In this document: positions 1 through 64,000 of the stretch, one piece after another
Position numbering within the stretch: position 1 is the first letter of the stretch
Layout: each line of letters starts with the position of its first letter
DNA from: a virus
Taxonomy: Duplodnaviria > Heunggongvirae > Uroviricota > Caudoviricetes
Direction: 5' to 3' (one strand)
IMG/VR virus record: IMGVR_UViG_3300012942_000037
Coordinates: 13,245-77,244 of that record
Length of the DNA: 64,000 nt
Made by a program: the position numbers and the translations under genes
The notes under the pieces: model-generated
Database searches by the model: none
Seen by the model: the letters and a program-made list of their open reading frames with translations, nothing else
Told to the model about the DNA's origin: nothing

Positions 1-510
1 CTGGATGTGCTTCGTGAAATGTATGAGGAGCGTTTAGGTCAATCAGCTGGTGGTCGATTCGTCGAAACTGAAGTCGGTAAGCGACTTACGATGGGTGATA
101 TTTGCGTCAATGTGGATCCTAAATTCACATCCACCTGGGACGTGGTCAGCTATGCGCTTTTGATGAACCACAATATTCAGGTTCACCTCGAGGGTGTCTT
201 CGAGACCCAGGATCTCTATGATAAGGGTGATCCACAGTTTGTGCCAGTTGAACTACTACAGATTCGTGATGTTATCCATGAGGTCTTCCAGAGTGAAACC
301 CCTATGGATGTAATCAAGCGTAACCAGAAGGTGCTCAACTTCATTGCGGGAAGTAATGCCAGTGACGGTGTTTTGGATTACCAGTGCTTTGAAGTTTCTT
401 CAGTCAAGGAGCATTCAGGAAAGCAGAAAGCGCTGAAGGAAGCAGCGGCCGCTTATTTGGCGGAGAATAAACCAGAGCCTGAGGTGATTAAGGATCTTTT
501 CAGGTTCTAA
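1..510 (+). CDS. hypothetical protein, 5'-truncated at the window edge
   Basis: The reading frame is open from nt 1 and runs to the stop at 510. I see no recognisable motifs. Confidence 0.4.
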   Translation: MDVLREMYEERLGQSAGGRFVETEVGKRLTMGDICVNVDPKFTSTWDVVSYALLMNHNIQVHLEGVFETQDLYDKGDPQFVPVELLQIRDVIHEVFQSETPMDVIKRNQKVLNFIAGSNASDGVLDYQCFEVSSVKEHSGKQKALKEAAAAYLAENKPEPEVIKDLFRF

Positions 511-512
511 TC

Positions 513-1529
513 ATGTCTCAGAACATCGTCTATGACACCCTTCTCACCTTGATGCCAGGTAACCGGAAGCGAACTGCTTCCGGGTGGACGGCAACGAACG
601 GTGTCTGCTGTATTCATAATGGTGAAACCCCAGATACCCGACGCCGTATGAGTATTGCGATGGGTGATGATGGTGTGAGCTGTCTGGTATCCTGCTTCAA
701 CTGTAAGTTCAGAGCTATATGGAAGCCTGGTCAGTTACTTGGTCGGAAGATGACTTCCTTCCTTGGTTGGATGGGAATGTCAGATGAAGAGATCAAGAAA
801 CTTGGATTCAAGATCTGGCAGGAACGTGAACGGCTCAAATTGGATGCCGATTACAAGCCCAGGGAAATCAAGACGCTGGCTTTCAGCAAAGGAAGTTTAC
901 CGGTAGGCTCCAGGAATGTGATGGAACTCCTCAATGAGGGTTTTGAGGATCCTAACTTCATCAATGCGATGGTTTACCTGATGAGTCGCGGTGATGAGAT
1001 CATGGAAGGTTACGATTACTACTGGACACCTCTGAAGGATCATGACCTGAATCGTCGAATTCTGATTCCTTTCAGGTGGAACCATGAAATTGTTGGTTGG
1101 ACCGGTCGAGCCACCTATCCGACCAAATCACGATACCACAGTAGTGTTCCTCATCACTACCTATTCAACACGGAAGTTGTTGAGAATGATTGGGAATACG
1201 TCTTCCTTTGTGAAGGCCCCTTTGATGCCATTGCGATAAATGGTGTTGCTACTCTGGGTGATAAGCTGACTGAAGAACAGATCCAATGGCTCAAGCATAC
1301 TGGTAAGACCATTGTTGTCGTTCCTGATAGACAAAAAGGTGGCGGCACTCTTGTTGATATGGCGATCCGAGAGAATTGGCAGGTCAGCTTTCCCCATTGG
1401 GATAAGGATATCAAAGACGGTGCTGATGCGGTAAAGAGGTATGGTAAGCTCTACACCATTTGGTCCATTATTGACTCCAGAGTGGCTAACAAACTAGAAA
1501 TAAATGTGCGACGACAGCGCCTACGATAA
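513..1529 (+). CDS. DNA primase (T4 gp61-like; zinc-binding plus TOPRIM)
   Basis: There is an N-terminal Cys cluster (CCIHNG...CFNCKF), a downstream acidic TOPRIM-like segment (FLCEGPFDAIAI; VVVPDRQ), and the gene sits immediately upstream of the helicase gene. Confidence 0.65.
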   Translation: MSQNIVYDTLLTLMPGNRKRTASGWTATNGVCCIHNGETPDTRRRMSIAMGDDGVSCLVSCFNCKFRAIWKPGQLLGRKMTSFLGWMGMSDEEIKKLGFKIWQERERLKLDADYKPREIKTLAFSKGSLPVGSRNVMELLNEGFEDPNFINAMVYLMSRGDEIMEGYDYYWTPLKDHDLNRRILIPFRWNHEIVGWTGRATYPTKSRYHSSVPHHYLFNTEVVENDWEYVFLCEGPFDAIAINGVATLGDKLTEEQIQWLKHTGKTIVVVPDRQKGGGTLVDMAIRENWQVSFPHWDKDIKDGADAVKRYGKLYTIWSIIDSRVANKLEINVRRQRLR

Positions 1530-1546
1530 GAGACCAGGAGGTCCAA

Positions 1547-3049
1547 TTGAGCCAAAGAACAGAACAGGTAGAGCTCAAAGATTACAGTGAGGATATTCAG
1601 AAGGTCCTCATTCAGTTCATGCTTACCGACAATAGCGCATTTGTGCGATGTCAGAGTATCATCAAACCAGAATATTGGAATGAACGTCTCCGACCAGCAG
1701 TTCGCTATATCCAGAAGTTTACCAATGAATACCGTGCTCTCCCCACACCGGAACAGGTGGTTGCGGAGACAGGCGTCAATACACCAATAATTCCAAACGT
1801 CCAGCCACAACATACTCAGTGGTTCCTCGATACCATTGCTGATTTTTGTAAGCACAAGGCCATGGAAGCCCTGGTCTATGATGGGCCTAAGTTGCTTGCT
1901 TCTGGTGATTACGCGGAATTAGAGCGCCGTTCCAAGGAGAATATGCTGATCAGTCTACAGACTGAACTAGGCACAGATTACTTCATGGATCCTCTAGAAC
2001 GTCTCGAACGTATGAGGGATAGAACTGACACCACCCCGAGCGGTTGGCGTGATATAGATAGCAAACTCTATGGCGGATTGAACCGTGGTGAGATCACCTT
2101 CTTCTGCGGTGGTCCAGGAACTGGTAAGAGTCTCTTCCTTCAGAATCTAGCACTCAACTGGGTTCAGATGGGTCTGAATGTCATCTACATCACGATGGAA
2201 CTTAGTGAGGAATTGGTTGGCTTGCGCTTTGATGCGATGGTCACCGAAACCCCAACCAAGATGATCTTCAAGGATATCGAGGATGTAGCGATGCGCCTCG
2301 GTATGATGCGCAAATCTGGAGGTAAGGCCCACAAGTGGGGCAAGCTTCAGATCAAGAAGATGCCGATGGCTGGCACGACGGCCAATATGATCCGTGCCTA
2401 TCTCCAGGAGTATGAGATCCAGACAGGTCAGAAACCAGATGCTATTCTGGTAGACTATTTGGATCTTATGATGCCTAACAGTGGCAAGATCAACGTCTCT
2501 GATCAGTTCATCAAGGATAAGTTCACATCAGAAGAGCTACGTGCGCTTGCTGTTGAATGGAACATTCTTTGCGCCACGGCATCACAGCTCAACCGTTCAT
2601 CGATTCAGGAGCAGGATTTCGACGCAAGCCATATCGCCGGTGGTATTTCGAAGATCAATACGGCTGATAACGTGCTGGCTATCTTGACTACAGCGGCCAT
2701 GAAGGATCGTGGTGAATATCAGATCCAGTTCATGAAGACTCGCTCATCCTCTGGTGTGGGCCAGAAGATCTTCTTGAGAATTGAGTCATCAACCTTGCGT
2801 ATTACGGATGCGACACAGGAGATGCTTGAAGGCCGCGGATCAGGAGTATCTGCCATACAGGCTGGTCTACAGGCCAAAGCGGCTACAGTGGTACCGAAGA
2901 GCATAGGCACGTCATACGCACCCGACAAGGGTCTTACAGGTCCTGCGGCTGAAAATCCTATCCTACAACGCTCCACCGTAGAGTCAGCTGGTAAGACAGC
3001 CAAAGCGGGTTCTCAGTTAAGAGAAATGGTCCTCAAACATCGAGACTAA
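1547..3049 (+). CDS. replicative DNA helicase, DnaB/T4 gp41 family
   Basis: Walker A FFCGGPGTGKS and Walker B-like ILVDYLDLM are present. The 500-aa length fits the family. Confidence 0.85.
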   Translation: MSQRTEQVELKDYSEDIQKVLIQFMLTDNSAFVRCQSIIKPEYWNERLRPAVRYIQKFTNEYRALPTPEQVVAETGVNTPIIPNVQPQHTQWFLDTIADFCKHKAMEALVYDGPKLLASGDYAELERRSKENMLISLQTELGTDYFMDPLERLERMRDRTDTTPSGWRDIDSKLYGGLNRGEITFFCGGPGTGKSLFLQNLALNWVQMGLNVIYITMELSEELVGLRFDAMVTETPTKMIFKDIEDVAMRLGMMRKSGGKAHKWGKLQIKKMPMAGTTANMIRAYLQEYEIQTGQKPDAILVDYLDLMMPNSGKINVSDQFIKDKFTSEELRALAVEWNILCATASQLNRSSIQEQDFDASHIAGGISKINTADNVLAILTTAAMKDRGEYQIQFMKTRSSSGVGQKIFLRIESSTLRITDATQEMLEGRGSGVSAIQAGLQAKAATVVPKSIGTSYAPDKGLTGPAAENPILQRSTVESAGKTAKAGSQLREMVLKHRD

Positions 3050-3087
3050 GCGGATCTGCTAAATACCCAGCGTGCCAGTGAGGAGAA

Positions 3088-3369
3088 GTGTGGATGACTC
3101 GCCAACCCGACGACATCAGGAGGTATATCAGACTCACTGAATCCTCGCTCGTCCAGTTGGAAGAGGATCTGGATCATATTGAGGTTCCTGATGATCATCC
3201 AGTTGATTTGATGCTGGAAGACATAAACGATATAGTCTTCAAATTCCGTAGTTATAGTGAAGCAGATTCAAACGCCGACTATGCTAGGGGTATTGAAGAA
3301 GGATTGGCTCTTGCCGCCAATATGCTTGAAAGGCTATTGGAACGCCACTCTGGTCACTCTAGCAAGTAA
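3088..3369 (+). CDS. hypothetical protein
   Basis: 93-aa ORF that packs tightly against its neighbours. Confidence 0.35.
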   Translation: MWMTRQPDDIRRYIRLTESSLVQLEEDLDHIEVPDDHPVDLMLEDINDIVFKFRSYSEADSNADYARGIEEGLALAANMLERLLERHSGHSSK

Positions 3370-3378
3370 GGGGCCCCA

Positions 3379-3648
3379 ATGAAAGACGGTCGCGTAAAAA
3401 GTCTCATTGAAGAGCTCGATCTATTTGTTCCACAACGGGACAAACACCAGATTATTGAAGCTCGTGCGAGCAATGTCATAGCCAGTGCTATGAACTTGGT
3501 CAGATTGATCAATGAGAGTTTCACTGTTGAAGAAGCTGAGGAATTGAATCGTCGCCTTTTCAACGCTATCAAAAATCAGGATCCTGATAAGTTCAACAGG
3601 AAGGTTCGAGAGTTCCGTAAGATTCAGGAGGGTAAGCGTGGCCAATAA
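3379..3648 (+). CDS. hypothetical protein
   Basis: 89-aa ORF; its stop overlaps the next start. Confidence 0.4.
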   Translation: MKDGRVKSLIEELDLFVPQRDKHQIIEARASNVIASAMNLVRLINESFTVEEAEELNRRLFNAIKNQDPDKFNRKVREFRKIQEGKRGQ

Positions 3649-4606
3649 TAGTGACGATATCCGCCGTCTTATGAATCTCATGGAGGGGGTGAAGGCTCCT
3701 ACTCTTCTTGAGGGCTGGGTTGATAGCCTAAAGAATAAGATCCATGGCCATCTTGGCAATCAGCAGCGAAAGATGATGGCTGATGAGCTTAAGAAGGAAT
3801 ACTACACCTGGCTAGGTCAGACTGATCGCCGCGGCACCATTGACGATATGGTTCGTTTCATGGCTTACCGCATTGGTTTCAAGGATTCTGACATTGAAGC
3901 CGTACTGAGTAAGATCGGTTTGAATCCAGATGAGATTGAATCTGCTGAACAGGATGATCAGCCAGAGCAGAAAATCAAACCAGGTTCTGCCGTTCAGGAT
4001 GATTCGGAAGATCAACCAGAGGCCGATGAACCTAAAGAGCCCGAGGCTATCTCTGATGATCCTCGGAAGTATAAGACCTCAAATGGCGAATGGGATCGTA
4101 AGCGAATTCGAGCTCGCTTGGATAAGATACCTCTAGGGACCAAACTGGTCTTAGGATCAAGCTCTTTCGTTCGAACCCTGGGAGATAAACCCAAACAGGC
4201 CGCTGAGAGTATAACTGAAGATAGCATGTCAGGTGATGATCTGATTCCAAAGCAGATGGTCGACCGCATCATGGATGCCAGTGCTACTAGGGTTAATGAT
4301 GAATATCTTCTGAATGGCCCGGCTCGAGATGCGGCGGCCGCCATGTCAGCACCAAGAGGTCGAAAAGGTCGCGGTCACACCGACCAGGCATCGCCCAATA
4401 TCCCCAATAAGGAAGGTTCGGGCCGTTATGATGCCAAGGAGATGACCAACATCTTAAAGACCGACTTCCAGATCAACAATGCCAATTCATTTGTTGATAC
4501 CCTTACCCGCAAGGTCATGAAGGCACCGAGTATATCATCTTTGTCAGATAACGATATGAATGATCTGGCACTTCTAGGATGGGCGCTTATCCGGGCTCGC
4601 AACTAA
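3638..4606 (+). CDS. hypothetical protein with an acidic low-complexity centre
   Basis: 322-aa ORF with a D/E/Q-rich middle segment. Confidence 0.5.
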   Translation: MANNSDDIRRLMNLMEGVKAPTLLEGWVDSLKNKIHGHLGNQQRKMMADELKKEYYTWLGQTDRRGTIDDMVRFMAYRIGFKDSDIEAVLSKIGLNPDEIESAEQDDQPEQKIKPGSAVQDDSEDQPEADEPKEPEAISDDPRKYKTSNGEWDRKRIRARLDKIPLGTKLVLGSSSFVRTLGDKPKQAAESITEDSMSGDDLIPKQMVDRIMDASATRVNDEYLLNGPARDAAAAMSAPRGRKGRGHTDQASPNIPNKEGSGRYDAKEMTNILKTDFQINNANSFVDTLTRKVMKAPSISSLSDNDMNDLALLGWALIRARN

Positions 4607-4644
4607 ATTGAAATTTGATCTCCACATCTGCTAGATGTGGAGAC

Positions 4645-5820
4645 ATGCCCAGCATACCACATTTTGAAGACCTCAGCGCTAAGGAGATCTACGAGTCTCT
4701 AGACTTGCGTTGGTCTGCTAGCGAAAAGCTAGATGGCTCCTACCTAGAAGCCGGTCTAGATGATGAAGGCTTCTTCTATAGCCGCCGCAAGGGCGGTGAG
4801 AAGATCTACAGTATGGATGATTGGCCCGATGAGTGTTGGGCCTCTACCTACCGTATTGCTCATGAGATGGCTGGAATGTTGGTCGAAGCATTGGTCAAAG
4901 AGCAGGCCATTCAACCTGGCAACCATATAGGTTTTGAAATCATCCATGGTCGTCAGCCCAACGTGGTTCATTATTCCTTCGATAGTCGGTATAATGGCAT
5001 GATGGTGATCACCACGGTATCCTGGAAGCCATCTACTGAATTCTATTCAATCGTTGAGCACTTTGAGGCATTCTACGTCGTTCCGGTTCGTCAAAGTTCT
5101 GATGGTATGACTAGCCAGGTTACACTAGAGCATCAGGAATGGTGTATCAGGTTCAATCAACAGATCAGCCAGGAACTCATTCAGGCTAGGCTCACTCCAT
5201 CGGCTCAGAAGATCCGTAAGGTTCTTGATATGTGGTTCCCCCAAGCGAGCAATGTGGAGGATTTCACTATTGCTGAAATCCTAGATATCAATCTGGCTCG
5301 TAAACATGAGAAATGTGGTGATCGTAATTGGAATGAGTTACGCAAAGAACTCAAGAGGGAACGAGAGCAACTCTGGGAGATCTTCAGAGCTCTTGTGCTG
5401 CTATTCAAAGACATCGCGTACAAGGTTCTAGTAGATGAAATGCCTAGCGTGGTGGGTGCGGGCTCCAGAAAGGAAGGCGTAGTCGTATTGACGCCCGGAG
5501 GGCTTTTTAAGCTAGTTGATCGCCCTAACTTTGCTGCGGCTAACCTATTCATCCATCGGGTCAAATACATGCTGGTGGGTGGCCGCCGACCAGTCAGACC
5601 CTGCTTCCTGAGCAGAACCAAGGATTGGCCCAAAGAGAAGAGGTTGGCTAGGCTCACCACATTGTTGTATCGGTATATGAAGCACAGGAGCCGACTGCGA
5701 TTCACTCCTGATAGAAGTGGAAGCCAACAAACTCTCTACGTTGGCTACGTTGGTGACCTTCACCAACGCATGTTGAATCTATTCGCTGATACGAGAAAGA
5801 GAATCGAAGATGGGCGGTAA
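4645..5820 (+). CDS. RNA ligase-like nucleotidyltransferase (Rnl1-like, KxDG motif)
   Basis: Motif I SEKLDGSY resembles the T4 Rnl1 KEDGSL motif. I chose ATG 4645 as the start; the ORF track begins at an alternative start at 4615. Confidence 0.5.
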   Translation: MPSIPHFEDLSAKEIYESLDLRWSASEKLDGSYLEAGLDDEGFFYSRRKGGEKIYSMDDWPDECWASTYRIAHEMAGMLVEALVKEQAIQPGNHIGFEIIHGRQPNVVHYSFDSRYNGMMVITTVSWKPSTEFYSIVEHFEAFYVVPVRQSSDGMTSQVTLEHQEWCIRFNQQISQELIQARLTPSAQKIRKVLDMWFPQASNVEDFTIAEILDINLARKHEKCGDRNWNELRKELKREREQLWEIFRALVLLFKDIAYKVLVDEMPSVVGAGSRKEGVVVLTPGGLFKLVDRPNFAAANLFIHRVKYMLVGGRRPVRPCFLSRTKDWPKEKRLARLTTLLYRYMKHRSRLRFTPDRSGSQQTLYVGYVGDLHQRMLNLFADTRKRIEDGR

Positions 5821-6703
5821 GGCATTCGCAAATATTACTCGTCGGATCAAGCAACCAGAGATTCTTCCAACTCTCGAATGGCTTGAAGATAACTGGCCTT
5901 CCTACAACAATGAAGGCCATCTTCGAGATCACCTCCTAGGTAGCGCTGGTATGTTGAATGAAGATCAGGATGCTGGTGATCTGGATCTGAACCTACCTAT
6001 TGATCTATATGATCAAACAGTAGTGGCAGAGGATCTAAGGAGGATCCTTGGAGATGATTATGTGAAGGCTCGCCCTGGTCATAACCAGATCTTTACCGCT
6101 GTGCCTATTGGTGGAGATCCAGAGAATGGCTACGTTCAGGTAGACTTCATGTTTGGTGATTATGATTGGCAGAAATTCAGCTACTATTCAGCCAAACGTG
6201 TAGATAATATCCAATGGGGAGGCAACAAAGATACCAGCTACTTCAAGGGGCTTTACCGAACAGAATTCATCAAAGCCCTGGTCGCCTTCAATTCCGATTG
6301 GGTCTTGGAAGAAAATGGAGAGATGATTGCTCGTGTAGGACCTACCTTCTTCCATGACAAGGGTATCGTGTGGCGATACCGCCATCGGCCTATGAGGAAG
6401 GATGGCAAGGGTAGAGTTAAGGCTCTGATAGAGCTCAAAGAGGATGAATTCCTAAAGTTCTATCCAACCGCTGTCACGGCCAAAGCTAAGGTAATGACGG
6501 ATCCAGAGCTAGTAACCAAGTTGTTATTTGATAAACATGCCTCGTCTAGTGACCTGGCTTCTTTGGAGAGAATAGCTCGCCTACTACGTCGGCATTATGA
6601 CCGGGATCAAATCAACAAGATCATCCAGATTTACCATGAACGGTTAAATAGCTTGAAGGTTGAGATACCTCTTGATAAGTTCCGTCAGATTTGGTTGAGG
6701 TGA
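5810..6703 (+). CDS. hypothetical protein
   Basis: 297-aa ORF that overlaps the end of the ligase-like gene. Confidence 0.45.
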   Translation: MGGKAFANITRRIKQPEILPTLEWLEDNWPSYNNEGHLRDHLLGSAGMLNEDQDAGDLDLNLPIDLYDQTVVAEDLRRILGDDYVKARPGHNQIFTAVPIGGDPENGYVQVDFMFGDYDWQKFSYYSAKRVDNIQWGGNKDTSYFKGLYRTEFIKALVAFNSDWVLEENGEMIARVGPTFFHDKGIVWRYRHRPMRKDGKGRVKALIELKEDEFLKFYPTAVTAKAKVMTDPELVTKLLFDKHASSSDLASLERIARLLRRHYDRDQINKIIQIYHERLNSLKVEIPLDKFRQIWLR

Positions 6704-6707
6704 TGAT

Positions 6708-6893
6708 ATGCGTTGGAGCGAGATCGTTAATGAGACAGCTAGTGCTGGAGCGAGTTCTGCCGGTGGTGTAGCGACTTGCGTAGGTGGTCTTGGTGCTGGC
6801 TTTGACCCTAATGGTCACAAGGGTATCTATGATACCGCAGAGCGCAAGAAGAAGCGCAAAAAGTCAAAGAGTTCTCCTATTATCCGTCGCTAA
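6708..6893 (+). CDS. small basic protein with an MRWSEIV N-terminus (candidate head internal protein)
   Basis: The N-terminus MRWSEIVNE is shared with the ORF at 14709, and the C-terminus is a lysine-rich tail. Confidence 0.4.
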   Translation: MRWSEIVNETASAGASSAGGVATCVGGLGAGFDPNGHKGIYDTAERKKKRKKSKSSPIIRR

Positions 6894-6948
6894 TCACGCC
6901 CTCGGACTAAATAAAGGTAACAGAAACTCTCTTTTAGGAGAATTCACA

Positions 6949-7338
6949 ATGACTAATAAAGTTCATGGCTTCGTAGGCACTCCTGACCAGTCGCTGGTTG
7001 GCGGCCTTCCAATGCTCACCGTCACTGTTGACGTTGACATTGCTACCAAATCAGCAACCACTGATTCCGATTCAATGGCTGACGATCAGGACGTTATCAC
7101 TCACAACGTCGCTCTTGATAAGCTAATCGAAGGTCTTTCGACCCGCGCTCAGCCAATCATCATGGGCACTCCAGCAGTTGATGGTGACAACTGGACTCTC
7201 AACTTCGCTGTTGAGCATGACGATGTATTCAAGGCTAACGACGGCACGTTCACCGCTTTCAACACTGAGCTTTCGGCTCTGATGACTGCGGCGCTTGGTC
7301 ATAGCGTCACTGCTTCGGTTGCTGCTTTCGTATTCTAA
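6949..7338 (+). CDS. hypothetical protein, probably abundant or structural
   Basis: A strong AGGAG ribosome-binding site sits 8 nt upstream and a CTAAATA motif lies at 6907. A strong intrinsic terminator follows. The ORF track extends further upstream to 6784. Confidence 0.55.
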   Translation: MTNKVHGFVGTPDQSLVGGLPMLTVTVDVDIATKSATTDSDSMADDQDVITHNVALDKLIEGLSTRAQPIIMGTPAVDGDNWTLNFAVEHDDVFKANDGTFTAFNTELSALMTAALGHSVTASVAAFVF

Positions 7339-7361
7339 TCCTAGATTAGAACCAAAGACAG

Positions 7362-7397
7362 AAAAGCCCGCTAGCCGTGAAGACTAGCGGGCTTTTT
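7362..7397. terminator. bidirectional rho-independent terminator
   Basis: AAAAGCCCGCTAG-loop-CTAGCGGGCTTTTT lies between convergent genes. Confidence 0.7.
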
Positions 7398-7407
7398 GTT
7401 GACTGAA

Positions 7408-7725
7408 TTAGGCGGCGACAACCTCGAGCTTCGGAGCCTTCCGAGCCGTCTTGGTCTTCGGTTCGGTCGCCACCAGAGCCGCATCGAAACGGGCGATCTG
7501 GGCATTGCTGGGGATCTTGATGCCGCTGCCAAACCGTTCGGCAAACCGATCGCGATCCGCAGGCATTTCGAAATCGGCGACGACGTTCGAGGCATCCTTG
7601 TTATCGTAGGCGAAGACCGAAACCTTCAGACCCTTGAGATAGGTGTAGATGCGCTGGCGCTCGTTCTCGTCGGAGAAACGGGCGATACCCCGATGACGAT
7701 GAGTAGTGTGGTTACCATTGAGCAT
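7408..7725 (-). CDS. hypothetical protein
   Basis: 105-aa ORF with a basic KTKTARKAPK tail. Confidence 0.45.
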   Translation of the reverse strand: MLNGNHTTHRHRGIARFSDENERQRIYTYLKGLKVSVFAYDNKDASNVVADFEMPADRDRFAERFGSGIKIPSNAQIARFDAALVATEPKTKTARKAPKLEVVAA

Positions 7726-7779
7726 TAGTCGATCTCCTTTCTGTCTCCTGGTATTAGCAGGATTCTGGAAGGGGTCAAC

Positions 7780-9444
7780 CTATTCTTGGCTTGGCATCAG
7801 GTGTGTGATATCTCGAGCAACACTTTGGATTTCAATGAGTTTGCCTTCTTCATCAAAGATGCCACGATCGATCCAATCTTGCCAACGGATTTCTTCATGA
7901 CGTTGAATGCGATGAATGCCCCGCCTCACTTCATGCTCAGGCCGGATTTCTAGCATGTAGTCTTTGAACTTCTGGTGGTCACTCTCGGGGATTACCTCAA
8001 AGAGCGAGAAGCCGTTGATATCCTCGAGCTCTACATCAAAGTAATCTCGGAAGGTCTGGTTGCTGAATGTGATCTCGAACTTGCTATTGAAACACACCAC
8101 CATATCGATGGTATTATCAATGATCGTCTTGTAGCGCTCTCTAGCCGTTTTGAGTTGGGTCTCGATATCTTTGAATTCCGTCACATCACGGACGATTGCG
8201 ATTCTAGCTTCCGCATTATCCCACTCAATTGCCCGACTATTCACAGCTACTTCTTTGACATCTCCTTCCTTAGTCAGGAATAGCGTCTCATAAGACTTAT
8301 CGTCAGTCAGGTTAGCCTCGGAGATGATCTTCTCACGTTCCAAAGGATGAAGTAGGTCAAATGGATTAAGCTTCTCGAGTTCAGCATCGTTGTAACCAGT
8401 CAGGTTATAGGCTCGCTCGTTCCAATCCATGAGCTTTTTGTAATTATGGATGAACATGGATTCAGATGAAGCATCACTGAATGCTCTGAAATGAGATTCA
8501 CTCCGACTGAGGTCAGTGTAGGCCTTCTTGAGTTCGGTGGTATCGTAGAAGACTAGGATCCATTGAACTGCCTGATAGCCTTTGAAAACTGGAGTGATAT
8601 GAACATCGAACCATAGCTTCTCAGTATTCTCGAACTCTAGTTGGACTTCATGGCGAGCGGTAATCTCCTCACCTAGCGTTCGCCTAACTAGCCAATAAGA
8701 ATGATCAATACCCAGGATTTCACGTAGGTTCTTCCCCCTCAGTTCACCACGTTTCGTATTGGTAAGCCGGGCGAATCCTTCGTTTACAAAGGTGATCTCA
8801 TAATCCGGGCCGTTCTTCTCAAGGATCACAAAACCAGTGTTGGAGGAATCGATGGTAGTCAGGAGTTCTTGGTTCTTCTCGGCAAGCTCTTTCATGATCT
8901 TAGAGCTGCGAACTCGGTGGGTGACATTCCTGATTAGAATGATGTAGTAGGTCTTGCTATTGCTGCGAGTGAATTTGCTCGCACCAACATCGACATAAAT
9001 CTTGGTTCCATCCTGGCAGATACCCATGAACTCTTCATAATGGACGGTCGCAAAATCATCTTCTTCGTTGACCTGTCCCATCATGTTTTCCATGAAGTCA
9101 GAATTGACAACTATGCCTTCAGCGAACTGGAATAGGAGTGATAGACTCTTACCAATGACTTGGCGTTTTCGCCAACCAAACATGGATTCAGCAGCTGGAT
9201 TGAAGCTCTCGATGTTACCATCAGCATCTACCAGGAGTAGGGCGTCACTAAGAAGTCTAGATGTTTGGTCGATCTGGTTTGCGTAATCATCAATTCGGGC
9301 TTGTAATGCTGTGGTAACGTCTTGGGCTAGATCCATTGTGCCTTTGGCGGCCTTCTCTAGAGCTTCGCTACTATCGAGGGCCGCCTTTAGACTTGCGGAT
9401 CGTGCCTTCTTTCGATCTATCTTGGATTGCCAGAACCACTTCAT
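7780..9444 (-). CDS. multi-PAS domain sensor protein with no output domain
   Basis: An approximately 120-aa coiled-coil N-terminus is followed by about five PAS-like repeats (for example LLVDADGNIESFNPAAESMFGWRKRQVIGKSL; VILEKNGPDYEITFVNEGFARLTN). I see no kinase or DNA-binding domain. Confidence 0.7.
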   Translation of the reverse strand: MKWFWQSKIDRKKARSASLKAALDSSEALEKAAKGTMDLAQDVTTALQARIDDYANQIDQTSRLLSDALLLVDADGNIESFNPAAESMFGWRKRQVIGKSLSLLFQFAEGIVVNSDFMENMMGQVNEEDDFATVHYEEFMGICQDGTKIYVDVGASKFTRSNSKTYYIILIRNVTHRVRSSKIMKELAEKNQELLTTIDSSNTGFVILEKNGPDYEITFVNEGFARLTNTKRGELRGKNLREILGIDHSYWLVRRTLGEEITARHEVQLEFENTEKLWFDVHITPVFKGYQAVQWILVFYDTTELKKAYTDLSRSESHFRAFSDASSESMFIHNYKKLMDWNERAYNLTGYNDAELEKLNPFDLLHPLEREKIISEANLTDDKSYETLFLTKEGDVKEVAVNSRAIEWDNAEARIAIVRDVTEFKDIETQLKTARERYKTIIDNTIDMVVCFNSKFEITFSNQTFRDYFDVELEDINGFSLFEVIPESDHQKFKDYMLEIRPEHEVRRGIHRIQRHEEIRWQDWIDRGIFDEEGKLIEIQSVARDITHLMPSQE

Positions 9445-9445
9445 G

Positions 9446-9691
9446 TTAGAGCTTCGATTTGATCTCGATGAGAACCATTTTGAGACCGTTTAGAGCCTCA
9501 GTGATTGTGATGTTATTCTTGGAGTAATCGTCAATGATCTTGTAAATCTTCTCATCCTTCTTCTCGAGTTGCTTCATCTGCCTGAAACAATACCACCCGA
9601 GCGCCATGATGATGCCAAGGAGAATAGCCGTCAAAGCGCCGGCTTCCCCACTAGCAATGAGAGAGACAATGCTTTGAATCAAATCACCCAT
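9446..9691 (-). CDS. small membrane protein
   Basis: An 81-aa hydrophobic N-terminus is followed by a charged tail. Confidence 0.45.
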   Translation of the reverse strand: MGDLIQSIVSLIASGEAGALTAILLGIIMALGWYCFRQMKQLEKKDEKIYKIIDDYSKNNITITEALNGLKMVLIEIKSKL

Positions 9692-9863
9692 GCGCTGTCT
9701 CCTTAATGCGACCTATACCATATTTACCCAAAACGCTTCCAAGCCAGGTTGTAAACTGCTTATATTTCTGCGACCGTTGACCTGATATGGTAAATATCAA
9801 GGATATCCAATATGCGAGTAGCCAATGACTCTTTCTGAGCTCTTTGGGGACAATCCCCTACAA

Positions 9864-10001
9864 ATGTCTCTTGAGGAACGCCAATTCCTAGAGGCAGCAA
9901 GACATCTATGGTCTGACCAATTTGAAGCAATCATCCGTGAGAATAGAGGCCCAAAAGCCAAGACTCGGATTGTAGTCAAGAAGGGTAAGCAAAATGGATA
10001 A
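9864..10001 (+). CDS. possible 45-aa small ORF
   Basis: ATG at 9864 gives MSLEERQFLEAARHLW... It was not in the ORF track because it is under 60 aa. Confidence 0.2.
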   Translation: MSLEERQFLEAARHLWSDQFEAIIRENRGPKAKTRIVVKKGKQNG

Positions 10002-11313
10002 GTTCGATCTAGCTGATACCCTAGTTCAATATGGTGTCTCGGATGACGATGCTCAGAAACTCAAAGGAGAGATCTCCGGTGATGATCTGATGGATCTGAT
10101 TTCATATCTTAAGAATAACGGTCAGGGTGTACAGTTGAATAAGGCCTCAGATATTCTTGGTAAATATGGCATTACGCTCAGGAGCAAGAAGGATATGGAC
10201 AACTACCTAGGTGCGAAATACGAGAGTCTTCAACAGGGTAAGGAACTCGATGAAACTTTTGGTATGATGTCACCACTCGCTGAAGCATTTACCTATGCCG
10301 TTGAAGTCAATGATCAAACTAGAGACCGAGTTCTTGACTGGTTGGATGAGAATCAGGTAAACTACCAGGCTACCAGCCCTACCAATTACCGCATCGAATG
10401 TGGTGATCGTGATGTGGCATATCGCACTGGCCGGGCGTTGTCTGAGATCCTCAGGAAGCCAACGGTGCGTGATTCCGTTGAGATTGAGGAAAAGATGAGC
10501 AAGAATCCAGACAAGCGTGTCAAAGCAGCGAAAGCCAAGATGGCTGATATTAAGCCTCGCAATCCGGTAGTAGCTGCGGTCAAAACCCGTAGTGGCGCCG
10601 GCGCCCATGACGGCGGTAAGGATCCACGTAAGGTGGATAAGTTCGGTCGTGGAGCCAAGCACAAGCCTCGTTTTGACGAGGAGATCGAAAGTGATAACCT
10701 GAATGAGGGAGTGATGGGTATGAAGCCAGTGAATCCACTTTTCCGCCTGCGCGAACTCGCAGGTCTACCAATGAACGGTCTGGATGAAGATGACTTTGAT
10801 GGCATTGAAATCCCCGAGGTTCCTCAGACGGATCCAGATGGCCCTCTAGCACCTGGCCCTGTTGATATGGATGATTCATCCGACAATGAGGGTGGCATGA
10901 TGGATACAGGTCTAGCTGGTGGAATGGATGATCTTGCTTCTGAGGATACGCCATCCGATCTAGATGAACCATCGGATGATATGGATGATATGAACACCTT
11001 GGATAACACTGACGACGTGAATGATCTCGCTGATAACGATATCGGTGCCATTACTCCTTCGGATGCTGGTGTGCCAGGAGATCTAGGTAGTGATCCAGTT
11101 GAGGCAGTTCCTGGTATGGATCCTATGATGCCAACTCAGAGCGATGCTATGTCACAGATTGAAGATGCTCTGAATAGCATCCAGTCTGGTCTAGCTGACA
11201 TCCGACTTTCAGAATACAAGAGCCTGATCCAGAAGCTTCAGGATCTCACCAACCAGGCCCAAATGATGGGTCGTGATTACCTAGGCGAGCGTTTCGAACG
11301 TCGCAGGAAGTAA
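9994..11313 (+). CDS. hypothetical acidic protein
   Basis: 439 aa with very D/E/M-rich DDMDD-type repeats in the C-terminal half. Confidence 0.5.
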   Translation: MDKFDLADTLVQYGVSDDDAQKLKGEISGDDLMDLISYLKNNGQGVQLNKASDILGKYGITLRSKKDMDNYLGAKYESLQQGKELDETFGMMSPLAEAFTYAVEVNDQTRDRVLDWLDENQVNYQATSPTNYRIECGDRDVAYRTGRALSEILRKPTVRDSVEIEEKMSKNPDKRVKAAKAKMADIKPRNPVVAAVKTRSGAGAHDGGKDPRKVDKFGRGAKHKPRFDEEIESDNLNEGVMGMKPVNPLFRLRELAGLPMNGLDEDDFDGIEIPEVPQTDPDGPLAPGPVDMDDSSDNEGGMMDTGLAGGMDDLASEDTPSDLDEPSDDMDDMNTLDNTDDVNDLADNDIGAITPSDAGVPGDLGSDPVEAVPGMDPMMPTQSDAMSQIEDALNSIQSGLADIRLSEYKSLIQKLQDLTNQAQMMGRDYLGERFERRRK

Positions 11314-11315
11314 TC

Positions 11316-11555
11316 ATGCGCTTTCTTGAGATCCGTGGTGGTATTCAGATTCCTGTCTCCCTAGAGGAGCAGGATCTGGTTGACCTAATTGAATCTCAAG
11401 ATGGTGCGATTATCAAACGTAGTGATCTTGATGAGCGCCAGAAGGAAGTCGCTCGCAAAATGGTGAGTAGGGGAGTTCTTGAAAGAGCTCAACATGATGG
11501 ATCGCTCTACTATGTCGTAAATCGTTTAGACGATCTTTGGAGAAATCATGACTAA
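11316..11555 (+). CDS. hypothetical protein
   Basis: 79-aa ORF. Confidence 0.4.
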   Translation: MRFLEIRGGIQIPVSLEEQDLVDLIESQDGAIIKRSDLDERQKEVARKMVSRGVLERAQHDGSLYYVVNRLDDLWRNHD

Positions 11556-12264
11556 CTCACTAATTCCTATGGGCCCTAGCAACGCAGATAAGGCAGAGAT
11601 GTCACGCCTGCTTCAAATCATGAATGGTGGAGCAGGAACATCAAATGTGCCTGCCGTTCGAGATGAAACCGTTCACGGTCAATACAGCGGCGGCTACGCA
11701 GGAACCCAGCGACCACTCAATGAAAGTGTTGCTCCACCCGTCTACTATCCAGGTGGTGGAACGAGTCGCGAAGAAGTTGATGCGATGAAGGTTCTTCTAG
11801 AAAAGATGAACGCTCTAGAAGGCAATGAAGCACCATTCGCCCGACAAGCGCTGACTGAGACTAACCAATATGCCGCATCTAGCAATTCTGGTAGTGAGTA
11901 TCAGGTTCTAGTTACCATCCAGGAGAGCAATGGCAAGGAAGTAAATCGCTACAATGTGGTTGATTCTAATCGCCGCGATGTAGTTCCAGGTCTGGTAATC
12001 AAAGAAGCTGCCACCGCTATCATGAAGTTGATGAATAAAGGCAATAGCCTGGATAGCCGCAAGGTTCAGGAAGTTGTTGAGTTGGAAGAAACTTTCAATC
12101 GTAACCGTATTGCTACCTCGCAGAATAAGGCACGTTACACTCGTTCAATGGAACTTGGTGAAACTGCCGCTGCTAAGGTATTCAAGGAACGGTTTGCTAC
12201 TTCGCGTGCCAACGCCCTTGCGGCACAGGATGAGATCAAGAGCATCCTAGAATCTATCCGATAA
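11548..12264 (+). CDS. hypothetical protein
   Basis: 238-aa ORF. Confidence 0.5.
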   Translation: MTNSLIPMGPSNADKAEMSRLLQIMNGGAGTSNVPAVRDETVHGQYSGGYAGTQRPLNESVAPPVYYPGGGTSREEVDAMKVLLEKMNALEGNEAPFARQALTETNQYAASSNSGSEYQVLVTIQESNGKEVNRYNVVDSNRRDVVPGLVIKEAATAIMKLMNKGNSLDSRKVQEVVELEETFNRNRIATSQNKARYTRSMELGETAAAKVFKERFATSRANALAAQDEIKSILESIR

Positions 12265-12365
12265 ACTCCACGGAATGGTCGGTTATATTTTGCCGATCGT
12301 TCCGTGCTGACTGAAAGCCCTACAGACTAAATATACAGAATATCGCAGCTTACTAGTCTGGAAGG

Positions 12366-12671
12366 ATGCTAATGGTCATTGATGAACTCAACACCAGTCC
12401 AAACTATCGCTTGGCTCGGATCCTCAATTTGTTGGAATCACTATTTGGTCTGACGATTGATTTCGAGGCCGCCAATAGTTTAGCAGAGCTCCGGAGCCTT
12501 CATGAAGCTTATGGATTGGAACGTAGTAGGATTATCCAGGAATCATCTTTCAATTCCTGTAACAGCAATCCCCATTATACCAAGGCCGTCCTTATCCAGG
12601 AAGCCATCCATATCTTCCTAAGTGAAGTTGCGCCAAAGCGTATCAAGCGAACAAAGAAGACTTCCTCGTAA
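12366..12671 (+). CDS. hypothetical protein
   Basis: 101 aa; a CTAAATA motif lies at 12327. Confidence 0.4.
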   Translation: MLMVIDELNTSPNYRLARILNLLESLFGLTIDFEAANSLAELRSLHEAYGLERSRIIQESSFNSCNSNPHYTKAVLIQEAIHIFLSEVAPKRIKRTKKTSS

Positions 12672-12683
12672 GGAGCAAACCAC

Positions 12684-14660
12684 ATGACCAAGACCAAGAT
12701 TGAAAAGCTCATGGCTATCAAAGAGGAGTTTGCTCGCACGCAGGCTCGTCTCGCTGAAGTCCGTAAGCTAGAGGAGAGTGCTAAGCCTCAGGGCATGTCG
12801 GCGCTACTCGAGAATGACCTAGAGCAGGCAGAACTAGTCCTAGCAGCTCAGGATATCATGCATAAGCTTCAGGATATGGCTGAAGACCTGGCGAAGATGA
12901 ATGCGCAGGATCTCTTCCCCCTCGTTGATAAGATGAAGGTAGCTTTCGGTCAGGAAGCAGCCCATTCTTTCGAAGAGAGTGCTCAGGATGTCATCACTAA
13001 CGCAATGAATACAGTTCGTCATGCCAAGGATGAACTCGGTAATTCCATTATGCGTCTTGAAGGTAAGCTACCAGCCAGTGATATGGCTGCGGATGCCAAC
13101 ATGGATACAGGTGCTGATATGTCGGCACCAGCTGACAATGCTTTCGATGCTGATTCACAAGCAACTGATGGCGATGTTGATGCTGCTATGGATAGCTTCG
13201 GAAGCGCAGATGCTGCCGCTGGTCCAGATGATGAACCACTTGGTCGTGCCAAGAAGGAGAGTGTTGAGCCAAAGCGTGCTCCACTCAAAGAGAGCATCAT
13301 CCTAGAAGCAGCTGGTAAGAAGCTCATCGAGACTGAAGGTCTTGAGAGCCTAATTGGCTGGGTTCTCGCAGAAGCTGCCGCTGGTATGCCTGAAGAGCAC
13401 TTCCGCAGTTTCGCAACCAGCATTGCTACCAAGGCCGCTAAGGATCCAGCAAAACTGGCCGGATGGATTGGTAAGAAAAAGCATGGTATGGCAGCTATGG
13501 CCCAATTGGCCACTCCAACCTATACCCAATCACCAAATCTAGAAATCGTCGAGTCGATTGAAGAAGGCAAGACCTTCCGCAAGGGTGATGATGAGGATTA
13601 TGAGAAGGCCGAGAAGTTCTCAGCTCGTAAGAATGCTCGCAAAGCCAAGCAGAAGGGTGATGATCTCGAAGAGGGTAAAACCTTCCGCCACAATGACGAT
13701 GAAGATTATGAAAAAGCCGATCGTATGAAGGCTCGCCAGTCTGCTCGTCGTCAAAAGCAGAAGGGTGAAGATCACGTTGATGAAGCCCGTGTTGCTGCTC
13801 GACAGGTTGCTAAGATGATTGAGGCTTCGATTGTCAGAACTGGCAAGGGTAATGCTGCGAAATACGTTCGTGAGTTCGCAAACCTCATGGCATCAAAGGC
13901 TGGTCTCATGGAAGGTGCTGATGATTGTCAGAAGTGGCTCATTGAAGGATTTGAAGCAGAGTTCGGTATGAAGCCAGCCGCATATAGCGTTCTCAAGCTC
14001 AGAGAAGCCACTCCTCCATTGAGTTCATTGGATCAGAAGAATGCTAGTTCGGCTATGGCCAAGATGGCTAGCAAACTAGCTGGTGATACCTCGGCCGCTG
14101 GTCAGAGCGTACAGAGCGCAATGTCTGGTATGGATGGTTCGGAGCGCAGCATTGCTACAAAGATGCTGAATACGATGAAATCAAATGGTCAGAATCCAAC
14201 CAATGCTGGTGAGTTCGTCCAGAACGCCGCATCGATGATTGATGGCGATGATGCCAAGAATGATGCTGACGGTGATTCTGATAATTCGAGCACCAATGGC
14301 ACAACTGGAACAAGCGGAACCACCGGAACGGTTAAGGGCCCAGCAGAGATGGGTGAGGGTCTAGAAGAGAATATCAATGCTGCTCATTGGCCCATTGATT
14401 CAGCTGGTCAGTATAAGGGTGAGCCCTTCCAGACTGACTATATGAAGTTGAAGCCAAACCCAAAGGGGGCTGCTAAGACTGAAGGTGGTGAGAAGGCTCC
14501 TGAACCAAAGGCTGATGAGGTTAAGGGTTCGAAGGCACCTGAGGCTAAGGCTCCTGCTTCCAAGAAACCAGCCAAGAAGCAAGCAGGTAACCCTTTTGCT
14601 AAGGAGGAAGAGCCTGCCGAAGAACCAGCTACTGAAGAAGCTGACGACTCCGAGAAGTAA
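12684..14660 (+). CDS. large Ala/Glu/Lys-rich protein, possibly scaffold or prohead-core-like
   Basis: 658 aa with coiled-coil and low-complexity character. It has an internal tandem repeat of about 32 aa (EEGKTFRKGDDEDYEKAEK... / EEGKTFRHNDDEDYEKADR...) and a KKPAKK tail. Confidence 0.45.
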   Translation: MTKTKIEKLMAIKEEFARTQARLAEVRKLEESAKPQGMSALLENDLEQAELVLAAQDIMHKLQDMAEDLAKMNAQDLFPLVDKMKVAFGQEAAHSFEESAQDVITNAMNTVRHAKDELGNSIMRLEGKLPASDMAADANMDTGADMSAPADNAFDADSQATDGDVDAAMDSFGSADAAAGPDDEPLGRAKKESVEPKRAPLKESIILEAAGKKLIETEGLESLIGWVLAEAAAGMPEEHFRSFATSIATKAAKDPAKLAGWIGKKKHGMAAMAQLATPTYTQSPNLEIVESIEEGKTFRKGDDEDYEKAEKFSARKNARKAKQKGDDLEEGKTFRHNDDEDYEKADRMKARQSARRQKQKGEDHVDEARVAARQVAKMIEASIVRTGKGNAAKYVREFANLMASKAGLMEGADDCQKWLIEGFEAEFGMKPAAYSVLKLREATPPLSSLDQKNASSAMAKMASKLAGDTSAAGQSVQSAMSGMDGSERSIATKMLNTMKSNGQNPTNAGEFVQNAASMIDGDDAKNDADGDSDNSSTNGTTGTSGTTGTVKGPAEMGEGLEENINAAHWPIDSAGQYKGEPFQTDYMKLKPNPKGAAKTEGGEKAPEPKADEVKGSKAPEAKAPASKKPAKKQAGNPFAKEEEPAEEPATEEADDSEK

Positions 14661-14665
14661 ATAGG

Positions 14666-14693
14666 TTGGGGAGAGGGCAACTTCTCCCCAACA
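14666..14693 (+). terminator. stem-loop after the 12684..14660 gene
   Basis: GTTGGGGAGA-GGGCAACT-TCTCCCCAAC with no U-run, so it could be an attenuator or a processing site. Confidence 0.35.
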
Positions 14694-14708
14694 CCTTAGG
14701 AGAACGTC

Positions 14709-15074
14709 ATGCGCTGGTCCGAAATTGTAAGCGAAGATCTCAATCCAGTCCAGATGGCAAAGAGTTCCATCATGGATATCCTCGCATCTCTGAAGGCTCA
14801 GGGTGTCACATCTATCACAGTTCAACAGATCATTGACCAACTGAAGGAAGATCCCGATTTTGAGGGCATGGAGATTGAAGGTGATCTGATTAATCAGGCC
14901 CTTCAAGGCGTTCAAGGTCTCAAGATTGAAGCTGATCCTCAGACCAATCAAATGACTGTCTTCATTGATAACCCAACTGCTGGTCGCCAAGTTGACCAGA
15001 AGCAAGCTGAAAAGGATGCCAATAACATCCATTCAGCTGCGATGCGTTCCATTGAAAGGAAGGATTCCGAATGA
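14709..15074 (+). CDS. hypothetical protein with an MRWSEIV N-terminus
   Basis: Its N-terminus MRWSEIVSE is shared with the ORF at 6708. Confidence 0.45.
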   Translation: MRWSEIVSEDLNPVQMAKSSIMDILASLKAQGVTSITVQQIIDQLKEDPDFEGMEIEGDLINQALQGVQGLKIEADPQTNQMTVFIDNPTAGRQVDQKQAEKDANNIHSAAMRSIERKDSE

Positions 15075-15445
15075 ACACCTTCCCCACCGCGGCCGAAGCA
15101 CGATCAGGATCGCGTAACAATATAGCGATCCATGATGAGATCCGTGCCATAGAATCTGATATCTACGAAGCTATTGCGGCTGGTAAGATGAATGTCGATG
15201 TCAAAAACAGCCCATTCACCGTAACTCCAGCTCAGGATGCTCCAGATTCTGATATCAACGCCTATGACTATTATGGCGCGATATTCAGCGATACCCCTGG
15301 CAATTCTGATGTTGATCTGCTCTATCGTTCACTGAAGGAGCAGATTGACATCGTTCAACAGAACTTCACAAGTCTAGGTTATCAAGTTCAACCTCTCCAG
15401 AATACTGATACGGGTAACACCTTCTTCTGGAGGATTCTATGGTAA
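15071..15445 (+). CDS. hypothetical protein
   Basis: 124-aa ORF whose stop overlaps the next start. Confidence 0.45.
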   Translation: MNTFPTAAEARSGSRNNIAIHDEIRAIESDIYEAIAAGKMNVDVKNSPFTVTPAQDAPDSDINAYDYYGAIFSDTPGNSDVDLLYRSLKEQIDIVQQNFTSLGYQVQPLQNTDTGNTFFWRILW

Positions 15446-17067
15446 TGGAGTTACTCAAGATGCTCAATGAGGCAAAGCTTCACAGCCGTACTCATTTTGA
15501 AGGCCTTGATATCAGTGTCGAGGTGCCAGCAGGTGGATATCGCCGTGGCATCAACAAGAAGACCAAAGAAGAATGGTCTTACAAGATCCCAGCCAGCTAT
15601 GGCTATATCAAAGGTACACATAGCCCAGATGGTGAGCATCTGGATTGCTACCTGAGGAAGAATCCCAAGAAGGGTGCTCAAGTCTATGTCATGCACCAGT
15701 TGACTGTAGATGGATCTCGCTTTGACGAGGATAAGGTCATGCTTGGCTATTCCTCCAAGAGTGAAGCCATTAAGGCTTTCAAATCCATGCTCTTCAAACC
15801 AGGCACGATGTATGGTGGTTGTACTGAGTTTGACATGGAACATTTTCAGGTGATTGCCTTCAGCGCATCCAATAGTCATGCGATGCTAACCAAGAATTCC
15901 ACCTATGACGAATTCAAACGTAAAGGTCTTCTGCCCCGCAATATCAAGAGCCCGCTCATGGTAGCTCGTAAGGTTTGTGAAGGTTTAGCAGAGGGTCTCA
16001 CGGAGATTAGCCAGACATTGAGTCGTGGTGATCTCGAGGAATGTCTAGATTGGTCAGGATACCATGAAGGTAGTCCAGTAGAGGCAGTTCTGACCCGTGC
16101 TTATGGCCATTATACTGGCACACCGTATATGCATGACTTTGGAACCCTATCAGAGGAAGAGTTCAAAGCCAAAGTGCTCAATTACATCATGGAGCAGGAT
16201 GCTCTTCTGACTGATACTGAGGATCACTATGGATTGGAAGAAGCTGTCGAGGAACTTGAACCTATCGGTGAAGATCTTAGTCATACTGAAAGCGGTGACA
16301 GACATTCATCTGATCTTGAAATCGAAGAAGTAATGGAGGAAGCCCCAATGACCAATGAAACCTTCGCGGTTGTGGTTCATACCCAGATGATGGAGAATAT
16401 TGGCACGGCTGAAAATCCAAGCTGGGCTACTGCTGGAACTAAGGTTCTTTTGGTTCAAGAGGATCTCACCACATGGGGAGAAGCTAGATCCGTAGCTGCC
16501 AAAGTAGCTGCTGGCCAGATTCCTGTAGAGATTTCAGAGAATGCTCATGTGCTTGGTATCGATGTCATCCCATCTGCTGATTACCACTATCTCTATGAGG
16601 AGACCCAAGAGGAGGAGCAAGTCAAGGAGACCACTACTGATGATGTCTTCTTCCAACAGCAGGTTATGGAGATGAAGGCCAAGGCTGGTATCCGTGACGG
16701 TTCATATGAAAATCAGGGCACCCCAAGCGTTCATGAAACTCGTGAACGACTAGCTCAACTGACTGCTGATTTCTATGAGGCAATGGAGGCAGAAGAACTC
16801 AAGGAAGCTTCTAGTAAGCTAACTGATGGTCAGCTTGCTCAAGCACTCAGAACGGTCAAAGAAGCCCTGAAAGTGAATCCACACGCTAACGTCAACCAGG
16901 TAATCAGAGCTGTATGTAAGAAGCTCTTCGGTAATCCAAACTTGGATGATGAGGTGATCAAATACGCTGAATTCGAATACGGAAGTATTGATGAGTTTGA
17001 CGACCAGATTCGAGGCAAGAAGGTTCCAGAGAAGATCTCAAGAGTCATCACCAAGTATGAAAACTAA
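15439..17067 (+). CDS. protein with an N-terminal inorganic-pyrophosphatase-like domain and a long acidic C-terminus
   Basis: The segments VPAGGYRRGIN...PASYGYIKGT..DGEHLDCYL...DEDKVM resemble family I PPase motifs (AGS..KYE / PxNYGFIPxT / DGDPLDVLV / DDKV). Confidence 0.35.
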   Translation: MVMELLKMLNEAKLHSRTHFEGLDISVEVPAGGYRRGINKKTKEEWSYKIPASYGYIKGTHSPDGEHLDCYLRKNPKKGAQVYVMHQLTVDGSRFDEDKVMLGYSSKSEAIKAFKSMLFKPGTMYGGCTEFDMEHFQVIAFSASNSHAMLTKNSTYDEFKRKGLLPRNIKSPLMVARKVCEGLAEGLTEISQTLSRGDLEECLDWSGYHEGSPVEAVLTRAYGHYTGTPYMHDFGTLSEEEFKAKVLNYIMEQDALLTDTEDHYGLEEAVEELEPIGEDLSHTESGDRHSSDLEIEEVMEEAPMTNETFAVVVHTQMMENIGTAENPSWATAGTKVLLVQEDLTTWGEARSVAAKVAAGQIPVEISENAHVLGIDVIPSADYHYLYEETQEEEQVKETTTDDVFFQQQVMEMKAKAGIRDGSYENQGTPSVHETRERLAQLTADFYEAMEAEELKEASSKLTDGQLAQALRTVKEALKVNPHANVNQVIRAVCKKLFGNPNLDDEVIKYAEFEYGSIDEFDDQIRGKKVPEKISRVITKYEN

Positions 17068-17073
17068 ATAGGG

Positions 17074-17100
17074 GCGGGGACATGGTTCCCCGCTTCTTTC
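17074..17100 (+). terminator. rho-independent terminator
   Basis: GCGGGGA-CATGGT-TCCCCGC followed by TTCTTTC. Confidence 0.6.
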
Positions 17101-17162
17101 ATGTCTGGCTAGATCGGAAATAGACAAGAACAACCAGAATTCCGTATAGCTAAGAGAAAGAC

Positions 17163-17861
17163 ATGATCCCACAAAACAAACTCTATACCTATCCGACTCT
17201 CGAGCGAGTAACGCAAGAAGACGGAACCCGTCATTACATCTGTGATAAAGACATCCCCCACGCCAGTGTCACAACTATCCTGAGTGCTACTGAGGATAAG
17301 ACTGGCTTGATGGAATGGCGAGCTTGGGTTGGTGATAAGAAAGCTGATCAGATTCGCGATGAAGCAACTGGTCTTGGTTCACTCATGCATACTCATCTGG
17401 AGAATTACATGATGGGTGAAGAGCGCCCACGTGGATCCAACCTGGTGCGTCAAATGGCCAGTAATATGGCTGATACGATCATCGCTCGTGGTCTATGTAA
17501 TGTCAATGAAGTATGGGCTATGGAAGAGATGCTCTACTTCCCTGGCCTATATGCTGGAACAGCCGACCTCATTGGTCTTCATAATGGTGAGCCAGCCATC
17601 ATGGATTACAAGACCACAAACAAGATGAAGACCAAGGATAAGATCAACAACTATGCCTGTCAGCTTGCTGCCTACGCTCTAGCCCATAATGAACTCTTTG
17701 ATACTCAGATCAAGAAGGGTGTGATCTTTATGGTTGCTCGAGATTTGAGCTTCCAAGAGTATGTCTTTGAAGGTGAGGAGTTCGAGAATGCGATCAATGA
17801 GTGGTTGGATCGCCTAGACCTTTATTTTAAGAATCAGCCATCTGCTCTCGAGCAGCCTTGA
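17163..17861 (+). CDS. PD-(D/E)XK family nuclease (RecB/Cas4-like exonuclease fold)
   Basis: The segments ADLIGLHNGEPAIMDYKTT and QLAAYALA resemble the D..E.K and QxxxY motifs of this nuclease family. Confidence 0.55.
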   Translation: MIPQNKLYTYPTLERVTQEDGTRHYICDKDIPHASVTTILSATEDKTGLMEWRAWVGDKKADQIRDEATGLGSLMHTHLENYMMGEERPRGSNLVRQMASNMADTIIARGLCNVNEVWAMEEMLYFPGLYAGTADLIGLHNGEPAIMDYKTTNKMKTKDKINNYACQLAAYALAHNELFDTQIKKGVIFMVARDLSFQEYVFEGEEFENAINEWLDRLDLYFKNQPSALEQP

Positions 17862-18297
17862 CGTGTTTACACTGACGACCATGGGTTCCTGCTGGGCAGG
17901 TACAGGATGATTTGTCACCATCAATGGTAACAACGTAGACGTCACCCTTGCTGCCTTGGATCTCGAAGCTTTGGATCTTGGGTGAGGTCATTTCGGTAGG
18001 TTCTAGGAGAGACTTAGAACCTAATACCTTGAGATCTTCCACATATTCGAGATTGATAACCGATTCACCAATATGGTTGTTTGGTGTCTCGATACCAATG
18101 AGGCGAAAAGTGCCCGGTTGGTCCCAGGGGTTGCTATGAGCAACTATTCCAATGGTTGGCTGACGGTATTCGTTCATCCATTCTAGGGTATATCGGGTCA
18201 GAACTTCAACCCTGGTGCCAATCTTTGGAATCTTAATCTCGGTCATACCACATTGTAACAAAACAGGAACCAAAGTCAAGCCAGCAAATAAATACAA
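17827..18297 (-). CDS. hypothetical protein with a C-terminal SWIM-type zinc finger
   Basis: The C-terminal segment SCTCPAGTHGRQCKH fits CxCx(n)CxH. The real start may be the internal ATG at 18246. Confidence 0.4.
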   Translation of the reverse strand: MYLFAGLTLVPVLLQCGMTEIKIPKIGTRVEVLTRYTLEWMNEYRQPTIGIVAHSNPWDQPGTFRLIGIETPNNHIGESVINLEYVEDLKVLGSKSLLEPTEMTSPKIQSFEIQGSKGDVYVVTIDGDKSSCTCPAGTHGRQCKHVKAAREQMADS

Positions 18298-18302
18298 AGA
18301 AA

Positions 18303-18917
18303 TTGGAGGCGCCTATGTCGGTTATACAGATCAGCCGAGTTCAACATCGTCGGGGCACAAGCGGGGAACTGCCTGACGCACTTGCGGACGGTGAGATTGG
18401 TATGACCACTGACACCGGTGAAGTTTTCATTGGTGCGCCCAATAACCCTAAGGTTCAAGGCCGTCACAGTTACCCTTACCAGAATATCAAGATTCTCACT
18501 GAGCTAGACGTTCAATATGGCGTCAGGGGTGATGTCTATTATCATGGTGCTCTTGAGAGTGCGGTAAGTCTGGCCAACAGTGAATGGATTCCTCTAATTG
18601 GTCTATTCCCCAGCAACACTCGCGACTTCGCCGTCTTTGATTTTTCATTGATGAAGAGTGATGGAACCGTGAAGGTTCTTGGAGAAATCAGCGCTTGTAT
18701 TCATGAGACTGATGCTGACCAAAGTGTAGTCAATACTACCGTGAAATCATCCATTGGATGGAATGGTGATCTTAGCAATGCGTTCAAGCTGACTAAGCTA
18801 GACAATGAAGGGCATACTGACTCAGGCCTCACTTGGCTTGCTATGAAGAACACCTTTGGTATCCAACTCACGCTCTGTGTTTCAGGCCGTGTTTGGACTA
18901 CCCCTTCGATTAGCTAA
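18303..18917 (+). CDS. hypothetical protein
   Basis: 204-aa ORF. Confidence 0.45.
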   Translation: MEAPMSVIQISRVQHRRGTSGELPDALADGEIGMTTDTGEVFIGAPNNPKVQGRHSYPYQNIKILTELDVQYGVRGDVYYHGALESAVSLANSEWIPLIGLFPSNTRDFAVFDFSLMKSDGTVKVLGEISACIHETDADQSVVNTTVKSSIGWNGDLSNAFKLTKLDNEGHTDSGLTWLAMKNTFGIQLTLCVSGRVWTTPSIS

Positions 18918-18932
18918 TCTTCGGAGCATCTC

Positions 18933-19385
18933 ATGAACCCCTTTCTATTGTCGCCTTCTGAGCGTCTTGCTGAATGGAGAGAATTTCGTCTTAGGTTGGA
19001 TGGTCTGAGTGAAGCAGAACAACTTGACCAGGTCGCCTTTTGGGTTTCACAGGCACCCACCTCTACTTACGTCTTAGATTACAATGATCCTACTACTTGG
19101 CCAGGCCCTTGGGAACTTTTGAACCAGGGTGATTTTGACGATACCGCCAAGGCTTACCTGATGGAACAAACCCTGGTTATGATCGGGTGGAACCCTGATC
19201 GTATGCGTCTCCATTATGTGAGAAACCAGAATGCCTCAATGGAGACGATGATTCTACTCATCGACGACAAATGGGCTCTAAATTACCTGCATGCCAGGGT
19301 AATCAATTTTGACACGGAGCACCAGAATTGTACATATTTGGTGAGCTATCGTGTAAACCCAGAGGGTGGACATTTAGAGACCTAA
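18933..19385 (+). CDS. hypothetical protein
   Basis: 150-aa ORF. Confidence 0.45.
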   Translation: MNPFLLSPSERLAEWREFRLRLDGLSEAEQLDQVAFWVSQAPTSTYVLDYNDPTTWPGPWELLNQGDFDDTAKAYLMEQTLVMIGWNPDRMRLHYVRNQNASMETMILLIDDKWALNYLHARVINFDTEHQNCTYLVSYRVNPEGGHLET

Positions 19386-19474
19386 TTAGCATTCCAGGAT
19401 GACTTCTAACGCCCTGGAGAATGCCAGATTGGGCTCACTAAATATCTACCCTACGATAAGAGAACAGGAAATAA

Positions 19475-21781
19475 ATGGGCAGCACACCAATCATGGTCGT
19501 CAAGCGTGACGGCCGTCAAGAGGTTCTCGACCTCGAGAAAATCCACAAAGTCGTCTTCTGGTCTTGTGAAGGCTTAACTGGTGTTTCACCAAGTGAAGTA
19601 GAACTTCGAGCCAAACTCCAACTCGAAGATGGCACTCCAAGCACCAAGATTCATGAATTGCTCATTAAGAGCGCTAGTGAGCTTATCAGCGAAGACACTC
19701 CGAATTACCAGTATGTGGCTAGTCGTCTAGCTTCCTACCAATTGCGTAAGGAAGTCTATGGCCGATATGAACCCTGGACTGTGAAGCAAGTTGTCGAGGC
19801 CAATGTCAAAGCTGGTCACTACACTAGCGAGCTCCTAGAGAATTTCGATGATGACGATTGGCGCAAAATGGAGAAGATCGTCAAGCATTCTCGAGATGAC
19901 CTGATTGCGTTTGCCGGCATGGAACAATGGCGAGGCAAGTATCTGGTCAAGGATCGTGTCACAGGTCAGTTCTTTGAAACACCACAAATTGCCATTGTCT
20001 TGATCGCTGCTATTGGTTTCATGGCTTACCCCAAAGAGATCCGCATGGAATACATCAAGGATTTCTACGATGCGGTGAGCCAATTTGATATCAGCCTCCC
20101 CACTCCTATCATGGCTGGTTTGCGCACGCCTCAGAAGCAATTCAGTTCATGTGTCACTATCGCGACTGATGATTCCTTGGATTCACTCCTCGCCACCAAT
20201 GGTGCCGTGGTCAAATACATCAGCCAGAAGGCTGGCCTTGGTATCGATATGTCAAGGGTTCGTGCCCAAGGCTCCAAGATCCGCAATGGCGATGCGGAGC
20301 ATACTGGTATGATTCCGTTTGTGCGTTGGTTTCAAAGCGCTGTGAAGAGTTGCTCTCAGGGCGGCGTTCGAGGCGGGGCCGCTACGGTTCACTTCCCCTT
20401 GTGGCATTATGAGTTTGAAGATCTGGTGGTGCTTAAGAACAACAAGGGCACCGAATTCAATCGTATCCGCCAACTCGACTATAGCTTCCTATTCAATCGT
20501 CTGATGTATCAGCGTCTGGTTGAGGGCGGTGATATCACCTTCTTCTCACCTCAAGATGTGCCTGGATTGCTAGATGCTTTCTATGCGGATCAGGATCGCT
20601 TTGATGAGCTTTACGTTCAGTATGAGAATGATCCAAAGATCCGTAAGAAGTCAATGAAAGCTCTGGATGTCTTCATTACGTTCCTAACTGAGCGTAAAGA
20701 GACTGGTCGTATCTATCTCATGAATATCGACCATGCGAATACCCATAGTTCTTACATTCCTGAACTCGCACCTATCACTCAGTCTAACCTTTGTCAGGAG
20801 ATCACGCTTCCAACTTCACCTCTCCAATCCTACGATTGTGATGAAGGGCGGATCAGCCTCTGTACTCTGAGTGCTCTCAATTGGGGACGAGTCAAGACTC
20901 CTCATGATTTTGAAAAGCCAGCTAAACTAGTGGTGCGATTCCTTGATGAGATCCTAAGCTACCAGAACTATCCAGTGAAGGCAGCTGAAATCGCCACCCG
21001 CGAACTCCGCCCACTCGGTGTTGGTATTGTGAATCTGGCCTACTTCCTTGCCAAGAATGGCCTGAAGTATGATGATGCGGCTCTTCCTCTAATTGATGAA
21101 TACATGGAAGGGATGTCTTACTATCTGATCAAAGCTTCAGCCGACCTAGCTGTCGAGAAAGGTGCGTGTCAGGCTGTCTATAAATCCAAGTATAGTAAGG
21201 GTATTCTCCCCATTGACACGTATAAGCGTGATATTGATAACTTGGTTGAACCCCGGTTCCGTATGGAATGGGAAGATCTTCGTAATCAACTCCTCAAGAC
21301 CGGTATCCGTAATACCACATTGATGGCCCTTATGCCAGCCGAGACATCAGCACAGCTCTCGAACTCAACCAATGGTATTGAACCAGTTCGTGCCCTGGTG
21401 AGTGAGAAGGTCAGCAAGCACGGCGTGTTGAAGCAGGTTGTTCCTGAGATTCAGAAGCTCAAGAATAAGTATGAGCTCCTATGGGACCAGAAGAGCCCAC
21501 GTGGTTACATCAAGGTATGTGGTGTACTTCAGAAGTATATTGATCAGGCTATCTCGGCCAACACCTCTTACAATCCTGATCACTATGTTGATCGTGAGAT
21601 TTCGATGAAAGAGATGATCACTGATCTACTGACGATGTACAAATATGGTATCAAGACTGCCTACTATTTCAATACGTATGACGGGCAGGAAGACATCACG
21701 GTTATTAAGGATGAAGCATCTGAAGCTGAAGAGCTTGATCTACTAGAAGATGATGGAACGTGTGATTCCTGCGTTCTTTAA
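19475..21781 (+). CDS. nrdA: ribonucleotide reductase class Ia alpha subunit
   Basis: An N-terminal ATP-cone (VVKRDGRQEVLDLEKI), the catalytic NLCQEI segment, a C-terminal CxxC tail and the 768-aa length all fit. Confidence 0.9.
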   Translation: MGSTPIMVVKRDGRQEVLDLEKIHKVVFWSCEGLTGVSPSEVELRAKLQLEDGTPSTKIHELLIKSASELISEDTPNYQYVASRLASYQLRKEVYGRYEPWTVKQVVEANVKAGHYTSELLENFDDDDWRKMEKIVKHSRDDLIAFAGMEQWRGKYLVKDRVTGQFFETPQIAIVLIAAIGFMAYPKEIRMEYIKDFYDAVSQFDISLPTPIMAGLRTPQKQFSSCVTIATDDSLDSLLATNGAVVKYISQKAGLGIDMSRVRAQGSKIRNGDAEHTGMIPFVRWFQSAVKSCSQGGVRGGAATVHFPLWHYEFEDLVVLKNNKGTEFNRIRQLDYSFLFNRLMYQRLVEGGDITFFSPQDVPGLLDAFYADQDRFDELYVQYENDPKIRKKSMKALDVFITFLTERKETGRIYLMNIDHANTHSSYIPELAPITQSNLCQEITLPTSPLQSYDCDEGRISLCTLSALNWGRVKTPHDFEKPAKLVVRFLDEILSYQNYPVKAAEIATRELRPLGVGIVNLAYFLAKNGLKYDDAALPLIDEYMEGMSYYLIKASADLAVEKGACQAVYKSKYSKGILPIDTYKRDIDNLVEPRFRMEWEDLRNQLLKTGIRNTTLMALMPAETSAQLSNSTNGIEPVRALVSEKVSKHGVLKQVVPEIQKLKNKYELLWDQKSPRGYIKVCGVLQKYIDQAISANTSYNPDHYVDREISMKEMITDLLTMYKYGIKTAYYFNTYDGQEDITVIKDEASEAEELDLLEDDGTCDSCVL

Positions 21782-21787
21782 GTGTGA

Positions 21788-21814
21788 AATCCACGGGTTT
21801 TAGGCCCGTGGATT
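21788..21814 (+). terminator. stem-loop after nrdA
   Basis: AATCCACGGG-loop-CCCGTGGATT, with a weak U-run. Confidence 0.35.
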
Positions 21815-21881
21815 CTCCATCAGAGATAGACAATGATCGACCAGAACCGTATTCTGGTAAGAAAGAGAAAAGAGGCAGGCA

Positions 21882-23012
21882 ATGTCCGTTTTTAACCTAA
21901 ACAAGGTTGACCATCTAACAGCCAAGATGTTTTTCGATCCAAGTGGTCCAGTTGACATTCAGCGTTTCGACCAGGTCAAATATCCTGAAATAGAGCACCT
22001 AACCAACCAGCAGCTTGGTTTCTTTTGGCGACCTGAAGAGATTGATCTCAATACTGATCGCGGAGACTTTGGTAAGCTCACTGATCATGAGAAGCACATC
22101 TTCACCAGCAACCTGAAGAGGCAGATCCTTCTTGATTCGGTTCAAGGTCGCTCACCTACTGCGGCTTTTGGCTCTATCACAAGTCTACCAGAGATGGAGA
22201 CTTGGGCGCAGACTTGGGCGTTCTTTGAAACCATTCATAGTCGTTCATACACTCACATCATCCGCAATGTTTACCCCAATCCTGGTTCAGTTTTTGATGC
22301 GATGAAATCCATTCAGGAGATCGTCGATTGTGCCAAGGATATCAGTGCTAACTATGATGATCTAATTGCTGCTTCTAAGTGGTATGAGCTTTTGGGTGAA
22401 GGTGAGCACCGTGTAAATGGTAAGAAGCTCAAGGTCGACATCTATGAGTTGAAGAAGAAGCTTTGGTTGACCATGATGAGTGTCAACATCCTTGAAGGTG
22501 TTCGATTCTATGTCAGCTTCGCTTGCTCATGGGCTTTTGCTGAAAACAAGCGAATGGAGGGCAATGCCAAGATTATCAAACTCATTGCTCGTGATGAGAA
22601 TCTACATCTTGCTGGCACTCAGAACCTACTCCGCAATATCCTGAAAGCTGATGATCCCCATTATATCAAGATTGCTCAGGAGACCGAAGAGCAATGTATC
22701 GCGATGTATCTGTCAGCTATTCGTCAGGAGAAGGAATGGGCGAGATACCTCTTCAAGGATGGGTCGCTCATTGGTCTTAATGAAGCTCTGCTGAACGAGT
22801 ATGTGGATTATATCGCAGGAACTCGTATGCGTGGTGTGGGATTGAAGGCGCCCTTCAGTATTCCTGCTCGTAATCCCCTACCATGGACCTCTAGCTGGAT
22901 CGCTTCTAAGTCAGTTCAGGTAGCCCCCCAGGAGACCGAGATTTCAAGTTATGTCGTAGGTGGAGTAAAGCAGGATGCTGCCACTGACGATTTCAGCACT
23001 TTCAAACTTTAA
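21882..23012 (+). CDS. nrdB: ribonucleotide reductase class Ia beta subunit
   Basis: Diiron ligand context (IARDENLHLAG) is present and the 376-aa length fits. Confidence 0.9.
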   Translation: MSVFNLNKVDHLTAKMFFDPSGPVDIQRFDQVKYPEIEHLTNQQLGFFWRPEEIDLNTDRGDFGKLTDHEKHIFTSNLKRQILLDSVQGRSPTAAFGSITSLPEMETWAQTWAFFETIHSRSYTHIIRNVYPNPGSVFDAMKSIQEIVDCAKDISANYDDLIAASKWYELLGEGEHRVNGKKLKVDIYELKKKLWLTMMSVNILEGVRFYVSFACSWAFAENKRMEGNAKIIKLIARDENLHLAGTQNLLRNILKADDPHYIKIAQETEEQCIAMYLSAIRQEKEWARYLFKDGSLIGLNEALLNEYVDYIAGTRMRGVGLKAPFSIPARNPLPWTSSWIASKSVQVAPQETEISSYVVGGVKQDAATDDFSTFKL

Positions 23013-23022
23013 GGAGAACTCA

Positions 23023-23262
23023 ATGAAGGCAACCATTTACAGTAAGCCTAGCTGCCCCTATTGCGACCGCGCTAAGATGCTGCTGAAGAACCGTGGCATC
23101 GAATATACCGAGGTTAGCGCAGTTGAAAATCGCGAAGACCTGATCCAGAAAGTCACTGAAGCAACGGGTGCGGCCCCTCGCACGGTTCCTCAGATTTGGC
23201 TCGATGAAACTTACATTGGTGGATTCACTGAGCTAGATGCGCATTTCAAGAAGCAGGCATGA
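23023..23262 (+). CDS. glutaredoxin (NrdH/Grx-like)
   Basis: The CPYC active site sits in YSKPSCPYCDRAK. There is an AAGGAG ribosome-binding site, and the gene lies immediately after nrdB. Confidence 0.8.
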   Translation: MKATIYSKPSCPYCDRAKMLLKNRGIEYTEVSAVENREDLIQKVTEATGAAPRTVPQIWLDETYIGGFTELDAHFKKQA

Positions 23263-23777
23263 GATCCTTCTACTCTAAGGATGAGATGTTGGTAGCCGTG
23301 GCTAAGAAAAAGCCACGGCTACAGGCTCTGGTTGATCAGGTAACCCAGATGTCATGGGAGGAGATTAAGGCCCTACAAGAGCCCCTGTGGGTAAGAGAGG
23401 CACTAGAAATCCTCAAACAGGCAAACGGTAAATCACAGAAGGAACGGCTAGCAGATATCCTTCGTCATGCTGAAGAGCAGGAAGCTAAAGTAAGGGCCCA
23501 GCCACAACCTACATATGAAATACGTATTTGGGACTGCGATCCTGATTTCGTAGGCTATGAGAATCTAGATCGGAGTTGGAAGATCCAAGTAGAAACTGGT
23601 GATACGTTCGCAATACTAACGGATGGCCAGGTAAAGTTCGGTGATCAACTGGTTACTGTTGGTGAAGAGGATAGATTCAACCTCTTTCACAAGAGCAAAC
23701 TGGTGGGTTATATGACCCTAGCCAACTACAATGGCTTCCATAGAGAGTTACTCAATCAGAAGCACAAGAACCCATAA
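23259..23777 (+). CDS. hypothetical protein
   Basis: 172-aa ORF. Confidence 0.45.
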   Translation: MRSFYSKDEMLVAVAKKKPRLQALVDQVTQMSWEEIKALQEPLWVREALEILKQANGKSQKERLADILRHAEEQEAKVRAQPQPTYEIRIWDCDPDFVGYENLDRSWKIQVETGDTFAILTDGQVKFGDQLVTVGEEDRFNLFHKSKLVGYMTLANYNGFHRELLNQKHKNP

Positions 23778-23798
23778 TATACGTGGATAAATACCCCT

Positions 23799-24095
23799 AT
23801 GCTAGTTGAAAAGAAGAGTCAGAACCTAACCGTCGTAGCTATCAAGCTCATCACTGGTGAGGAGATCATCGCTCGCCGTCTTAGTGATGACGACAACCAT
23901 ATCATTATCAGCAGACCACTGGCTATGGTGATGGCGGAAAATCCTGATAACCCAACCCAGACTCGTGTGATGTTTACACCTTGGATGGTTGCTGCGGGTA
24001 AAGAGACGGTTACGCTTAAGAACCAACATGTTGTCGCAGTCACTCCAGCAAGAACGGATGCTGTTGATCAGTATGAGCAGGCAATTTCTAACTGA
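23799..24095 (+). CDS. hypothetical protein (tail/baseplate module?)
   Basis: 98-aa ORF upstream of the PAAR-like gene. Confidence 0.4.
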   Translation: MLVEKKSQNLTVVAIKLITGEEIIARRLSDDDNHIIISRPLAMVMAENPDNPTQTRVMFTPWMVAAGKETVTLKNQHVVAVTPARTDAVDQYEQAISN

Positions 24096-24504
24096 GCTGG
24101 TTGACCGCATCAGATTGGCCTTTTCAATTCTGGTAGCGCCAAGGCACATAGTTGGATCGCAAACTGGTCTGCCAATCACCTACGATCCAGTGAACCGCCG
24201 TCTGGTCATCGAGGGTGATTTTGAGATCCATGCTAAGGGCAACCTATATCTGAATTCGGATAAGCACGTGGTCGTCCATAGTGGTAATACCGGCGGTCAT
24301 TATACCCATGCGATCTGGCTTAATCCAGATCTGGAGGATGAATATGCTATCCATGTCGAAGATTGTGAATCAGGAAGCCTTAGACAGCCAGATCTACAAT
24401 CCAACAACCAAGCCGGCTGTCTTGATGCTCCAGCAGATCATGGAGACCACACCAGTTCCTGCTCCATCTGCGACTCAGCAAAATCCTCCACCTCCGCTGG
24501 TTGA
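24073..24504 (+). CDS. hypothetical protein, beta-rich, possibly a spike or baseplate component
   Basis: GDFEIHAKGNLYLNSDKHVVVHSGNTGG. I inferred the start at ATG 24073. It overlaps the next ORF, and I cannot resolve which frame is genuine across 24341-24504. Confidence 0.3.
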   Translation: MSRQFLTELVDRIRLAFSILVAPRHIVGSQTGLPITYDPVNRRLVIEGDFEIHAKGNLYLNSDKHVVVHSGNTGGHYTHAIWLNPDLEDEYAIHVEDCESGSLRQPDLQSNNQAGCLDAPADHGDHTSSCSICDSAKSSTSAG

Positions 24505-25267
24505 TTCCAGTGATACCAGCATAGTTCCTCCTGAGCTTAAGGAACATGTTGATGCCTTCTTCGCTCTTCCAACTACCAACCCTTACCATGGCGTGTTGGT
24601 TAATCCGGCTTCGTGTCTGATTGATGATATCCGTGGTAGTCTTGATGATTTGAATAATGCGGGACAGGCCTTGGATAATGCCTCGGGCCAGACTGATTGG
24701 TCTGATTACCAGGATGACTTTGATCAGGATAGCCAGGATATCAACTCTGACTTGGATTCAATTCAGGATCACACTGATCGTCTAACCAGCAACCTACCAA
24801 GCCTGGCTGGTGTGGCTCAAGGTGCTCTAGCACTAGCTACTGTAATGAACCTCCTGAGCAATCCATGCTTAGGTCTGGATGGTATGTTGGGAAGCATTAT
24901 GGATTCTGGTAAACAGCTTCTCAACGATGTCACTAATCAGATCAAGGCAGGTGTGAGTCAAGTCAATAATGCTCTAAGTGATCTCACGAGTGCCATTCAA
25001 TCTGGAGTACAGAGTGCTATTAGTGCGGCGAAGGCAGCTATTAGCCCTCTTATGGACCAGATCAAAGATGGTATCTCGGTGGCAAAACAACAGGTCAGTG
25101 CCTTCATTAGCAAGGCTCAAACTGAGGTTATGAATTTTGCCAAAGCAGCTCTGGCGCAGCTTCGTCAGGGTCTAGCTGAACTTATGGCCAACCTTCCTCA
25201 GGATCCTTGTTTAAAAGGCCTCCTAACAAGTGCTGCCACTGGTGCTGCGGCAGCTATCATAAAATGA
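24341..25267 (+). CDS. hypothetical protein (Ser/Ala-rich helical C-terminus)
   Basis: The ORF track shows 24281..25267; the start is uncertain. Confidence 0.4.
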   Translation, partial: NMLSMSKIVNQEALDSQIYNPTTKPAVLMLQQIMETTPVPAPSATQQNPPPPLVDSSDTSIVPPELKEHVDAFFALPTTNPYHGVLVNPASCLIDDIRGSLDDLNNAGQALDNASGQTDWSDYQDDFDQDSQDINSDLDSIQDHTDRLTSNLPSLAGVAQGALALATVMNLLSNPCLGLDGMLGSIMDSGKQLLNDVTNQIKAGVSQVNNALSDLTSAIQSGVQSAISAAKAAISPLMDQIKDGISVAKQQVSAFISKAQTEVMNFAKAALAQLRQGLAELMANLPQDPCLKGLLTSAATGAAAAIIK

Positions 25268-26241
25268 CCAAAGCGGCAGTTAGGAAGGGTGATAAGTGTA
25301 CAGGCCATGGTGACGCCAAACCACGGCCTTGTGACCAGGGATCACCAGATACATTCATCAACGGTAAGGCGGCGCATCGGCAAGGTGATCATTGGGCTGT
25401 ACATAAGAGCCATGATAGCCACCTAGCCAAGGGCTCTGATTGTGTTTTCGTGAACGGTAAGGGTCAGGGTAGAGTTGGTGATCCGATCCTTTGTGGCTCC
25501 AGGTGTCAACAAGGTAGCCCGAATGTCTTTGTAGGTGATAACAGCTCTAGTGGCACTTCTAGCCAGAGTAGCCAGGGTGCCGCTTCAGCACCTATTGATT
25601 ATTCAAATCCATACCGCTTTGAAGGCGGAGCGGGTGCGAATGGTTATTCAGGTTCTGGCACCATTGAAACTGAAGGTGGTGTCACGGGTGCTACTGATGA
25701 TGCCCCTCCAGCATCTGATCCTGATTCACAAGAACCGCTAGATGCGAGTGATGATGATGTTGATTGGCTTACTACGTGTATGATTGACGAGGCAGGCAAT
25801 CAGAGCCAGAAGGATGCCTGGGCCGCGGTTGCCGCTGTAGTGGTGGATCGCCTTCAAACTGGTAAAGCAACTGGTACAGTCAATCCAGCATGGAAGGGGA
25901 CGATCAAAGGAATAGTTTTGGCTAATGGTCAGTTTTCAGGCTTCTACTTTGAGATGATCAACCGCAAATATACCAGAGTCGTAGCTAGCAAGGATTGGGC
26001 TGCGGCCGAGAAACGTGGTAAGCAGAAAATGGCCGCTTATCGGAAGCGATCTCAATGGAATGCCTTTCATGAGGTAGCCCAGCAGGTAGTTAGCGGAACA
26101 TATAATGGAGGAGCGGCATGGCGACTTGTGAAGAGCAGACCAGCCCTCATGTATTGTAATTTGGCTATCTCGAATCCACCCTGGGCTACCCAGAGCAAAT
26201 ATGTGACTAAGATTGAGGATCACACGTTCTTCTTAGCTTGA
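25264..26241 (+). CDS. PAAR-like tail-tip protein fused to a SleB-type cell-wall hydrolase domain
   Basis: The N-terminus has GDKCTGHGD...FINGKAAHRQGD...FVNGKGQGRVGD repeats, which are PAAR-like. The C-terminus has DEAGNQ...AVAAVVVDRL...NGQFSGF, a Hydrolase_2/SleB-like signature. The ATG overlaps the upstream stop (ATGA). Confidence 0.55.
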   Translation: MTKAAVRKGDKCTGHGDAKPRPCDQGSPDTFINGKAAHRQGDHWAVHKSHDSHLAKGSDCVFVNGKGQGRVGDPILCGSRCQQGSPNVFVGDNSSSGTSSQSSQGAASAPIDYSNPYRFEGGAGANGYSGSGTIETEGGVTGATDDAPPASDPDSQEPLDASDDDVDWLTTCMIDEAGNQSQKDAWAAVAAVVVDRLQTGKATGTVNPAWKGTIKGIVLANGQFSGFYFEMINRKYTRVVASKDWAAAEKRGKQKMAAYRKRSQWNAFHEVAQQVVSGTYNGGAAWRLVKSRPALMYCNLAISNPPWATQSKYVTKIEDHTFFLA

Positions 26242-26266
26242 CATCTTGGTGCTTTGTTGCTATATA
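26238..26266 (+). promoter_or_regulatory. sigma70-like promoter for the tmRNA gene
   Basis: TTGACA, a 17-nt spacer, then TATATA. Confidence 0.6.
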
Positions 26267-26272
26267 GATGAT

Positions 26273-26337
26273 GCTATTGAAGACCGAAGCCTAGTATCGA
26301 CTAGCGGACGCGGGGGCAGTACCCGCCAGGTCCACCA
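26273..26337 (+). ncRNA. ssrA: tmRNA acceptor piece of a permuted, two-piece ssrA
   Basis: It ends GGACGCGGGGGCAGUACCCGCCAGGUCCACCA: a T-arm-like hairpin, the 3' acceptor strand CAGGUCC, then ACCA. The 5' end is approximate. Confidence 0.6.
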
Positions 26338-26504
26338 TAGCAAGTGACCTAGGAGCACTCAGAGCAATCTGGGCGGCGCCAAAACCACTGAGGGAATCGA
26401 AGGATCTCAACCGGATCTGGGTCCTGAGGATGGTATGAGGAAGGGTGGATGAAAGTGGGGCACCGCGGAAGGCCTCATGAGTAAGGTAAGTCACTTGCTT
26501 TGCT

Positions 26505-26700
26505 GGGCCTGAACTAGGATCGACGTGGAAGAGAACGGCAGAGAGAAGATCCAGGCAACTGGTGAAGCGATGGTGAGGGTGGCTCCTCTAAAAGGCCACG
26601 CAGAATACCTGCAAACGACAACACTGTCGAGGTTGCGCTCGCTGCCTAAGGTAGCGCGGGTAACCGCCTAAAGTCTTAGGGCTTCGACTCCTTAAGCGCG
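26505..26700 (+). ncRNA. ssrA: tmRNA coding piece of a permuted ssrA, with tag ORF 26609..26647
   Basis: It starts GGGCCUGAACUAGGAUCGACGUGG (compare E. coli GGGGCUGAUUCUGGAUUCGACGGG). Its GGGCCUG pairs with the upstream CAGGUCC and includes a G3-U wobble. From the resume GCA the tag reads ANDNTVEVALAA-stop. GGCUUCG at 26678 pairs with CGAAGCC at 26285. The 3' end is approximate. Confidence 0.65.
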
Positions 26701-26900
26701 GTATGGTTCCACCGGGCAACAGAACGGGCCACTCTTCCTGATACTCTTGACCTATTGGTAAACTCCGTTACTCTAGAAGGACAACGGGGCAAATCGATAT
26801 GTGACATCAAGTGACTGACTAGATGGGAGTAAACCCACAATAATCTTCATAATACGGGTACGCATCCAGGGCTTAACATCTCCAATTATAGGGGATCTAT

Positions 26901-28610
26901 ATGGCACAGGGTGAACCAGTTGATTTTTCATGGATTAGGCAATCGCTTACCTATGATAAAGCCAGCGAGGACAGAGTGGATAAAGCAATCAAGTCCGACA
27001 TCAATATCAAGATGCTTACCGAACTCGCGCCGACTATCATATGGACGCGGAACGCTAAGTGGGATTTGACCTATATCAACTCATATTGGTTCGAATTCAC
27101 AGGTTGTGAGGATCGTCCAGTCAGAGAGATCAACTGGCAGGAATTCATCCATCCTGATGATCTCAAAGGAGTCACGGATTACTGGAACACAGCTCTTGAA
27201 CTCCAACTTGAGTTCAAGGTTGATCTACGTCTTCGTCGCCGAGATGGTGAATACCGATGGTTCCAATCAGTCGGCCGACCAGTCACCAATCAGGCTGGTG
27301 AAGTTATTCAATGGCTTGGTGTTTCATCGATCATTCAGGACCTCAAAGACGCCCAAGAAGAAACTGAACGCCTCCGTCAGAAACTTGAAGAAAAGGTTCT
27401 CGAGCGTACACGAGCTCTTGAAGAAGCTCAGGCACAGGTTCTCGCCGAAATTAGTGCTCGACAAGCCACCCAGGATGCTCTCCGCCAAGCACAGAAGATG
27501 GAGAGTGTTGGTCAATTAACTGGTGGCATAGCACATGATTTCAACAACATGCTCACTGTGATCATCGGCAATCTCGAACTCCTCAAGATGAGCGCTCCAA
27601 AACTAGGCGATAATCCAGTCGCAAAACGCATGGAGCGGAATGTTAGGATGGCTATTGAGGCATCCATGAAGGCAGAGAAGCTTACCGCTCAGTTGTTGGC
27701 TTTCTCAAGAAAAGCCCGTCTCCAGCTGGAGCGTCTTGATGCCAATGTGGTTGTCATCGGGGTAAAGGAAATGGTCGAGAGAGCTGTTGGTCTTTCAGTT
27801 AGCTGCGACATTAAGATCCAGGAAGACCTATGGCTTTGCTTGAGTGACAAGACCCAGCTTGAAAGCGCAATCATCAATCTAGCTATCAATGCTCGAGATG
27901 CCATGCCGGAAGGCGGTAAACTTTGTATCTCGACTGCCAACAAAGTGATGGAGGATCTCCGCTTTGTTAGCGTTTCAGTCAGTGATACTGGTCTGGGTAT
28001 GAACCAGGAAACTCTGGAGAAGGCTTGTGAACCGTTCTTCACTACCAAGGATGTTGGCAAGGGTTCAGGTCTTGGCCTTTCGATGGTTTACGGTTTCTGC
28101 GAGCAATCAAATGGTAAACTGCTCATCGAGAGCGAAGAGGGCAAGGGCACGATCGTTGAAATGCTCTTCCCCTTCACTGCTGGTGAGACTATCGAAGAGA
28201 CGCAAGCTGAAGAGGATTTCAATTTCGATGCCGCTAAGCAAAGCATCCTAGTAGTGGATGATGAACCAGCGGTCAGAGAGCTGGCCTGCCAATTGCTAAC
28301 TGATGCTGGCTTTAACGTAATCAGCGCTCAAGATGGTCAATCGGCGATTAAGATCATCCAAGACTCCACCATACCGTTGGATCTGCTATTTACAGACATT
28401 GTGATGCCTGGTGGTATTGATGGGTTTGGCTTGGCTAAAATCACCAAACAGGAACGACCCACCCTTCCGATTATTTTCACAACAGGCCATGCGGAGGTCG
28501 CCCTCAAGGAATTGAAGAAGGACCTCACGCAGAAGATCAAGGTGATTGGTAAGCCTTATCGTTTGAATGAGTTGAAGCAGATGATTCTACATGAACTGGC
28601 AATTCAGTAA
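26901..28610 (+). CDS. PAS-containing hybrid histidine kinase (CckA-like: PAS, DHp, CA, REC)
   Basis: PAS domain ([18 protein letters not shown]...[14 protein letters not shown]). H-box [22 protein letters not shown]-box [11 protein letters not shown]-boxes DTGLGM / [10 protein letters not shown]-terminal receiver [12 protein letters not shown]...[10 protein letters not shown]...KPY. Confidence 0.8.
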
Positions 28611-28667
28611 TATTGATTTCAGACACCTAGCCAGTTATTAGATGGGTTCTACCAAACAAAAGGAAGT

Positions 28668-28853
28668 GTGGTCGTGAGTGTATGGAACCTGCGGGCTGAT
28701 CCCGTGTCTAAAGAAATCGTCGAAGCATGGCTCAAGGAAGAAGCCTTGGAAGGTTACGTGATCAGTGTCAAACCTGAGGCCATGCAGATTGGCTTTTCTA
28801 ACATCGATGATGCCTTTAGGTTCCGACTTCAATTTGACGAGGTTCTGATCTGA
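28668..28853 (+). CDS. small protein, a divergent member of the FKL-motif family
   Basis: Its C-terminus DDAFRFRLQFDE parallels the DAMLFKLAWG motif. Confidence 0.35.
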   Translation: MVVSVWNLRADPVSKEIVEAWLKEEALEGYVISVKPEAMQIGFSNIDDAFRFRLQFDEVLI

Positions 28854-28865
28854 CCATAAGCCTAC

Positions 28866-28900
28866 GGAATATGGGTCAGAGCTATTTCGGCCCATATTCC
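28866..28900 (+). terminator. stem-loop terminator
   Basis: GGAATATGGG-loop-CCCATATTCC followed by a T-rich tract. Confidence 0.45.
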
Positions 28901-29085
28901 AACTACTTGCTGTTTTGTATGCTGGCGCCAAAGTCTAGACTAGACTGGCGTCATAATCTTCAATAGCTTGTGTGAACTGCTTACAACGCGCTTTGCGCAA
29001 TTTAGTTGCGAAGCCAGCGTAGATTTTTGTGGAGGCGTATAGCCAAGGTTGTCGTAGAGATCGATCCCCTCAAGTTGCGTAGGTT

Positions 29086-29613
29086 ATGATGAGCCTGAAT
29101 GACTTTAAGACTGCGACGACCTTGATTAAGGCTATGGAAGATGGACCCCAATACGTAAGGGTTACTGCTGGATCACGCATTGGAACCATAGGCAGGGTTA
29201 TGATGGTGCGGACCAAATATTACAGCGCTCATGACTATCAGTTGGCTGTGAAAGGTCGGCGCAGCTTTTGGATGAAAGGTAGTGATCTCGAGCATCTACC
29301 TAACCACCGTTCCGGCACTCACTATATTGTCAATCATGAGACCCCTACCTACAACGATCTAATGGGTCGCCGTATTGAGGTAGGTCAGACCATCCTATTC
29401 CCCCGAGGTTGTGAAGGTGCCCGAGTTGATATGGTTATGGGCACCGTACGTCGGATCAGCAACAAAGGGGCGATCTACGCGAAACTCTTCAAGAGTGGCC
29501 AGGGTAATGACCTGGGTGATGGGCTTGTCAGAGTTGGTAAGCCAGGCAGCGCTATGATAATCGATAAGGGCACGACTGATCAGGTAATGTTGGCAAAGTT
29601 GGCCGCGTTCTAA
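29086..29613 (+). CDS. hypothetical protein
   Basis: 175-aa ORF. Confidence 0.45.
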   Translation: MMSLNDFKTATTLIKAMEDGPQYVRVTAGSRIGTIGRVMMVRTKYYSAHDYQLAVKGRRSFWMKGSDLEHLPNHRSGTHYIVNHETPTYNDLMGRRIEVGQTILFPRGCEGARVDMVMGTVRRISNKGAIYAKLFKSGQGNDLGDGLVRVGKPGSAMIIDKGTTDQVMLAKLAAF

Positions 29614-29625
29614 GAAAGGGAGTCT

Positions 29626-30000
29626 ATGTCGAATGGTCGTATTCTTCTAGTTGAAGATGAGCCAATGCTCCACTTCCTTTGGGAAGACATGTGTGCGATC
29701 AGTGATTTCGAAATAGCCTTTACTGCGATGACCTGTCAAGAAGCCATGGCCTACTTCCAGGATCATCATGCTGAACTATCGGGTGTGATCCTTGATGTGA
29801 ACCTCCACGGGGAAACAAGCGGCCCAGTCGCGGAATATCTCAAACTGCTATCCATACCAGTTATTGTTTCAACAGGTAGCCATCCTGATTCATTACCAGA
29901 AATCTTCAGGGGCTGGCCAACCCTCATGAAGCCATATAGGCCACATGATATAACTGGTATCCTGCCGTCTTTGGCCTTCTGTAAGCAAATAGTCAGGTAA
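29626..30000 (+). CDS. stand-alone receiver (REC) domain protein
   Basis: LLVEDEP acidic pocket, a candidate phospho-acceptor Asp in GVILDVNL, then VSTGS and the conserved MKPY. There is no output domain. Confidence 0.55.
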   Translation: MSNGRILLVEDEPMLHFLWEDMCAISDFEIAFTAMTCQEAMAYFQDHHAELSGVILDVNLHGETSGPVAEYLKLLSIPVIVSTGSHPDSLPEIFRGWPTLMKPYRPHDITGILPSLAFCKQIVR

Positions 30001-30151
30001 CCGCTCCTACATTCCGCTTGCGTCACTTGCTGATTTCAATCATATAGTGTGAGCGTGATGCTGTCCCTCAACAGAGCACGTTGGGGTCTGGTGGTGAGAG
30101 GGGGCTAACTTCTCATCAACCAGACCCCGTCAGTCTGGCTAAGTAGATCGT

Positions 30152-30454
30152 ATGGCAGACGATCTATTTCAATGGCCTCAACCCAACACGACCGTCGTAA
30201 ACCTCAAAGAGGAACACTATGACGTTCGTATTGATCGCAAGACCAAATGGGGAAATCCATTCGTAGTTGGGCGAGACGGCACCCGCGAGGAATGTATCAG
30301 CCAGTTCGCCGATTGGATTGTGGAACAATCTCACCTCATGGAAGCTCTACATGAGCTCAAGGGCAAGCGTCTGGGTTGTTGGTGTCATCCCCAAGCATGT
30401 CATGGTAACGTGCTAGCCAAGTTGGCAGATGCGAGTAGGGTTCCTACCAAATAA
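30152..30454 (+). CDS. hypothetical protein (DUF4326-like)
   Basis: KWGNPF...CWCHPQACHG. Confidence 0.45.
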   Translation: MADDLFQWPQPNTTVVNLKEEHYDVRIDRKTKWGNPFVVGRDGTREECISQFADWIVEQSHLMEALHELKGKRLGCWCHPQACHGNVLAKLADASRVPTK

Positions 30455-30494
30455 GATTTGACAGGTGGTTCACCATTCGCTTAAAGCGGATCAC

Positions 30495-31127
30495 ATGGAC
30501 TTCATGGCATTCCTCACCGCTCCGCAGAATCTGGCGTTCCTAATAGCTGGCATTCTCGTCATGGCTATCTTCATCATCGAGTTCCTAGGAACGATGGTTG
30601 GTTTCTCACTGAGTCACCTGGGACCCGACTTCCATATTGACCTAGATCATGATGGCACTCCTGATCATCTTGAGGGTGCTAGCCTTATGGGCTGGCTCAA
30701 CCCAGGCGGTGTGCCGTTCATGATTTTTATCACCCTGGGGGTGACGATCTTTGCGATTATTGGTTATGCCATTCAGGCAGTTACCTGGTCCTACACAGCG
30801 TATTTGCTGTCAGGATTGATCATTGGTCCGATCTCATTCTTATTGATGCTCATATGCGTCCGCCCTTTGACTCGTTGGGTGAACAAGATCCTGCCTAGGG
30901 AGGAGAGTAGCGATGTCAGTCTCAATAGCCTAATTGGTGAGACTGGTGTAGTGACCGTGGGCCCTGTAACCAAAGGTCAATTTGGTTTCATTCGGGTCCG
31001 CGACAAGTTTGGTACTGATCATTCGATCCAGGTCGAAGCAAGCAATGATGAGGTGTTTGCGATTGGTTCTGAAGTTCAACTGGTTGGGCCTCACCCAACC
31101 AATCTGTATGCGTATCTAATCCGCTAA
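30495..31127 (+). CDS. NfeD-like membrane protein (membrane anchor plus C-terminal OB-fold)
   Basis: Multiple TM helices are followed by GETGVVTV...GFIRV..., an OB-fold-like C-terminus. It lies directly upstream of the SPFH gene. The ORF track begins at 30465. Confidence 0.6.
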   Translation: MDFMAFLTAPQNLAFLIAGILVMAIFIIEFLGTMVGFSLSHLGPDFHIDLDHDGTPDHLEGASLMGWLNPGGVPFMIFITLGVTIFAIIGYAIQAVTWSYTAYLLSGLIIGPISFLLMLICVRPLTRWVNKILPREESSDVSLNSLIGETGVVTVGPVTKGQFGFIRVRDKFGTDHSIQVEASNDEVFAIGSEVQLVGPHPTNLYAYLIR

Positions 31128-31139
31128 CTGGAGAATACA

Positions 31140-32876
31140 ATGTCCATCAAGTTCATTGGCTTGCTGGTCGGGCTGGCTGTCGTAGGATTCCTGATCCTCG
31201 GCATGATCATCACCCGGCTCTATAAGCGAGCTTCCAAGGAAACTGCTTTTGTCCGCACCGGTATGGGCGGTCAGAAGGTGATCAAGGATGGCGGCGCCCT
31301 CGTCATTCCAGTCGTTCATGAAACCCTCGACATTAACATGCAGACTCTTCGTCTGTCGGTTAATCGTGGTGGTCAGAATGACTCGCTTATTACCAAGGAT
31401 CGTCTGCGTGTTGACGTGAACGCTGAGTTTTACGTTCGTGTTGCTCCAGATACCGAGAGCATTGCTACTGCGGCTCAGACGCTTGGTAAGCGCACCATGG
31501 ATCCAAGTCAGCTAAGCACCCTCGTTGAGGGCAAGTTCGTTGACGCTTTGCGAGCCGCCGCTGCTTCGATGGATATGCAGGATCTGCATGAGAAGCGCAC
31601 TGAGTTCGTTCAGAAGGTCAAGACCACTGTTGCCGAGGATCTGAAGCAGAATGGTCTCGAGCTTGAGTCAGTCAGCCTGACCAACTTGAACCAGACTGAC
31701 ATCAGTCACTTCGATGCCAACAATGCTTTCGATGCTGAGGGTCTCGCGGTGATCGCCAAGGTCACCAACGCGCGCCGTAAGGAACGCAACGACATCGAGA
31801 AGCAGACCGAGGTTGAAATCGAGACTAAGAACCTCGAGACTACCAAGGCGACGCTGGCTCTGAAGCAGGATGGTGAGTTCGCCCGCCTGGATCAGGAGAA
31901 GCAGGTTCAGACTCGTGCTGCTGAGCAGGAATCGCAGCTTGCTATTGCTCGTGCCGAGCGTGAGCGGGAAGCACAGGTCGCTGCAGAATCAGCGAAGCAG
32001 GCGTCGGAGCAGGCTCGTATTGAACGCGAGCGCGGTGTCAAGGTGGCACAGACCCAGGCCGACCAGGATACTGAATTGGCTGCTCAGGCCTCGCGTATTG
32101 CGGTTGCCGAGAAGTCCGAGGCAGAGTCGAAGGCCAAGGCGAAGGCTGACGAAGCTCGCGCTGAAGCTACCAGGGCTGCTGAAAACGTAACTACCGTTTC
32201 GGCGACTGCTCGGGCGGATCGTGAAGCCCAGATTGCCGTTATTGCGGCAGAGGGTGAAGCGAAGCAGAAGGCAGCTAGTGTCACGGTTCAGGCCGAGGCT
32301 GAGCTCAAGGCTGCTGATTCACAGGCGAGGGCTAAGGAACGCCTTGCTGACGCAGACGCCAAGCGCTACCAGGTCGAATCCGAGGGTCAGCGTTCCATCC
32401 ATGAGGCTGGTAACGTAATCAGCCCTGAGAGCATGAACTTCCAGCTTCGGAAGGCCATGGTCGAGCGCCTGCCAGAAATCATCGAAGCGATGACCCGTCC
32501 AATCGAGAAGATTGACAGCTTCCGCGTCGTTCATATGAATGGCGGGCTGGGCACTGGTCAGACCAATGGTGAGGCTGGTTCGGTTGCGGAGAAGGGTAAT
32601 CTGCCAACGCAGATGACCAACGCGCTGCTGGATTATCGGATGCAGTCTCCGTTCGTAGACGCCCTGGGCAAGGAACTCGGTATCGACTTCTCCAAGGGCA
32701 TGAACGGCATGATGGAAGCGGCGGGCCTCTCCGTTGAGGTCTCGGATCTTCCGGAAGAGGTGGTCAAGCCATCCATTCCGAATGAAGCTGCTCAGCCGGT
32801 TACTACTCGTGAAGCCCCATTGGCACCCGAGGATAAGGCTGAAATCCAGAAGCTTGCTGGGATCGCCAACGGCTGA
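31140..32876 (+). CDS. flotillin-like SPFH/band-7 protein (YqiK/FloT-like)
   Basis: An N-terminal TM helix is followed by an SPFH domain and then a long Ala/Glu/Gln coiled coil (EAQ.. repeats). Length is 578 aa. Confidence 0.8.
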   Translation: MSIKFIGLLVGLAVVGFLILGMIITRLYKRASKETAFVRTGMGGQKVIKDGGALVIPVVHETLDINMQTLRLSVNRGGQNDSLITKDRLRVDVNAEFYVRVAPDTESIATAAQTLGKRTMDPSQLSTLVEGKFVDALRAAAASMDMQDLHEKRTEFVQKVKTTVAEDLKQNGLELESVSLTNLNQTDISHFDANNAFDAEGLAVIAKVTNARRKERNDIEKQTEVEIETKNLETTKATLALKQDGEFARLDQEKQVQTRAAEQESQLAIARAEREREAQVAAESAKQASEQARIERERGVKVAQTQADQDTELAAQASRIAVAEKSEAESKAKAKADEARAEATRAAENVTTVSATARADREAQIAVIAAEGEAKQKAASVTVQAEAELKAADSQARAKERLADADAKRYQVESEGQRSIHEAGNVISPESMNFQLRKAMVERLPEIIEAMTRPIEKIDSFRVVHMNGGLGTGQTNGEAGSVAEKGNLPTQMTNALLDYRMQSPFVDALGKELGIDFSKGMNGMMEAAGLSVEVSDLPEEVVKPSIPNEAAQPVTTREAPLAPEDKAEIQKLAGIANG

Positions 32877-32957
32877 TACGGCCCTAGTAGAGCGCTACAG
32901 GGTGGGCTGGTAGAAATACCAGCCCATTCCTGTCTGAGTCTTTCTGTTGTAGACATT

Positions 32958-33650
32958 ATGGAATGTATCGCCCATACTGGTCCTAGATCAATGAGGGATA
33001 GCATGTCAGGCCGTTTAGCTAAGATCGTTTCTTTGGGTGGAGTAGCTTGTGTCTTCACGGGTGGTATGATCACCCTCCCCTTTCACCAACTCAGTGACCT
33101 CGCCATTAGCTTACCATTATCTCTGATTACCGGCGCGGGTATTTGGCATTTCTGGCCGGGCCATCTACCAGCCAAACCAGACGTCGAACAACTATTCAGC
33201 GACCAGGAAGCTCTTAAGAGAGCTGGCGTGAGCAAGGCAGAGAGTATTGAAACTATCAGGCTGGTCAGTAACAAGCTAGATCACATCCTCATGTGTGCGG
33301 CTCAGATCAACGATCCAAAGATCACTCGTCGCATCCAAGCCCTTGATACCATTGGCAGGAAGATCATTGCTGACTTCCGCCAGAACCCCACAGGTATCAA
33401 ACAAGCTCAAACATGGATCCATGCCTATTTGGATCAGACCATCGATTGTGTGGATCAATACGCACAACTCCATATGACCAAAGTGCGTAATGATGAAATT
33501 CGCCGTCAGATGGTGGAATTTGAAGACATGCTTGTTGAGCTCCAGGAGAAGTCACAGGAATTGCTGGATAGGCTCCTATCCGCAGATACCACGACCTTTG
33601 AAGTCAATGTTTCAGTGTTTCGTGATATGATGAAGAACGAGGGAATCTAA
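32958..33650 (+). CDS. XpaC-like protein (5-bromo-4-chloroindolyl phosphate hydrolysis protein family)
   Basis: An N-terminal membrane anchor is followed by a helical domain. Adjacency to a TelA-like gene mirrors the Bacillus yaaN-xpaC arrangement. The start is uncertain. Confidence 0.4.
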   Translation: MECIAHTGPRSMRDSMSGRLAKIVSLGGVACVFTGGMITLPFHQLSDLAISLPLSLITGAGIWHFWPGHLPAKPDVEQLFSDQEALKRAGVSKAESIETIRLVSNKLDHILMCAAQINDPKITRRIQALDTIGRKIIADFRQNPTGIKQAQTWIHAYLDQTIDCVDQYAQLHMTKVRNDEIRRQMVEFEDMLVELQEKSQELLDRLLSADTTTFEVNVSVFRDMMKNEGI

Positions 33651-34810
33651 TGACCGAGGCTACTATGACACAAACCACGCCGACCCTAGCGCCTGAGACG
33701 GTTCAGACATTGGGTTCAACCTCGTTGGTTAGTTTGGCGCCAGCCAATACCGCCATCCAGATCACGAGTGTGCCAGAGGCACGCGCCAAGGAATTGGCAC
33801 AGAAGATCAACATCCATGACACCCAGAGTATCATTGGCTTCGGTGTTGAGGCTCAAAAGAGCGTTAGCCAGGTCAGTGATCAAATGCTTGACGGGGTTCG
33901 CACCAAGGATACCGGTCCGGCCGGAGAAGCTCTGAACCTCATGGTTCATGAGATGCGGGGTCTTGATTTCAGCAAGTTGAGTGAGAAGCCTGGTTTGATT
34001 TCACGCCTCCTCCGCAAGGCGGGTAAGGTGTCATTGTTCCTTGAGCAATATGAGACAGTTCAGGCTAAGATCAATAAGACCCAAGCGGTTCTCGATGGTC
34101 ATCGTATTCAGATGCTCCGAGGCGTGAAGATGCTTGATCTACTATACAACAAGACACTTGACCTGTTGTATAGCCTGGATGAGCAGATTGCTGCCGTTCA
34201 ATACAAACTCAATGAGGTCAACACCACTGATATTCCGGCTGCTAATGAGAAGGCCCAGCAAACCAGGGATATGGCAGATACCCAGGCAGTCTCGGATTTG
34301 ATTCAGGCTCGCGATGCTCTGGAGCGTAAACTCCATGATCTCCAGCTGACCAGGCAGATTACGATCCAAGCCTTACCTAGCATCCGTATTGTTCAATCCA
34401 ATGAGGTCGGGCTTTCAGAGAAGATCCAATCACAGATCCTCAATGCTTTGCCTCTTTGGAAGCGCAACATGGCTCTTGCTGTGGAGATGGCCAAGACACA
34501 GAATGCCGCCAAGGCCACCAAGGCGGCTGCTGATTTCACAAACGAGCAGCTTCGCATTGGTGCCACAATGCTTCAGCAATCCAACCAAGCCGTTCGAACC
34601 GAGGTGGAACGTGGTATTGTTGATGTGGATAGCGTCAAGTTTGCTAATGACCAGCTGATCCAGACCATCGAGGATACGATTGAGATTGCTCAGCAGGGTA
34701 AGGATATGCGAGCTCATGCTGAGCAGGAACTCGCCGAGGCTGAGCAGAAGCTCAAGGAGACCCTGCTTAGTGCGGCAAACCGTCATGCCAATATGAAGGC
34801 TTTGGCATGA
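33650..34810 (+). CDS. TelA-like (toxic anion resistance family) protein
   Basis: The 386-aa all-helical, coiled-coil-rich architecture and conserved spacing fit TelA/KlaB/YaaN-type proteins. Confidence 0.55.
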   Translation: MTEATMTQTTPTLAPETVQTLGSTSLVSLAPANTAIQITSVPEARAKELAQKINIHDTQSIIGFGVEAQKSVSQVSDQMLDGVRTKDTGPAGEALNLMVHEMRGLDFSKLSEKPGLISRLLRKAGKVSLFLEQYETVQAKINKTQAVLDGHRIQMLRGVKMLDLLYNKTLDLLYSLDEQIAAVQYKLNEVNTTDIPAANEKAQQTRDMADTQAVSDLIQARDALERKLHDLQLTRQITIQALPSIRIVQSNEVGLSEKIQSQILNALPLWKRNMALAVEMAKTQNAAKATKAAADFTNEQLRIGATMLQQSNQAVRTEVERGIVDVDSVKFANDQLIQTIEDTIEIAQQGKDMRAHAEQELAEAEQKLKETLLSAANRHANMKALA

Positions 34811-35280
34811 GGCTCTTATCGCTCCTTTCTCTAATGGGGCTTGGTGGTGGGATTCTCTTGCTCTTGGCTGTGCTTTTGATGGCGAACTCATCCGCCAAAT
34901 TACCACAGGCCGACAAGTTTGGATCGCATTATATCAAGGTTGATCACGTCTACGACGGCGATACCTTCTACTTCAGAATGCCAGGTAGTTGGCCCGAACT
35001 CAGCATGGTAGGGGTTCGGGTCTTGGGCATCGATGCTCCTGAGAAGCGTGGGCGATGCGCTGCTGAACGTCAGAGGGCTAATGAGGCTAAGCTGGCCGCC
35101 CAAACCTTCCTTAGTAGAGGTCCGGTTGAACTCCGTAATGTGCGCTGGGACAAATACGGAGGCCGGATAGAGGCCGATGTTCTGGTTGACGGCCAAAGCC
35201 TCTCCAGTTACATGATCAGCCAGAAGTTAGCTCGACCCTATCATGGTGAGCACAGGGATAAACTGGAGTGGTGCCGATGA
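34807..35280 (+). CDS. secreted thermonuclease (SNase-like)
   Basis: There is a signal/TM peptide, then YDGDTF...RVLGIDAPE and a downstream R...R/KYG motif. Confidence 0.7.
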   Translation: MRLLSLLSLMGLGGGILLLLAVLLMANSSAKLPQADKFGSHYIKVDHVYDGDTFYFRMPGSWPELSMVGVRVLGIDAPEKRGRCAAERQRANEAKLAAQTFLSRGPVELRNVRWDKYGGRIEADVLVDGQSLSSYMISQKLARPYHGEHRDKLEWCR

Positions 35281-35774
35281 CTGAGAAGTTCACCCTATTC
35301 TATGGAGGTCCAGCAAGTCAATGGGCTCCGGGTAACTTCACAGTCGATGGTGTGGTCTATAACTGTGCTGAGCAGTTCATGATGGCCGAGAAGGCTCGGT
35401 TGTTTGGTGACGATGATGCTCTGAAGATCATCATGGAGACAACTAATCCAAAGATCCAAAAAGCAACTGGCCGACTAGTCAGGAACTTTGACCTGGAGAA
35501 ATGGAATCTGAATCGCAAGCTGATCGTATATCGAGGTAATTTTGCGAAGTTCAGTCAGATCAAAGATTACCAGGCCTGGTTGTTGGCAACGGATGGCACA
35601 ACCCTAGTCGAGGCTAGCCCCTGGGACACTATTTGGGGTATCGGTTTGGATGAAGGCGATCCAAAGGCACGTGATAGATCCACTTGGCTAGGGTCTAACG
35701 ATCTCGGTGAGATTGTGACTCAGGTCAGAGAAGAGATCAAACAACTAATCTCGCATGGCTTGATGAGCGCATAA
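35276..35774 (+). CDS. NADAR / YbiA-like (DUF1768) domain protein
   Basis: FYGG...WAPGNF.V.G..Y...EQFMMAEKARLFGD is the characteristic NADAR N-terminus. The ATG overlaps the upstream stop. Confidence 0.7.
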
Positions 35775-36230
35775 ATGGAGTCAATCCATGACATCCGAGA
35801 TCGCTACGCTAGGGAGATAGTCAAAAGACTTTGGATATGTCGCAATCTCTACCGTAGACACAAGCTAGCTACGCTTGGTGATGAATGGGATTTCGAGAAG
35901 ATCACGCCTTATGAAAAAGGGCGTATGACCCGCGAGGGGAACCGATTGGGTGGCTACCTATTGCTGCTCAATCAATCACCCCAGGATCAGAAGATCGTAA
36001 CCTGGTTCTCCACCTACGCTTGGGTAACTGGCATTAAACCTAACCTTTTCGAGAAGCCAGGCAACCATGTCTGGACTACCTTGATATCAAAGGCCTCTGA
36101 GAGCGTTGAGAAATTCGAAATCAATGTCGGCCAGGCTCAACAGATCTTCGAAACGATTGATGCTATCCTGGATACTCCAATAAGCCAAGCCAGTAACCGT
36201 TTTATGCTTTTGAAATTGAGCATCCTTTAA
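35775..36230 (+). CDS. hypothetical protein
   Basis: 151-aa ORF. Confidence 0.45.
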   Translation: MESIHDIRDRYAREIVKRLWICRNLYRRHKLATLGDEWDFEKITPYEKGRMTREGNRLGGYLLLLNQSPQDQKIVTWFSTYAWVTGIKPNLFEKPGNHVWTTLISKASESVEKFEINVGQAQQIFETIDAILDTPISQASNRFMLLKLSIL

Positions 36231-36299
36231 ATCGTATTCTCTCCAAGATCCGCTAAATAGGTGAAAGATCCACACCTATTCCTAGGGGAGACCTGATAC

Positions 36300-37544
36300 A
36301 TGGGACGTCCAGTTAATAAGCACATTCTTACGAGAATGGTAGCTATTGCCAAGATTGGCACAAATGATGAAGATACAGCCACTCTCCTAAAGCAGAAGGG
36401 TGAGAAGCGATTTCTTGTAACCGTCGGAAGTCATACCGGCCTTGTAGTTCTAGTTGACAAAGAGCCTGGAACGCTAGCTGCTGGTGAGATGGTTGTTAAG
36501 GTGGAGAACGCCGATGGTGATACTTTCAACGTCGTGAAGCTCTACAACCGTACAGCCATTCTTTCGGATGGTTCTCATCATGCTTGGGATTTCACCAATG
36601 CTGTTGATGAGAAGGTTCAGATGATTGATACTGTTGAAGCGCCCACTCCAGTAATCACGATTACGGCCCAGCCAGCTAGCCAAACCTTCAACCCAGGCGA
36701 TGAGCTTTCGTTCACTGTAACCGCTTCTAGCTCTAGTGGTAAGCCTTTGACCTTCACTTGGCAGTATGCCACCGGTGGTAGCAGCACTTTCTCAGATGTT
36801 GATTTCGGTAATCTCCTCGGTAGTGGTGGTACCTCAATCCTGGGTAACGTCTCGACAGAAACTGAGAGCAATGGTCTTCAGATCCGTTGCGTTGTGAGTT
36901 CTGAGGGCGCCGCAGACGTCGTATCAGATGTTGCCACTTTGACTCTACTGGCCCCAGTGATCACAATCACTGGTCAGCCCACGGCTCAGGAATCATATGA
37001 TATTGGCTCCTCGGCCAACTTCTTCATCAGTGCTTCGGTCACCGGAGGGGCTACGCTATCATATCAGTGGCAGACTGCCCCATCGGGATCTTCGACATTC
37101 ACTGATATCGATGAAGCAACTGATACCGAATACACCACGCATCAGCTTACCTCAGACGATGATGGTGTCCAGCTTCGTTGCGTAGTTAGCGCAACTGGTG
37201 GAGCCGAATCAGTAACATCAAATGAGGTTACGATTCACATGCCAGCCACTCCAGTGATCACGATCACAAGTCAGCCAGAATCCGCCGAGGTAGATGAGGG
37301 TGCTCCAGTTGAATTCAGTGTGACAGCCAGTGTTACCGAAGGTGCGACACTTAGCTACAATTGGCAGTCGAGACTAGGTGAAGGTATCTACATGGATACC
37401 GGTGGAACCGAAGCAACCTACAGCATTGCGGGTGTGTCAGCGGACAACAGTGGCACGGTCTTCCGTTGTATCGTAAGTGCGACAGGTGGTGCTGCTAATG
37501 TCACTTCGGATGAAGCAACTCTAACAGTCGACCCAGCACCGTAA
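36300..37544 (+). CDS. structural protein with three tandem Ig-like repeats
   Basis: Approximately 100-aa repeats each begin PVITIT(A/G/S)QP. Its N-terminal domain is shared with the 37623 protein. A CTAAATA motif lies at 36253. Confidence 0.55.
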   Translation: MGRPVNKHILTRMVAIAKIGTNDEDTATLLKQKGEKRFLVTVGSHTGLVVLVDKEPGTLAAGEMVVKVENADGDTFNVVKLYNRTAILSDGSHHAWDFTNAVDEKVQMIDTVEAPTPVITITAQPASQTFNPGDELSFTVTASSSSGKPLTFTWQYATGGSSTFSDVDFGNLLGSGGTSILGNVSTETESNGLQIRCVVSSEGAADVVSDVATLTLLAPVITITGQPTAQESYDIGSSANFFISASVTGGATLSYQWQTAPSGSSTFTDIDEATDTEYTTHQLTSDDDGVQLRCVVSATGGAESVTSNEVTIHMPATPVITITSQPESAEVDEGAPVEFSVTASVTEGATLSYNWQSRLGEGIYMDTGGTEATYSIAGVSADNSGTVFRCIVSATGGAANVTSDEATLTVDPAP

Positions 37545-37622
37545 AGGATAGTGGCTTCGGATCATTCCGAAGCCATTACCTTGGCTAAATAGCGGACTTT
37601 GGGATTATAAAAGGAGAAGATC

Positions 37623-38594
37623 GTGGGCCGTCCAGTAGACAAACAGTTCTTTGGTCCAGATGCCATTCAATGTATCGCCAATGTAGGTGATGGTGAGGCC
37701 ACTGGATATATCGTTAAACAAACCGCTTCGAGTGAGTTCCTGGTTAATGCTGGTGGCACGGAGAAGAAGTGCCATCTAGTCAATAAGGCTCCAGCCGATC
37801 TAGAAGTTGGTGAGATGGTTATCACGGTTCAATTGGCCGATGATTCTGTCGTTACTGTGAAAACCCTCAAGGGTCACAAGCTCACAACTTCAACGGGTAG
37901 TCAGGTTGTTTGGAATACTGGCGTGACCAGCAACCCCGCACCAGCCGCTGTTAGCACAAGTGATGATGTGGTGCCCTTCCCCGACGCCACACCAGTTACT
38001 CCTACTGTAGTGGAGAATGGTTCGATCTCTACCAAGTTCACTGCTAACAGCCGTATGCTTGTTGGAACTGGTAACCCAATCAACAACATGATGGTAGCCA
38101 GCGATGGCGTGATCGAAGTGGCTATTGGTGCTCATCTGTACAATGACGGTAACGTCCTTCCATCCACTGATGGCAAATACACCCTACAGCTCGCAACAGG
38201 AATCACGGATAGCAAGGGCAATCCGAAGGATAACAAGTGGGTCTATGCGTTCAGCATTGGCTTGAAGCAGAATCCAAACCTCAAGGCTATCACTGATCTC
38301 TATGATGTCACAGCTAGCCTTAAGAAAGATGATGCTGAGGTTGCTACGCTAACTCTGGAGAAGGTTGATGACAGCCTCCAGTTTGTATTTGGTATTGCTG
38401 ATAACACGCCAATCGTCGATAGCTATGTAGGTGCTCACCTGGATGTTATCCAGAATGCTGAGCGTTTCGACTTCATCGATTCATCCTATACCGATGGCAA
38501 CTATGCGGTTTCATTCACCGCAACTCCAAAGGCGGAAGGTGGTGCTCCTGTTACCGCATCCTTCACCGTAGAGGTTGCTGCTCCTCTAGCTTAA
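37623..38594 (+). CDS. structural protein, N-terminal paralog of the 36300 protein
   Basis: It starts at a GTG with an AAGGAG ribosome-binding site. MGRPVDKQ...GEMVITV... parallels MGRPVNKH...GEMVVKV... A CTAAATA motif lies at 37585. Confidence 0.5.
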   Translation: MGRPVDKQFFGPDAIQCIANVGDGEATGYIVKQTASSEFLVNAGGTEKKCHLVNKAPADLEVGEMVITVQLADDSVVTVKTLKGHKLTTSTGSQVVWNTGVTSNPAPAAVSTSDDVVPFPDATPVTPTVVENGSISTKFTANSRMLVGTGNPINNMMVASDGVIEVAIGAHLYNDGNVLPSTDGKYTLQLATGITDSKGNPKDNKWVYAFSIGLKQNPNLKAITDLYDVTASLKKDDAEVATLTLEKVDDSLQFVFGIADNTPIVDSYVGAHLDVIQNAERFDFIDSSYTDGNYAVSFTATPKAEGGAPVTASFTVEVAAPLA

Positions 38595-38600
38595 TGGGCC

Positions 38601-38626
38601 AATGGCGGAGAGGAATCTCCGCCATT
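38601..38626 (+). terminator. stem-loop after the structural gene
   Basis: AATGGCGGAGA-GGAA-TCTCCGCCATT; there is no U-run. Confidence 0.35.
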
Positions 38627-38705
38627 CCTATGAGTGAAATTCTGGTTGACACCTCACCAGAGTCTGCTAGATCTTGGATTGTCGGAAGCAACCAGGAGAT
38701 CAGAG

Positions 38706-39833
38706 ATGGCCGAAGGTAAGACCTACAACATTCCTGCTACTCGGTTCGAGTGGTTCAAGGCCAAACTCGATACCCTGGGCCGTAAGGCCAAGAAGCTCAA
38801 CGGCGAGCGCCTCTTTTGTACGGTGGTAGGCTTCCATACGGAAGAAGATACTGGCTCCAGATGGCATGGGCAGAAGATCATGGAGGTCTTTGTAGCTTGC
38901 CCCGAACCCAAGCTCGAGGGTTGGGAGTTCGTGGCCCGTATCGATCACGCGCATGATGTGGGAAATATCATCCGCTCTACTGGATTGCGGGATCTCCCCG
39001 AACAGTATCGGGATCGTGGCCCTGTTTGTGACCATTGCGGTCATCGCCGTCTACGCCGCGATACGTTCATCGTCTACAAGGATGGTGAGGGATTCAAGCA
39101 GGTTGGTAGCTCGTGCCTTAAGGACTTCCTGGGTCATGGTGATGCCGATCGTATTGCTAAGCTGGCAGAACTGTTGGCCAACATTCACGGCTTCATGCGT
39201 GGCTCCTATGAGGATGAAGTTGGGCTAGTTAACCGCAACACTATCATCACTGAATCCTACCTCTGTCATGTGGCGCAGCGGGTTCTCACCCACGGTTTCA
39301 TCAGCAAGAAGCAGGCATGGGAAACCAATCGAGAAGCTACTGCGGAGATTGCTCTGATGGAGCATTATCGCCACACGCCGATCTCGATGGAAGCAAGGGA
39401 TCTAGCCCGTAATGCGCTGGCATGGGCTGAAAACCTCGATGAAACCGAGGAGCCGCCCTTGAACGATTACCTCCACAACGCCTGGGTGGTTGCTAATTCT
39501 CCAGTCATTGAACCGCGTAGCACTGGCATTGCGGCCAGCATCGTGGGCGTGTATTATCGGAATCAGCAGCCCAAACCCTTGCCTAGCAAGCACCTGGGCA
39601 CGGTAGGGCAGAAGCTGGAGATCGATGTGGAAGTTCTCGATACGCGCCTCCTCGATAGCGGCTCCACGCTGGTTACGATGCGTGATCAGGCAGGCAACAC
39701 CCTCAAGTGGTTTGCTTCGGGTAAGGCTCCCCAGCGTGGAACGCAGGCGCGGATCGTGGCTACGGTAAAGGCCCACAACACCTTCCGTGGTCGGGATGAG
39801 ACCATCCTCACGCGCTGTAAGGAAGCCCGTTGA
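38706..39833 (+). CDS. hypothetical protein
   Basis: I used ATG 38706 (MAEGKTYN...); the ORF track begins at an alternative start at 38634. Confidence 0.45.
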   Translation: MAEGKTYNIPATRFEWFKAKLDTLGRKAKKLNGERLFCTVVGFHTEEDTGSRWHGQKIMEVFVACPEPKLEGWEFVARIDHAHDVGNIIRSTGLRDLPEQYRDRGPVCDHCGHRRLRRDTFIVYKDGEGFKQVGSSCLKDFLGHGDADRIAKLAELLANIHGFMRGSYEDEVGLVNRNTIITESYLCHVAQRVLTHGFISKKQAWETNREATAEIALMEHYRHTPISMEARDLARNALAWAENLDETEEPPLNDYLHNAWVVANSPVIEPRSTGIAASIVGVYYRNQQPKPLPSKHLGTVGQKLEIDVEVLDTRLLDSGSTLVTMRDQAGNTLKWFASGKAPQRGTQARIVATVKAHNTFRGRDETILTRCKEAR

Positions 39834-40564
39834 TCAGTAACCGTCTTTGGAATCAGCCCACCGAAACATGGTCTGAAATGCGAGAGCTCTATAAGCTCTT
39901 CTTTGATCATTCCAATGATATGAAATACCTATTCAATGGGAACGCCTGGCAGGGACTAAAGATGATCTCTGACCAGTATATCAAGACCCGTCAGGAGTTC
40001 CAGTCGCTCACTGATCCAAATCACATTCCTGTCTGGCTCAACACCAACCAACATCGGCTTTTCAATGTTCCTCTTATCCAATGTGAGAAGGATCGTAAGC
40101 CCACCAAGTTTGATCGGTTTGAATTCGTCTCCTTCAAGGAAGAGCAGAATTTGAATTCTTGCTTCTACTTCGGTAACAGTTCCATCGAGGATGATGTCGC
40201 GGGGCATGGCTATTCCGGTGATGTAAGGATCTATATCCCCTACAAGACGCTTAGGTATGATGATACGGCAGTCAGATGGGCCCTTGCGAGTATGGGGATC
40301 TACACCTTCGAAATGGTCTATGGATCGAATGATCAGGGCCGCTACCTCGATGCTGGATTCGAGATGCTCCAAAGAGATTGGCCCTTCAAGGTCGATTTTA
40401 CTGATTGGAGTCTCAATGTCAAAACCAGAACTCCAGGATTTGATGGCCTGACTGATGAAGAATATGATATGCTCTCGGAGGATGAGAAAGACGATATTGA
40501 CCTCAAGGAGCGTCTCTGGGAAATTGAGGAAGGATACCATGATGACGAGGATGATCGGATATGA
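39830..40564 (+). CDS. hypothetical protein with an acidic C-terminus
   Basis: 244-aa ORF. Confidence 0.45.
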   Translation: MISNRLWNQPTETWSEMRELYKLFFDHSNDMKYLFNGNAWQGLKMISDQYIKTRQEFQSLTDPNHIPVWLNTNQHRLFNVPLIQCEKDRKPTKFDRFEFVSFKEEQNLNSCFYFGNSSIEDDVAGHGYSGDVRIYIPYKTLRYDDTAVRWALASMGIYTFEMVYGSNDQGRYLDAGFEMLQRDWPFKVDFTDWSLNVKTRTPGFDGLTDEEYDMLSEDEKDDIDLKERLWEIEEGYHDDEDDRI

Positions 40565-40773
40565 TTGACCAGATGTCACCTCATATCGTGGTCAAGATTT
40601 CATCGACCAAGCGAGTAGCGGATATGCGCCGCTGGCTCTTCGAGAAGAAGCTCACGCTTGGTGAGGATTATGAATACTATGGCAAGTCTACAAAGGATAT
40701 GATCGCCTTTGGCTTCCATGAACGGCACAAGTCGATAGCTTTCATGTTCAAGTTGACCTTTGGTGGCCAATAG
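40561..40773 (+). CDS. FKL-motif family small protein
   Basis: Its C-terminus reads HKSIAFMFKLTFGGQ. Confidence 0.5.
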   Translation: MIDQMSPHIVVKISSTKRVADMRRWLFEKKLTLGEDYEYYGKSTKDMIAFGFHERHKSIAFMFKLTFGGQ

Positions 40774-40787
40774 GCTAAAGCGGCCAT

Positions 40788-41372
40788 ATGGATCAGATTG
40801 AAACTGGTGAGCATTACGCCAAGGTAATTCATCGTCATGTCTGTCGTAAATGGTCTACTCCTGAACTCAAGGAGTGGTGGTATGCGAAGTTCACTATGAG
40901 TCTACGTAAGAAATTGATCAAGCTACACCGTCGACAGAACGGCCTTTGTTGCTTCTGTGGAAACGAGACATGGCTGGCTGTTGAGGGTGTCAAAAGGCAG
41001 AACCCGCCTCCTGGTATGAAGATGAAACAGATGGCTACTGCGGATCACAAGATTCCACAGAGCCAAGGTGGAACCAATCGAATGAGCAATTTGGCTATGG
41101 CCTGCTCACTCTGTAACAATGACAGGCAGACGACACCCTTCGAGGAGTTCATGGAAGTTCGGCAGGATCCTGTGAAGTGGAAGGCTCGGAACCGAAAACT
41201 AACAGCTCAGTACAAACAGAATGCGGCGAGGCGCCGTAAGAATAGCGAAGCACGACGGAATGCTCTGGTGTGGAAGCTGGCTGTCTTATTCTACCTCAGG
41301 CCTGACATTGCCGAAATAGCATCTACCCTGAAGAGTGAACCGGGCCGTCGAGATCGTTCTACTCGTTCTTAG
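40788..41372 (+). CDS. HNH endonuclease
   Basis: CCFCG...ADHKIPQSQGG...CSLCNN is the HNH zinc/His motif, and the tail is basic. Confidence 0.75.
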   Translation: MDQIETGEHYAKVIHRHVCRKWSTPELKEWWYAKFTMSLRKKLIKLHRRQNGLCCFCGNETWLAVEGVKRQNPPPGMKMKQMATADHKIPQSQGGTNRMSNLAMACSLCNNDRQTTPFEEFMEVRQDPVKWKARNRKLTAQYKQNAARRRKNSEARRNALVWKLAVLFYLRPDIAEIASTLKSEPGRRDRSTRS

Positions 41373-41709
41373 GTTCAACCTTGACTGTGATATTTGCTAG
41401 GACGATGTGAAGTTCGTCATGCATGGCCTTGAGTTCAGCCATCTCAGCCATCAAGGTTTCATGATCCTCTATAGCTCGTTCTTCACTCTTCTTGCTCAAG
41501 ACTGCGCTGCCAACCATAATGAGCGGTAGAGCAACTAATTGAATCACACCACCGCTAACATAGAATACGAAGCTCTGAAGCTTCGGAAATAGTACTGGTA
41601 GGATGCTCCAGATAGCAAATAGATAGACACAACCCATGGAACCCATAAGAACCGTGGTGGTACTGGCGATTCGCTCGTTGAGAGCCTTAAGGTCGATCTT
41701 CATGCCCAT
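41359..41709 (-). CDS. small membrane protein
   Basis: 116 aa with two or three TM helices. Confidence 0.45.
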   Translation of the reverse strand: MGMKIDLKALNERIASTTTVLMGSMGCVYLFAIWSILPVLFPKLQSFVFYVSGGVIQLVALPLIMVGSAVLSKKSEERAIEDHETLMAEMAELKAMHDELHIVLANITVKVEPKNE

Positions 41710-41779
41710 ATTTACCAGTTCTGGTTGACAGACCCCGCTTTGGTGTTAGATCTAGACTCAAGATACTAAGGAGATCGAC

Positions 41780-42901
41780 GTGCTGAATAAGCTGATGACC
41801 CCGGAGACGAAGAAGCTGTTTAAGGCCATGGATCGGGCCGGCTTTGAGATGCGTTTCGTGGGTGGCTGCGTTCGGGACGCCATGTTGGGCGTGGAGCCCA
41901 AGGATATCGACTTCTGTACAGACGCAACACCAGACGAAATGCTGGACGTCGCGACTATCAACAAGTTCGGTTTCATCCCCACTGGTATCGATCATGGCAC
42001 GGTGACGCTGGTCGTACAAGGTGAACCCTTTGAGGTCACTACCCTGCGCGTTGATGCCGAGACTGATGGGCGCCACGCCACTGTGGAGTTCACCAGAGAC
42101 TTCGAGAAGGATGCTGAGCGGCGGGACCTGACTATCAACGCAATGTCGATGGACAAGGACGGCAGGGTCTACGATTACTTCAATGGTTCGGAGGACCTGG
42201 CTAACCGCGTGGTTCGCTTTGTGGGCGATGCTCGCAAGCGGGTCGAAGAGGATTACCTACGCATCCTGCGTTACTTTCGTTTCGCTGCGCGGTTCGACGC
42301 TCAGATGGATCAGGAGACCCTGGCTATCTTTGCCGATCCTGACGTATTAGCTGGTTTGGGTCGGGTTTCCGTTGAGCGTTTCTGGCTGGAGATGTCTAAG
42401 CTGCTGACCTACAAGGCTCGGACCAGGATCATGGACGCGATCTTCAAGACTGGTGTCAATGTGCCGCTGGGTATCTTTCGGCTCAACGCCGTGGAGTTGG
42501 ATAGAGCGACTGATGCTCTGACGGCTCTGGCGACGCTGGTTCCTGAGAGCGGCCTGGATGCTTTCTTCGATTTCTGGAAGATGGCCAGTGACGAGGAGAA
42601 GAAGGTTCGCTGGTTGGTTGGTAATCGAGATGTGGTGTCGGATTTGCTGACTGTTGAGGATATGCTGTTGGTGACACCGCGCGATTTCGTGGTGAGTTGG
42701 TTGGAGATCCAGGGTGATTCCAAGATGGCTCAGTATGCCAGGGAGTTCAATGTTCCGACCTTCCCCGTTAGCGGTAAGGATCTACTGGCGGCTGGTATGA
42801 AGCCTGGTCCCCAGATGGGGCAGCGTCTGCGACGGATGGAGGATGCTTGGAAGGTGAGCCGATTCAGCAAGTCGAAGGATGAGCTGTTGGAGGTTGAGTA
42901 A
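41780..42901 (+). CDS. tRNA nucleotidyltransferase (CCA-adding enzyme / poly(A) polymerase family)
   Basis: FVGGCVRDAMLG..PKDIDF carries the class II NT motif (GGxVRD ... DxD), and RRDLTINA follows downstream. Confidence 0.8.
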   Translation: MLNKLMTPETKKLFKAMDRAGFEMRFVGGCVRDAMLGVEPKDIDFCTDATPDEMLDVATINKFGFIPTGIDHGTVTLVVQGEPFEVTTLRVDAETDGRHATVEFTRDFEKDAERRDLTINAMSMDKDGRVYDYFNGSEDLANRVVRFVGDARKRVEEDYLRILRYFRFAARFDAQMDQETLAIFADPDVLAGLGRVSVERFWLEMSKLLTYKARTRIMDAIFKTGVNVPLGIFRLNAVELDRATDALTALATLVPESGLDAFFDFWKMASDEEKKVRWLVGNRDVVSDLLTVEDMLLVTPRDFVVSWLEIQGDSKMAQYAREFNVPTFPVSGKDLLAAGMKPGPQMGQRLRRMEDAWKVSRFSKSKDELLEVE

Positions 42902-43254
42902 TGTCTCGCACCTACCGCAAACATGCCGATAACGCCGAGATCTTCGGATCAAAGCGTTATCGGTATTTCATTGATGTTCCTATCAACGTCCAGACCTCCG
43001 AAATCTTCTACGGGGAGATGGATGATCGAAATATCGATTGGCCTCTCTCCTTTCTCGAGGAAGCATGTGAGAGATTCACCGGGCAACCTCGTTGGAATGG
43101 CCATAATGGCGGCTTTGCCCGTTGGGGCTTTGTAACCATGTGGGTTTGGGAGGATAGGGATGAGCTTTTTACAGGCTCCTACCATTCAAACACCTTCCGC
43201 TTTGGGTTCACTCGTAAACGTGACGCAATAGCTTTCAAGCTATGTCTGCCTTGA
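42901..43254 (+). CDS. FKL-motif family small protein
   Basis: C-terminus ...RKRDAIAFKLCLP. It is tandemly arranged with overlapping stop and start codons. Confidence 0.5.
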   Translation: MSRTYRKHADNAEIFGSKRYRYFIDVPINVQTSEIFYGEMDDRNIDWPLSFLEEACERFTGQPRWNGHNGGFARWGFVTMWVWEDRDELFTGSYHSNTFRFGFTRKRDAIAFKLCLP

Positions 43255-43257
43255 TCC

Positions 43258-43554
43258 ATGGCTGTAATCCAGTTCATTATTCGGGTTGATGACTCCAAGT
43301 TGCTCGACAATCGAGCAATGCTTCGCCTTGAAGTCATTGATTGGCTCGAGCAGATGGGCGGCGGACTGAAGTGTGATCGTCGATCAGTTCATTTCATAAC
43401 CAATCCACCACATTGGTGGTATGAACGCCATCCTCGTAATGATATCGGTATCACCACAATGACCGAGAAGGCCCTTCAGGCTGAGCAGACTTGGGACGTC
43501 TTTAGTTTCGCCGATCCTACCCTGGCGATGATGTTTAAGCTGGCCTGGCTATGA
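43258..43554 (+). CDS. FKL-motif family small protein
   Basis: C-terminus ...DPTLAMMFKLAWL, with a central DWLEQ element. Confidence 0.55.
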   Translation: MAVIQFIIRVDDSKLLDNRAMLRLEVIDWLEQMGGGLKCDRRSVHFITNPPHWWYERHPRNDIGITTMTEKALQAEQTWDVFSFADPTLAMMFKLAWL

Positions 43555-43877
43555 CATTCAACGGAAGAATGGAACCTGGTCCTTGGTATTCCGATGGTGT
43601 TGAGATCGGTGTCGAGGATGTGCCAGAAGAGGATATCCTCTACACGGTCAAGCTACGAGCCAATAACAGGGCTATACGACGAGATGATGTCTACAATATT
43701 CCTGTGCCTAGCGAGGCATTGGCTGGTTGGTTACGAGCGCGAAACCGAGCCGATGAACGTATTCGCATGGGAAACTTTGAGCTAGTTGATCGGCATTCCG
43801 ATGAACCCTACTTCACTGTCTCCTTCTTCTTTAAAGAGAAGGATCTCGCCATTCTATTCAAATTGGTATGGGCATGA
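43551..43877 (+). CDS. FKL-motif family small protein
   Basis: C-terminus ...KDLAILFKLVWA. Confidence 0.55.
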   Translation: MTFNGRMEPGPWYSDGVEIGVEDVPEEDILYTVKLRANNRAIRRDDVYNIPVPSEALAGWLRARNRADERIRMGNFELVDRHSDEPYFTVSFFFKEKDLAILFKLVWA

Positions 43878-44170
43878 GCAAATCTAAGCAGATTGAAGCT
43901 CTTGAGAGCCAGGTCCAGGCTCTGGTAGCTAAGCCCACTCTGAGTAAGAATGCCAAATATCACCGTCGTGAGCGCTTTGAGCACAAGATCCAACCAAATT
44001 GGCAAGCAATGCCAAAGGCTCAGAGAGCCAACACCGCTAGACGGACCTGTCTATTGATCAACTGGTGTAATAGGCATTGCCAGGGTGATTACTCCTGGGA
44101 CGGAGTGACTGTTGGTTTTAGCTTCAAGCTCAAGAGCGATGCCATGCTCTTCAAGTTGGCTTGGGGTTAA
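43868..44170 (+). CDS. FKL-motif family small protein
   Basis: C-terminus ...SDAMLFKLAWG, with a central NWCNRHC element. Confidence 0.55.
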   Translation: MGMSKSKQIEALESQVQALVAKPTLSKNAKYHRRERFEHKIQPNWQAMPKAQRANTARRTCLLINWCNRHCQGDYSWDGVTVGFSFKLKSDAMLFKLAWG

Positions 44171-44214
44171 GCCTTTAGGTTGACACTAGGTGATCACCTA
44201 GTAAGTAGTCTGGT

Positions 44215-44574
44215 ATGTACGACATCGAAGTCATTGACGGCCACAATTACGCCATTATCAGTGAGGGCTCACCCTCATATGAATTCCTGAAGGCCATGAA
44301 TGCCAAGCTGGTTATGAAGAAACTAGCCAGTGAGCCAGGGGAGAAGATCTACCTGACTGCCATGGAGACAGCACAACTCTGCCGTGGGTTTCAGCGTAAG
44401 GATCTTAAACGTCTCGTGGATGTGGATCTAATTGAGTATGATCGTGAGCGTGTCTTTGAGGTCTCGACCTCAACCTTCCACTATATAGAATCCTACACCT
44501 TCACTGATTACGGCCTTGAAGTTATGAAGTTCATCAAGGCTGAAGGTGGTGATGTGGAAATCCGGCTGAACTAG
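44215..44574 (+). CDS. hypothetical protein
   Basis: 119-aa ORF. Confidence 0.45.
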   Translation: MYDIEVIDGHNYAIISEGSPSYEFLKAMNAKLVMKKLASEPGEKIYLTAMETAQLCRGFQRKDLKRLVDVDLIEYDRERVFEVSTSTFHYIESYTFTDYGLEVMKFIKAEGGDVEIRLN

Positions 44575-44815
44575 CGGTTATCCCCCAGGGGATGCTCTGG
44601 AATACAAGAATCCCTCTGAACGCAAAGCAGGCATTTGTCATAGGGCTCGCTTGCTTCCATGACCAACCGCATCAGAGTTTCTCTGAACTCGATGAAGCCA
44701 GCGGACATACAGGTGTTAATCATCTGGCTGATGATTGGCTCAAGCTGACCGTTGTAATAGCCAGATCCACAAGGAATGGACATGACTCGTAGAGCTTCTA
44801 CGAGCTTGTCTGCGT

Positions 44816-45202
44816 CTATGTATCTTTTCGCTTCAACCATACTTCCCAGGCTCCACCGCCGTTTTTGCTTTCAACCGATCTAACTAGGGGATTGCTTTCA
44901 ACCCAACGAGGCAATTCGAGATTGATCTGACCACTCTTGCCACTAATCAGAGTCAACCGCTTATAACCCAGAAGAGCACCCTTCTCAATATGATCCCTAA
45001 CTGCTAGAAAGGCCTCTTGTACAGTTAGCCCATGAAGGTCCATACAGGGGTTAAATGAAACTGGGCGGGTCTGCGTTACCTTTATTCCGTTCTGGCCCTG
45101 TACGAGCCCCACAGGGGGATGACCAAGCGGTCTAACAGTCTTGGTAACATTGGCCCATAGATTGCGTTCTTCAGGGGTAAGACCACGTGCCATAGAGTTC
45201 AT
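44816..45202 (-). CDS. Smr-domain protein
   Basis: DLHGLTVQEAFLAVRDHI...LISGKSG is an Smr-like signature. Confidence 0.5.
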   Translation of the reverse strand: MNSMARGLTPEERNLWANVTKTVRPLGHPPVGLVQGQNGIKVTQTRPVSFNPCMDLHGLTVQEAFLAVRDHIEKGALLGYKRLTLISGKSGQINLELPRWVESNPLVRSVESKNGGGAWEVWLKRKDT

Positions 45203-45324
45203 ATAGAATGAAGACGCCTTGGCGTCTATATTGACTCTGGTTCACCAGTTTCTGTATAAATGACTGATAGAGGACAACGACTCACCCCTCTCAAAAGATT
45301 CTGCGTCGCCAATAAGAGCAGAAA

Positions 45325-45984
45325 ATGCCTAAATATCAATCGACTAAGACCTACGGCACGGATCGTGGGCTATCCTGTTGCTTCCGCCAGTGGAAGGCCA
45401 ATCACTCACATTGTAGTACGCTACACGGTTACAGTCTGGGCTTTAAGTTCGTCTTTGAGTCTGAGATCCTTGATGAGAAGAACTGGTGTTTTGACTTCGG
45501 TGGCATGAAGCCAATCAAGCAATACCTGGATAGTATGTTTGATCACACGGTTCTAGTGGCTGAGGATGATCCTGCGCTGCCGTTCTTCAAATCAATGGCA
45601 GAATTCTCAACGATGCCTGAGTTCAATGGCACCAATGAGAATATCGGTTACCTGACACCAATTCCGCATGAAGAAGGTCGTATTTGCGCTCTTCGTATCG
45701 TTCCTGGTGTTGGATGCGAGATGACTGCTAGAATGGTCTTTGAGAAGACCAATGAACTTCTGGAGCAGATGAAGACTGGTGATCTAGGTCGTTATTCAGT
45801 GAATCCAGACGTGCGTCTAGTCTCTGTTGAATGCTTCGAGCATGGATCCAACAGTGCGATCTATTATGGTGAACAGGATCGCAAGGTTTTCACTGTTGAT
45901 GTTGGTGATCTAAGCATTGAAGATGTCAAACTCTTGACTGAGCAATTGATCAGCGAAATCAAGATCCCATCGGCTAAAAGGTAA
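45325..45984 (+). CDS. 6-pyruvoyl-tetrahydropterin synthase / QueD-like protein
   Basis: CSTLHGY is a variant of the CxxxHGH motif, and an EKN..FDFGG segment follows. This family is common as a phage auxiliary metabolic gene. Confidence 0.6.
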   Translation: MPKYQSTKTYGTDRGLSCCFRQWKANHSHCSTLHGYSLGFKFVFESEILDEKNWCFDFGGMKPIKQYLDSMFDHTVLVAEDDPALPFFKSMAEFSTMPEFNGTNENIGYLTPIPHEEGRICALRIVPGVGCEMTARMVFEKTNELLEQMKTGDLGRYSVNPDVRLVSVECFEHGSNSAIYYGEQDRKVFTVDVGDLSIEDVKLLTEQLISEIKIPSAKR

Positions 45985-46009
45985 GATTCCTTCCAGCCTT
46001 GATGCTATT

Positions 46010-46042
46010 AGACCCCCGGCTTATTGGGCCGGGGGTCTTTTC
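46010..46042. terminator. bidirectional rho-independent terminator
   Basis: GACCCCCGGC-TTATTGG-GCCGGGGGTC followed by TTTT, lying between convergent genes. Confidence 0.65.
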
Positions 46043-46065
46043 CTTCTAGAGTCTATGGGCAAACC

Positions 46066-46611
46066 CTATCTACCGCCAGGCAGACTCGCGAACACATGGG
46101 CTCCGATACGGATCTTATTAACTAAGCGTCGGGTCCAACTGAAATTCAACCTTGCCTGGTAGAAGAACGTGGAACCATCCGTAGGGTCATTCATTTTCTC
46201 CCCACTGAGAAGTAGGACGGCCTTATGCTGGCTCTCAATCCATGCTGCCTTCTCATGTGGAACTTGTGCCCTCAATGGCCACCTGGTCCAAGAAAATTGC
46301 CCTGGGGACCACACAACATCGCATACGGTGTCAGCCTTAAATGCGTCATGGTGCGTTCTATTCAGGGTTACAAATCCAACTGCCCACTGATCTCGAGAAG
46401 TGCCCCCTCGAATCTCATGATAGATGTTGAGTGCCATACACAACATTTGATCCTGATCGGTCTGGTCGGCTTGCCCAATTTCAGGAATAATATCCCCTTG
46501 AGCCCGAACCGCAGTAAGTAGCGCTTGGTATCTAGGTGGTGTCTCCGCTGCGGCTGGTCTTGGCGTTAGCATAAGAGACAAGAGGAGCACGATTGCTCCT
46601 ATAAATTTCAA
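46066..46611 (-). CDS. secreted SleB-type cell-wall hydrolase
   Basis: There is a signal peptide (MKFIGAIVLLLSLMLTPRPAAA), then NIYHEIRGG...AVGFVTLNR...PGQFSW, a Hydrolase_2 signature. Confidence 0.7.
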   Translation of the reverse strand: MKFIGAIVLLLSLMLTPRPAAAETPPRYQALLTAVRAQGDIIPEIGQADQTDQDQMLCMALNIYHEIRGGTSRDQWAVGFVTLNRTHHDAFKADTVCDVVWSPGQFSWTRWPLRAQVPHEKAAWIESQHKAVLLLSGEKMNDPTDGSTFFYQARLNFSWTRRLVNKIRIGAHVFASLPGGR

Positions 46612-46680
46612 CCATCACCTCATTCATTGTTAATCCGATCTCCCGTTATACCCTGGAGAAGGGTGATCCGTCAACTCAAC

Positions 46681-47340
46681 CTATAGAAGATGTCGGTCAT
46701 CCAAGCTGAGTAGTTGCTCTCCAAGGATAAGTTTGAAGAGCAGAACGTCGTTTAATTTATCCAAGTAGAGGAAGGTCCTGGGTGACGTAACCAACTTGAG
46801 AGACCCGGAGAGCTTCTCCAATTCAGCCAGGTTAGCCTGATCTAGTCCCCAACGTGGATCTTTGAATGTGAAGCGATAGCCATATAGTTCATAGAACTTC
46901 CCCTTAGGCCGTGGCCTGGGCAACTTGAGATGCCAGCAAGAGCGATCAACGATTCGCACGTGGTTAAAGCTGAAAAGCTCGCGATGCTTCAGAAACCATC
47001 GTAACATGGCTGGATTGTTGGAAAAGGCATTGAATTGGTAGGTGCGCTGATTAGACTGTAGGGTGAAGTCTAGATCCTTAAGCCCTTCGAGGATGAAATC
47101 TTTGATATGGAGCCATTCACCCCATTGCTCCATCTTTAGAGAAAGGCCGACACCATAGGCGAATTGCCCAAAGAATAGCGGTCGACGCACTGTTTCGATC
47201 TGCGAATCCTCAACCAAATAGCGTGCCATTAATGCGTCACACGCCTTCTGGATTCTCTGCTCAAAAGTCCAAGGCATCCAGTCTACGTAACATTGTATTG
47301 GGTTGAAAGCAAGGTATTTACCGCGTTGACACCTATCCAA
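46681..47340 (-). CDS. hypothetical protein
   Basis: 219-aa ORF. Confidence 0.45.
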   Translation of the reverse strand: MDRCQRGKYLAFNPIQCYVDWMPWTFEQRIQKACDALMARYLVEDSQIETVRRPLFFGQFAYGVGLSLKMEQWGEWLHIKDFILEGLKDLDFTLQSNQRTYQFNAFSNNPAMLRWFLKHRELFSFNHVRIVDRSCWHLKLPRPRPKGKFYELYGYRFTFKDPRWGLDQANLAELEKLSGSLKLVTSPRTFLYLDKLNDVLLFKLILGEQLLSLDDRHLL

Positions 47341-47374
47341 TAGGTGTTACAGCGGAGACAATAAGGAGATTCTA

Positions 47375-47827
47375 GTGCCGCTTATTGATCCGAATGTTCC
47401 AGAAGAAAGCATGAGCTATCTCGATGAGGCTTCTGCCTACTTTCTACGAGCGATCAAGCAGCATTACACCCGAGATACCGCGGTTGATGTCATGGAAGCA
47501 TTGGCCCCAATCCTGGGTAAGGATTGGAAGGGCCGAGTGATCTTCGGTATCATGGCCAACAAGTACAAGAATATCCGCAATCTACGGATCAGCAAGGCAG
47601 TTCATGACAGCCTGGTCAAGAAGATCAACGCAATCAAGGAGGTCCGCTACATTAGTGGAATGGGCCTGACGGAGGCTAAGACTCTAGTAGAGAACGCCTA
47701 CTTCACTCCTAAGGATGTGATAGTTCAGCAGCCAGCATCAGGTGTATCTGAAAGTGATTGGGATCAGCGAATCCAACATTCGATGACAGTTCTGCGCGAT
47801 GCTGGCTTCAACGTGGAGTTCGCATGA
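47375..47827 (+). CDS. protein with a ribosomal bL12 (L7/L12) C-terminal-domain-like region
   Basis: The C-terminal INAIKEVRYISGMGLTEAKTLVENA...LRDAGFNVEF parallels the E. coli L7/L12 C-terminal domain [23 protein letters not shown]...LEEAGAEVEV. The N-terminal 80 aa are unrelated. Confidence 0.55.
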   Translation: MPLIDPNVPEESMSYLDEASAYFLRAIKQHYTRDTAVDVMEALAPILGKDWKGRVIFGIMANKYKNIRNLRISKAVHDSLVKKINAIKEVRYISGMGLTEAKTLVENAYFTPKDVIVQQPASGVSESDWDQRIQHSMTVLRDAGFNVEFA

Positions 47828-48069
47828 GCATTTTGGCCAAAGTCCGTGCTGATCTTATGAGATCCGGCCTGAGTGAGGCCGAAGTCCTTGCCTCAAGTGG
47901 TGGCATTCAGGGTATGTTTGAGGAGCTTCAAGGCCTCAAGCGTGAGATGAATGAAGCCAAGAAGAAGGCAGCCGAAGAGGCAGCAAAGCCCTACTTGGAA
48001 GCCATTGCGGCGCTTGAGAAGCGTTACTCGATTTTCGTCAAACTGTCTGCTAGAGACTCAAGGAAGTAA
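47823..48069 (+). CDS. hypothetical small coiled-coil protein
   Basis: The ATG overlaps the upstream stop. The ORF track extends upstream to 47758. Confidence 0.4.
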
Positions 48070-48079
48070 AGGGAAGATC

Positions 48080-49429
48080 ATGGCTGATAACAAGAGCATC
48101 AAGTTCCCCACCCACCACTATGTGGGCTTCCAAGCCCGTCCAAGTGTTGATGAACTGCCCCTGGGATTCATGACGCCAGATGGCACGGATAAAGCTGCCA
48201 TCAAGCGCAAAGCCACTGTGGATAATTGGGCTCGTGGTTATGGCTATGGTGCCCAGAATCAAGCAGAGGATAAGCTGCCTGCCCAGACCTACGAAAACAA
48301 GCCCATGATTGGCTTCAAGCTAGGGCGCAATGTGCGCCATGGCTACGGTTGGGGCCAGGGCAACGTCAAATGGCGGATCGAGGATCCTCGCGGTTTTGAA
48401 CTCGAGATCACTAGCCCCAACTTGGCTCAGATTATGGCATTCTCTACTATCGAGAAGGGTGAGATCCTCGAGGAATGTATCTGGGCTCGATTGGGTGCCG
48501 AAAACATCCTGGTCCCCGTGGATAGTGATGTCTACAAGAATACCGTTCGCAACACTGAGCGAATGAGCAAGACGGCCAGTATGCGTGATATCAAGATTGG
48601 GGATCATGCGGTTCTTCAGAATGGTGATGAGGGCGTCTACTACGGTGTCTTCTATATCGCGAATATCGACAAGTATGGCTCCAACTACTCGCATAAGCTG
48701 AGCTTCAGTGGGAAGAAGCGGCATGTTTTTCTCATGCAGAGACCAGGTGATGATGGTCATGAATCGGTGAAGTTCTTCAAGGCTATGAGCGCTCCTAAGC
48801 TCTCGGAACTCTTTGAGGGCACAGCAATGACCCATGAGGAGGCCGAGAAGGAGATCAACCGTCTGATTCAGAAAGGTGTTGGGCTTAACGAGGCTGGTCA
48901 AACCTACCATGACGCCATCGGTGTATCGATAGATCCGATCACCAAGGATGACTTTACGATGACCGAGGAGGCCATCACTTACGATGAGCTGATCAAGGAA
49001 GCCGAAAGCATGGAAGGTGCGGAACCGCACATTCAGCAGGGCAACCTCCGCTATTTGCTACGCTACATCGTGCCTGGCAATGTCTACGCAGACTTCCGAG
49101 GCCATCTGGTCTACGTTCCTATCGAGGAATGGGAGCATAAGAAGGATATGATGCCTGGTGGTAAGAACCATCATCCGCAATATCAGACCAACCCCAGCCA
49201 TTGGCTCTTCAACTGTATAGTGATGAATCCAGTATCCTGGAAGCAAGGTCAGCTGGTCGCAGTAACTAAGCAAGTTGCCCAACCCAACCATTGGTATGGC
49301 GGTTCGCGCTTCCGAGACGAAGCGGTGGTTGAATCCATCGACCCGGCGATCGAGGATCTGCCCCCACTGAAGCGCTTCCGGATGACAGCAAAGACTAAGA
49401 CGGGCTGTGAGGTCGTCTATTACCGTTGA
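48080..49429 (+). CDS. hypothetical protein
   Basis: I used ATG 48080 (MADNKSIKF...). About 449 aa. Confidence 0.5.
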   Translation: MADNKSIKFPTHHYVGFQARPSVDELPLGFMTPDGTDKAAIKRKATVDNWARGYGYGAQNQAEDKLPAQTYENKPMIGFKLGRNVRHGYGWGQGNVKWRIEDPRGFELEITSPNLAQIMAFSTIEKGEILEECIWARLGAENILVPVDSDVYKNTVRNTERMSKTASMRDIKIGDHAVLQNGDEGVYYGVFYIANIDKYGSNYSHKLSFSGKKRHVFLMQRPGDDGHESVKFFKAMSAPKLSELFEGTAMTHEEAEKEINRLIQKGVGLNEAGQTYHDAIGVSIDPITKDDFTMTEEAITYDELIKEAESMEGAEPHIQQGNLRYLLRYIVPGNVYADFRGHLVYVPIEEWEHKKDMMPGGKNHHPQYQTNPSHWLFNCIVMNPVSWKQGQLVAVTKQVAQPNHWYGGSRFRDEAVVESIDPAIEDLPPLKRFRMTAKTKTGCEVVYYR

Positions 49430-49432
49430 TCC

Positions 49433-50791
49433 TCAGAACTTAACCTTCTTGAGAGCCTCTACCTCCTCACGGTAGAGGCTCTTTCTTGCCTCTGGATCCT
49501 TGAGGATGCGGTTGTATTCCTTGATGTTGGCCTTGAGTTCTTTGATCTTCTCAAGAACCTGTTTGTAAGCATCTTTGGTCCAGCGATGGGCTGGTAGATT
49601 GACGATACGGTCGATGCGTTTATCGTCCAGCTTGAGCTTGGTTGTGACCTTCTGAACATCAGCATCTAGGGTGGCACGATCAGCAATGCTACCTAGGCGG
49701 GCTGGCAGCTTATCATCAAAACAAAGCTTCACGCCCTCCCAGAATCCAAGCTCATATGAATCACGTTCAACCTTGTGCTCATAACGAGTAGCATACCACC
49801 CGAGTCGCCATTCAACGAAATCCTGGATCAACTGCTCAGCAGATTCATACTGGCGAATTGAGGAACCATTCCAATCAATGACCACAATGCGCTCAGTCTT
49901 CTTCTGCTTGAGTTTGAAGTAGTCAATAGCACGGGCCTCATTCCAACCTTTACAAGCACCTCGGGCCATCTTGATCGTAATGTTAATGGTGTCGGTGGAT
50001 CGATCCGTGTACATCGAGATCCGGTTCTCATCCTCATACGTATTGAGGCGCTCCTTGAACTTCTCTAGGGTAAGATCAGGTGGTAGCTCTGTGATCTTGA
50101 TGGTAGAGGTATCAATGATCTGAACCTTACCGCTGAATTCCCAGGAGTTCTCCTCCAAGTGTTTCACACCAATGTCATAGAGTTCATAGGATGGCGCGAT
50201 CCTCTTGAGCTTCTTGCCATCCAGAACGTCGAGCGTAGCTTGAACCAAACTCTTGAAACTCCTGGGTAGGATCTCCGTAGACCATCCAACGGCAATACCC
50301 GATACACCGTTGAGCAAAACGGTTGGAATGATTGGTAGGAAGTGTTGAGGTTCGATGGTCGAACCGTCATAGTTCTCCTTGACTGGCACGATATCCATAT
50401 CGGGGAACATGAGTTCTTGAGCCGCTTTACCACGTTTCACGTAGGTGTAGCGAGGAGCACCAATACCATCAACGGGTGCCACACGGGTGCCAAAGGATCC
50501 AATACCATCTAGGAGGGGAATGTTGTTGACATAAGGTGCTGCCAACATGCTGACAGCACCAGCCGCTGACTGGTCACCATGTAGATAGAGGTTTTCAGAG
50601 ATCATCATTCCAGCTAGAGAAACTGTCTTGATCTTGTCTGCTCTATTCTTCAAAAGCCATAGAGCTTTTCTCTGAGCGTCCTTCAATCCATCAGCTACTT
50701 TGGGTATAGCTCTATTTTCACAGACGTAAATGGAATATTCGCGAGACGTGTCTAGAATGTAGTTACTTGAGCTTTGATTTACAGTTGTCAC
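49433..50791 (-). CDS. DNA topoisomerase II GyrA-like subunit (T4 gp52-like)
   Basis: AIPKVADGLKDAQRKALW parallels the GyrA ...DGLKPVQRR... segment. The 452-aa length fits gp52. Confidence 0.8.
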   Translation of the reverse strand: MTTVNQSSSNYILDTSREYSIYVCENRAIPKVADGLKDAQRKALWLLKNRADKIKTVSLAGMMISENLYLHGDQSAAGAVSMLAAPYVNNIPLLDGIGSFGTRVAPVDGIGAPRYTYVKRGKAAQELMFPDMDIVPVKENYDGSTIEPQHFLPIIPTVLLNGVSGIAVGWSTEILPRSFKSLVQATLDVLDGKKLKRIAPSYELYDIGVKHLEENSWEFSGKVQIIDTSTIKITELPPDLTLEKFKERLNTYEDENRISMYTDRSTDTINITIKMARGACKGWNEARAIDYFKLKQKKTERIVVIDWNGSSIRQYESAEQLIQDFVEWRLGWYATRYEHKVERDSYELGFWEGVKLCFDDKLPARLGSIADRATLDADVQKVTTKLKLDDKRIDRIVNLPAHRWTKDAYKQVLEKIKELKANIKEYNRILKDPEARKSLYREEVEALKKVKF

Positions 50792-51413
50792 CGTGCCACC
50801 TTGAATGATTGCCTTTGTTTGTAGTTAGTCCACAAACCAGACATGTAATCTTTTCATTGCGAGCAGCATTGCCTTTGGATGACTTTGCTATTCGATCTTT
50901 AGTATCTAAAGAAGCCCAATCTGCCGTGACCATGTCTGAATGTGTAGCGTATTTTGCTAGTTCATTAGGTGTGAACTTCTTTTCTTTATGGCGTTGCCGC
51001 ATTTTCTCTCGACCAGCTAACCAAGCTGGTCCACCAACAACTTCCTCAATTAACCTCCTTTTAGACTCCTGGTAAATTGGTGCCATTATTTCAGGATCTG
51101 TAACTATCTGATTGCCACAATTCCCGTTATAACCTTTAGGCCACAAAGTATTGCCACTTTTGATAGCGGCGATCTCAGCTTCCCGTAAATCAATCAATGA
51201 ATCAAATTGGTCGCTTACAAGTTGAATAGAGAAATCGGATTCTTTAGCACGACCAGCTTGTAGATCACGCCAAATATATCTAGAACCCTTGCCACTCAAA
51301 TGCTCTAGCAGACGTTTATGATATGTCTTACCAGGTGAGAAGACTATCCCAAAATAGCGGAGACCGTTTTGAATGTTGGTTATTACATAAAGTTGGCCAT
51401 AAAATTCGCTCAT
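50763..51413 (-). CDS. GIY-YIG homing endonuclease
   Basis: The N-terminus GQLYVITN..NGLRYFGIV...H carries GIY-YIG motifs and the C-terminus is basic and DNA-binding-like. Confidence 0.75.
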   Translation of the reverse strand: MSEFYGQLYVITNIQNGLRYFGIVFSPGKTYHKRLLEHLSGKGSRYIWRDLQAGRAKESDFSIQLVSDQFDSLIDLREAEIAAIKSGNTLWPKGYNGNCGNQIVTDPEIMAPIYQESKRRLIEEVVGGPAWLAGREKMRQRHKEKKFTPNELAKYATHSDMVTADWASLDTKDRIAKSSKGNAARNEKITCLVCGLTTNKGNHSRWHGDNCKSKLK

Positions 51414-51456
51414 CCTGGTAGTCTACTTAGCACACCCAGATTGAGTCAATATCTGG

Positions 51457-51669
51457 TTAAGCCCATCTCATTTTGAATATGATGGCATCTCGAATATCTT
51501 CAAACTCAAATAGAGCCATAAGGCCATCATAGCCGATACTCAGTAGGGGATGGTAGATTCTACCATAAGCAGTTTCAGACCATTCCTCGAATTGGCGAGA
51601 AAGATGGTATGATCCGTCATCCAAGGTAGTCATGACGTTATTAGCCAATACACCTACTTGGATACTCAA
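51457..51669 (-). CDS. FKL-motif family small protein
   Basis: C-terminus ...RDAIIFKMRWA. Confidence 0.5.
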   Translation of the reverse strand: MSIQVGVLANNVMTTLDDGSYHLSRQFEEWSETAYGRIYHPLLSIGYDGLMALFEFEDIRDAIIFKMRWA

Positions 51670-52013
51670 ATGGAACCACCCCAGGTGAGTTTGAATAACA
51701 AAACATCATCCTTTCGAGCAAACCAAATAGGTGGCGGCTGTTTACCACCAGTCTTCATCCTACCCATATCTACTATCATTAAGGGTCGGAACCGCTTAGT
51801 TCGGATGAGATAGCTGACAGCCCTATAATGGCGCCCAATGACCCTTACAGGGGAGAGTTGATCGAGCCAAACGGCCACCCTAGTATTGAATTCATACCAA
51901 GGCCAATCGGGTTCAAGACCAAAGCGACTAGTAGTAGAATACTGGTATAGTTCAGGAGCATCTACCCGCCATGGTCGGAGTGGATTACACCAAGGTTGGT
52001 ATCTAACTTTCAT
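51666..52013 (-). CDS. FKL-motif family small protein
   Basis: C-terminus ...DDVLLFKLTWGGSI. Confidence 0.55.
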   Translation of the reverse strand: MKVRYQPWCNPLRPWRVDAPELYQYSTTSRFGLEPDWPWYEFNTRVAVWLDQLSPVRVIGRHYRAVSYLIRTKRFRPLMIVDMGRMKTGGKQPPPIWFARKDDVLLFKLTWGGSI

Positions 52014-52318
52014 CGGCCACCAAAGATCATCTTGAACATTACCGCTTCACCCATTCTGTCGAAATACCACGAGCAATAACCGGATGAAGACCAGCTTCGG
52101 GTACAATTCTCTTCACACCAGTCTTCCATTTCAGCCAGCTTCTCATTAACCAAATTACGATTGGCAAAGGTGTTTAGAGATCGACCATGATCGCGATCTG
52201 GATAGGGTATTGTGACTTTGATGGCCTGAACAAATTGAGTGCGAAGCCCCTTATACTTACGGGGAGGACTCCAAGAGCCAATAGACATAGCGATTCTCCA
52301 GTGAGCGTAATTGCCCAC
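52010..52318 (-). CDS. FKL-motif family small protein
   Basis: C-terminus ...GEAVMFKMIFGGR, with a central DWCEENC element. Confidence 0.55.
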   Translation of the reverse strand: MGNYAHWRIAMSIGSWSPPRKYKGLRTQFVQAIKVTIPYPDRDHGRSLNTFANRNLVNEKLAEMEDWCEENCTRSWSSSGYCSWYFDRMGEAVMFKMIFGGR

Positions 52319-52370
52319 TAGTGCTCGCTGTGAAGGGTCTCTCTATAGTTCATGCTTCTGATCTAACACC

Positions 52371-52562
52371 TTATTGGATAAGATCAACCTTGAGTATCGT
52401 GATACGACTTCCGGGCTTCTCAGCTTTGGCCCATCGAACTGCCGCATTGCGAGCCAACGGTTCACTCATATGATAACCCCAGAATACCAGATCAGTCTGA
52501 TCATCCAGAGTGTCATGCATGAGCGTGATCTTCCATAACTTACACTGGTTCATATCATCCAT
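52371..52562 (-). CDS. hypothetical small protein inside the array (non-member)
   Basis: 63 aa with no FKL motif. Confidence 0.3.
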   Translation of the reverse strand: MDDMNQCKLWKITLMHDTLDDQTDLVFWGYHMSEPLARNAAVRWAKAEKPGSRITILKVDLIQ

Positions 52563-52818
52563 TCGCTAATTTGAAAAGCATTGCGTCGTAGGCATCTGTG
52601 AAGAGAACCTGCATGATGTTGAAAGGGTTTATCGCGAACTCGCCTTGACAATTACTAATACACCAAGATTCAGTCAGCCGAGTCATTTCCACCACCAAAT
52701 CAGTCATCCCAATAGGGCATCTACCAGCTTTCATCGCATCATCCAGGATAACACGACACAGTGAGCTTCTGAGGGTTAGTTCTACTGGATAGGCGAATCT
52801 GGTAAGATCATAGATCAT
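52555..52818 (-). CDS. FKL-motif family small protein
   Basis: C-terminus ...YDAMLFKLANG, with a central SWCISNC element. Confidence 0.55.
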   Translation of the reverse strand: MIYDLTRFAYPVELTLRSSLCRVILDDAMKAGRCPIGMTDLVVEMTRLTESWCISNCQGEFAINPFNIMQVLFTDAYDAMLFKLANG

Positions 52819-53126
52819 AAACTACCACCCCAGGCCAGCTTGAATGCCAATGCGTCTTGCTCACTCTGGAAGTAAACCTTGAACTGGTCCCTCTGAATAC
52901 TCTTAAGCAATGAATGGTAGGGGTGATCCTCAGTTCCAACTCTTGGCATCACTCCCTGGCCCGAGATAACCACGACATCCTGTGCCATAGTTTCTAGCCA
53001 ATGGCGTAGAGTGTGATGGTTGTCTTTCAACTGAATACAAAAGCTGGTGACCTGAGTGACATCGAGAAACCATTTTACCTGGTCTTCCCTATCCACTATG
53101 TAGATGCGTTGGTTCAAGCCTGCCAT
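52815..53126 (-). CDS. FKL-motif family small protein
   Basis: C-terminus ...QDALAFKLAWGGSL. Confidence 0.55.
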   Translation of the reverse strand: MAGLNQRIYIVDREDQVKWFLDVTQVTSFCIQLKDNHHTLRHWLETMAQDVVVISGQGVMPRVGTEDHPYHSLLKSIQRDQFKVYFQSEQDALAFKLAWGGSL

Positions 53127-53365
53127 TGGTTTTCAAATGCCTCAGCATCAGCTTGGTTCTTGAACCATGCGGTGACCTCATAGGATCTTCCAGCCCCAAG
53201 ACGTTCTGGTTGGAACTCGATTACTGTGTATCGCATTGGCCCCTTGAGATTCTCTCTACACCATTGAGTAATGAATTCCTCATCAAACACGCCACGCTCA
53301 AATTCTTTGATTCGCTTGTGGGGCATGTGTTTTGGTGGAGTTCCATTTCGGTAAACAGTACCCAT
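53114..53365 (-). CDS. FKL-motif family small protein (divergent)
   Basis: It keeps QWCRENL but the C-terminus is the divergent ...ADAEAFENQWQA. Confidence 0.4.
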   Translation of the reverse strand: MGTVYRNGTPPKHMPHKRIKEFERGVFDEEFITQWCRENLKGPMRYTVIEFQPERLGAGRSYEVTAWFKNQADAEAFENQWQA

Positions 53366-53366
53366 G

Positions 53367-53570
53367 TCAGAGCCTCAATTTGAAGAGCATTGCTTGCTCA
53401 GTAGTTTCAAAGGACAAGGCTTTGATCTCATGATTACCAACATAATGGAAGGCCACTGTATGGAGAACTTTCATCTCCTGAATGATCTCCCATGCTCTAT
53501 TGAATTTATCGCTCTTAAAGGCGAGCGGCGGGTCAAATCCTATGTAACCCCTCTTTGGTGGTCTTGGCAC
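53367..53570 (-). CDS. FKL-motif family small protein
   Basis: C-terminus ...EQAMLFKLRL. Confidence 0.5.
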   Translation of the reverse strand: MPRPPKRGYIGFDPPLAFKSDKFNRAWEIIQEMKVLHTVAFHYVGNHEIKALSFETTEQAMLFKLRL

Positions 53571-53820
53571 TATGCCACCTCAGTTTGAACAACATGGCAT
53601 CCCTGGATTCAGAGAATGTGATGTTGATTGCGATCTGAGTGTGGCCGATACCATAGGCCGTTATTCCAGTAGATTGACACCACTCAGTTAGTGCGTCAAT
53701 AATTGTGGCGAACACCTCCCACGACTTCTCGGTATCCTCTATGATCTCGTAGGTAACATTCACCTGTTGGGCTATAATCAGGACCGAATCATCCCAACGT
53801 GAAAAGCTGAATTGGTTCAA
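53533..53820 (-). CDS. FKL-motif family small protein
   Basis: C-terminus ...RDAMLFKLRWHS plus a tail, with a central EWCQS element. Confidence 0.5.
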   Translation of the reverse strand: MNQFSFSRWDDSVLIIAQQVNVTYEIIEDTEKSWEVFATIIDALTEWCQSTGITAYGIGHTQIAINITFSESRDAMLFKLRWHSAKTTKEGLHRI

Positions 53821-54113
53821 TTACCGCTCCAGGCGAGCTTAAACATCATCGCATCATTGGCATTCTTGAACGTAATGGAATATGCGACATGAACGAGGTT
53901 AGTATTAGGATCATGAGCCTTGCCATTGAAACACCAACCAAACTGATCATTATCCAGATTCGCTAAGAAGACAAAGTAGGTAGGAGCCTGCTCACCAACA
54001 TGCTCCTTGAGCCATTCAACAGCTTTCTGACTCAGGATATCGCTGTGACGATCCCACCAACCCAGTTTATCCGAGACTGGCATATAGATCGTAGTCGTTT
54101 CATAATCACTCAT
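53817..54113 (-). CDS. FKL-motif family small protein
   Basis: C-terminus ...NDAMMFKLAWSGN. Confidence 0.55.
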   Translation of the reverse strand: MSDYETTTIYMPVSDKLGWWDRHSDILSQKAVEWLKEHVGEQAPTYFVFLANLDNDQFGWCFNGKAHDPNTNLVHVAYSITFKNANDAMMFKLAWSGN

Positions 54114-54433
54114 TTGCCACCCCAGGCCAATTTAAACATCATCACCACATCAGGATCATAGTCATCGTAATTTATCAGCCCACCTTGGTGATTCATACGG
54201 AGGATCTTTAACCAAGCACCCTCCAGATAGCCATGGAGAGCTGAGCATTGCCAGCCCTCAAGTTTACGCCAATTATAGGTATGGCCCATGATCCTGTGAT
54301 CATATGGTTCTAACCAATCATTCATAGCTTTGACCATATGAGGCTCTTCACGCCCATCATACTTGACATAGACGGCGCATTTGAGCAGATCAGTCATGAG
54401 ATTGAGATCCGAAGTTCTTGATCCATATGCCAT
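54110..54433 (-). CDS. FKL-motif family small protein
   Basis: C-terminus ...PDVVMMFKLAWGGK. Confidence 0.55.
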   Translation of the reverse strand: MAYGSRTSDLNLMTDLLKCAVYVKYDGREEPHMVKAMNDWLEPYDHRIMGHTYNWRKLEGWQCSALHGYLEGAWLKILRMNHQGGLINYDDYDPDVVMMFKLAWGGK

Positions 54434-54725
54434 CCCAGACTTCCTTGAATTTCACAGCATCAGATTCCCTTCGGAATGCGAATGCTTGGCAAGGTCTGTG
54501 ACGGATATCACTTCGATCAACTTCATTTGGTATGTAGCACCAATGATAGATATCCTTCTCCAGATCTTGCTTGAACCTCGCAAAATCAATAGCCTGAGGG
54601 CCCACATTCTCCCAAAGCCAGAAGCTTACTTCATGCTTCAAAGCCGGAAAACCATGATCCAGTCGATCCATATGATTCAGCTTATCAGAGAACAGCACAT
54701 ATAGGATTGAGAATCCTTGATTCAT
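54390..54725 (-). CDS. FKL-motif family small protein (divergent, extended tail)
   Basis: ...SDAVKFKEVWDG followed by a tail. A central HWCY element is present. Confidence 0.45.
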   Translation of the reverse strand: MNQGFSILYVLFSDKLNHMDRLDHGFPALKHEVSFWLWENVGPQAIDFARFKQDLEKDIYHWCYIPNEVDRSDIRHRPCQAFAFRRESDAVKFKEVWDGIWIKNFGSQSHD

Positions 54726-55138
54726 TGACCACCCCAGGTTAGCTTGAATAGTAGAGCGTCATCGAGATCCTGGAACCAGAAGTAGATGTAAGGTGGATTA
54801 CAACCAAGTTGGTTGAGGATCTCTCGATCGATATCACGTTGTATTTCACGTGCCATCGCATCAGTTAGTTTGGCTTCTATCCAATTCTCATCCCTATCTT
54901 CATCTGGATTAGGTATGATGCCATCTGCGATCTCAATGCTTCGATTATAGGTCTGATCATCAATTAGAACGTTTTCGAAGGAACTCTCGAATTCAGCCTT
55001 ACAATGCTCCTTACACCAAGCCTTCATATCATGCGTGGTAGTTTCATAGACACCAACTCTTGTGCCTTTGTCTTGTAGCCTACGAAAGCGCTCAGCCGTT
55101 TCTCTATCATAGAAAGTGGTGATCATATTGATCCTCAT
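54722..55138 (-). CDS. FKL-motif family small protein
   Basis: C-terminus ...DDALLFKLTWGGQ, with a central AWCKEHC element. Confidence 0.55.
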   Translation of the reverse strand: MRINMITTFYDRETAERFRRLQDKGTRVGVYETTTHDMKAWCKEHCKAEFESSFENVLIDDQTYNRSIEIADGIIPNPDEDRDENWIEAKLTDAMAREIQRDIDREILNQLGCNPPYIYFWFQDLDDALLFKLTWGGQ

Positions 55139-55139
55139 A

Positions 55140-55421
55140 TCACCCCCAAGTCAGTTTAAACATGACAGCATCAGCGTTATGTTGAAATGCGAAACCCGTC
55201 TTTCCCATCACATTAACTGGTTTGGGTGGTGAAGAGCAATTTAGACGGCACCACCGTTGGAGAACTGCCATACCCTGGTTGATCTCGTTAGTGGTGTATC
55301 TAGTATAATAGGATGGGTGGATCGTACCGCCTATTTCGACAATACGATCCACAGTGATATAAGCGATAATGTCTGACTCATCCGGAGTGTACCAGATAGT
55401 AAACCAATCGCGGTATGACAC
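55140..55421 (-). CDS. FKL-motif family small protein
   Basis: C-terminus ...ADAVMFKLTWG, with a central RWCRLNC element. Confidence 0.55.
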   Translation of the reverse strand: MSYRDWFTIWYTPDESDIIAYITVDRIVEIGGTIHPSYYTRYTTNEINQGMAVLQRWCRLNCSSPPKPVNVMGKTGFAFQHNADAVMFKLTWG

Positions 55422-57293
55422 TTAGAGCCCAATCCATGATTTTCGATCATCCGATCGCTTGCTGTTGAAGATCAGATCCAATGTTTCGCCGATATTACCA
55501 TCATCCACAACTGGATAGACCTCAGGATTCTTGAGGCTGTATTCCCAATCCTCTCGGGTCAGAGTTCCCAGACCTTTAGCCCTGGTAATGGTCCAACCAC
55601 TGTAGTTCTCTGGTTTGAATTCATCATAGTTATGAGCATACCAGTATTTGCGCACCTTCCCTTTTTCGGCAATGATGAAAGGCGTTCGGAAGATGTGGAT
55701 AAACGGGTTCTTGGGGTCCTCGAAGAGTTCTGGCCAGTAGGTGTGGAAGAAGTTGATCAGAAGCGCACCAATGTTGAGTCCATCCGGATCCATGTCATGT
55801 GCCACATACACCTTACCGTAACGGAGATCCTCCAGCTTTGCCTTCTGCCCAATCACCAATCCCAAGCAACTCATGATGTCACCGAGTTCCTTGTTATCGA
55901 TGACCTTCTTGGGTGACTCGCCATTGACGTTAAGAACCTTACCCTTCATACCCAGACCTCCATGTAAGTCTGGATCACGTACACTACCCATACCCGAGAT
56001 AGCACTTTCACCCTCGGCCAGGAATAGGATACACTTTGAACGGTCCCTACCTGTAGCATCCATGAGTCTTGGAACCTTGTTGCGAAGGTTCTTCTTGGCC
56101 GCCTTCGCAATATCAGCGGCATCTTTCTTCATCGTGCGTTCAGCACAACGCTTGTAGATATCCTCAATCCAATCTCGGTTCTTACGGATGAACTCCTTAT
56201 AGAGCTCTGGATCTTCGAGTTTGGCCTTAATGATCTTCCCAACCTCTTCATTGATCAGTCGGGTCTTTGACTGACTATCGAAGTTTGGGCCATGCATGTT
56301 GGTGATGTTATATATGAGCACACCCTCAGTGACGTCTGAGCGATTTGGCTGAAGGCGCCGCTTCTTGGATTCACGCTCCAATGCGGTCAATAGATTACCG
56401 TAGAAGAGCCTACGGAATGTTTCAATGTGAACTCCGCCGTTGAATGCTGGAATGTTGTTGACGATCGTATGAACGTGCTCACCAGATTCAACCCATCCAG
56501 GCACGATCCAGAACCGACTACGGAAGGTATCCTCCTTGACCTCAATCGCCATTGGCTTCATGCCGGGGAAGAGACTCTGCTCTGGTCGAGGTTTAACCTT
56601 GATCTGCTCACCATTGTAATAGATCTTGATTAATGGGTTACAAATTGCGACCTCAGTGACTCGCGAACGGATGAATTCTTCCGGAAGGATCAAATCAGGA
56701 AACACTTCACTGGATAGCTTGAAGGTGATCTTAGTGCCATTGGTCCCTTGCTTCTTAGTCAGCTTTACCTTACCAAACTGGAGCTCATCACCAAATACGG
56801 CATTACCCTCTTTGAATTCCTGTTGGAATCTCTCCCCATCTTTCTGAATATCCAGTTTGAAATACTCAGAGCAGAAGTTCACAACACTAGCACCAATACC
56901 ATTCGTACCAGCAACCTCCCCGCGCTCCTCGAAGTTGCGGCCAGCTCGTGCTTCGGTCATAACCAGGGTAGCAAGGTGACATTTATGAGTTTCATCCCAA
57001 GCGATTGGAATACCCCTACCATCATCCTCTACACTCATTTCTCGAGTCGTTGGATCATAGGTAACTCTGATCTTGCTGCCATGGCCATGGCCCACCAGTT
57101 CATCTAGGGCATTATCGAGGATCTCTCGAAAAGCCGTATAGAGAGCAGGAACCCAAGTAGTCTCGACGGGTGTTGGTTTACCATCTACAAATTCTAGAAT
57201 GGTCTGGGTATGTGGAGCACGACTACCCAGATACATCTCGGTTCTTAAGCGTCCGTGAGAGTAATCGGAGAGTTTCTTAATCTTATCTGACAT
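55422..57293 (-). CDS. DNA topoisomerase II GyrB-like large subunit (T4 gp39/gp60-like, ATPase plus TOPRIM)
   Basis: GHKL ATPase motifs (EILDNALDE; GTNGIGASVVN) and the TOPRIM segment LFLAEGESA...DMDPDG. Length is 623 aa. Confidence 0.85.
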   Translation of the reverse strand: MSDKIKKLSDYSHGRLRTEMYLGSRAPHTQTILEFVDGKPTPVETTWVPALYTAFREILDNALDELVGHGHGSKIRVTYDPTTREMSVEDDGRGIPIAWDETHKCHLATLVMTEARAGRNFEERGEVAGTNGIGASVVNFCSEYFKLDIQKDGERFQQEFKEGNAVFGDELQFGKVKLTKKQGTNGTKITFKLSSEVFPDLILPEEFIRSRVTEVAICNPLIKIYYNGEQIKVKPRPEQSLFPGMKPMAIEVKEDTFRSRFWIVPGWVESGEHVHTIVNNIPAFNGGVHIETFRRLFYGNLLTALERESKKRRLQPNRSDVTEGVLIYNITNMHGPNFDSQSKTRLINEEVGKIIKAKLEDPELYKEFIRKNRDWIEDIYKRCAERTMKKDAADIAKAAKKNLRNKVPRLMDATGRDRSKCILFLAEGESAISGMGSVRDPDLHGGLGMKGKVLNVNGESPKKVIDNKELGDIMSCLGLVIGQKAKLEDLRYGKVYVAHDMDPDGLNIGALLINFFHTYWPELFEDPKNPFIHIFRTPFIIAEKGKVRKYWYAHNYDEFKPENYSGWTITRAKGLGTLTREDWEYSLKNPEVYPVVDDGNIGETLDLIFNSKRSDDRKSWIGL

Positions 57294-57379
57294 GAACGAC
57301 CCTTATTCTTTGGTGTAATGTAAGGCTTCATTGACCTGAACGTCAATTTCTGGCTCAGGCACCATCTCATTTATCTTTC

Positions 57380-57847
57380 TTGCGTTTTGGCCCTGATGAG
57401 CCTATTGGTGGATATCAGGATGTGGAGGAAGCATTGAAGGCATACGAGATCATAGAGGCAGGTGAAAAGCCCCGGCGCGGTTATCAGGCCTTTGAACTCT
57501 CCGAGGAATCAAGGAATCACCTGGCTGGAATCTTCCCTCCAAAGTTCCCTGAATTCATTGGTCATCACATCACATACGCTTTTGGAGTCATGTCTACCGA
57601 CCCACTGCCTGAGGCTTCTAACCTACAGGTCGTTGGTTATGCTTGTGATTCCAAGGGTATTGAGGCTCTTATTGTTTCAGTCGATGGTTCCACTGATCGA
57701 CCTGATGGCAAGACATTTCACATTACCTGGTCCTTGGATCGTTCGGCAGGTTTTAAGCCGGTCAATTCCAACGACCTTATTGCTAATAATGGTTGGAATC
57801 GAATACGCGGATCGATAAATATCACCGCTAAACCTAGGTTTTTCTAG
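57380..57847 (+). CDS. hypothetical protein
   Basis: 155-aa ORF that overlaps a second ORF in another frame; the choice of frame is tentative. Confidence 0.35.
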   Translation: MRFGPDEPIGGYQDVEEALKAYEIIEAGEKPRRGYQAFELSEESRNHLAGIFPPKFPEFIGHHITYAFGVMSTDPLPEASNLQVVGYACDSKGIEALIVSVDGSTDRPDGKTFHITWSLDRSAGFKPVNSNDLIANNGWNRIRGSINITAKPRFF

Positions 57848-57937
57848 GGGCATCAAGTCAAAGGGCGAAGCGGTTCTCCTAATCTCCCTTTTGGTTACGC
57901 TTATCGCACGGCGCGATCTTTTGATTAGGGGTATAGA

Positions 57938-58324
57938 ATGGCTAAGCTTCACAAGCACCTTATCGTTCACGCAGAAGTTGATCGTCCTCCGCTGAAGGAA
58001 GACGAGCGATTTGTTGAGCAATGGCTCACAGAGATTGTACACAATATGGGTATGGAAGTCCTCAAAGCGGCTTCTGCGGAATATTGTGAGCAACAGGGTA
58101 ATCGCGGCATGACCGCAATGGTCCTCATCACAACATCTCATATGGTCCTCCACACCTGGGATGAATGTGATCAGCCCTTCATCGAGTTTGATATCTATAC
58201 CTGTAGTGATCTTGACCCCGAAATGGCATTCAAAGCCCTCGAGGTCTTTGGTGCTAAGAACATCTCCTACAAGTTCATCGACCGCTACAATGGTCTGACT
58301 GATCTGGATGCTGGTAAGCGCTAA
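57938..58324 (+). CDS. S-adenosylmethionine decarboxylase proenzyme (SpeH-type, class 1)
   Basis: LITTSHMVLHTWDE parallels the ESHISIHTWPE self-processing motif. The 128-aa length fits. Confidence 0.65.
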   Translation: MAKLHKHLIVHAEVDRPPLKEDERFVEQWLTEIVHNMGMEVLKAASAEYCEQQGNRGMTAMVLITTSHMVLHTWDECDQPFIEFDIYTCSDLDPEMAFKALEVFGAKNISYKFIDRYNGLTDLDAGKR

Positions 58325-58401
58325 ATTGGGTTGTTTGATCTGATAAGTAGACAGTCCGCTTCGGCGGTCTTTATCACATCAGATATCCCTAGAGGCACTA
58401 T

Positions 58402-59637
58402 ATGGCATTCATTCTATTCATCTTTCTCATCGCAATGGCTATCAGCAGCGTTGCGGCTTACTTTTCTCTAGTTGGTATGGGTACGCTCTTTGCGGCTACC
58501 TTCTGGGGTGTCGTCATCATGGCTGGCACTCTGGAGGTGGGCAAGATTGTCGCCACCAAATGGGTTCACGCAAATTGGCACAACCCAAGAGCTCCATGGT
58601 ATTTCAGAGGTCTCTTCTGTATCTTCATCGCAGCTCTTATGATTATCACATCTCTGGGCATTTACGGTTACCTGAGCAAAGGTCATTTGGAACAGGCCGC
58701 TCCAATAGCCGGGCTGGAGATCCAAGCTAACCAACTTGAAGTTCAGATCCAGCAGAAGCAGACTGAGAATCAGCAACTTCAAACACGTTTGGATCAGATC
58801 AACCGTATCACCGATAAGAGTTTGGAACGGTCGGGTAGATCAGCTCTTTGGGCGGCATCTTCACAGAAGAAGGAAGCGGCCAGTATTCAGGAGCGCATCA
58901 ATACAAACTTTGGTGCTATCAACGCTTTGAATGCCAAGTTGGTGCCACTTAAGACACAAGGTGCTGAAGTTGAAGCCAAATTGGGGCCGGTCAAATATGT
59001 GGCCGAATTGTTCGGGTTGAAAGATCCAGAATACGCGGTTCGGATCGTTATTTGTATCATCATGGTGGCCTTTGACCCATTGGCTCTGAGTCTATTCATT
59101 GCTGGAAGCATCTCACTAGGTGATTGGCGTGAAGCTCGCATGGCCAAAGAAGGTCTTGGCGGCCGAGAGGCAATCATACCAGAGACTCTGGCCGATGAAC
59201 CGACCAATGTGGAAGTAACCCAACCAAGTGAGGAAGAGCTGACATCTGACCCATCGAATGATCAGGCGGCTTTTGAGCAATCACGTCAGGAATTCAACGA
59301 GGCTCGTGAGCAGTTGGAGCAAACTTTCATTCAGCAAGCGGCTGATCTGGATAAGCGCGAAGCCTTAATGGCGCAAGATCAAGAAACCCTCAAGTCTGCT
59401 CACCAACAGCTCTTGGATATGGAAGCCAGAATTACCGAAGAGCGTGAACTTCTGAAGCAGTGGGAGGATCAGCTGATCCAACAGCAGACTGTAATCAACA
59501 ATTGGGTTCCACCTTCTGAAGATACACGATCTGATAAGGAAAAGATCATCGAGATGCTTGAAAAGAATCCACAGGTTGTGAATGAGATTGTGAGCATTGT
59601 GGATGCTATGCGGCCACCTTCAAAGCCAGGTCTTTAA
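58402..59637 (+). CDS. membrane protein with a long coiled coil
   Basis: Several N-terminal TM helices are followed by a Q/E-rich coiled coil. Confidence 0.5.
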   Translation: MAFILFIFLIAMAISSVAAYFSLVGMGTLFAATFWGVVIMAGTLEVGKIVATKWVHANWHNPRAPWYFRGLFCIFIAALMIITSLGIYGYLSKGHLEQAAPIAGLEIQANQLEVQIQQKQTENQQLQTRLDQINRITDKSLERSGRSALWAASSQKKEAASIQERINTNFGAINALNAKLVPLKTQGAEVEAKLGPVKYVAELFGLKDPEYAVRIVICIIMVAFDPLALSLFIAGSISLGDWREARMAKEGLGGREAIIPETLADEPTNVEVTQPSEEELTSDPSNDQAAFEQSRQEFNEAREQLEQTFIQQAADLDKREALMAQDQETLKSAHQQLLDMEARITEERELLKQWEDQLIQQQTVINNWVPPSEDTRSDKEKIIEMLEKNPQVVNEIVSIVDAMRPPSKPGL

Positions 59638-59726
59638 TGCGAAAGGTGATTGAATGCTATACGATGTCTGGTGGTGGCGAGTATGCCTACCACTAAATAT
59701 CAGTAAGCAAAGACCGAGGTCGCATA

Positions 59727-60983
59727 ATGAGTGAAACCAAAAAGAATCTGAGCTGCTCTTTCTGTAGCAAAAGGCAGGAAGACGTTCAGAAGCTGATTGC
59801 TGGTCCAGATGTTTTCATCTGTAATGATTGCGTACAGCTTTGCGCTGATATACTCAAAGAAGATGATAACGGTGTTGCTTCTTTGGGTTTCAAAGATGGT
59901 ATTCCATCCCCTCGCCAAATTAAAGAGTTCCTTGATCAATACGTGATCGGCCAGGATGAAGCCAAGATGGTCATGGGTGTGGCAGTTCACAACCATTACA
60001 AGCGCTTGGCCAATCCAGTAGTTGATGATGTGGAGCTCGAGAAGTCCAACATTCTTTTACTGGGCCCAACTGGCTCGGGTAAGACCCTCATGGCTAGGTC
60101 GATTGCCAAGCTTCTTGATGTGCCTTTCACCATTGCTGATGCGACCAGCCTTACTGAGGCTGGTTATGTGGGTGATGATGTCGAGACCATTATTTCACGC
60201 CTTTTACAAGTCTGCGATAATGACATTTCGAAGGCTGAACGCGGCATCATCTACTTGGATGAGGTGGATAAGAAAGCAAAGCGTGGTGACTCAGCTAGTA
60301 TTAGCCGTGATGTCTCGGGCGAAGGCGTTCAACAAGCCCTACTGAAGATCATTGAGGGCAGTGAAGTTCGAGTTCCAGTCACGGGTAACCGCAAACATCC
60401 AAACGCCGAAATGGCCGTTGTGAATACCAAGAATATCCTCTTTATCGTCGGTGGTGCTTTTGTAGGTCTGGATGATATCGTGGCAAAGCGTCTTAACAAG
60501 GGTAAGAGTGGCATTGGCTTCGGTGCTTCTATTCAGATGGCCGAAGATTCAAAGAAAGCAGCCAGTGAAGCATTGCTCAAGATGGTTGAACCTGAAGACC
60601 TGACCAAATTTGGTCTCATTCCTGAACTAGTTGGTCGCTTACCAGTCATTACCAATCTGGAAGAGCTGGATCAGGAGCAAATGGTAAAAGTACTGACTGA
60701 GCCAAAGAATGCTCTTGTGAAGCAATTCCAGAAGCAATTCCAACTAGCCGGTGTTGATTTGGAATTTGACGATGAGGCCCTCAAAGCTATTGCCAAGAAT
60801 GCTATCACACGGAAGACCGGGGCGAGAGGTCTTAGGAGCGTGATTGAGAAGCGATTGATCAAGGTCCAATTTGATCTTCCTGATCTCAAGGCTCAAGGGG
60901 CTCACGCGGTTCGAGTAAGCCAGGATGTAATCGATGGCTCGGCTGAACCACTAGTGGTTTATGAAAAGGCTGCTAATGAATGA
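59727..60983 (+). CDS. clpX: ATP-dependent protease ATPase subunit ClpX
   Basis: N-terminal C4 zinc finger (CSFCSKRQEDV...FICNDC), the IGF-loop-containing AAA+ domain, and Walker A LLLGPTGSGKT. Length is 418 aa. Confidence 0.9.
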   Translation: MSETKKNLSCSFCSKRQEDVQKLIAGPDVFICNDCVQLCADILKEDDNGVASLGFKDGIPSPRQIKEFLDQYVIGQDEAKMVMGVAVHNHYKRLANPVVDDVELEKSNILLLGPTGSGKTLMARSIAKLLDVPFTIADATSLTEAGYVGDDVETIISRLLQVCDNDISKAERGIIYLDEVDKKAKRGDSASISRDVSGEGVQQALLKIIEGSEVRVPVTGNRKHPNAEMAVVNTKNILFIVGGAFVGLDDIVAKRLNKGKSGIGFGASIQMAEDSKKAASEALLKMVEPEDLTKFGLIPELVGRLPVITNLEELDQEQMVKVLTEPKNALVKQFQKQFQLAGVDLEFDDEALKAIAKNAITRKTGARGLRSVIEKRLIKVQFDLPDLKAQGAHAVRVSQDVIDGSAEPLVVYEKAANE

Positions 60984-61043
60984 TTGACACCAAAGAGACC
61001 CGTGTTAATCTTCCATCTACCTAAAAGAAAGGAACTACTGTCT

Positions 61044-61562
61044 GTGAATTCTAATTATGCGGTGAACGACCAAATCCGAGCCAAGGAGGTCCGACTCATC
61101 GCTGACAATGGCGAGCAAGTTGGCATCATCTCTACTTTGGAAGCTCGTCGCCGCGCACATGATGCGGGCTTGGATCTAGTAGCCATTAACATCAACAATG
61201 GCGTGCCGATCTGTAAGATCCTCGATTATGGTAAGTTCAAATACGACCAGAGTCGTAAGGATCGCGAGAACGCGAAGAAGAATCGCGAATCTCGAGTAGA
61301 ACTCAAAGAGATCCAGCTACGCCCGACCACAGACAGTAATGATATCGCGATCAAGGCAAAACGCGCCCAAGGCTTCCTCGAGGATGGCAACAAGGTCGAA
61401 GTCATCCTGAAATTCAAAGGTCGTGAGATCACACACATGGATGTTGGTGCTCAGGTGATGAATACCTTCCTCGACGCTCTGGTTGATTACAAACTGGAAG
61501 CGCCGGTACGTCGCAGCGAACGGCAACTTTTTACAATCTTGGTGCCTCTACCCAAGAAGTAA
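61044..61562 (+). CDS. infC: translation initiation factor IF-3
   Basis: NDQIRAKEVRLIADNGEQVGIIS...GLDLV.I......PICKILDYGKFKYDQ...KEIQLRP...FKGREITH aligns along its length with E. coli IF3. I chose the in-frame GTG at 61044 as the start, since no in-frame ATG occurs near the expected N-terminus. Confidence 0.8.
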   Translation: MNSNYAVNDQIRAKEVRLIADNGEQVGIISTLEARRRAHDAGLDLVAININNGVPICKILDYGKFKYDQSRKDRENAKKNRESRVELKEIQLRPTTDSNDIAIKAKRAQGFLEDGNKVEVILKFKGREITHMDVGAQVMNTFLDALVDYKLEAPVRRSERQLFTILVPLPKK

Positions 61563-61935
61563 ATTCTAATCTACAATACGGAATCGTGATCACAAGGCTG
61601 CCTTGATCTGGTCACCAGTATTACTGTGGTCCAGGATGACAATCTGATTCATCCAACTACCCTGTTAAGATTCCTAAACAAACCGTCATAAAGCATCCGG
61701 CTTCCTAGGCTCTTGAATTCTATGACTTTATGGAGTTTGTAGGTTTGGTTCTGGAGATTATGTTGCGCCGCAGTAACTATTTCTTGTAACTTTTAGGCTT
61801 GTGTGGAATAAGCACTTAGCATAGCTTGATCAAACAGCACGACACAGTTGAGGGGGTGACGGGTTGTAAGGTCGTAGCAGGGTCGCACCAGCAACCGCCT
61901 TTACCTAGAAAATATCATATAGGAGCGAGGGCTCG

Positions 61936-62319
61936 ATGGGTGTCGTGCGTTTATTCAGTCAGCAAGATACTGACGGATCTTCATCCAATTTGCCAGTGAA
62001 TGATGATTCTGAGTCGGCTCAAATCATCAATTTGGCGTCACATCCAAAGGCATCCAAGGGGCTTTCATCTAAAGCAGTATATCGCCAGATGCGAACTATG
62101 CTTGCCGCACAAGGAGTTGATTTTTCGTGTGGCAAGACCCAGAAGGACTTCAAGATTATCACCTACCTGGTTCAGGGTATCTTTGATAGACAGGACGGGG
62201 TCGTTATGTCAGAAGGATCACTTCTTGGAGAAACCTTGCGTTTCGTATTTGAAGGGGATGGTGATAACGATGTCAGAGAAACCAATGAGCTCTTTGGCGA
62301 CCTGCTTAGTCAGCTGTAG
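61936..62319 (+). CDS. hypothetical acidic protein
   Basis: AGGAG ribosome-binding site; I prefer this frame over the overlapping 62000..62482 frame. Confidence 0.4.
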   Translation: MGVVRLFSQQDTDGSSSNLPVNDDSESAQIINLASHPKASKGLSSKAVYRQMRTMLAAQGVDFSCGKTQKDFKIITYLVQGIFDRQDGVVMSEGSLLGETLRFVFEGDGDNDVRETNELFGDLLSQL

Positions 62320-62691
62320 CGAAACCCAAAAGAGCCAGAAGGCTGATATCCTCAAGAGGAGTGACAAGATGATTCGAGTCGCCCTCCAGGGAACCAGCAT
62401 TGTATTCAATCTTACCCGGACCGACACTCGCCGGCCCTATGTTGGAACACTACATGGCCTCGAGTTCACCACTAACGGCTGATGCCTCGCTATCACAGAA
62501 GCTCAAAGAAGCTCGTCATAAGGGTTGGCTCGCTGGTGTTGCTCTGCGCCTAGGCTGTGGTGGAGCACCGCGCAATCCTTACCACAGGGAGTCTGAGGAG
62601 TATTTTCATTGGGAGGTGGGTTTCGAGGAAGGCCTGGCTGGTTGACTTACTGGCTTCCTATGTTAGCTTGATTGAAACATAGGAGATTGAC

Positions 62692-63453
62692 TTGAAACTG
62701 CTTCTACAGCTGGACCTCACTCCGATCGTGGAATCCATCCTTAAGGGTGATTTCCCGGACGACAATCTAGAGCCAGATCAGCAAGTTTCTCTTATCAATG
62801 TAATCGCCGCTGAACTATCGCGGTTGGATCCTTATGGCCAGGGTGAGCAGATCATGGACGAGGTCAACAACTTCGCCCTTTGGCTTGGTGGTCAGCCAAA
62901 GGATCTACAAGTCTACGCTTGGCAATTGATCCGTCGAGTCAAGGGTATTGATGTCTTGGCCAATGATAAAACAGCCGTTCGCCTTCGGCCTCTTGAGGAT
63001 AAGATCTTCCAGGGCGAACCCTATGAAGCAGATACCTACCAGGATATCACCCATTTCGCATGGCCTAAGCAATTCCTAGATGGTTCTACGTTTGAGGAAC
63101 GGCTCGAGGTCTTGGCTGAAGACTTTGAGAGTGATGAGTCACCTGCTGATCTTCTGCTTAGTGGTGTGAGTGTTCCTGAGGATCTCGACTTTAATCAGCG
63201 CTTTCAGTTAGCACAGGATTGTATCCAGGATATTGTTTCGCAATATCAGCGGTATGGGAAGGCAACGATCATCACTGATGAGCGAATCGACCGGTTCTTT
63301 GGCTGGCTCCTTACGATTGAGGATGATATCGCTCTTTTCTCCATCCGTAGCCTATTGAGTATCAGCCGCGGCAAGGTGACTTGTAATCTTAAAAATTTGA
63401 AGAATTGGCACGAGGTATGTGATCGCTGGAGTGATATCATACCTAAGGTATAA
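62692..63453 (+). CDS. hypothetical protein
   Basis: It starts at a TTG with an AGGAG ribosome-binding site 7 nt upstream. About 253 aa. Confidence 0.4.
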   Translation: MKLLLQLDLTPIVESILKGDFPDDNLEPDQQVSLINVIAAELSRLDPYGQGEQIMDEVNNFALWLGGQPKDLQVYAWQLIRRVKGIDVLANDKTAVRLRPLEDKIFQGEPYEADTYQDITHFAWPKQFLDGSTFEERLEVLAEDFESDESPADLLLSGVSVPEDLDFNQRFQLAQDCIQDIVSQYQRYGKATIITDERIDRFFGWLLTIEDDIALFSIRSLLSISRGKVTCNLKNLKNWHEVCDRWSDIIPKV

Positions 63454-63454
63454 T

Positions 63455-63940
63455 TGACTTCCAATAACCAGGTACGTTATTCAGAAGGTCACTGCCTTAA
63501 ATAGGCGATCAACATCCTAGCATTACCTAAACCTTGTCCGGAAGAAGACGGAATGGTAGCGGCTAGGCGCAAACTGGCATCTCCATTACGGAGACCCTTA
63601 GGGGCGACACACCAGTATAAACAGAGGCCGCAGGAAGTAGGGCGGCAAGGTGTTCCGAGAGGCAACCAGGGGTGTAAAGTGGCTTTCCCCTTGGCTCTGG
63701 CTCTTAGTAGGAGGGCGAGGAAGCGTGTCTGTCGATACCTCGCCAGCCGGCCAGCCGCAACTTGGAATGTGATTGGTTCGGTACCGTCATATTCGAGATT
63801 CTATCTTTTACACCGACAGGATGACCCCGGTGCTGATCGTAAGATCAGTGGTAGTTCCAAGTCTTTGCGCGACAACCTCTAACAGCAAGGCCAATCTCCC
63901 CTAGACCTAATTCATTTGAGTTGGGTCTGGGGGAGAAATG
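63455..63940. other. structured, apparently non-coding region
   Basis: It contains many stable local hairpins, including GGCGAGG..CCUCGCC, CCAGGGG..CCCCUUGG and UCUCCCCUAGACC..GGGUCUGGGGGAGA. The only ORF across it is rich in R/G/A and of poor quality. Confidence 0.3.
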
Positions 63941-64000
63941 TCTATGGCTCCTACCTACAGCAAGTTCATCAACTTCGCTCAGTCGCTTCGCTCAGTCGCT

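What the first reader, a model, noticed from the sequence alone, without database searches (positions are those of the whole stretch)
26238..26700. Phage-encoded circularly permuted (two-piece) tmRNA with its own promoter
The intergenic region has a textbook promoter (TTGACA, 17 nt, TATATA at 26238-26266), then a segment ending ...GGACGCGGGGGCAGUACCCGCCAGGUCCACCA at 26337. That is a T-arm-like hairpin, the 3' acceptor strand and ACCA. About 167 nt further on, at 26505, comes GGGCCUGAACUAGGAUCGACGUGG. This matches the canonical tmRNA 5' end, and its GGGCCUG pairs with the upstream CAGGUCC including a G3-U wobble, the alanine identity element. An in-frame tag ORF from the resume codon GCA at 26609 reads ANDNTVEVALAA-UAA. 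The 3'-half-before-5'-half order is the permuted ssrA arrangement of alphaproteobacteria and cyanobacteria, and the ANDN...ALAA tag is the proteobacterial type. With an encoded ClpX nearby, the phage could redirect trans-translation and the degradation of tagged proteins.
Basis: seen in the sequence. Interest (0 to 1): 0.8.

Follow-up and report, generated by a model that had tools for sequence, protein, structure and literature searches.

The report
Phage-borne two-piece tmRNA gene
The region is a genuine, evolutionarily maintained gene for a circularly permuted (two-piece) ribosome-rescue RNA (tmRNA) carried by a large phage of alphaproteobacteria; this is a real feature, but of a kind already recorded in other phages, including cultured relatives of this one.

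Summary
ARAGORN calls a permuted tmRNA at 26242-26740 with the tag ANDNTVEVALAA. Rfam gives 115 bits (E 1e-30) for alpha_tmRNA and 73 bits for tmRNA_permuted. All stated coordinates hold, except that the resume codon is at 26611, not 26609. ClpX is real but lies 33 kb away.

The context is a phage related to the Sinorhizobium and Agrobacterium jumbo phages Phosso, AP-J-162 and Atu_ph07. Homologous tmRNA genes sit in the same place, after the PAAR/cell-wall-hydrolase gene, in two metagenomic relatives and in cultured phage Phosso. In Phosso the gene is unannotated and ARAGORN misses it.

Across the three close copies, 98% of proposed pairs hold and 7 pairs show compensatory changes, in the T arm, P2, a GNRA hairpin and both PK1 stems. 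The closest relative has four substitutions in the tag, all synonymous. The gene is therefore under selection as a working tmRNA. It presumably uses host SmpB, AlaRS and RNase P, since no SmpB was found in 83 kb of the contig.

Phage two-piece tmRNAs are already documented: 53 in one 2022 survey, and AP-J-162 is listed with one tmRNA. This is a new member of a known kind. The 167-nt intervening segment is structured and conserved in the closest relative, but is 53 or 410 nt and unrelated in other relatives.

The parts
26237..26266 (+). Promoter: CTTGACA (-35), a 17-nt spacer, and CTATATA (-10 region). The -35 overlaps the TGA stop (26239-26241) of the upstream PAAR/hydrolase ORF.
   Evidence: Sequence read. 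The exact CTTGAC-N17-CTATAT is unique in the window. Both hexamers are identical in L002 while the spacer differs at 4 positions. Phage copies L013, L014, L036 and L038 have a TTGACA-type -35 at the same place (Phosso: TTGACT). Not listed by the generic scan. No transcript data.
26273..26337 (+). Acceptor piece (65 nt). It holds the 3' strands of P2c (26273-26279), P2b (26289-26291) and P2a (26301-26306), the T arm (26310-26326), the acceptor 3' strand (26327-26333) and the encoded ACCA (26334-26337). The 5' end is inferred from the promoter spacing.
   Evidence: Identity to L002 is 96.9%. In all four phage copies this piece is 65 nt from the P2c strand to the CCA.
26338..26504 (+). Intervening segment (167 nt), expected to be excised. 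It is a branched hairpin domain closed by GCAAGUGACC (26340-26349) pairing within 26485-26498, which extends the acceptor helix in the precursor.
   Evidence: RNAalifold structure: all six substitutions relative to L002 are tolerated, comprising one A-U to G-C double change in a GCAA-capped hairpin, two single-sided changes that keep the pair, and two in unpaired positions. Identity is 96.4%, against 79-80% in the flanking ORFs. No Rfam family matches. In the relatives the segment is 53 nt (L038) and 410 nt (Phosso), with no shared sequence found with Phosso's by local alignment and none seen by eye with L038's.
26505..26733 (+). Coding piece. In order: acceptor 5' strand 26505-26511; D-loop analogue AACUAGGAUCGACG 26512-26525; P2a/b 5' strands; GNRA hairpin 26551-26562; P2c 5' strand 26568-26574; pseudoknot PK1 26575-26599; 11-nt spacer; tag ORF; P5 hairpin 26640-26656 with the stop codon in its loop; GUAA hairpin 26656-26667; hairpin 26675-26696; terminal pseudoknot 26699-26731. 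The 3' end is taken from the end of the Rfam model and was not determined.
   Evidence: The 3' block ACCGGGCAACAGAA matches the alpha consensus ACCuGGCAACAGAA.
26611..26649 (+). Tag reading frame: GCA resume codon through UAA, encoding ANDNTVEVALAA*.
   Evidence: ARAGORN. L002 encodes the identical peptide with 4 substitutions, all synonymous. About 26% of possible single substitutions in this frame are synonymous, so four out of four has a probability of roughly 0.0045. U-5/A-4 before the resume codon is kept in the window, L002 and L038.
59727..60983 (+). Phage ClpX, a possible downstream partner for tagged proteins. It is 33 kb away and no link to the tmRNA has been shown.
   Evidence: Pfam zf-C4_ClpX, AAA_2 and ClpB_D2-small. 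The GYVG, RKH and IGF loops are present in the translation. It is adjacent to IF-3 (60984-61562) and close to the type II topoisomerase subunit gene (55422-57293), the same neighbours as reported for phage AP-J-162 (PMC11242549).

Best explanation
This is a functional ssrA gene of the alphaproteobacterial circularly permuted type, resident in a large phage related to the Sinorhizobium/Agrobacterium jumbo phages.

Inferred mechanism:
1. Host RNA polymerase starts at the CTTGAC-N17-CTATAT promoter, near 26273.
2. The roughly 460-nt precursor folds so that the 167-nt intervening domain extends the acceptor helix.
3. Host RNase P cuts 5' of G26505. Host nucleases remove the intervening domain and trim back to the encoded CCA at 26337.
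4. This leaves a 65-nt acceptor RNA and a coding RNA of about 229 nt, held together by the 7-bp acceptor stem and helices P2a-c.
5. Host AlaRS charges the RNA through G3:U and the A discriminator.
6. Host SmpB and EF-Tu deliver it to ribosomes stalled on broken mRNAs.
7. Translation resumes at GCA 26611 and appends ANDNTVEVALAA. The C-terminal LAA targets the product to ClpXP-type proteases, either host ones or the phage's own ClpX docking on host ClpP.

The likely benefit is more ribosome-rescue and clean-up capacity while infection, host-mRNA decay or RNA-cleaving defences generate non-stop messages.

Shown here: the identity of the gene, its architecture, its conservation and its covariation. 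Inferred: transcription start, processing, charging, the partner proteins and the benefit to the phage.
For: Detection:
- ARAGORN calls a permuted tmRNA.
- RF01849 gives 115 bits (E 1e-30) and RF04321 gives 73 bits.

Phage context:
- RNR, a DnaB-type helicase, a type II topoisomerase, a virion protein and a PAAR-hydrolase.
- The helicase is 64% identical to phage Phosso and 56% to Atu_ph07.
- The relative contig is in IMG/VR.

Syntenic homologues after the PAAR/hydrolase gene:
- L002.
- L038.
- Phosso, at 108 and 113 bits.

Selection:
- Against L002, the acceptor piece is 96.9% identical and the 3' coding part 94%, while the flanking ORFs are 79-80% and the downstream spacer 59%.
- The tag peptide is identical, with 4 of 4 substitutions synonymous.

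Structure:
- On the alignment of the three close copies, 98.3% of cells pair.
- Seven pairs show changes on both sides, in the T arm, P2a, P2c, the GNRA hairpin and PK1 stems S1 (two pairs) and S2.
- Slid controls give 0-2 such pairs, and 2 of 500 shuffles reach the observed value.
- The P5 hairpin changes from U-A to C-G.

Functional signatures kept:
- G3:U, A73 and an encoded CCA.
- The alpha-type T loop GGCAGUA and the D-loop analogue UAGGAUCGACG.
- UA at positions -5/-4, and PK1 followed by 11 nt before the resume codon.

Possible partner: the phage ClpX has the GYVG, RKH and IGF loops.
Against: - There are no expression, processing or charging data.
- No SmpB was found. The RNA must therefore rely on host SmpB.
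- The Rfam score is about half that of cellular alpha tmRNAs with the same acceptor arm (191-236 bits). The 5' hairpin of the alpha model is absent and P2 is short.
- The covariation rests on three sequences, and I derived the structure from those same sequences, so the controls are favourable by construction.
- No terminator was found after the gene.
- The -10 element lacks the canonical T at its last position.
Confidence: 0.8

Rival explanations
1. The RNA is made, but it acts mainly as a modifier or competitor of host trans-translation rather than as extra rescue capacity. It would outcompete host tmRNA for SmpB so that stalled-ribosome products receive a phage-specified tag. That tag would be routed to the phage ClpX (with ClpS also encoded nearby), for example to recycle host proteins or to blunt a host stress or abortive-infection signal.
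For: - The tag (12 aa) differs from those of cellular tmRNAs with the same acceptor arm (20-24 aa).
- Tags differ among the phage relatives in the middle, while ANDN and LAA are kept: ANDNTVVEARLAA in L038 and ANDNVSTKVALAA in Phosso.
- The phage encodes a complete ClpX and, just beyond the window, ClpS.
- A TLD-only tmRNA-like gene is carried by mycobacteriophage DS6A, and a similar molecule strongly inhibits tmRNA, perhaps by titrating SmpB (PMC4131195).
Against: - The tag keeps the ordinary ANDN...ALAA degron, so nothing marks it as orthogonal.
- ClpX is 33 kb away and sits in a ClpX-IF3-topoisomerase neighbourhood.
- The host and its own tag are unknown, so no difference from the host tag can be demonstrated.
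Confidence: 0.12
2. The locus is a non-functional relic: a captured host ssrA copy, or an attP-type ssrA fragment left by integration or excision at the host tmRNA gene.
For: ssrA is a common integration site, and phages often carry fragments of it (PMC9004378; PMC4383910, listed). The Rfam score is low compared with cellular copies.
Against: - Both pieces, the promoter and the tag frame are complete.
- No integrase-like family appears among the neighbouring genes examined.
- The gene is kept at the same locus in four phages and is more conserved than the flanking genes.
- There are compensatory changes, and only synonymous changes in the tag.
Confidence: 0.04
3. The window is bacterial chromosome, and this is the host's own ssrA lying beside a prophage.
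For: Several of the IMG/VR hits with alpha-type tmRNA lie at or near the ends of short contigs, and could be provirus-flanking host genes.
Against: - Phage genes lie on both sides for tens of kb.
- The locus is syntenic with the 469-kb genome of the cultured phage Phosso.
- No tRNA, rRNA or other Rfam family is found in the window.
- The score and tag length are unlike those of cellular copies.
Confidence: 0.02

Closest known systems
Alphaproteobacterial two-piece tmRNA (ssrA; Rfam RF01849 alpha_tmRNA; prototype Caulobacter crescentus, Keiler, Shapiro and Williams 2000, as cited in PMC9004378)
   Same: - The gene order is permuted: the acceptor piece with encoded CCA comes first, then an excised linker, then the coding piece.
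- A 7-bp acceptor stem with G3:U, the alpha-specific T loop GGCxGUA and the D-loop analogue UAGGAUCGACG.
- The tag begins ANDN and ends AA.
- The 3' block ACCGGGCAACAGAA is conserved.
- Linkers of 25-173 nt occur in cellular copies with the same acceptor arm.
   Different: - It is carried by a phage.
- It scores 115 bits, against 191-236 for those cellular copies.
- The 5' hairpin of the model is missing and P2 is reduced to 3 + 5 + 7 bp, with an inserted GNRA hairpin.
- The tag is 12 aa, against 20-24 aa.
tmRNA genes of the related rhizobial jumbo phages: Sinorhizobium phage Phosso (PV764938, found here) and AP-J-162 (tmRNA count of 1 in Table 1 of PMC11242549)
   Same: - The same phage lineage: the helicase is 64% identical.
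- The same locus, after the PAAR gene and upstream of the SPFH-TelA block.
- The same permuted alpha type, a 65-nt acceptor piece and an ANDN...ALAA tag.
- The same ClpX-IF3-topoisomerase neighbourhood.
   Different: - Phosso's linker is 410 nt and unrelated in sequence.
- Its acceptor stem is GGGGCUG and its PK1 follows the alpha consensus.
- Its 3' domain is shorter and ends in an intrinsic terminator.
- No DNA-level match to the window was found.
- I did not examine the AP-J-162 sequence itself.
Two-piece tmRNAs of other phages: OM43 phage Melnitz and pelagimyophages (PMC9004378); Mesorhizobium phage Cp1R7A-A1 and Erythrobacter phage vB_EliS-L02 (found here)
   Same: - Complete alpha-type permuted ssrA genes in lytic-looking phage genomes with a promoter of their own.
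- Rfam scores of 84-112 bits, similar to this one.
- 53 two-piece tmRNAs were found among 18,146 phage genomes.
   Different: - Unrelated phages and different loci; in vB_EliS-L02 the gene follows a tRNA array.
- Linkers of about 90 nt.
- Melnitz has a glutamine riboswitch in the gene. No riboswitch family matches here.
One-piece phage tmRNAs (mycobacteriophage Bxz1 group, Bacillus phage G) and the TLD-only gene of mycobacteriophage DS6A (PMC4131195)
   Same: A phage-borne ssrA-type gene with no SmpB found alongside it (here: none in 83 kb of the contig).
   Different: Those genes are in the standard, non-permuted order. DS6A lacks a tag frame and may act as an inhibitor, whereas this gene has a conserved tag frame.

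Membership tests
Permuted (two-piece) tmRNA, alpha type (RF01849 / RF04321) | Scores above the curated covariance-model thresholds | tested here: met
   RF01849 gives 115 bits against a gathering score of 50. RF04321 gives 73 bits against 47. ARAGORN calls it tmRNA*.
Permuted (two-piece) tmRNA, alpha type (RF01849 / RF04321) | Circularly permuted order: the T arm, 3' acceptor strand and CCA lie upstream of the 5' acceptor strand and the tag | tested here: met
   The CCA ends at 26337. The 5' strand starts at 26505 and the tag at 26611.
Permuted (two-piece) tmRNA, alpha type (RF01849 / RF04321) | A tRNA-Ala-like domain: 7-bp acceptor stem with G3:U, discriminator A, and a 5-bp T stem with a 7-nt loop | tested here: met
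   GGGCCUG pairs with CAGGUCC, including G26507:U26331, followed by ACCA. The T arm is GCGGG-GGCAGUA-CCCGC. All three close copies pair at 100% in these helices. The T-stem pair 38-54 switches from G-C to C-G in L038. In Phosso, acceptor pair 4 is G-C instead of C-G.
Permuted (two-piece) tmRNA, alpha type (RF01849 / RF04321) | A tag reading frame with an alanine resume codon, a hydrophobic ...AA end and a stop codon, under selection as a peptide | tested here: met
   ANDNTVEVALAA*. In L002 there are 4 substitutions, all synonymous. The stop codon lies in the loop of the P5 hairpin, which covaries.
Permuted (two-piece) tmRNA, alpha type (RF01849 / RF04321) | Pseudoknot PK1 just upstream of the resume codon, and the upstream UA determinant | tested here: met
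   S1 is GAGG/CCUC and S2 is GUGGC/GCCAC, followed by 11 nt and then GCA. S1 shows two double changes and S2 one, across the three copies. U-5/A-4 is kept. The comparison with the layout of E. coli PK1 is from my own knowledge and was not tested.
Permuted (two-piece) tmRNA, alpha type (RF01849 / RF04321) | Helix P2 joining the two pieces between the tRNA-like domain and PK1 | tested here: inconclusive
   The Rfam alignment shows deletions and non-canonical pairs in P2. My alternative is P2a 5 bp, P2b 3 bp and P2c 7 bp. It pairs in 100% of cells and has one double change each in P2a and P2c. However, it was derived from the same three sequences.
Permuted (two-piece) tmRNA, alpha type (RF01849 / RF04321) | Processing into two RNAs, alanylation, SmpB binding and tagging in vivo | not testable with these tools
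   No transcript or biochemical data are available. No SmpB gene was found in the window or in the gene tables for 83 kb of the contig.
ssrA fragment at a phage attachment site (attP) | Only the 3' part of ssrA is present, next to an integrase | tested here: not met
   The gene is full length, with a promoter and a tag. The neighbours are a PAAR-hydrolase and a hybrid histidine kinase, with no integrase family among the genes scanned.

The most novel reading that the evidence does not exclude
The 167-nt segment between the two pieces may be more than disposable linker. It could be a structured RNA domain with a role of its own, such as gating maturation of the tmRNA during infection, or being released as a stable small RNA.

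It is as conserved as the mature parts in the closest relative: 96.4% identical, against 79-80% for the neighbouring genes and 59% for the next spacer. All six substitutions fit its predicted fold. This phage lineage carries long linkers (167 and 410 nt). However, the linker is only 53 nt in a third relative, and I found no sequence shared with the other linkers.
Probability: 0.1. Interest if true: 0.55.

Novelty: new member of a known kind. Interest (0 to 1): 0.3.

Why it matters
What any phage tmRNA does remains a matter of hypothesis in the papers read here. This lineage offers a tractable case, because cultured relatives (Phosso and AP-J-162 on Sinorhizobium meliloti) carry the homologous gene at the same locus. 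They also carry ClpX and IF-3, and this contig additionally has ribosomal protein S21 and ClpS just beyond the window. A deletion, or a tag swap, could therefore test directly whether phages use trans-translation for ribosome recycling, for protein turnover or against RNA-cleaving defences.

In practical terms, the work shows that such genes go unannotated in deposited phage genomes. ARAGORN misses the Phosso copy, which has a 410-nt linker, and the L036 copy, so surveys based on ARAGORN undercount them.

Tried and rejected
- DNA searches of the tmRNA region and of 24 kb around it against 50,697 deposited phage genomes found nothing. Relatives were found only through exact-pattern, protein and covariance-model routes.
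- A degenerate pattern for the exact tag peptide found only the one relative contig, in both IMG/VR and the JGI metagenomes, and no candidate host ssrA.
- The single genome-collection scan, keyed on the acceptor arm, returned nine alphaproteobacterial MAGs with different, longer tags. The host was therefore not identified.
- The generic promoter/terminator scan lists neither this promoter nor a terminator for the gene.
- I looked for a known RNA family, an ORF or shared sequence in the intervening segments of the window and of Phosso. There was no Rfam family and no shared sequence for either; no ORF of note turned up in a six-frame translation of Phosso's or on reading the window's by eye.
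- My first by-eye pairing inside the linker (CUCAG/CUGAG) was replaced by the RNAalifold hairpin CUCAGA-GCAA-UCUGGG.
- The minimum-free-energy cofold pairs GCCU with AGGC. I rejected this pairing because it conflicts with the covarying GNRA hairpin.
- With only the window and L002, the pair count had no statistical power. Adding L038 gave a usable test.
All were negative, but this is a weak test.
- Searching the sample and contig identifiers found no paper, so the environment is unknown.
- I first called the phage 'jumbo'. The source contig is 125,051 bp and the relative's is 125,232 bp, so genome size and completeness are unknown, although the closest cultured relatives are 469-490 kb.
Full report
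**1. What is in the sequence**

- TTGACA lies at 26238-26243, followed by 17 nt and TATATA at 26261-26266. Read one base earlier, this is CTTGAC-N17-CTATAT at 26237-26265.
- The hairpin GCGGG-GGCAGUA-CCCGC lies at 26310-26326.
- CAGGUCC lies at 26327-26333, followed by ACCA ending at 26337.
- After 167 nt comes GGGCCUGAACUAGGAUCGACG, starting at 26505.
- GGGCCUG pairs with CAGGUCC over seven base pairs, and the third pair is G26507:U26331.
- The tag frame GCA...UAA reads ANDNTVEVALAA*.
- The -35 hexamer overlaps the TGA stop of the upstream ORF (25207-26241).

**2. Is it more than chance?**

ARAGORN finds a single gene in the 64 kb, a permuted tmRNA with that tag. Rfam gives RF01849 alpha_tmRNA 115 bits (gathering score 50, E 1.2e-30), matched from the first to the last model position. 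It gives RF04321 tmRNA_permuted 73 bits (gathering score 47). The exact 12-of-12 motif CTTGAC-N17-CTATAT occurs only here in the window.

The generic sigma-70 scan does not report the site, because it requires a T at the last -10 position. From my own knowledge, not tested here, CTTGAC-N17-CTATAT is the consensus reported for rhizobial housekeeping promoters. The first 39 positions of the Rfam alpha model carry the same CUU...CUAUAU pattern. Several other phage copies have a TTGACA-type -35 at the same distance (Phosso has TTGACT).

**3. Context: a phage, and which one**

Both flanks are phage-like.
- Upstream are class I ribonucleotide reductase (19475-23012), a virion structural protein (12684-14660), a DnaB-type helicase (1547-3049) and a PAAR protein fused to a cell-wall hydrolase (25207-26241).
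- Downstream are a PAS-HisKA-HATPase-REC hybrid kinase (26901-28610), an SPFH/flotillin-TelA block, an Ig-domain structural protein, type II topoisomerase subunits, ClpX (59727-60983) and IF-3 (60984-61562).

The helicase is 64% identical to Sinorhizobium phage Phosso (469 kb) and 56% to Agrobacterium phage Atu_ph07 (490 kb). The structural protein also hits these two best.

The window comes from ENA contig ERZ27256360:k141_1147045, which is 125,051 bp. Its completeness is unknown. G+C is 48%.

The published description of Sinorhizobium jumbo phage AP-J-162 (471.5 kb, 47% G+C) notes clpX next to IF-3 and the topoisomerase genes. These are the same neighbours as ClpX has here. That paper also lists one tmRNA for AP-J-162 and none for Atu_ph07 (PMC11242549).

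No integrase-like family was seen among the genes scanned. ARAGORN finds no tRNA in the window, and Rfam's gathering-threshold scan finds no rRNA or other RNA family there. ARAGORN also finds no tRNA in the two further loci, so none is called across 83 kb of the contig.

**4. Relatives carry the same gene in the same place**

- An IMG/VR contig of 125,232 bp (L001/L002, also L015) is about 80% identical in the flanking genes. It has the tmRNA between the same two genes.
- A second IMG/VR contig (L038, 8.9 kb) has the same order of RNR, PAAR-hydrolase and tmRNA. Its tmRNA is about 80% identical in the mature parts, with the tag ANDNTVVEARLAA.
- Phosso has a permuted alpha tmRNA just downstream of its PAAR gene and upstream of its SPFH-TelA block (L022 5554-6243, minus strand). 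It scores 108 bits on RF01849 and 113 bits on RF04321, and its tag is ANDNVSTKVALAA.
- The Phosso record has no feature at that place, and ARAGORN misses the gene.
- In all four copies the acceptor piece, from the first P2 strand to the CCA, is 65 nt.

The gene is therefore an inherited trait of this phage lineage, not a recent pick-up.

**5. Evidence of selection**

Identity between the window and L002, by part:

| Part | Identity |
|---|---|
| Acceptor piece | 96.9% |
| Intervening segment | 96.4% |
| 3' part of the coding piece | 94.0% |
| Tag (nucleotides) | 87.5% |
| Flanking ORFs | 79-80% |
| Spacer after the gene | 59% |

The four substitutions in the tag are all synonymous. About 26% of possible single changes in this frame are synonymous, so four out of four has a probability of roughly 0.0045.

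I wrote a structure for the acceptor piece plus the 5' part of the coding piece and counted it on the alignment of the window, L002 and L038.
- 98.3% of cells pair.
- Seven pairs change on both sides: the first pair of the T stem, P2a, P2c, the GNRA hairpin, two pairs in PK1 stem 1 and one in PK1 stem 2.
- Sliding the partners by 1-3 columns gives 0-2 such pairs and 29-47% pairing. Only 2 of 500 shuffles reach the observed values.
- One of the two unpaired cells is an alignment artefact of a 9-nt loop insertion in L002. The other is a terminal G-A at PK1 S2 (pair 141-170) in L038.

The P5 hairpin, which holds the stop codon in its loop, switches from U-A to C-G.

Two caveats apply. There are only three sequences, and I derived the structure from those same sequences. 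The direction of the evidence is clear, but its statistical weight is modest.

**6. Anatomy**

- The promoter lies at 26237-26266.
- The acceptor piece runs from about 26273 to 26337.
- The linker runs from 26338 to 26504.
- The coding piece runs from 26505 to about 26733.

Within the coding piece, in order, are the following:
- the D-loop analogue AACUAGGAUCGACG;
- the 5' strands of P2a and P2b;
- a hairpin CCAG-GCAA-CUGG, which is CCGG-GAAA-CCGG in L002;
- the P2c strand CGAUGGU, which pairs with GCUAUUG at the very 5' end of the acceptor piece;
- PK1, with the layout GAGG-GUGGC-U-CCUC-UAAAAG-GCCAC;
- 11 nt carrying U at -5 and A at -4;
- the tag;
- the P5 hairpin;
- a GUAA-capped hairpin;
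- a 7-bp hairpin;
- a terminal pseudoknot around the conserved ACCGGGCAACAGAA.

Compared with the alpha consensus, the 5' hairpin of the acceptor piece is missing and P2 is shorter. This explains the lower score of 115 bits, against 191-236 bits for nine cellular alpha tmRNAs that share the acceptor arm. Other phage copies score in the same range, 84-113 bits.

**7. The intervening segment**

In the precursor it folds into a branched domain closed by a 10-bp stem that continues the acceptor helix. All six differences from L002 are compatible with the fold. They comprise one A-U to G-C double change in a GCAA-capped hairpin, two single-sided changes that keep the pair, and two in unpaired positions.

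It matches no Rfam family, even at permissive thresholds. I saw no ORF of note on reading it.

Its length is not exceptional. Cellular copies with the same acceptor arm have linkers of 25-173 nt. Within the phage lineage the linker is 53 nt in L038 and 410 nt in Phosso, and local alignment found no sequence shared between the window's and Phosso's linkers.

The simplest reading is a structured spacer that is constrained locally, for precursor folding and nuclease access, but is replaceable over longer times. A separate function is not excluded.

**8. How it most likely works**

Shown here: this is a complete, conserved, covarying tmRNA gene of the permuted alpha type in a phage.

Inferred, from what is established for Caulobacter and E. 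coli tmRNA:
- transcription by the host RNA polymerase holoenzyme starting near 26273;
- RNase P cleavage before G26505;
- removal of the linker and trimming to the encoded CCA;
- alanylation through G3:U and the A discriminator;
- delivery by host SmpB and EF-Tu to stalled ribosomes;
- resumption at GCA and addition of ANDNTVEVALAA;
- degradation of the product through the C-terminal LAA.

No SmpB was found in the window (a weak test) or in the gene tables covering 83 kb of the 125-kb contig. The RNA should therefore depend on host SmpB.

The phage ClpX keeps the zinc finger, the Walker A motif, and the GYVG, RKH and IGF loops. By analogy with E. coli ClpX, it could dock on host ClpP and accept ssrA-type tails. 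Just beyond the window the contig also encodes ribosomal protein S21 and ClpS. A coordinated take-over of translation quality control is plausible, but nothing here demonstrates it.

**9. Rivals**

- A competitor or re-router of host trans-translation (confidence 0.12).
- A relic or attP fragment (0.04). This is contradicted by the completeness of the gene, its synteny in four phages and the pattern of substitutions.
- Host chromosomal ssrA beside a prophage (0.02). This is contradicted by phage genes on both sides and by synteny with a cultured phage genome.

**10. Comparison with what is known, and novelty**

- Phage tmRNAs have been catalogued since the Bxz1-type mycobacteriophages and Bacillus phage G (PMC4131195).
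- Huge phages were reported to carry tmRNAs and SmpB (PMC7162821).
- A 2022 survey found tmRNA genes in 402 of 18,146 phage genomes, 53 of them two-piece. It described the alpha-type two-piece gene of OM43 phage Melnitz (PMC9004378).
- The 2025 tmRNA database holds 79 phage sequences (PMC11915505).
- Here I also found unannotated alpha-type permuted genes in Mesorhizobium phage Cp1R7A-A1 and Erythrobacter phage vB_EliS-L02. One strict pattern found 19 further copies in IMG/VR contigs of up to 216 kb, though some may be host genes flanking proviruses.

This finding is therefore a new member of a known kind: correct and well supported, but not surprising to a specialist. Its value lies in the lineage-wide conservation, the co-occurrence with ClpX, IF-3, S21 and ClpS, and the existence of cultured relatives in which the function could be tested.

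**11. Verdict**

- Novelty: a new member of a known kind.
- Interest: 0.3.

Noticed in passing
L022 5554-6243 (minus strand) = Sinorhizobium phage Phosso PV764938, about 349553-350242: A complete permuted alpha-type tmRNA (RF04321 113 bits, RF01849 108 bits, tag ANDNVSTKVALAA). It has a 410-nt intervening segment and an intrinsic terminator. It lies in a 750-bp gap with no annotated feature, and ARAGORN does not call it.
   Followed up: yes
L013 1440-1848 (Erythrobacter phage vB_EliS-L02, OL955261) and L014 1439-1848 (Mesorhizobium phage Cp1R7A-A1, MT188704): Both deposited genomes carry an alpha-type permuted tmRNA gene, each with its own CTTGACA promoter-like site. Neither gene is annotated. 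In vB_EliS-L02 it follows directly after an array of 12 tRNA genes.
   Followed up: partly
L036 (IMGVR_UViG_3300016667_000484, 195 kb), reverse-complement coordinates about 6760-7110: Another permuted tmRNA in a large viral contig, which ARAGORN misses. It has the same GGGCC(C/U)G-type acceptor stem and the tag ANDNVAPVAYALAA.
   Followed up: partly
window 55422-57293 (-), 59727-60983 (+), 60984-61562 (+); L021 11607-11870 and 14491-14784 (just beyond the window end): A cluster of translation and proteostasis genes: a topoisomerase II subunit, ClpX and translation initiation factor IF-3 side by side. Within 7 kb beyond the window are ribosomal protein S21, ClpS, a NUDIX protein and an HD_4 (RelA/SpoT-type hydrolase) domain protein.
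   Followed up: partly
window 41780-42901 (+): An ORF with a PolyA_pol head domain and a weak tRNA_NucTran2_2 hit, that is, a CCA-adding enzyme or poly(A) polymerase-like protein. ARAGORN finds no tRNA gene in 83 kb of this phage contig, and the tmRNA gene encodes its own CCA.
   Followed up: no
window 26901-28610 (+), 29626-30000 (+), 7780-9444 (-): Phage-encoded two-component signalling parts. A PAS-HisKA-HATPase-REC hybrid histidine kinase lies immediately downstream of the tmRNA. There is also a stand-alone receiver-domain protein and a 554-aa multi-PAS protein. No close homologue of the kinase was found in deposited phage genomes.
   Followed up: partly
window 26746-26774 (+): A second promoter-like site, CTTGACC-N16-TACTCT, lies right after the tmRNA gene and ahead of the kinase gene. 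It is nearly identical in L002, although the rest of that spacer is only 59% identical.
   Followed up: no
window 30465-34810 (+): A block of YqiJ (NfeD-like membrane protein), SPFH/flotillin, a 'Halogen_Hydrol' family protein and TelA (toxic anion resistance). The SPFH and TelA genes are annotated in the same order in phage Phosso.
   Followed up: partly
window 25207-26241 (+): A PAAR motif fused to a cell-wall hydrolase (Hydrolase_2) domain in one ORF. In Phosso the PAAR protein is a separate 94-aa gene followed by another small ORF.
   Followed up: partly
window 34807-35774 (+), 30152-30454 (+), 40788-41372 (+), 57938-58324 (+): Other accessory genes: an SNase-like nuclease, a NADAR domain protein, DUF4326, an HNH endonuclease and an S-adenosylmethionine decarboxylase-family (AdoMet_dc) protein.
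   Followed up: no

Follow-up and report, generated by a model that had tools for sequence, protein, structure and literature searches.

A predicted hybrid histidine kinase and an SdrG-type receiver conserved together among uncultured jumbo phages

The stretch of phage DNA analysed here (64,000 nt, hereafter the window) encodes a soluble hybrid histidine kinase that, judged by its residues, is apparently active, and downstream of it a stand-alone receiver that is assigned by sequence and predicted fold to the SdrG/Sma0114 (FATGUY) class of single-domain regulators. Both genes are under strong purifying selection. We give a probability of about one half to the reading that they form a viral two-component pair which, like CC2874 and MrrA, trades phosphate with a PhyR stress relay of the host, where such a relay is assumed to exist. 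As the receiver is of the host stress-response type and not of the CckA/CpdR type, it may be that the virus perceives a cue and draws on host stress signalling. The coordinates of all features are given in Table 1.

Table 1. Features of the window, with positions counted from its first nucleotide.
Feature	Position	Strand	Remarks
Multi-PAS protein	7780-9444	-	Without output domain
Permuted tmRNA, alphaproteobacterial type	26234..26740	+	Tag ANDNTVEVALAA; directly 5' of kinase; ARAGORN
Soluble hybrid histidine kinase, 569 aa	26901..28610	+	PAS_3, coiled-coil linker, HisKA, HATPase_c, receiver; Pfam
PAS_3 sensor domain, aa 57-141	27069..27323	+	Pfam E 1.4e-15
HisKA/DHp, aa 204-271	27510..27713	+	Pfam E 3e-7
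H-box, aa 208-225	27522-27575	+	Within HisKA
His212, predicted phospho-acceptor	27534-27536	+	Aligns with CckA H322
HATPase_c (CA), aa 316-426	27846..28178	+	Pfam E 6e-18
Fused C-terminal receiver, aa 449-562	28245..28586	+	Pfam Response_reg E 1.3e-19
S61, conserved 61-aa ORF	28668..28853	+	Just 3' of kinase; 6 loci, identity 28-82%
X175, conserved, 175 aa	29086..29613	+	N-terminal helix, two tandem KOW/SH3-like beta-barrels, C-terminal helix
Stand-alone receiver, 124 aa, predicted SdrG/Sma0114 (FATGUY) class	29626..30000	+	1015 nt past kinase stop
D57, phospho-acceptor of receiver	29794-29796	+	
Conserved downstream block of five genes	30152..34810	+	Pfam
DUF4326	30152-30454	+	
YqiJ/NfeD-like	30465-31127	+	
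Flotillin/SPFH	31140-32876	+	
XpaC-like	32958-33650	+	PF10112
TelA	33650-34810	+	
ClpX	59727-60983		zf-C4_ClpX and AAA

Phage lineage and host

The origin of the window in a jumbo phage was confirmed, its kin being Sinorhizobium phage Phosso and Agrobacterium phage Atu_ph07, and the clade that carries both kinase and receiver consists of uncultured jumbo phages of ∼470-480 kb. An earlier reading of the DNA from its letters and open reading frames (the sequence-only reading) had proposed an alphaproteobacterial host. This is very probably correct, given the relatedness to Phosso and Atu_ph07, the alphaproteobacterial type of the tmRNA and the fact that the named cellular relatives of the kinase are all alphaproteobacteria. 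The permuted tmRNA described in the same reading was recovered together with its tag, and matched the Rfam families RF01849 (115 bits) and RF04321 (73 bits). Its ClpX gene was likewise found, with both expected domains, and the PAS-repeat sensor that it had listed is indeed a multi-PAS protein, one that lacks an output domain. Besides ClpX and tmRNA, the phage also encodes ClpS. Homologues of PhyR, NepR and EcfG were not seen among the phage genes, and the EcfG-type promoter GGAAC-N16/17-CGTT does not occur in the window, a count that is uninformative since only about 0.5 occurrences are expected by chance.

The hybrid kinase

All domains of the PAS/DHp/CA/REC kinase described from the sequence were recovered with Pfam. 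Its solubility was also borne out, as no transmembrane helix was detected in the kinase (Kyte-Doolittle 19-mer maximum of 1.24, vs 2.83 in the control membrane protein YqiJ). Missing catalytic residues had been named as grounds for abandoning the kinase reading, but every catalytic residue is present in the alignment. H212 is identical in 9 phage kinases, and the N (N326/N330), G1 (D362-G364-G366), F (F379) and G2 (G388-G390-G392) boxes of the CA domain are invariant among the same number. In the fused receiver, D453/D454, the phospho-acceptor D499, T528 and K551-P552 are invariant in the alignment, and the beta4 motif, PIIFTTGH, is FATGUY-like as in CckA-Rec (FxTG[H/Y]). The sensor domain is a PAS_3 domain without the flavin-binding NCRFLQ motif of LOV domains, and the kinase is therefore not a blue-light sensor.

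CckA itself is anchored in the membrane at its N-terminus and has two PAS domains. The sequence-only reading had regarded the H-box of the phage kinase as typical of CckA; AHDFNN occurs in all 91 non-CckA cellular relatives (GG[IV]AHDFNN in 74 of them), so the motif is not diagnostic. The comparison with CckA that it had called for, made here on the identity of the kinase core, gave 37% (146 bits) to CckA; for the 91 alphaproteobacterial PAS-hybrid kinases outside CckA the median was 48% (190-230 bits). Among NCBIfam models the best was PRK13557, with 388 bits over aa 183-562 (core and Rec). The LOV/PAS hybrid kinases of this type share with the phage protein their overall size and PAS-HK-Rec order, but membership of the LOV type was rejected on the score (cut-off 631 bits), the restriction of the match to core and Rec, and the missing NCRFLQ motif in the PAS_3 domain. 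By contrast, the kinase of another huge phage (L015) reaches 645 bits on the same model and has the motif. The Brucella and Caulobacter CckA equivalog models ranked second and third, at 298 and 248 bits (cut-off 1000), and among solved structures 5IDJ, the DHp-CA part of CckA, matched the kinase core best (126 bits).

The c-di-GMP site of CckA, which comprises Y514, K518 and W523 in the CA domain and G318 and R374 in DHp, is conserved among orthologues (PMC5026420). The phage kinase has kept Y397, G208 and R270 at three of these positions, along with the CckA G515 residue, while K518 is replaced by E401 and W523 by K406. Among the 29 phage homologues, the position of K518 holds E in the window kinase and Q in its 28 relatives, and that of W523 holds K or R in all 29. 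Orthology to CckA was accordingly rejected on the scores below the equivalog cut-off, the absence of transmembrane helices, the single PAS_3 domain, the loss of K518 and W523, and a core that is nearer to other kinases. What stands of the description as CckA-like is membership of the same broad HisKA group, which has the AHDFNN H-box, and the hybrid layout with a FATGUY-like fused Rec, with 5IDJ as the best solved match. By its sequence, the kinase belongs to the PAS-hybrid HisKA group of alphaproteobacteria with a PRK13557-like core, in which CckA is a more distant member. A scan for CtrA boxes, also proposed in the earlier reading, found neither the full TTAA-N7-TTAA box nor the half-site TTAACCAT in 64 kb, which is weak evidence because only 0.6 and 1.6 occurrences, respectively, are expected by chance.

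The stand-alone receiver

The REC-only protein that had been noted 1 kb downstream of the kinase was found there. As a single sequence it scored 26.6 bits with Pfam (E 7e-6), slightly under the gathering score of 30.2, and its signature residues E10/D11, D57, T83 and K102-P103 are present; receiver residues of the D/D/T/K type are invariant across 12 phage receivers. An AF2 model showed a confident receiver fold (pLDDT 90) in which the alpha4 helix is missing, the segment between beta4 (79-83) and beta5 (99-101) holding just two turns of three residues each. Searches against the PDB with phmmer returned SdrG (E 9e-15) and Sma0114 (E 4e-13), followed by PhyR receivers, and a profile built from phage receivers only gave 91 and 89 bits for SdrG and Sma0114, compared with at most 47 for other receivers and ∼36 for CheY. 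Foldseek placed SdrG (5IEB) at the top for the model (E 4e-9, TM 0.78-0.82, 38% identity), followed by the PhyR entries 4G97, 5UXV and 3N0R.

Members of the FATGUY class have the motif PFxFATG[G/Y]; their alpha4 is missing or degenerate, and beta5 lacks the aromatic switch (PMC9981736). In the phage receivers the K-3 position of beta5 is T, V, I, L or A, i.e., there is no aromatic switch residue, and the spacing of 19 between T83 and K102 in the window receiver matches SdrG, as does the numbering. The beta4 motif is PVIVSTGS in the window receiver and P-V-[IVL]-V-[SC]-[TS]-G-[SH] across the phage clade; relative to the canonical form P, T and G are kept, both F residues have become V and A has become S or C. 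In the closest relatives from outside phages the motif has its canonical form, LPFVFATGY. All 12 clade receivers match PRK13435 and PhyR-family models of NCBIfam, and CpdR is absent both from the 5 families that the window receiver matched (E<=0.01) and from the 25 listed for the 12 clade members. It is the fused Rec of the kinase that scores on the Brucella CpdR model, at 77 bits against a cut-off of 180 bits. The parallel with CpdR drawn in the earlier reading was thus abandoned, as sequence, profile and predicted fold all place SdrG, Sma0114 and PhyR-Rec closest. The protein is best described as a putative SdrG/Sma0114 (FATGUY) single-domain regulator with a derived motif.

Conservation and gene neighbourhood

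About 29 kinase homologues were found on phages, with identities of 44-88%. The gene order kinase-S61-X175-receiver recurs, beyond the window, in six other distinct phage loci (kinase identity 47-88%), and the kinase sits at one and the same site, linked to RNR, in 8 or more distinct phage lineages, down to the relative with 44% identity, whose contig stops right after the kinase. In every locus long enough, the receiver is present beside the kinase. The kinase has a dN/dS of 0.047 (against locus L003), with saturated synonymous sites, and the receiver a pN of 0.15 vs a pS of 0.80 (saturated). These are not chance ORFs, because they are kept in many metagenomic contigs with a dN/dS of about 0.05. 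The input module varies among the phage kinases (one PAS, GAF and PAS, or two to three PAS domains) with core and Rec retained, and true LOV versions occur in other huge phages (L013, L015). Cellular proteins reach at most about 40% identity to the kinase over the full length. Two cellular homologues are orphans without an adjacent receiver, and the cognate pair was therefore not visibly inherited as a unit. Phosso, the nearest cultured phage, lacks both kinase and receiver.

Between the two genes, S61 has a dN/dS of 0.13-0.26; it gave no Pfam or PHROG match, and is absent from Phosso, with no tblastn match in L019. X175 is a core gene of the phage lineage. It was considered as an Hpt, DHp or ChpT phosphotransferase and rejected, as it shows neither a four-helix bundle nor a DHp-like hairpin with a conserved His. 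The five-gene downstream block has the same order in four other loci (L001, L002, L003 and L009); in L008 the order is kept up to the flotillin gene, where the locus ends, and two extra genes lie between receiver and DUF4326. Phosso has X175-YqiJ-SPFH-XpaC-TelA without kinase, receiver and DUF4326. No Hpt or ChpT-type gene was seen in the 73 kb inspected of the ∼470 kb genome, which, together with the exclusion of X175 as an Hpt, fits a direct transfer from kinase to receiver.

Discussion

In the model that we propose, a cue perceived at the PAS domain in the infected cell would decide how far kinase or phosphatase activity prevails. The kinase would autophosphorylate on His212 and pass the phosphoryl group directly to Asp57 of the receiver, with Asp499 of the fused receiver as an alternative acceptor or buffer. 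The phage receiver, which has no output domain, would then swap phosphoryl groups with host HWE/HisKA2 phosphotransferases of the PhyK/LovK/PhyT type, and PhyR~P would be raised or drained, setting the sigma-EcfG general stress response of the host during infection. We infer phosphotransfer between the two phage proteins by analogy with known systems, and the host stress relay would presumably be the target, whether by activation or by drain.

CC2874, a classical HisKA hybrid kinase of Caulobacter, phosphorylates the FATGUY regulator MrrA directly, its Rec domain being dispensable, and phosphate from MrrA reaches PhyR via PhyK/LovK (PMC5964349). Similarly, phosphate from SdrG reaches PhyR via PhyT (PMC5898713). 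What the predicted phage pair has in common with the CC2874-MrrA and Pak-SdrG-PhyT-PhyR systems of the general stress response is the combination of a HisKA hybrid kinase bearing a C-terminal Rec and a FATGUY-class receiver lacking an output domain, in an alphaproteobacterial setting; SdrG also resembles the phage receiver in length, D57/T83/K102 register, degenerate alpha4 and absence of the aromatic switch. The phage pair differs in being virus-encoded and in its derived motif (PVIVSTGS vs PFxFATGY). Furthermore, the Sphingomonas genes for SdrG and its Pak kinases are scattered (PMC5898713), whereas the phage kinase and receiver are near neighbours. The usual partners of SdrG-type regulators are HWE/HisKA2 kinases and the phage kinase is of the HisKA type, for which CC2874 is the sole cited exception. 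Another histidine kinase in a phage genome is AgrC of the Clostridioides difficile myovirus phiCDHM1 (PMC3901668), but this HPK10 kinase sits in the membrane, serves quorum sensing, comes from a temperate phage of Firmicutes that also encodes AgrB and AgrD, and is neither hybrid nor paired with a receiver.

The same genes could be read as a self-contained phage circuit, in which the receiver binds phage proteins and leaves host relays untouched. The likeliest target would be the membrane block of X175, YqiJ, flotillin, XpaC-like protein and TelA, which might serve in membrane remodelling, superinfection exclusion or lysis timing on a PAS-sensed cue. Relative to Phosso, the kinase (with S61) and the receiver (with DUF4326) flank the older X175 and head the YqiJ-flotillin-XpaC-TelA block, an arrangement repeated wherever a locus extends into the block, save for the two extra genes before DUF4326 in L008. 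The genes are all co-oriented with no convincing terminator between them, and single-domain receivers, of which CheY, DivK and CpdR are examples, often work through partner binding. We nevertheless consider such a circuit rather unlikely, since characterised members of the SdrG/Sma0114/MrrA class are phosphotransfer intermediates and not allosteric binders, the synteny may reflect no more than an insertion hot spot beside the tmRNA, and the promoter and terminator scan stayed at background level.

Less probable still is a viral kinase that imitates CckA, feeding the host ChpT relay or, as a phosphatase, draining it, and that alters CtrA/CpdR phosphorylation, with a CpdR-like receiver acting on ClpXP, including the phage ClpX. 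The match to 5IDJ, the rank of the CckA models, the CckA-Rec-like FxTG motif of the fused Rec (PMC9981736) and its CpdR score would all suit it, as would the phage-borne ClpX, ClpS and tmRNA and the co-precipitation of ChpT by MrrA in Caulobacter (PMC5964349). Against this stand the model scores, a core nearer to hybrid kinases with the same H-box, the soluble single-PAS architecture, the replacement of K518 and W523 in 29 of 29 phage homologues, the SdrG/Sma0114-like character of the receiver and its 11 relatives, with CpdR not among the NCBIfam families listed, and the lack of CtrA boxes in 64 kb and of any ChpT-like gene in the region inspected. No evidence points toward ClpX. That the two genes are passengers, i.e., a recently acquired host kinase and receiver without function for the phage, is a reading that the conservation data largely refute. 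In cells, the relatives of the kinase are common orphan hybrid kinases of alphaproteobacteria, and the nearest cultured phage lacks both genes, as a recent acquisition would have it; yet the RNR-linked site is shared by lineages diverged to 44% identity with the receiver alongside wherever the locus is long enough, synonymous sites are saturated, all catalytic residues are invariant and cellular proteins are distant.

Conclusions

The pair conserved here may thus exchange phosphate with the host stress relay. In a bolder reading, which we consider less likely than not, huge phages of alphaproteobacteria would have their own sensory input to the host PhyR/sigma-EcfG response, in which a kinase with a swappable sensor would load or drain a viral mimic of SdrG/MrrA. 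The exchange of sensor domains and the LOV kinases elsewhere suggest that a single output is tuned to different cues in different phages. With small, soluble proteins and with tractable hosts for the cultured relatives Phosso and Atu_ph07, the idea is directly testable. Peptide and quorum signals are already known to be read by phages. In jumbo phages of the lytic type, a complete and conserved two-component pair would mean that viruses can carry bacterial-style sensory phosphorylation circuits of their own, and the class of the receiver, a promiscuous phosphorylation hub of the alphaproteobacterial stress response, offers a testable viral route to switch the stress regulon on or off. If the proposal is true, the virus would read the physiology of the cell, or light, and adjust the host stress programme to favour its replication.

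Identity of the kinase

Profile searches recovered all four domains (PAS, DHp, CA and receiver) that the sequence-only reading had assigned to the 569-residue kinase (see table). Its solubility was also borne out, the highest 19-residue Kyte-Doolittle mean being 1.24, compared with 2.83 in the neighbouring YqiJ membrane protein, and a scan of the whole protein found no membrane segment. The kinase matches phrog_5982 (E 4e-112), a PHROG without annotation, and a PADLOC defence-system search returned nothing beyond one weak generic receiver match. A LOV photoreceptor was ruled out because the NCRFLQ motif is absent.

Coordinates of the features discussed, with domains given as kinase residues
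Feature	Position	Strand	Basis or remark
554-aa PAS-only protein	7780-9444	-	Pfam
DUF7217 protein	24281-25267		adjoins the PAAR-hydrolase gene
PAAR-hydrolase protein	25207-26241	+	PAAR motif fused to C-terminal Hydrolase_2
Permuted alphaproteobacterial-type tmRNA	26234-26740	+	ARAGORN; Rfam RF01849, 115 bits; directly upstream of kinase
Kinase, 569 aa	26901-28610	+	ORF call
PAS_3	residues 57-141		Pfam, E 1.4e-15
HisKA	residues 204-271		Pfam, E 3e-7
HATPase_c	residues 316-426		Pfam, E 6e-18
Response_reg	residues 449-562		Pfam, E 1.3e-19
61-aa ORF	28668-28853	+	
X175, 175 aa	29086-29613	+	
Stand-alone receiver, 124 aa	29626-30000	+	start 1015 nt past kinase stop codon
YqiJ/NfeD-like, flotillin/SPFH, XpaC-like (PF10112) and TelA genes	30465-34810	+	
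ClpX	59727-60983		
IF3	about 60984-61562		

The description of the kinase as CckA-like holds only in a broad sense. Among solved structures it matches the DHp-CA fragment of Caulobacter CckA best (5IDJ, 126 bits), and the CckA equivalog models rank second and third among its NCBIfam matches; however, at 298 and 248 bits these fall short of their cut-offs of 1000, and the PRK13557 model, which scores higher than either (388 bits), likewise stays under its own (631). The DHp-CA core (residues 190-430) is 37% identical to CckA, versus 41-52% (median 48%) for 91 other alphaproteobacterial PAS-hybrid kinases, 87 of which are missing a strongly hydrophobic segment. The H-box at residues 208-225 had been regarded as typical of CckA-type kinases, yet AHDFNN is found in all 91 of these non-CckA proteins (as GG[IV]AHDFNN in 74), and is therefore the mark of a large family, not of CckA.

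In CckA, the c-di-GMP switch is defined by five residues, Y514, K518 and W523 of the CA domain plus G318 and R374 of DHp, which are strictly or highly conserved among CckA orthologues (Dubey et al., PMC5026420). G208, R270 and Y397 of the phage kinase correspond to G318, R374 and Y514. The place of K518 is taken by E401 (Q in each of the 28 remaining phage homologues) and that of W523 by K406 (K or R in 29/29). Model scores, core identity and these residues rule out CckA orthology and, as judged by sequence, the kinase is a paralogue inside the wide CckA-containing group. Its fused receiver carries a PIIFTTGH segment, resembling the FxSGY “FATGUY” segment that was described for CckA-Rec and is missing from ShkA-type Rec (Bruderlin et al., PMC9981736). 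The scan for CtrA sites proposed in the earlier reading found neither the full box TTAA-N7-TTAA (0.6 expected) nor the half-site TTAACCAT (1.6 expected) in 64 kb, which is weak evidence at these expectations.

Identity of the stand-alone receiver

The REC-only protein reported about 1 kb downstream of the kinase was recovered as an ORF of 124 residues. As a single sequence it reaches 26.6 bits (E 7e-6) against Pfam Response_reg, for which the gathering score is 30.2; the acidic pair E10-D11, phospho-acceptor D57, T83 and K102-P103 are all present, and the predicted structure is a confident receiver fold (AF2, pLDDT 90). The gene (29626-30000 in the window; L004 12726-13100) was missed by the gene caller on the source contig of the window, yet called on related contigs, so that automated annotation of the source contig would overlook one of the two genes.

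An identity of the receiver with CpdR is ruled out by its NCBIfam families and by its closeness to SdrG and Sma0114. At E<=0.01 its NCBIfam matches do not include CpdR, which is likewise missing from the 25 families listed for its 12-member clade; every member of that clade matches PRK13435-type and PhyR-family models. The best solved structures for the single sequence are SdrG of Sphingomonas melonis (5IEB, E 9e-15) and Sma0114 of Sinorhizobium meliloti (2LPM, E 4e-13), with PhyR receiver domains next, and a profile built from phage receivers only gave 91 bits for Sma0114 and 89 for SdrG, compared with about 47 for PhyR receivers and about 36 for CheY. Foldseek also placed SdrG at the top (E 4e-9, 38% identity), ahead of the PhyR receivers of Brucella, Bartonella and Caulobacter. 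In the AF2 model only two three-residue turns lie between beta4 (79-83) and beta5 (99-101), and the alpha4 helix is thus absent from it. The T83-K102 register is the same as that of SdrG (PMC9981736), and the position three before the conserved Lys is non-aromatic across the entire clade. The beta4 motif of the clade is PV[IVL]V[SC][TS]G[SH], as against PFxFATG[G/Y] in the FATGUY class; the nearest non-phage relatives carry LPFVFATGY. Since this name-giving motif is retained only in part, we place the receiver in the SdrG/Sma0114 class as a divergent member.

Conservation and selection

A database search identified about 29 proteins at 44-88% identity to the kinase, and every homologue with an inspected contig sits in the same phage locus. 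The order is ribonucleotide reductase (RNR) large and small subunits, glutaredoxin, small ORFs, a gap holding the tmRNA, kinase, an ORF of about 61 aa, one of about 174 aa, stand-alone receiver, DUF4326, YqiJ, flotillin, XpaC-like, TelA, SNase and NADAR. The contig of the 44% relative stops just past the kinase, so upstream synteny alone is visible there. In one related phage (L009:1-2986) the RNR large-subunit gene is split, with an intein-splicing domain match, an intervening 332-aa ORF and a NUMOD3 (homing-endonuclease-type) gene nearby. The closest cellular relatives of the kinase reach about 40% full-length identity, and those with names are all from alphaproteobacteria; the two cellular homologues inspected for a kinase-receiver gene pair are both orphans.

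Selection is strongly purifying on the kinase, receiver and X175, the gene between them. Against the closest relative, dN/dS is 0.047 for the kinase and 0.031 for X175, and the receiver has a pN of 0.15 with pS saturated at 0.80; synonymous sites are saturated against more distant relatives, where kinase pN is 0.22-0.24. The catalytic residues are all present by alignment. H212, N326, N330, D362/G364/G366, F379 and G388/G390/G392 are invariant in 9/9 phage kinases, as are D454, D499 and K551-P552 of the fused Rec, suggesting catalytic competence. Core and Rec are constant and the input modules vary by lineage, with single-PAS (about 570 aa), GAF+PAS (745-763 aa), 2-3 PAS (721 aa) and 689-aa forms, a pattern that would be expected of a working sensor with its cue being retuned.

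Phage identity and genomic setting

The window, approximately positions 34.1-98.1 kb of ENA contig ERZ27256360 k141_1147045 (125,051 bp), is part of a jumbo phage, with two related contigs, 468,011 and 480,938 bp long, giving an indication of genome size. It encodes a DnaB-type helicase, class I ribonucleotide reductase, topoisomerase II, virion structural proteins and a PAAR/cell-wall hydrolase, which probably forms a tail-spike tip equipped with a lytic domain; the Phosso homologue differs in being shorter and PAAR only. Megablast found no near-identical isolated phage at the DNA level. A virion protein of 658 aa shares 37% identity with its counterpart in Sinorhizobium phage Phosso (469 kb) and 32% with the one in Agrobacterium phage Atu_ph07 (490 kb), and the kinase-receiver region is syntenic with Phosso.

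Both the phage ClpX and the permuted tmRNA of the sequence-only reading were confirmed. The tmRNA (tag ANDNTVEVALAA) has large insertions relative to the Rfam model (about 500 nt versus 355 positions). Ribosomal protein S21 and ClpS lie just past the window and, with tmRNA, ClpX and IF3, form a tagging/unfoldase/translation toolkit. The supposed five-PAS sensor is indeed a multi-PAS protein, with four to five PAS domains by Pfam and no output domain. It is opposite in strand to its neighbours, in a lower-GC stretch (0.454) with reversed GC skew, and may serve as another sensor or as a partner for the kinase.

X175 has a tandem KOW/SH3-like fold and is a lineage-core gene, with a structural homologue in Atu_ph07 and a homologue in Phosso (28% identity) directly upstream of the YqiJ-SPFH-XpaC-like-TelA genes. 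This fold and distribution rule it out as a missing Hpt or ChpT, and no Hpt or ChpT-type gene was found among the genes called in 73 kb, out of a genome of about 470 kb. Phosso has X175 but lacks the kinase, 61-aa ORF, receiver and DUF4326; kinase and receiver are therefore additions of the uncultured clade. They are placed either side of this older gene, which heads a membrane-associated block; DUF4326 and the receiver were inserted ahead of YqiJ-TelA. The block from X175 to TelA, conserved from the window's clade to cultured Phosso (L019 18400-23182), looks like a phage-borne membrane-stress or Ter-like module. A promoter and terminator scan of 26000-30600 gave background levels only, so no operon is inferred. 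No EcfG-type promoters occur in the window, an uninformative result given how few chance alone would produce there.

Kinases in other phages

Phage-encoded histidine kinases have a precedent in AgrC of phiCDHM1 (PMC3901668). A 224-genome jumbo-phage survey discusses Ter/TelA genes, ClpX and a divergent cREC domain that never occurs together with histidine kinases, and in the passages searched makes no mention of a classical kinase-receiver pair (Iyer et al., PMC7824862). The literature covered, which is incomplete, contained no account of a phage kinase with a FATGUY receiver as its partner. Among 50,697 phage records, tblastn with the kinase found only matches below 30% identity, many in bacterial contigs filed as phage, and none with the receiver. 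LOV-HisKA-HATPase-Rec kinases of about 510-530 aa with the canonical flavin-Cys motif RNCRFLQGE are encoded on two other huge viral contigs, at L013:5569-7158 (IMGVR_UViG_3300049988_000286, 499,572 bp) and L015:5632-7161 (IMGVR_UViG_3300031088_000008, 416,714 bp). They score 575 and 645 bits against PRK13557, the latter above the 631 cut-off, and are candidate phage-borne blue-light sensor kinases. Neither has a homologue of X175 or of the stand-alone receiver beside it; a second hybrid kinase is encoded at L015:8674-10731. The window's kinase and receiver clearly belong to known families; it is their viral setting that is unusual.

Proposed mechanism

The CckA/ChpT/CpdR relay of the sequence-only reading is weakened: although CckA supplies the closest solved structure and high-ranking models, the kinase is a non-CckA paralogue and the receiver resembles SdrG and Sma0114. 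Gene order is the one observation in favour of a self-contained phage circuit, which would act on the neighbouring X175-flotillin-TelA block. That the two are functionless passengers is contradicted by the conserved locus, purifying selection and invariant catalytic residues.

The best-supported analogy is with the CC2874-MrrA pair of Caulobacter. In that pair, MrrA is a FATGUY single-domain regulator that is rapidly phosphorylated by CC2874, a HisKA hybrid kinase of the classical kind. The kinase can do this without its own Rec, and takes phosphate back on ATP depletion; from MrrA~P, phosphate moves on to PhyK and LovK, HWE/HisKA2 proteins that serve as phosphotransferases for PhyR (Lori et al., PMC5964349). 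The equivalent relay in Sphingomonas runs from Pak through SdrG and PhyT to PhyR (PMC5898713). On this analogy, the phage kinase would phosphorylate D57 of the stand-alone receiver, and the receiver could exchange phosphate with host proteins of the PhyK/LovK/PhyT type. The phage may in this way raise or drain the PhyR~P of its host.

What the first reader, a model, noticed from the sequence alone, without database searches (positions are those of the whole stretch)
30495..35774. Membrane module NfeD - flotillin (SPFH) - XpaC-like - TelA-like, then a secreted SNase and a NADAR protein
NfeD/SPFH pairs scaffold membrane microdomains, and TelA/XpaC pairs (Bacillus yaaN-xpaC) are membrane-stress and toxic-anion-resistance proteins. 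Both are classic bacterial operons and unexpected in a lytic phage. Co-directional, tightly packed genes (31140 immediately follows 31127; 33650 overlaps 33650) suggest one transcription unit. It continues into a signal-peptide thermonuclease and a NADAR domain, a family implicated in reversing ADP-ribosylation. Possible roles are membrane remodelling for replication or assembly, superinfection exclusion, or counter-defence.
Basis: partly seen in the sequence, partly recalled or inferred. Interest (0 to 1): 0.65.

Follow-up and report, generated by a model that had tools for sequence, protein, structure and literature searches.

The report
Jumbo-phage flotillin plus TelA membrane cassette
A family of giant (about 460-480 kb) bacteriophages has inherited and kept four bacterial membrane-maintenance genes (a flotillin with its NfeD-type partner, and TelA with its anchor XpaC), probably to keep the infected cell's membrane intact. 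The idea can be tested in the cultured relative, Sinorhizobium phage Phosso.

Summary
All six family assignments hold: YqiJ (the NfeD-type partner), YqiK-type flotillin, XpaC (PF10112), TelA, an exported SNase and NADAR.

The window is a fragment of a jumbo phage. Its closest isolates are Sinorhizobium phage Phosso and Agrobacterium phage Atu_ph07, and it encodes an alphaproteobacterial tmRNA.

The four-gene core, YqiJ-Flot-XpaC-TelA, keeps the same order in Phosso, in eight IMG/VR contigs and in a 481-kb scaffold. About 30 further metagenomic contigs appear to carry both a flotillin and a TelA of this clade. The genes are under purifying selection (dN/dS 0.05-0.17). The phage flotillins and TelAs each form a clade that excludes the named bacterial homologues. 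This is old, functional phage cargo, not a recent pickup.

It is not one transcription unit. A covarying terminator hairpin followed by a sigma-70-like promoter separates YqiJ-Flot from XpaC-TelA in every phage locus. SNase and NADAR belong to the second unit only in the window's clade. NADAR pairs functionally with the upstream DUF4326 in ADP-ribose processing.

Bacteria have related operons (PspA-YqiJ-Flot; TelA-X-YqiJ-Flot). None of the 80 closest bacterial loci has the phage order.

Best reading, inferred: a membrane-homeostasis cassette that protects the host inner membrane during a long infection. Superinfection exclusion is the main rival. Moderately interesting, and a new variant of a known kind.

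The parts
29086..29613 (+). 175-aa soluble protein of unknown family; possible fifth member of the cassette
   Evidence: No Pfam hit. A homologue lies directly upstream of YqiJ in Phosso (CDS 490, 28% identity, E 2e-17). It is upstream of the block in all clade loci at 68-93% identity.
30152..30454 (+). DUF4326 protein, predicted to process ADP-ribose-derived phosphates. It flanks the block and is the functional partner of NADAR, not of the membrane genes.
   Evidence: Pfam DUF4326 2.3e-28. 80-94% identical across the clade and not detected by tblastn in the 25-kb Phosso stretch. The literature reports frequent fusion to NADAR, Macro and SLOG domains (PMC7824862, PMC9503650).
30495..31127 (+). 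YqiJ-family (NfeD-type) membrane partner of the flotillin
   Evidence: YqiJ_N 3.5e-20 and YqiJ_OB 2.5e-9. Three hydrophobic stretches. dN/dS 0.086 against L090. YqiJ is described as the NfeD homologue of the yqiK operon (PMC2636767).
31140..32876 (+). YqiK-type flotillin (SPFH2): N-terminal anchor, SPFH domain, Ala/Glu-rich coiled coil, Flot domain
   Evidence: Band_7 1.9e-19 and Flot 1.6e-32. Hydrophobic residues 1-29. 48% identical to Phosso CDS 492 and 44-50% to bacterial YqiK-type proteins. dN/dS 0.078.
32897..32933 (+). Intrinsic-terminator-like hairpin ending the YqiJ-Flot unit. The U-tract is weak in the window and stronger in relatives.
   Evidence: MFE -27.5 kcal/mol, z = -5.4. Present in all 8 phage loci including Phosso. 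11 of 14 pairs show compensatory changes.
32949..32978 (+). Sigma-70-like promoter for the XpaC-TelA unit: invariant GTAGAC(A) as the -35, then 16-17 nt, then a -10 (CATACT here; TATAAC, TATAAA or TAATAT in relatives)
   Evidence: Flagged by the scan. GTAGAC is invariant in all 8 aligned loci. The -10 elements were read from the sequences.
33003..33650 (+). XpaC-family membrane protein (PF10112): N-terminal hydrophobic region plus a cytoplasmic helical bundle. Presumed anchor or regulator of TelA.
   Evidence: Halogen_Hydrol 5.6e-20. Start taken from P0241. The AF2 model has helices across residues 61-193, with pLDDT about 70-87 from residue 81. It is the fastest-evolving member, with dN/dS 0.17.
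33650..34810 (+). TelA (toxic-anion-resistance family): soluble, all-helical, long coiled-coil bundle
   Evidence: TelA 1.8e-88, profile positions 2-331 of 332. phrog_5890 3e-45. The AF2 model is all-helical, with helices of 81, 95 and 58 residues. dN/dS 0.054.
34807..35280 (+). Exported staphylococcal-nuclease-fold endonuclease, in the same operon in the window's clade only
   Evidence: SNase 3.4e-6 and phrog_452 7e-14. An N-terminal signal-peptide-like segment is present here and in orthologues; one orthologue has a lipobox-like LGAC. Active-site equivalents are kept: D52, R71, D76, E79, R120. Not detected in the 25-kb Phosso stretch.
35277..35774 (+). NADAR (bare YbiA-type domain), a likely reverser of nucleic-acid ADP-ribosylation
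   Evidence: NADAR 2.2e-44. TIGR02464 2.8e-44. PDC-M42C 5.9e-36. PDB 8BAU 8e-14 and YbiA 2B3W 7.5e-6, with the E..K and D.xWG motifs aligned.
35775..36230 (+). 151-aa protein of unknown family whose start abuts the NADAR stop; hypervariable
   Evidence: No Pfam or PHROG hit. The junction is TAAATG. Only 27-36% identical even in L090, where the neighbouring genes are 65-94% identical.

Best explanation
The block is a vertically inherited membrane-homeostasis cassette of a clade of roughly 460-480 kb jumbo phages. It is built from two bacterial envelope modules placed side by side as two transcription units.

Unit 1 is YqiJ plus a YqiK-type flotillin. Inserted in the host inner membrane, it would form SPFH scaffolds, that is, microdomains or cages, with the NfeD-type partner bound.

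Unit 2 has its own host-type promoter. It encodes the membrane protein XpaC, which tethers or restrains TelA, a long coiled-coil protein that lies under the membrane.

Together they would reorganise and stabilise the host cytoplasmic membrane. The membrane would then stay sealed and energised through a long infection, despite injection damage, membrane-attacking host defences, competing phages or premature holin firing.

In the window's clade the second unit also carries an exported nuclease and a NADAR enzyme, making this stretch a small conflict island.

Shown: gene identities, conservation, purifying selection, clades of phage flotillins and TelAs that exclude the bacterial genome homologues (unbootstrapped NJ), and the two-unit architecture. 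Inferred: membrane localisation, physical partnerships, timing of expression and the benefit to the phage.
For: - Identities: Pfam, PHROG and NCBIfam hits and membrane topology.
- Phage context: DnaB, RNR, T4-type topoisomerase II and a virion protein. Closest isolates are Phosso and Atu_ph07.
- Conservation: the same order YqiJ-Flot-XpaC-TelA, plus the g29086 homologue, in Phosso, in 8 IMG/VR contigs and in a 481-kb scaffold with independent Pfam calls. Thirty 'longest contig' lengths are shared between the flotillin and TelA hit lists.
- Selection: dN/dS 0.05-0.17.
- Phylogeny: NJ trees place all known-phage flotillins in a clade of 74 sequences that contains none of the 80 bacterial genome loci. 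TelA behaves likewise, in a clade of 67.
- Two units: a covarying terminator plus a conserved promoter. The two halves also have different histories: L091 TelA is 82% identical but its flotillin only 57%.
- Functional analogy from bacteria: upstream of YqiJ-Flot there is PspA in 21 of 80 loci and a TelA in 8 of 80, so TelA occupies the operon slot of the membrane-repair protein PspA. An XpaC-TelA pair is followed by an SPFH protein in a gammaproteobacterial MAG.
- Literature:
  - YqiJ is the NfeD partner of YqiK (PMC2636767).
  - PspA associates with Band 7/FloT and NfeD (PMC9239133).
  - An SPFH protein recruits PspA to the membrane (PMC8581546).
  - xpaC-telA changes phospholipid microdomains and daptomycin binding, and XpaC acts only when TelA is present (PMC6811118).
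  - A telA mutant is sensitive to nisin, and the operon is induced together with the Psp response (PMC12791056).
Against: - There is no experimental datum for any phage copy.
- The molecular functions of bacterial flotillins and of TelA are themselves unresolved.
- Atu_ph07, the next closest isolate, gave no flotillin hit. The cassette is therefore accessory, not essential to this phage type.
- The TelA model is only medium confidence (pLDDT 68). It matches generic long helical bundles, with no PspA/ESCRT-III protein among the top 60 hits. The PspA analogy therefore rests on operon position only.
- The bacterial TelA that sits beside YqiJ-Flot belongs to a different, very divergent subfamily (BLASTP E 2.9).
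- The promoter is a consensus match, not a mapped transcription start.
- The trees are unbootstrapped NJ trees.
Confidence: 0.4

Rival explanations
1. Superinfection exclusion. The flotillin lattice and the sub-membrane TelA layer block genome entry by a second phage, and the exported nuclease destroys DNA stranded in the periplasm.
For: A survey of 224 jumbo phages interpreted TelA and Ter components as sub-membrane structures that prevent phage entry and serve competition with superinfecting phages (PMC7824862). An exported, apparently active SNase is translationally coupled to TelA in the window's clade. A host-type promoter is compatible with early expression.
Against: Phosso keeps the four membrane genes without the nuclease at that site. 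No known exclusion protein family is matched (PHROG and PADLOC). No exclusion activity has been shown for TelA or for any flotillin.
Confidence: 0.2
2. Control of lysis timing. By stiffening the membrane or keeping it energised, the cassette raises the threshold for holin triggering and so lengthens the productive period of a very large phage.
For: PspA-like envelope modules maintain proton-motive force, and TelA takes the PspA slot beside YqiJ-Flot in bacteria. In another jumbo-phage contig (L096), TelA lies directly downstream of a glucosaminidase-domain protein that resembles a lysin.
Against: No holin or endolysin lies next to the block in the window. The L096 link is a single case.
Confidence: 0.1
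3. A host-fitness gene set (moron) that raises the tolerance of an infected, carrier-state or pseudolysogenic cell to toxic anions and membrane-active antimicrobials.
For: TelA and XpaC phenotypes in bacteria are resistance to tellurite, nisin and daptomycin. PHROG files the TelA family under 'moron, auxiliary metabolic gene and host takeover'. The jumbo-phage survey raises the same idea.
Against: No integrase or lysogeny module was seen among the window proteins scanned. The genome type is a large virulent-looking myovirus-like phage.
Confidence: 0.1
4. Membrane remodelling for the phage's own replication or assembly, for example forming or stabilising internal vesicles or membrane-attached factories.
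For: Flotillins scaffold microdomains. XpaC-TelA alters phospholipid domain distribution. The cassette is specific to very large genomes.
Against: Nothing in the sequence points to it. No structural or replication gene is coupled to the block. The related phage Atu_ph07 gave no flotillin hit.
Confidence: 0.08
5. A recently captured, non-functional piece of host DNA, or an assembly chimera.
For: GC content is slightly raised (0.53-0.57 at 31-33 kb against about 0.48 elsewhere). The closest non-phage homologues are bacterial.
Against: The same cassette occurs in an isolated phage and in at least 9 independent contigs. dN/dS is 0.05-0.17. Phage sequences form clades that exclude the bacterial genome homologues. 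None of 80 bacterial loci has this order. The GC rise coincides with the Ala/Glu-rich coiled coil of the flotillin.
Confidence: 0.02

Closest known systems
E. coli yqiJ-yqiK operon (SPFH2a flotillin with its NfeD-type partner); B. subtilis yuaF-floT
   Same: The same two families in the same order. The small multi-pass protein with a C-terminal OB-fold sits directly upstream of a flotillin with an N-terminal anchor, an SPFH domain, a coiled coil and a Flot domain (PMC2636767).
   Different: It is encoded by a virus. Identity to the closest bacterial proteins is only 44-51%. It is below the cutoff of the FloT equivalog model (68 against 700 bits). It is followed by XpaC-TelA, which none of the 80 bacterial loci has.
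xpaC-telA (yaaN) envelope-stress operon of Bacillus, Listeria and Enterococcus, and its proteobacterial counterparts
   Same: The same two families in the same order with close coupling. The proteobacterial pairs in L008 and L009 are the nearest TelA relatives, at about 41-45% identity.
   Different: The phage XpaC is shorter (215 aa against 276-324) and diverges fast. The pair is joined to a flotillin operon and, in this clade, extended by SNase, NADAR and an unknown gene.
Bacterial PspA-YqiJ-Flot and TelA-X-YqiJ-Flot operons (for example Gilvimarinus algae, Novosphingobium decolorationis)
   Same: They couple a sub-membrane helical stress protein with the YqiJ-flotillin pair: 21 and 8 of 80 loci respectively. 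The association of PspA with Band 7/FloT and NfeD is published (PMC9239133).
   Different: The stress protein lies upstream, not downstream. That TelA is a different subfamily with no BLASTP similarity. Its 236-aa neighbour has no PF10112 match. No terminator-promoter spacer was examined in those loci.
Standalone TelA genes of other jumbo phages (Rak2/GAP32/CBB group, Lak phages, Staphylococcus phage S6)
   Same: A TelA-family protein in very large phage genomes (PMC7824862).
   Different: Those copies are only 24-30% identical. Their scanned neighbours show no SPFH or YqiJ and no convincing XpaC; the one exception is a sub-threshold XpaC-like neighbour in L097.
B. subtilis pspA-ydjGHI, where the SPFH protein YdjI recruits PspA to the membrane
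   Same: The logic is the same: an SPFH scaffold plus small membrane proteins position a helical membrane-protecting protein (PMC8581546; PMC9239133).
   Different: The families differ throughout: a Band_7_1-type cytosolic SPFH, PspA rather than TelA, and YdjG/H rather than XpaC or YqiJ.

Membership tests
YqiJ / NfeD-type SPFH partner | N-terminal multi-pass membrane domain (YqiJ_N) | tested here: met
   PF21001 3.5e-20, profile positions 1-116 of 116. Three hydrophobic stretches.
YqiJ / NfeD-type SPFH partner | C-terminal soluble OB-fold domain | tested here: met
   PF07290 YqiJ_OB 2.5e-9, above the cutoff.
YqiJ / NfeD-type SPFH partner | Encoded immediately upstream of an SPFH2-type flotillin | tested here: met
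   A 12-nt gap before the flotillin start. The same arrangement holds in 75 of 80 bacterial loci.
Flotillin (YqiK/FloT type, SPFH2) | N-terminal membrane anchor followed by an SPFH/Band 7 domain | tested here: met
   Hydrophobic residues 1-29. Band_7 1.9e-19.
Flotillin (YqiK/FloT type, SPFH2) | C-terminal flotillin domain after a coiled-coil region | tested here: met
   PF15975 Flot 1.6e-32, profile positions 1-124 of 124. Ala/Glu-rich residues at about 200-400.
Flotillin (YqiK/FloT type, SPFH2) | Equivalence to B. subtilis FloT (NCBIfam equivalog NF058507) | tested here: not met
   68 bits against a cutoff of 700. It is a YqiK-type relative, not a FloT equivalog.
Flotillin (YqiK/FloT type, SPFH2) | Assembly into large membrane-bound oligomers or microdomains | not testable with these tools
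   Needs microscopy or biochemistry.
[quoted passage not shown] | Match to the family profile above its gathering score | tested here: met
   72.6 bits against a cutoff of 29.8, profile positions 22-190 of 191.
[quoted passage not shown] | N-terminal membrane segment(s) and position directly upstream of telA | tested here: met
   Hydrophobic residues 5-27, with a weaker second segment. The TAATG overlap with TelA. The same order holds in L008 and L009.
TelA (PF05816) | Full-length match to the family profile | tested here: met
   297 bits against a cutoff of 30, profile positions 2-331 of 332.
TelA (PF05816) | Soluble all-helical protein | tested here: met
   No hydrophobic segment. The AF2 model is all-helical with a mean pLDDT of 68.
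TelA (PF05816) | Confers resistance to tellurite or membrane-active agents | not testable with these tools
   A phenotype known for Listeria and Enterococcus homologues only.
Ter stress-response system (TerZABCDEF) | TelA accompanied by TerB, TerC or TerD family genes | tested here: not met
   No Ter-family domain among the ten neighbouring proteins scanned. This TelA is of the XpaC-linked type, not part of a Ter operon.
Psp (phage-shock) system | Presence of a PspA/IM30 protein | tested here: not met
Staphylococcal nuclease (SNase) fold | Profile match and retention of the Ca2+-binding and catalytic residues | tested here: met
   PF00565 27.9 bits against a cutoff of 21. D21, R35, D40, E43 and R87 equivalents are kept; T41 is Ala.
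NADAR (YbiA fold) | Profile match with the catalytic Glu and the Asp-x-x-Trp-Gly motif | tested here: met
   PF08719 152 bits. The alignment to 8BAU and to YbiA 2B3W keeps E(Q/H)..K and D.xWG. The subfamily-defining residue of the last strand was not mapped.
Known anti-phage defence systems (PADLOC) | Match of the membrane genes to a defence-system model | tested here: not met
   Only NADAR matched, to the candidate PDC-M42C. The four membrane proteins had no hit.

The most novel reading that the evidence does not exclude
The cassette is a phage-encoded membrane-protection counter-defence. Flotillin/YqiJ scaffolds and XpaC-controlled TelA would patch or shield the host inner membrane against membrane-disrupting abortive-infection effectors and rival phages. 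It would sit in a conflict island next to enzymes that undo ADP-ribosylation (DUF4326, NADAR) and an exported nuclease. That would be the first viral use of an SPFH/flotillin system and a new class of anti-defence mechanism.
Probability: 0.15. Interest if true: 0.8.

Novelty: new variant of a known kind. Interest (0 to 1): 0.5.

Why it matters
What bacterial flotillins and TelA/XpaC actually do is still unsettled after many years, partly because the knockout phenotypes reported for TelA/XpaC are modest (a 4-fold nisin shift, for example). Here a virus lineage has kept both modules together under purifying selection. That implies a strong and specific benefit during infection.

One member, Sinorhizobium phage Phosso, is in culture, so deletion, localisation and challenge experiments are possible. 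A positive result would give a clean phenotype for these protein families. It would also show whether giant phages actively maintain the host membrane, as a counter-defence, as superinfection exclusion, or as control of lysis. If nothing comes of it, this is one more host-derived accessory cassette in a jumbo phage.

Tried and rejected
- **Megablast of the 6-kb block against 50,697 phage records:** no match. Relatives are visible only at the protein level.
- **PADLOC:** none of the four membrane proteins matches a defence model.
- **PDB sequence searches:** TelA only an actinin hit at E 0.93, SNase nothing.
- **XpaC AF2 model (4-sequence alignment) searched with Foldseek:** nothing at E <= 0.001.
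- **hhalign of the XpaC profile against the TelA profile:** probability 0.7%, so no evidence that the two are homologous.
- **BLASTP of phage XpaC and TelA against the Novosphingobium 236-aa protein and TelA, and of g29086 against the Gilvimarinus 171-aa protein:** no similarity. The phage cassette is not a copy of those operons.
- **GTAGAC as a general promoter motif of this phage:** 30 sites against 18.8 expected, but most of the 30 sites fall inside the ORFs listed. A stricter -35/-10 pattern found one other site, no more than chance. Not pursued.
- **Promoter/terminator consensus scan of 28.5-38.7 kb:** counts were at or below the shuffle expectation. It missed the window's hairpin because its U-tract is interrupted.
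- **Literature searches for a phage flotillin and for a Phosso paper:** nothing relevant.

Full report
**1. What is there**

Pfam supports every family call:

| Coordinates | Pfam result |
|---|---|
| 30495-31127 | YqiJ_N 3.5e-20 and YqiJ_OB 2.5e-9 |
| 31140-32876 | Band_7 1.9e-19 and Flot 1.6e-32 |
| 32958-33650 | Halogen_Hydrol (the XpaC family) 5.6e-20 |
| 33650-34810 | TelA 1.8e-88 over the whole profile |
| 34807-35280 | SNase 3.4e-6 |
| 35268-35774 | NADAR 2.2e-44 |

PHROGs adds 'tellurite resistance' (3e-45), 'endonuclease' (7e-14) and an unnamed NADAR family. NCBIfam shows that the flotillin is not a FloT equivalog (68 against 700 bits). It places the NADAR with the YbiA-type domain TIGR02464.

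- GGAG lies 7 nt before the flotillin ATG.
- XpaC and TelA overlap as TAATG.
- TelA/SNase and SNase/NADAR each overlap as ATGA.
- NADAR abuts the next gene as TAAATG.

Two start codons need adjusting. XpaC most likely starts at 33003, since the exact-match database record is 215 aa. NADAR most likely starts at the ATG at 35277.

Hydropathy fits the expected topologies:
- YqiJ has three hydrophobic stretches.
- The flotillin has an N-terminal anchor.
- XpaC has an N-terminal hydrophobic region.
- TelA has no hydrophobic segment.
- The nuclease has a signal-peptide-like N-terminus.

That last feature recurs in diverged orthologues. Examples are MNKSILTALAGLLAVTTPAALA/AP, and one orthologue with a lipobox-like LGAC.

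An alignment to staphylococcal nuclease keeps the equivalents of D21, R35, D40, E43 and R87. The NADAR aligns to PDB 8BAU (8e-14) and to E. coli YbiA with the conserved E..K and D.xWG motifs.

**2. Context**

The window is part of a jumbo phage. It encodes a DnaB-like helicase, a class I ribonucleotide reductase, both T4-type topoisomerase II subunits and a virion structural protein. The closest isolate for that structural protein is Sinorhizobium phage Phosso (469 kb; 37% identity over 90% of the protein). Agrobacterium phage Atu_ph07 (490 kb) is next.

The window also carries a two-piece alphaproteobacterial tmRNA (RF01849, 115 bits). This points to an alphaproteobacterial host.

**3. Conservation**

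No phage record matches at the DNA level. At the protein level, Phosso has the same four genes in the same order: CDS 491-494, annotated as hypothetical, SPFH, hypothetical and toxic anion resistance. A homologue of window gene 29086-29613 precedes them.

Eight IMG/VR contigs, up to 465 kb, keep a longer block: g29086 ... DUF4326, then YqiJ-Flot-XpaC-TelA-SNase-NADAR. An ENA scaffold of 480,938 bp shows the same series with independently precomputed Pfam labels. The flotillin and TelA hit lists share 30 identical 'longest contig' lengths. The two genes therefore travel together on many more metagenomic contigs.

Against the closest relative, L090, dN/dS values are as follows (dS is partly saturated):

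| Gene | dN/dS |
|---|---|
| YqiJ | 0.086 |
| Flotillin | 0.078 |
| XpaC | 0.17 |
| TelA | 0.054 |
| SNase | 0.108 |

In NJ trees, all known-phage flotillins, including Phosso's, share a clade of 74 sequences that contains none of the 80 bacterial genome homologues. TelA gives the same picture, with a clade of 67 and no named bacterial sequence.

The cassette is therefore old, inherited and functional in this phage lineage. It is not universal: Atu_ph07 gave no flotillin hit.

**4. Two transcription units, not one**

The 126-nt spacer between flotillin and XpaC folds into a GC-rich hairpin (-27.5 kcal/mol, z = -5.4). Every related locus, Phosso included, has a hairpin of different sequence at the same place, followed by a T-rich run. 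In the alignment fold, 11 of 14 pairs show compensatory changes.

Downstream of the hairpin's T-rich run lies an invariant GTAGAC(A). A -10-like hexamer follows 16-17 nt later: CATACT in the window and TATAAC, TATAAA, TATAAG or TAATAT in relatives.

I read this as an intrinsic terminator followed by a host-type promoter. The terminator is probably leaky in the window, where the U-tract is interrupted.

Sequence histories agree with a boundary here. L091 has a TelA 82% identical to the window's but a flotillin only 57% and a YqiJ only 37% identical.

SNase, NADAR and a hypervariable 151-aa gene are translationally coupled to TelA in the window. They were not detected in the Phosso stretch examined. 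They are an add-on of this clade.

**5. Bacterial relatives**

The nearest bacterial flotillins (44-51% identity) are from Sphingomonadales, Acinetobacter, Neisseria, Rheinheimera and others. The 80 closest genome loci break down as follows:

| Architecture | Loci |
|---|---|
| YqiJ-Flot alone | 46 |
| PspA-YqiJ-Flot (15 of them with a further 171-aa protein upstream) | 21 |
| TelA-X-YqiJ-Flot | 8 |
| Flotillin only | 5 |
| Phage order (YqiJ-Flot-XpaC-TelA) | 0 |

Representative loci are shown.

The TelA of those bacterial operons belongs to a very different subfamily (BLASTP E 2.9). Its 236-aa neighbour has no PF10112 match.

The nearest relatives of the phage TelA (about 41-45% identity) sit in ordinary XpaC-TelA pairs. 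One such pair is followed by another SPFH protein.

The phage cassette therefore looks like a phage-specific joining of two bacterial modules. Bacteria also tend to associate these modules, and TelA or PspA occupy the same slot beside YqiJ-Flot.

**6. Other phages**

TelA alone is already known in jumbo phages. A published survey of 224 jumbo phages lists it and proposes a role against superinfecting phages. That paper does not contain the words flotillin, SPFH, Band-7 or PspA (PMC7824862).

Neighbours of TelA in CBB, S6 and three IMG/VR jumbo contigs show no SPFH or YqiJ and at best a sub-threshold XpaC. A full-text search for 'jumbo phage' together with 'flotillin' found two papers, neither about a phage-encoded flotillin, and no Phosso paper was found.

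**7. How it probably works (inference)**

What the literature says about these families:
- YqiJ is the NfeD-type partner of YqiK (PMC2636767).
- PspA is found with Band 7/FloT and NfeD, and an SPFH protein recruits PspA to the membrane in B. subtilis (PMC9239133; PMC8581546).
- In E. faecium, deleting xpaC redistributes phospholipid microdomains and increases daptomycin binding, but only if telA is intact. XpaC therefore appears to restrain or direct TelA (PMC6811118).
- In Listeria, a telA mutant is more sensitive to nisin, and the operon is induced together with the Psp response (PMC12791056).

Putting these together, I propose the following. The flotillin-YqiJ unit lays down SPFH scaffolds in the host inner membrane. 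The XpaC-TelA unit adds a regulated sub-membrane coiled-coil layer. The net effect is a membrane that stays sealed and energised during a long infection.

Superinfection exclusion, control of lysis timing, a host-fitness moron and membrane remodelling for assembly are rivals that the sequence cannot separate.

Structure prediction did not help. The TelA model is a long helical bundle of medium confidence (pLDDT 68) with only generic matches. XpaC's cytoplasmic part is modelled as packed helices with no informative match. The two are not detectably homologous.

**8. The flanking enzymes**

DUF4326 (30152-30454) and NADAR bracket the membrane genes. DUF4326 is reported to be fused repeatedly to NADAR, Macro and SLOG domains and is predicted to process ADP-ribose-derived phosphates. 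NADARs remove ADP-ribose from guanine, and phage copies can act as orphan antitoxins against DarTG1 (PMC11543638, PMC11125620, PMC11825919).

Together with the exported nuclease and a hypervariable unknown gene, this makes the region look like a conflict island into which the membrane cassette is embedded.

**9. Verdict**

The proteins are clear new members of known families. The phage-borne, two-unit arrangement with a flotillin is not described in the literature I could search, and it is absent from the 80 nearest bacterial loci. I rate it a new variant of a known kind, with interest about 0.5.

Its value is practical. It offers a conserved, selectable setting for flotillin and TelA/XpaC function, with a cultured phage (Phosso) available for genetics.

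Noticed in passing
window 26234-26733 (+): A phage-encoded two-piece (permuted) alphaproteobacterial tmRNA: Rfam RF01849, 115 bits, E 2e-31; ARAGORN tag peptide ANDNTVEVALAA. It suggests an alphaproteobacterial host, in line with the closest isolates infecting Sinorhizobium and Agrobacterium.
   Followed up: partly
window 26901-28610 and 29626-30000 (+): A hybrid histidine kinase (PAS, HATPase, receiver) and a separate single-domain receiver protein lie just upstream of the membrane cassette. Both are conserved in related phage contigs (L002, L004, L103). This could be a phage two-component system; bacterial xpaC-telA and psp operons are under two-component control.
   Followed up: partly
window 30152-30454 and 35277-35774 (+): DUF4326 and NADAR are often fused to each other in other viruses. 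Here they are separate genes that bracket the YqiJ-Flot-XpaC-TelA-SNase block, as if the membrane genes sit inside an ADP-ribose-processing pair.
   Followed up: partly
window 29086-29613 (+); L001 9400-9924: A 175-aa protein with no family match is conserved upstream of the cassette in all relatives and lies directly next to YqiJ in Phosso (28% identity). It may be a fifth component.
   Followed up: partly
window 35775-36230 (+): The 151-aa gene that abuts NADAR is only 36% identical in the closest relative (L090), where the neighbouring genes are 65-94% identical. Either it is evolving fast or it has been replaced.
   Followed up: no
L091 versus window (table): There is mosaicism inside the block. 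L091 TelA is 82% identical to the window's, while its YqiJ (37%), flotillin (57%) and SNase (45%) are as distant as in far relatives. L090 NADAR (65%) is more distant than that of far relatives (70-74%).
   Followed up: partly
L096 5829-6803 and 7001-8011: In a 359-kb IMG/VR contig, a TelA gene lies directly downstream of a glucosaminidase-domain (lysin-like) protein. This is a possible link between TelA and cell-envelope or lysis functions.
   Followed up: no
proteins P0003 and P0166: Both are listed with a longest contig of 958,096 bp, but the place retrieved is a 480,938-bp scaffold. 958 kb is close to twice 479 kb, so it is probably an assembly concatemer rather than a megabase phage.
   Followed up: partly
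window 36300-37544 and 37623-38594 (+): Two adjacent paralogues share an N-terminal domain of about 100 aa (MGRPV[ND]K...). In the first it is followed by repeated Ig-like segments. They are possibly virion decoration or fibre proteins.
   Followed up: no
window 30084-30129 (+): A 10-bp GC-rich inverted repeat (GGGGTCTGGT ... ACCAGACCCC) with a large loop lies in the spacer before DUF4326. It has no T-tract and its role is unknown.
   Followed up: no
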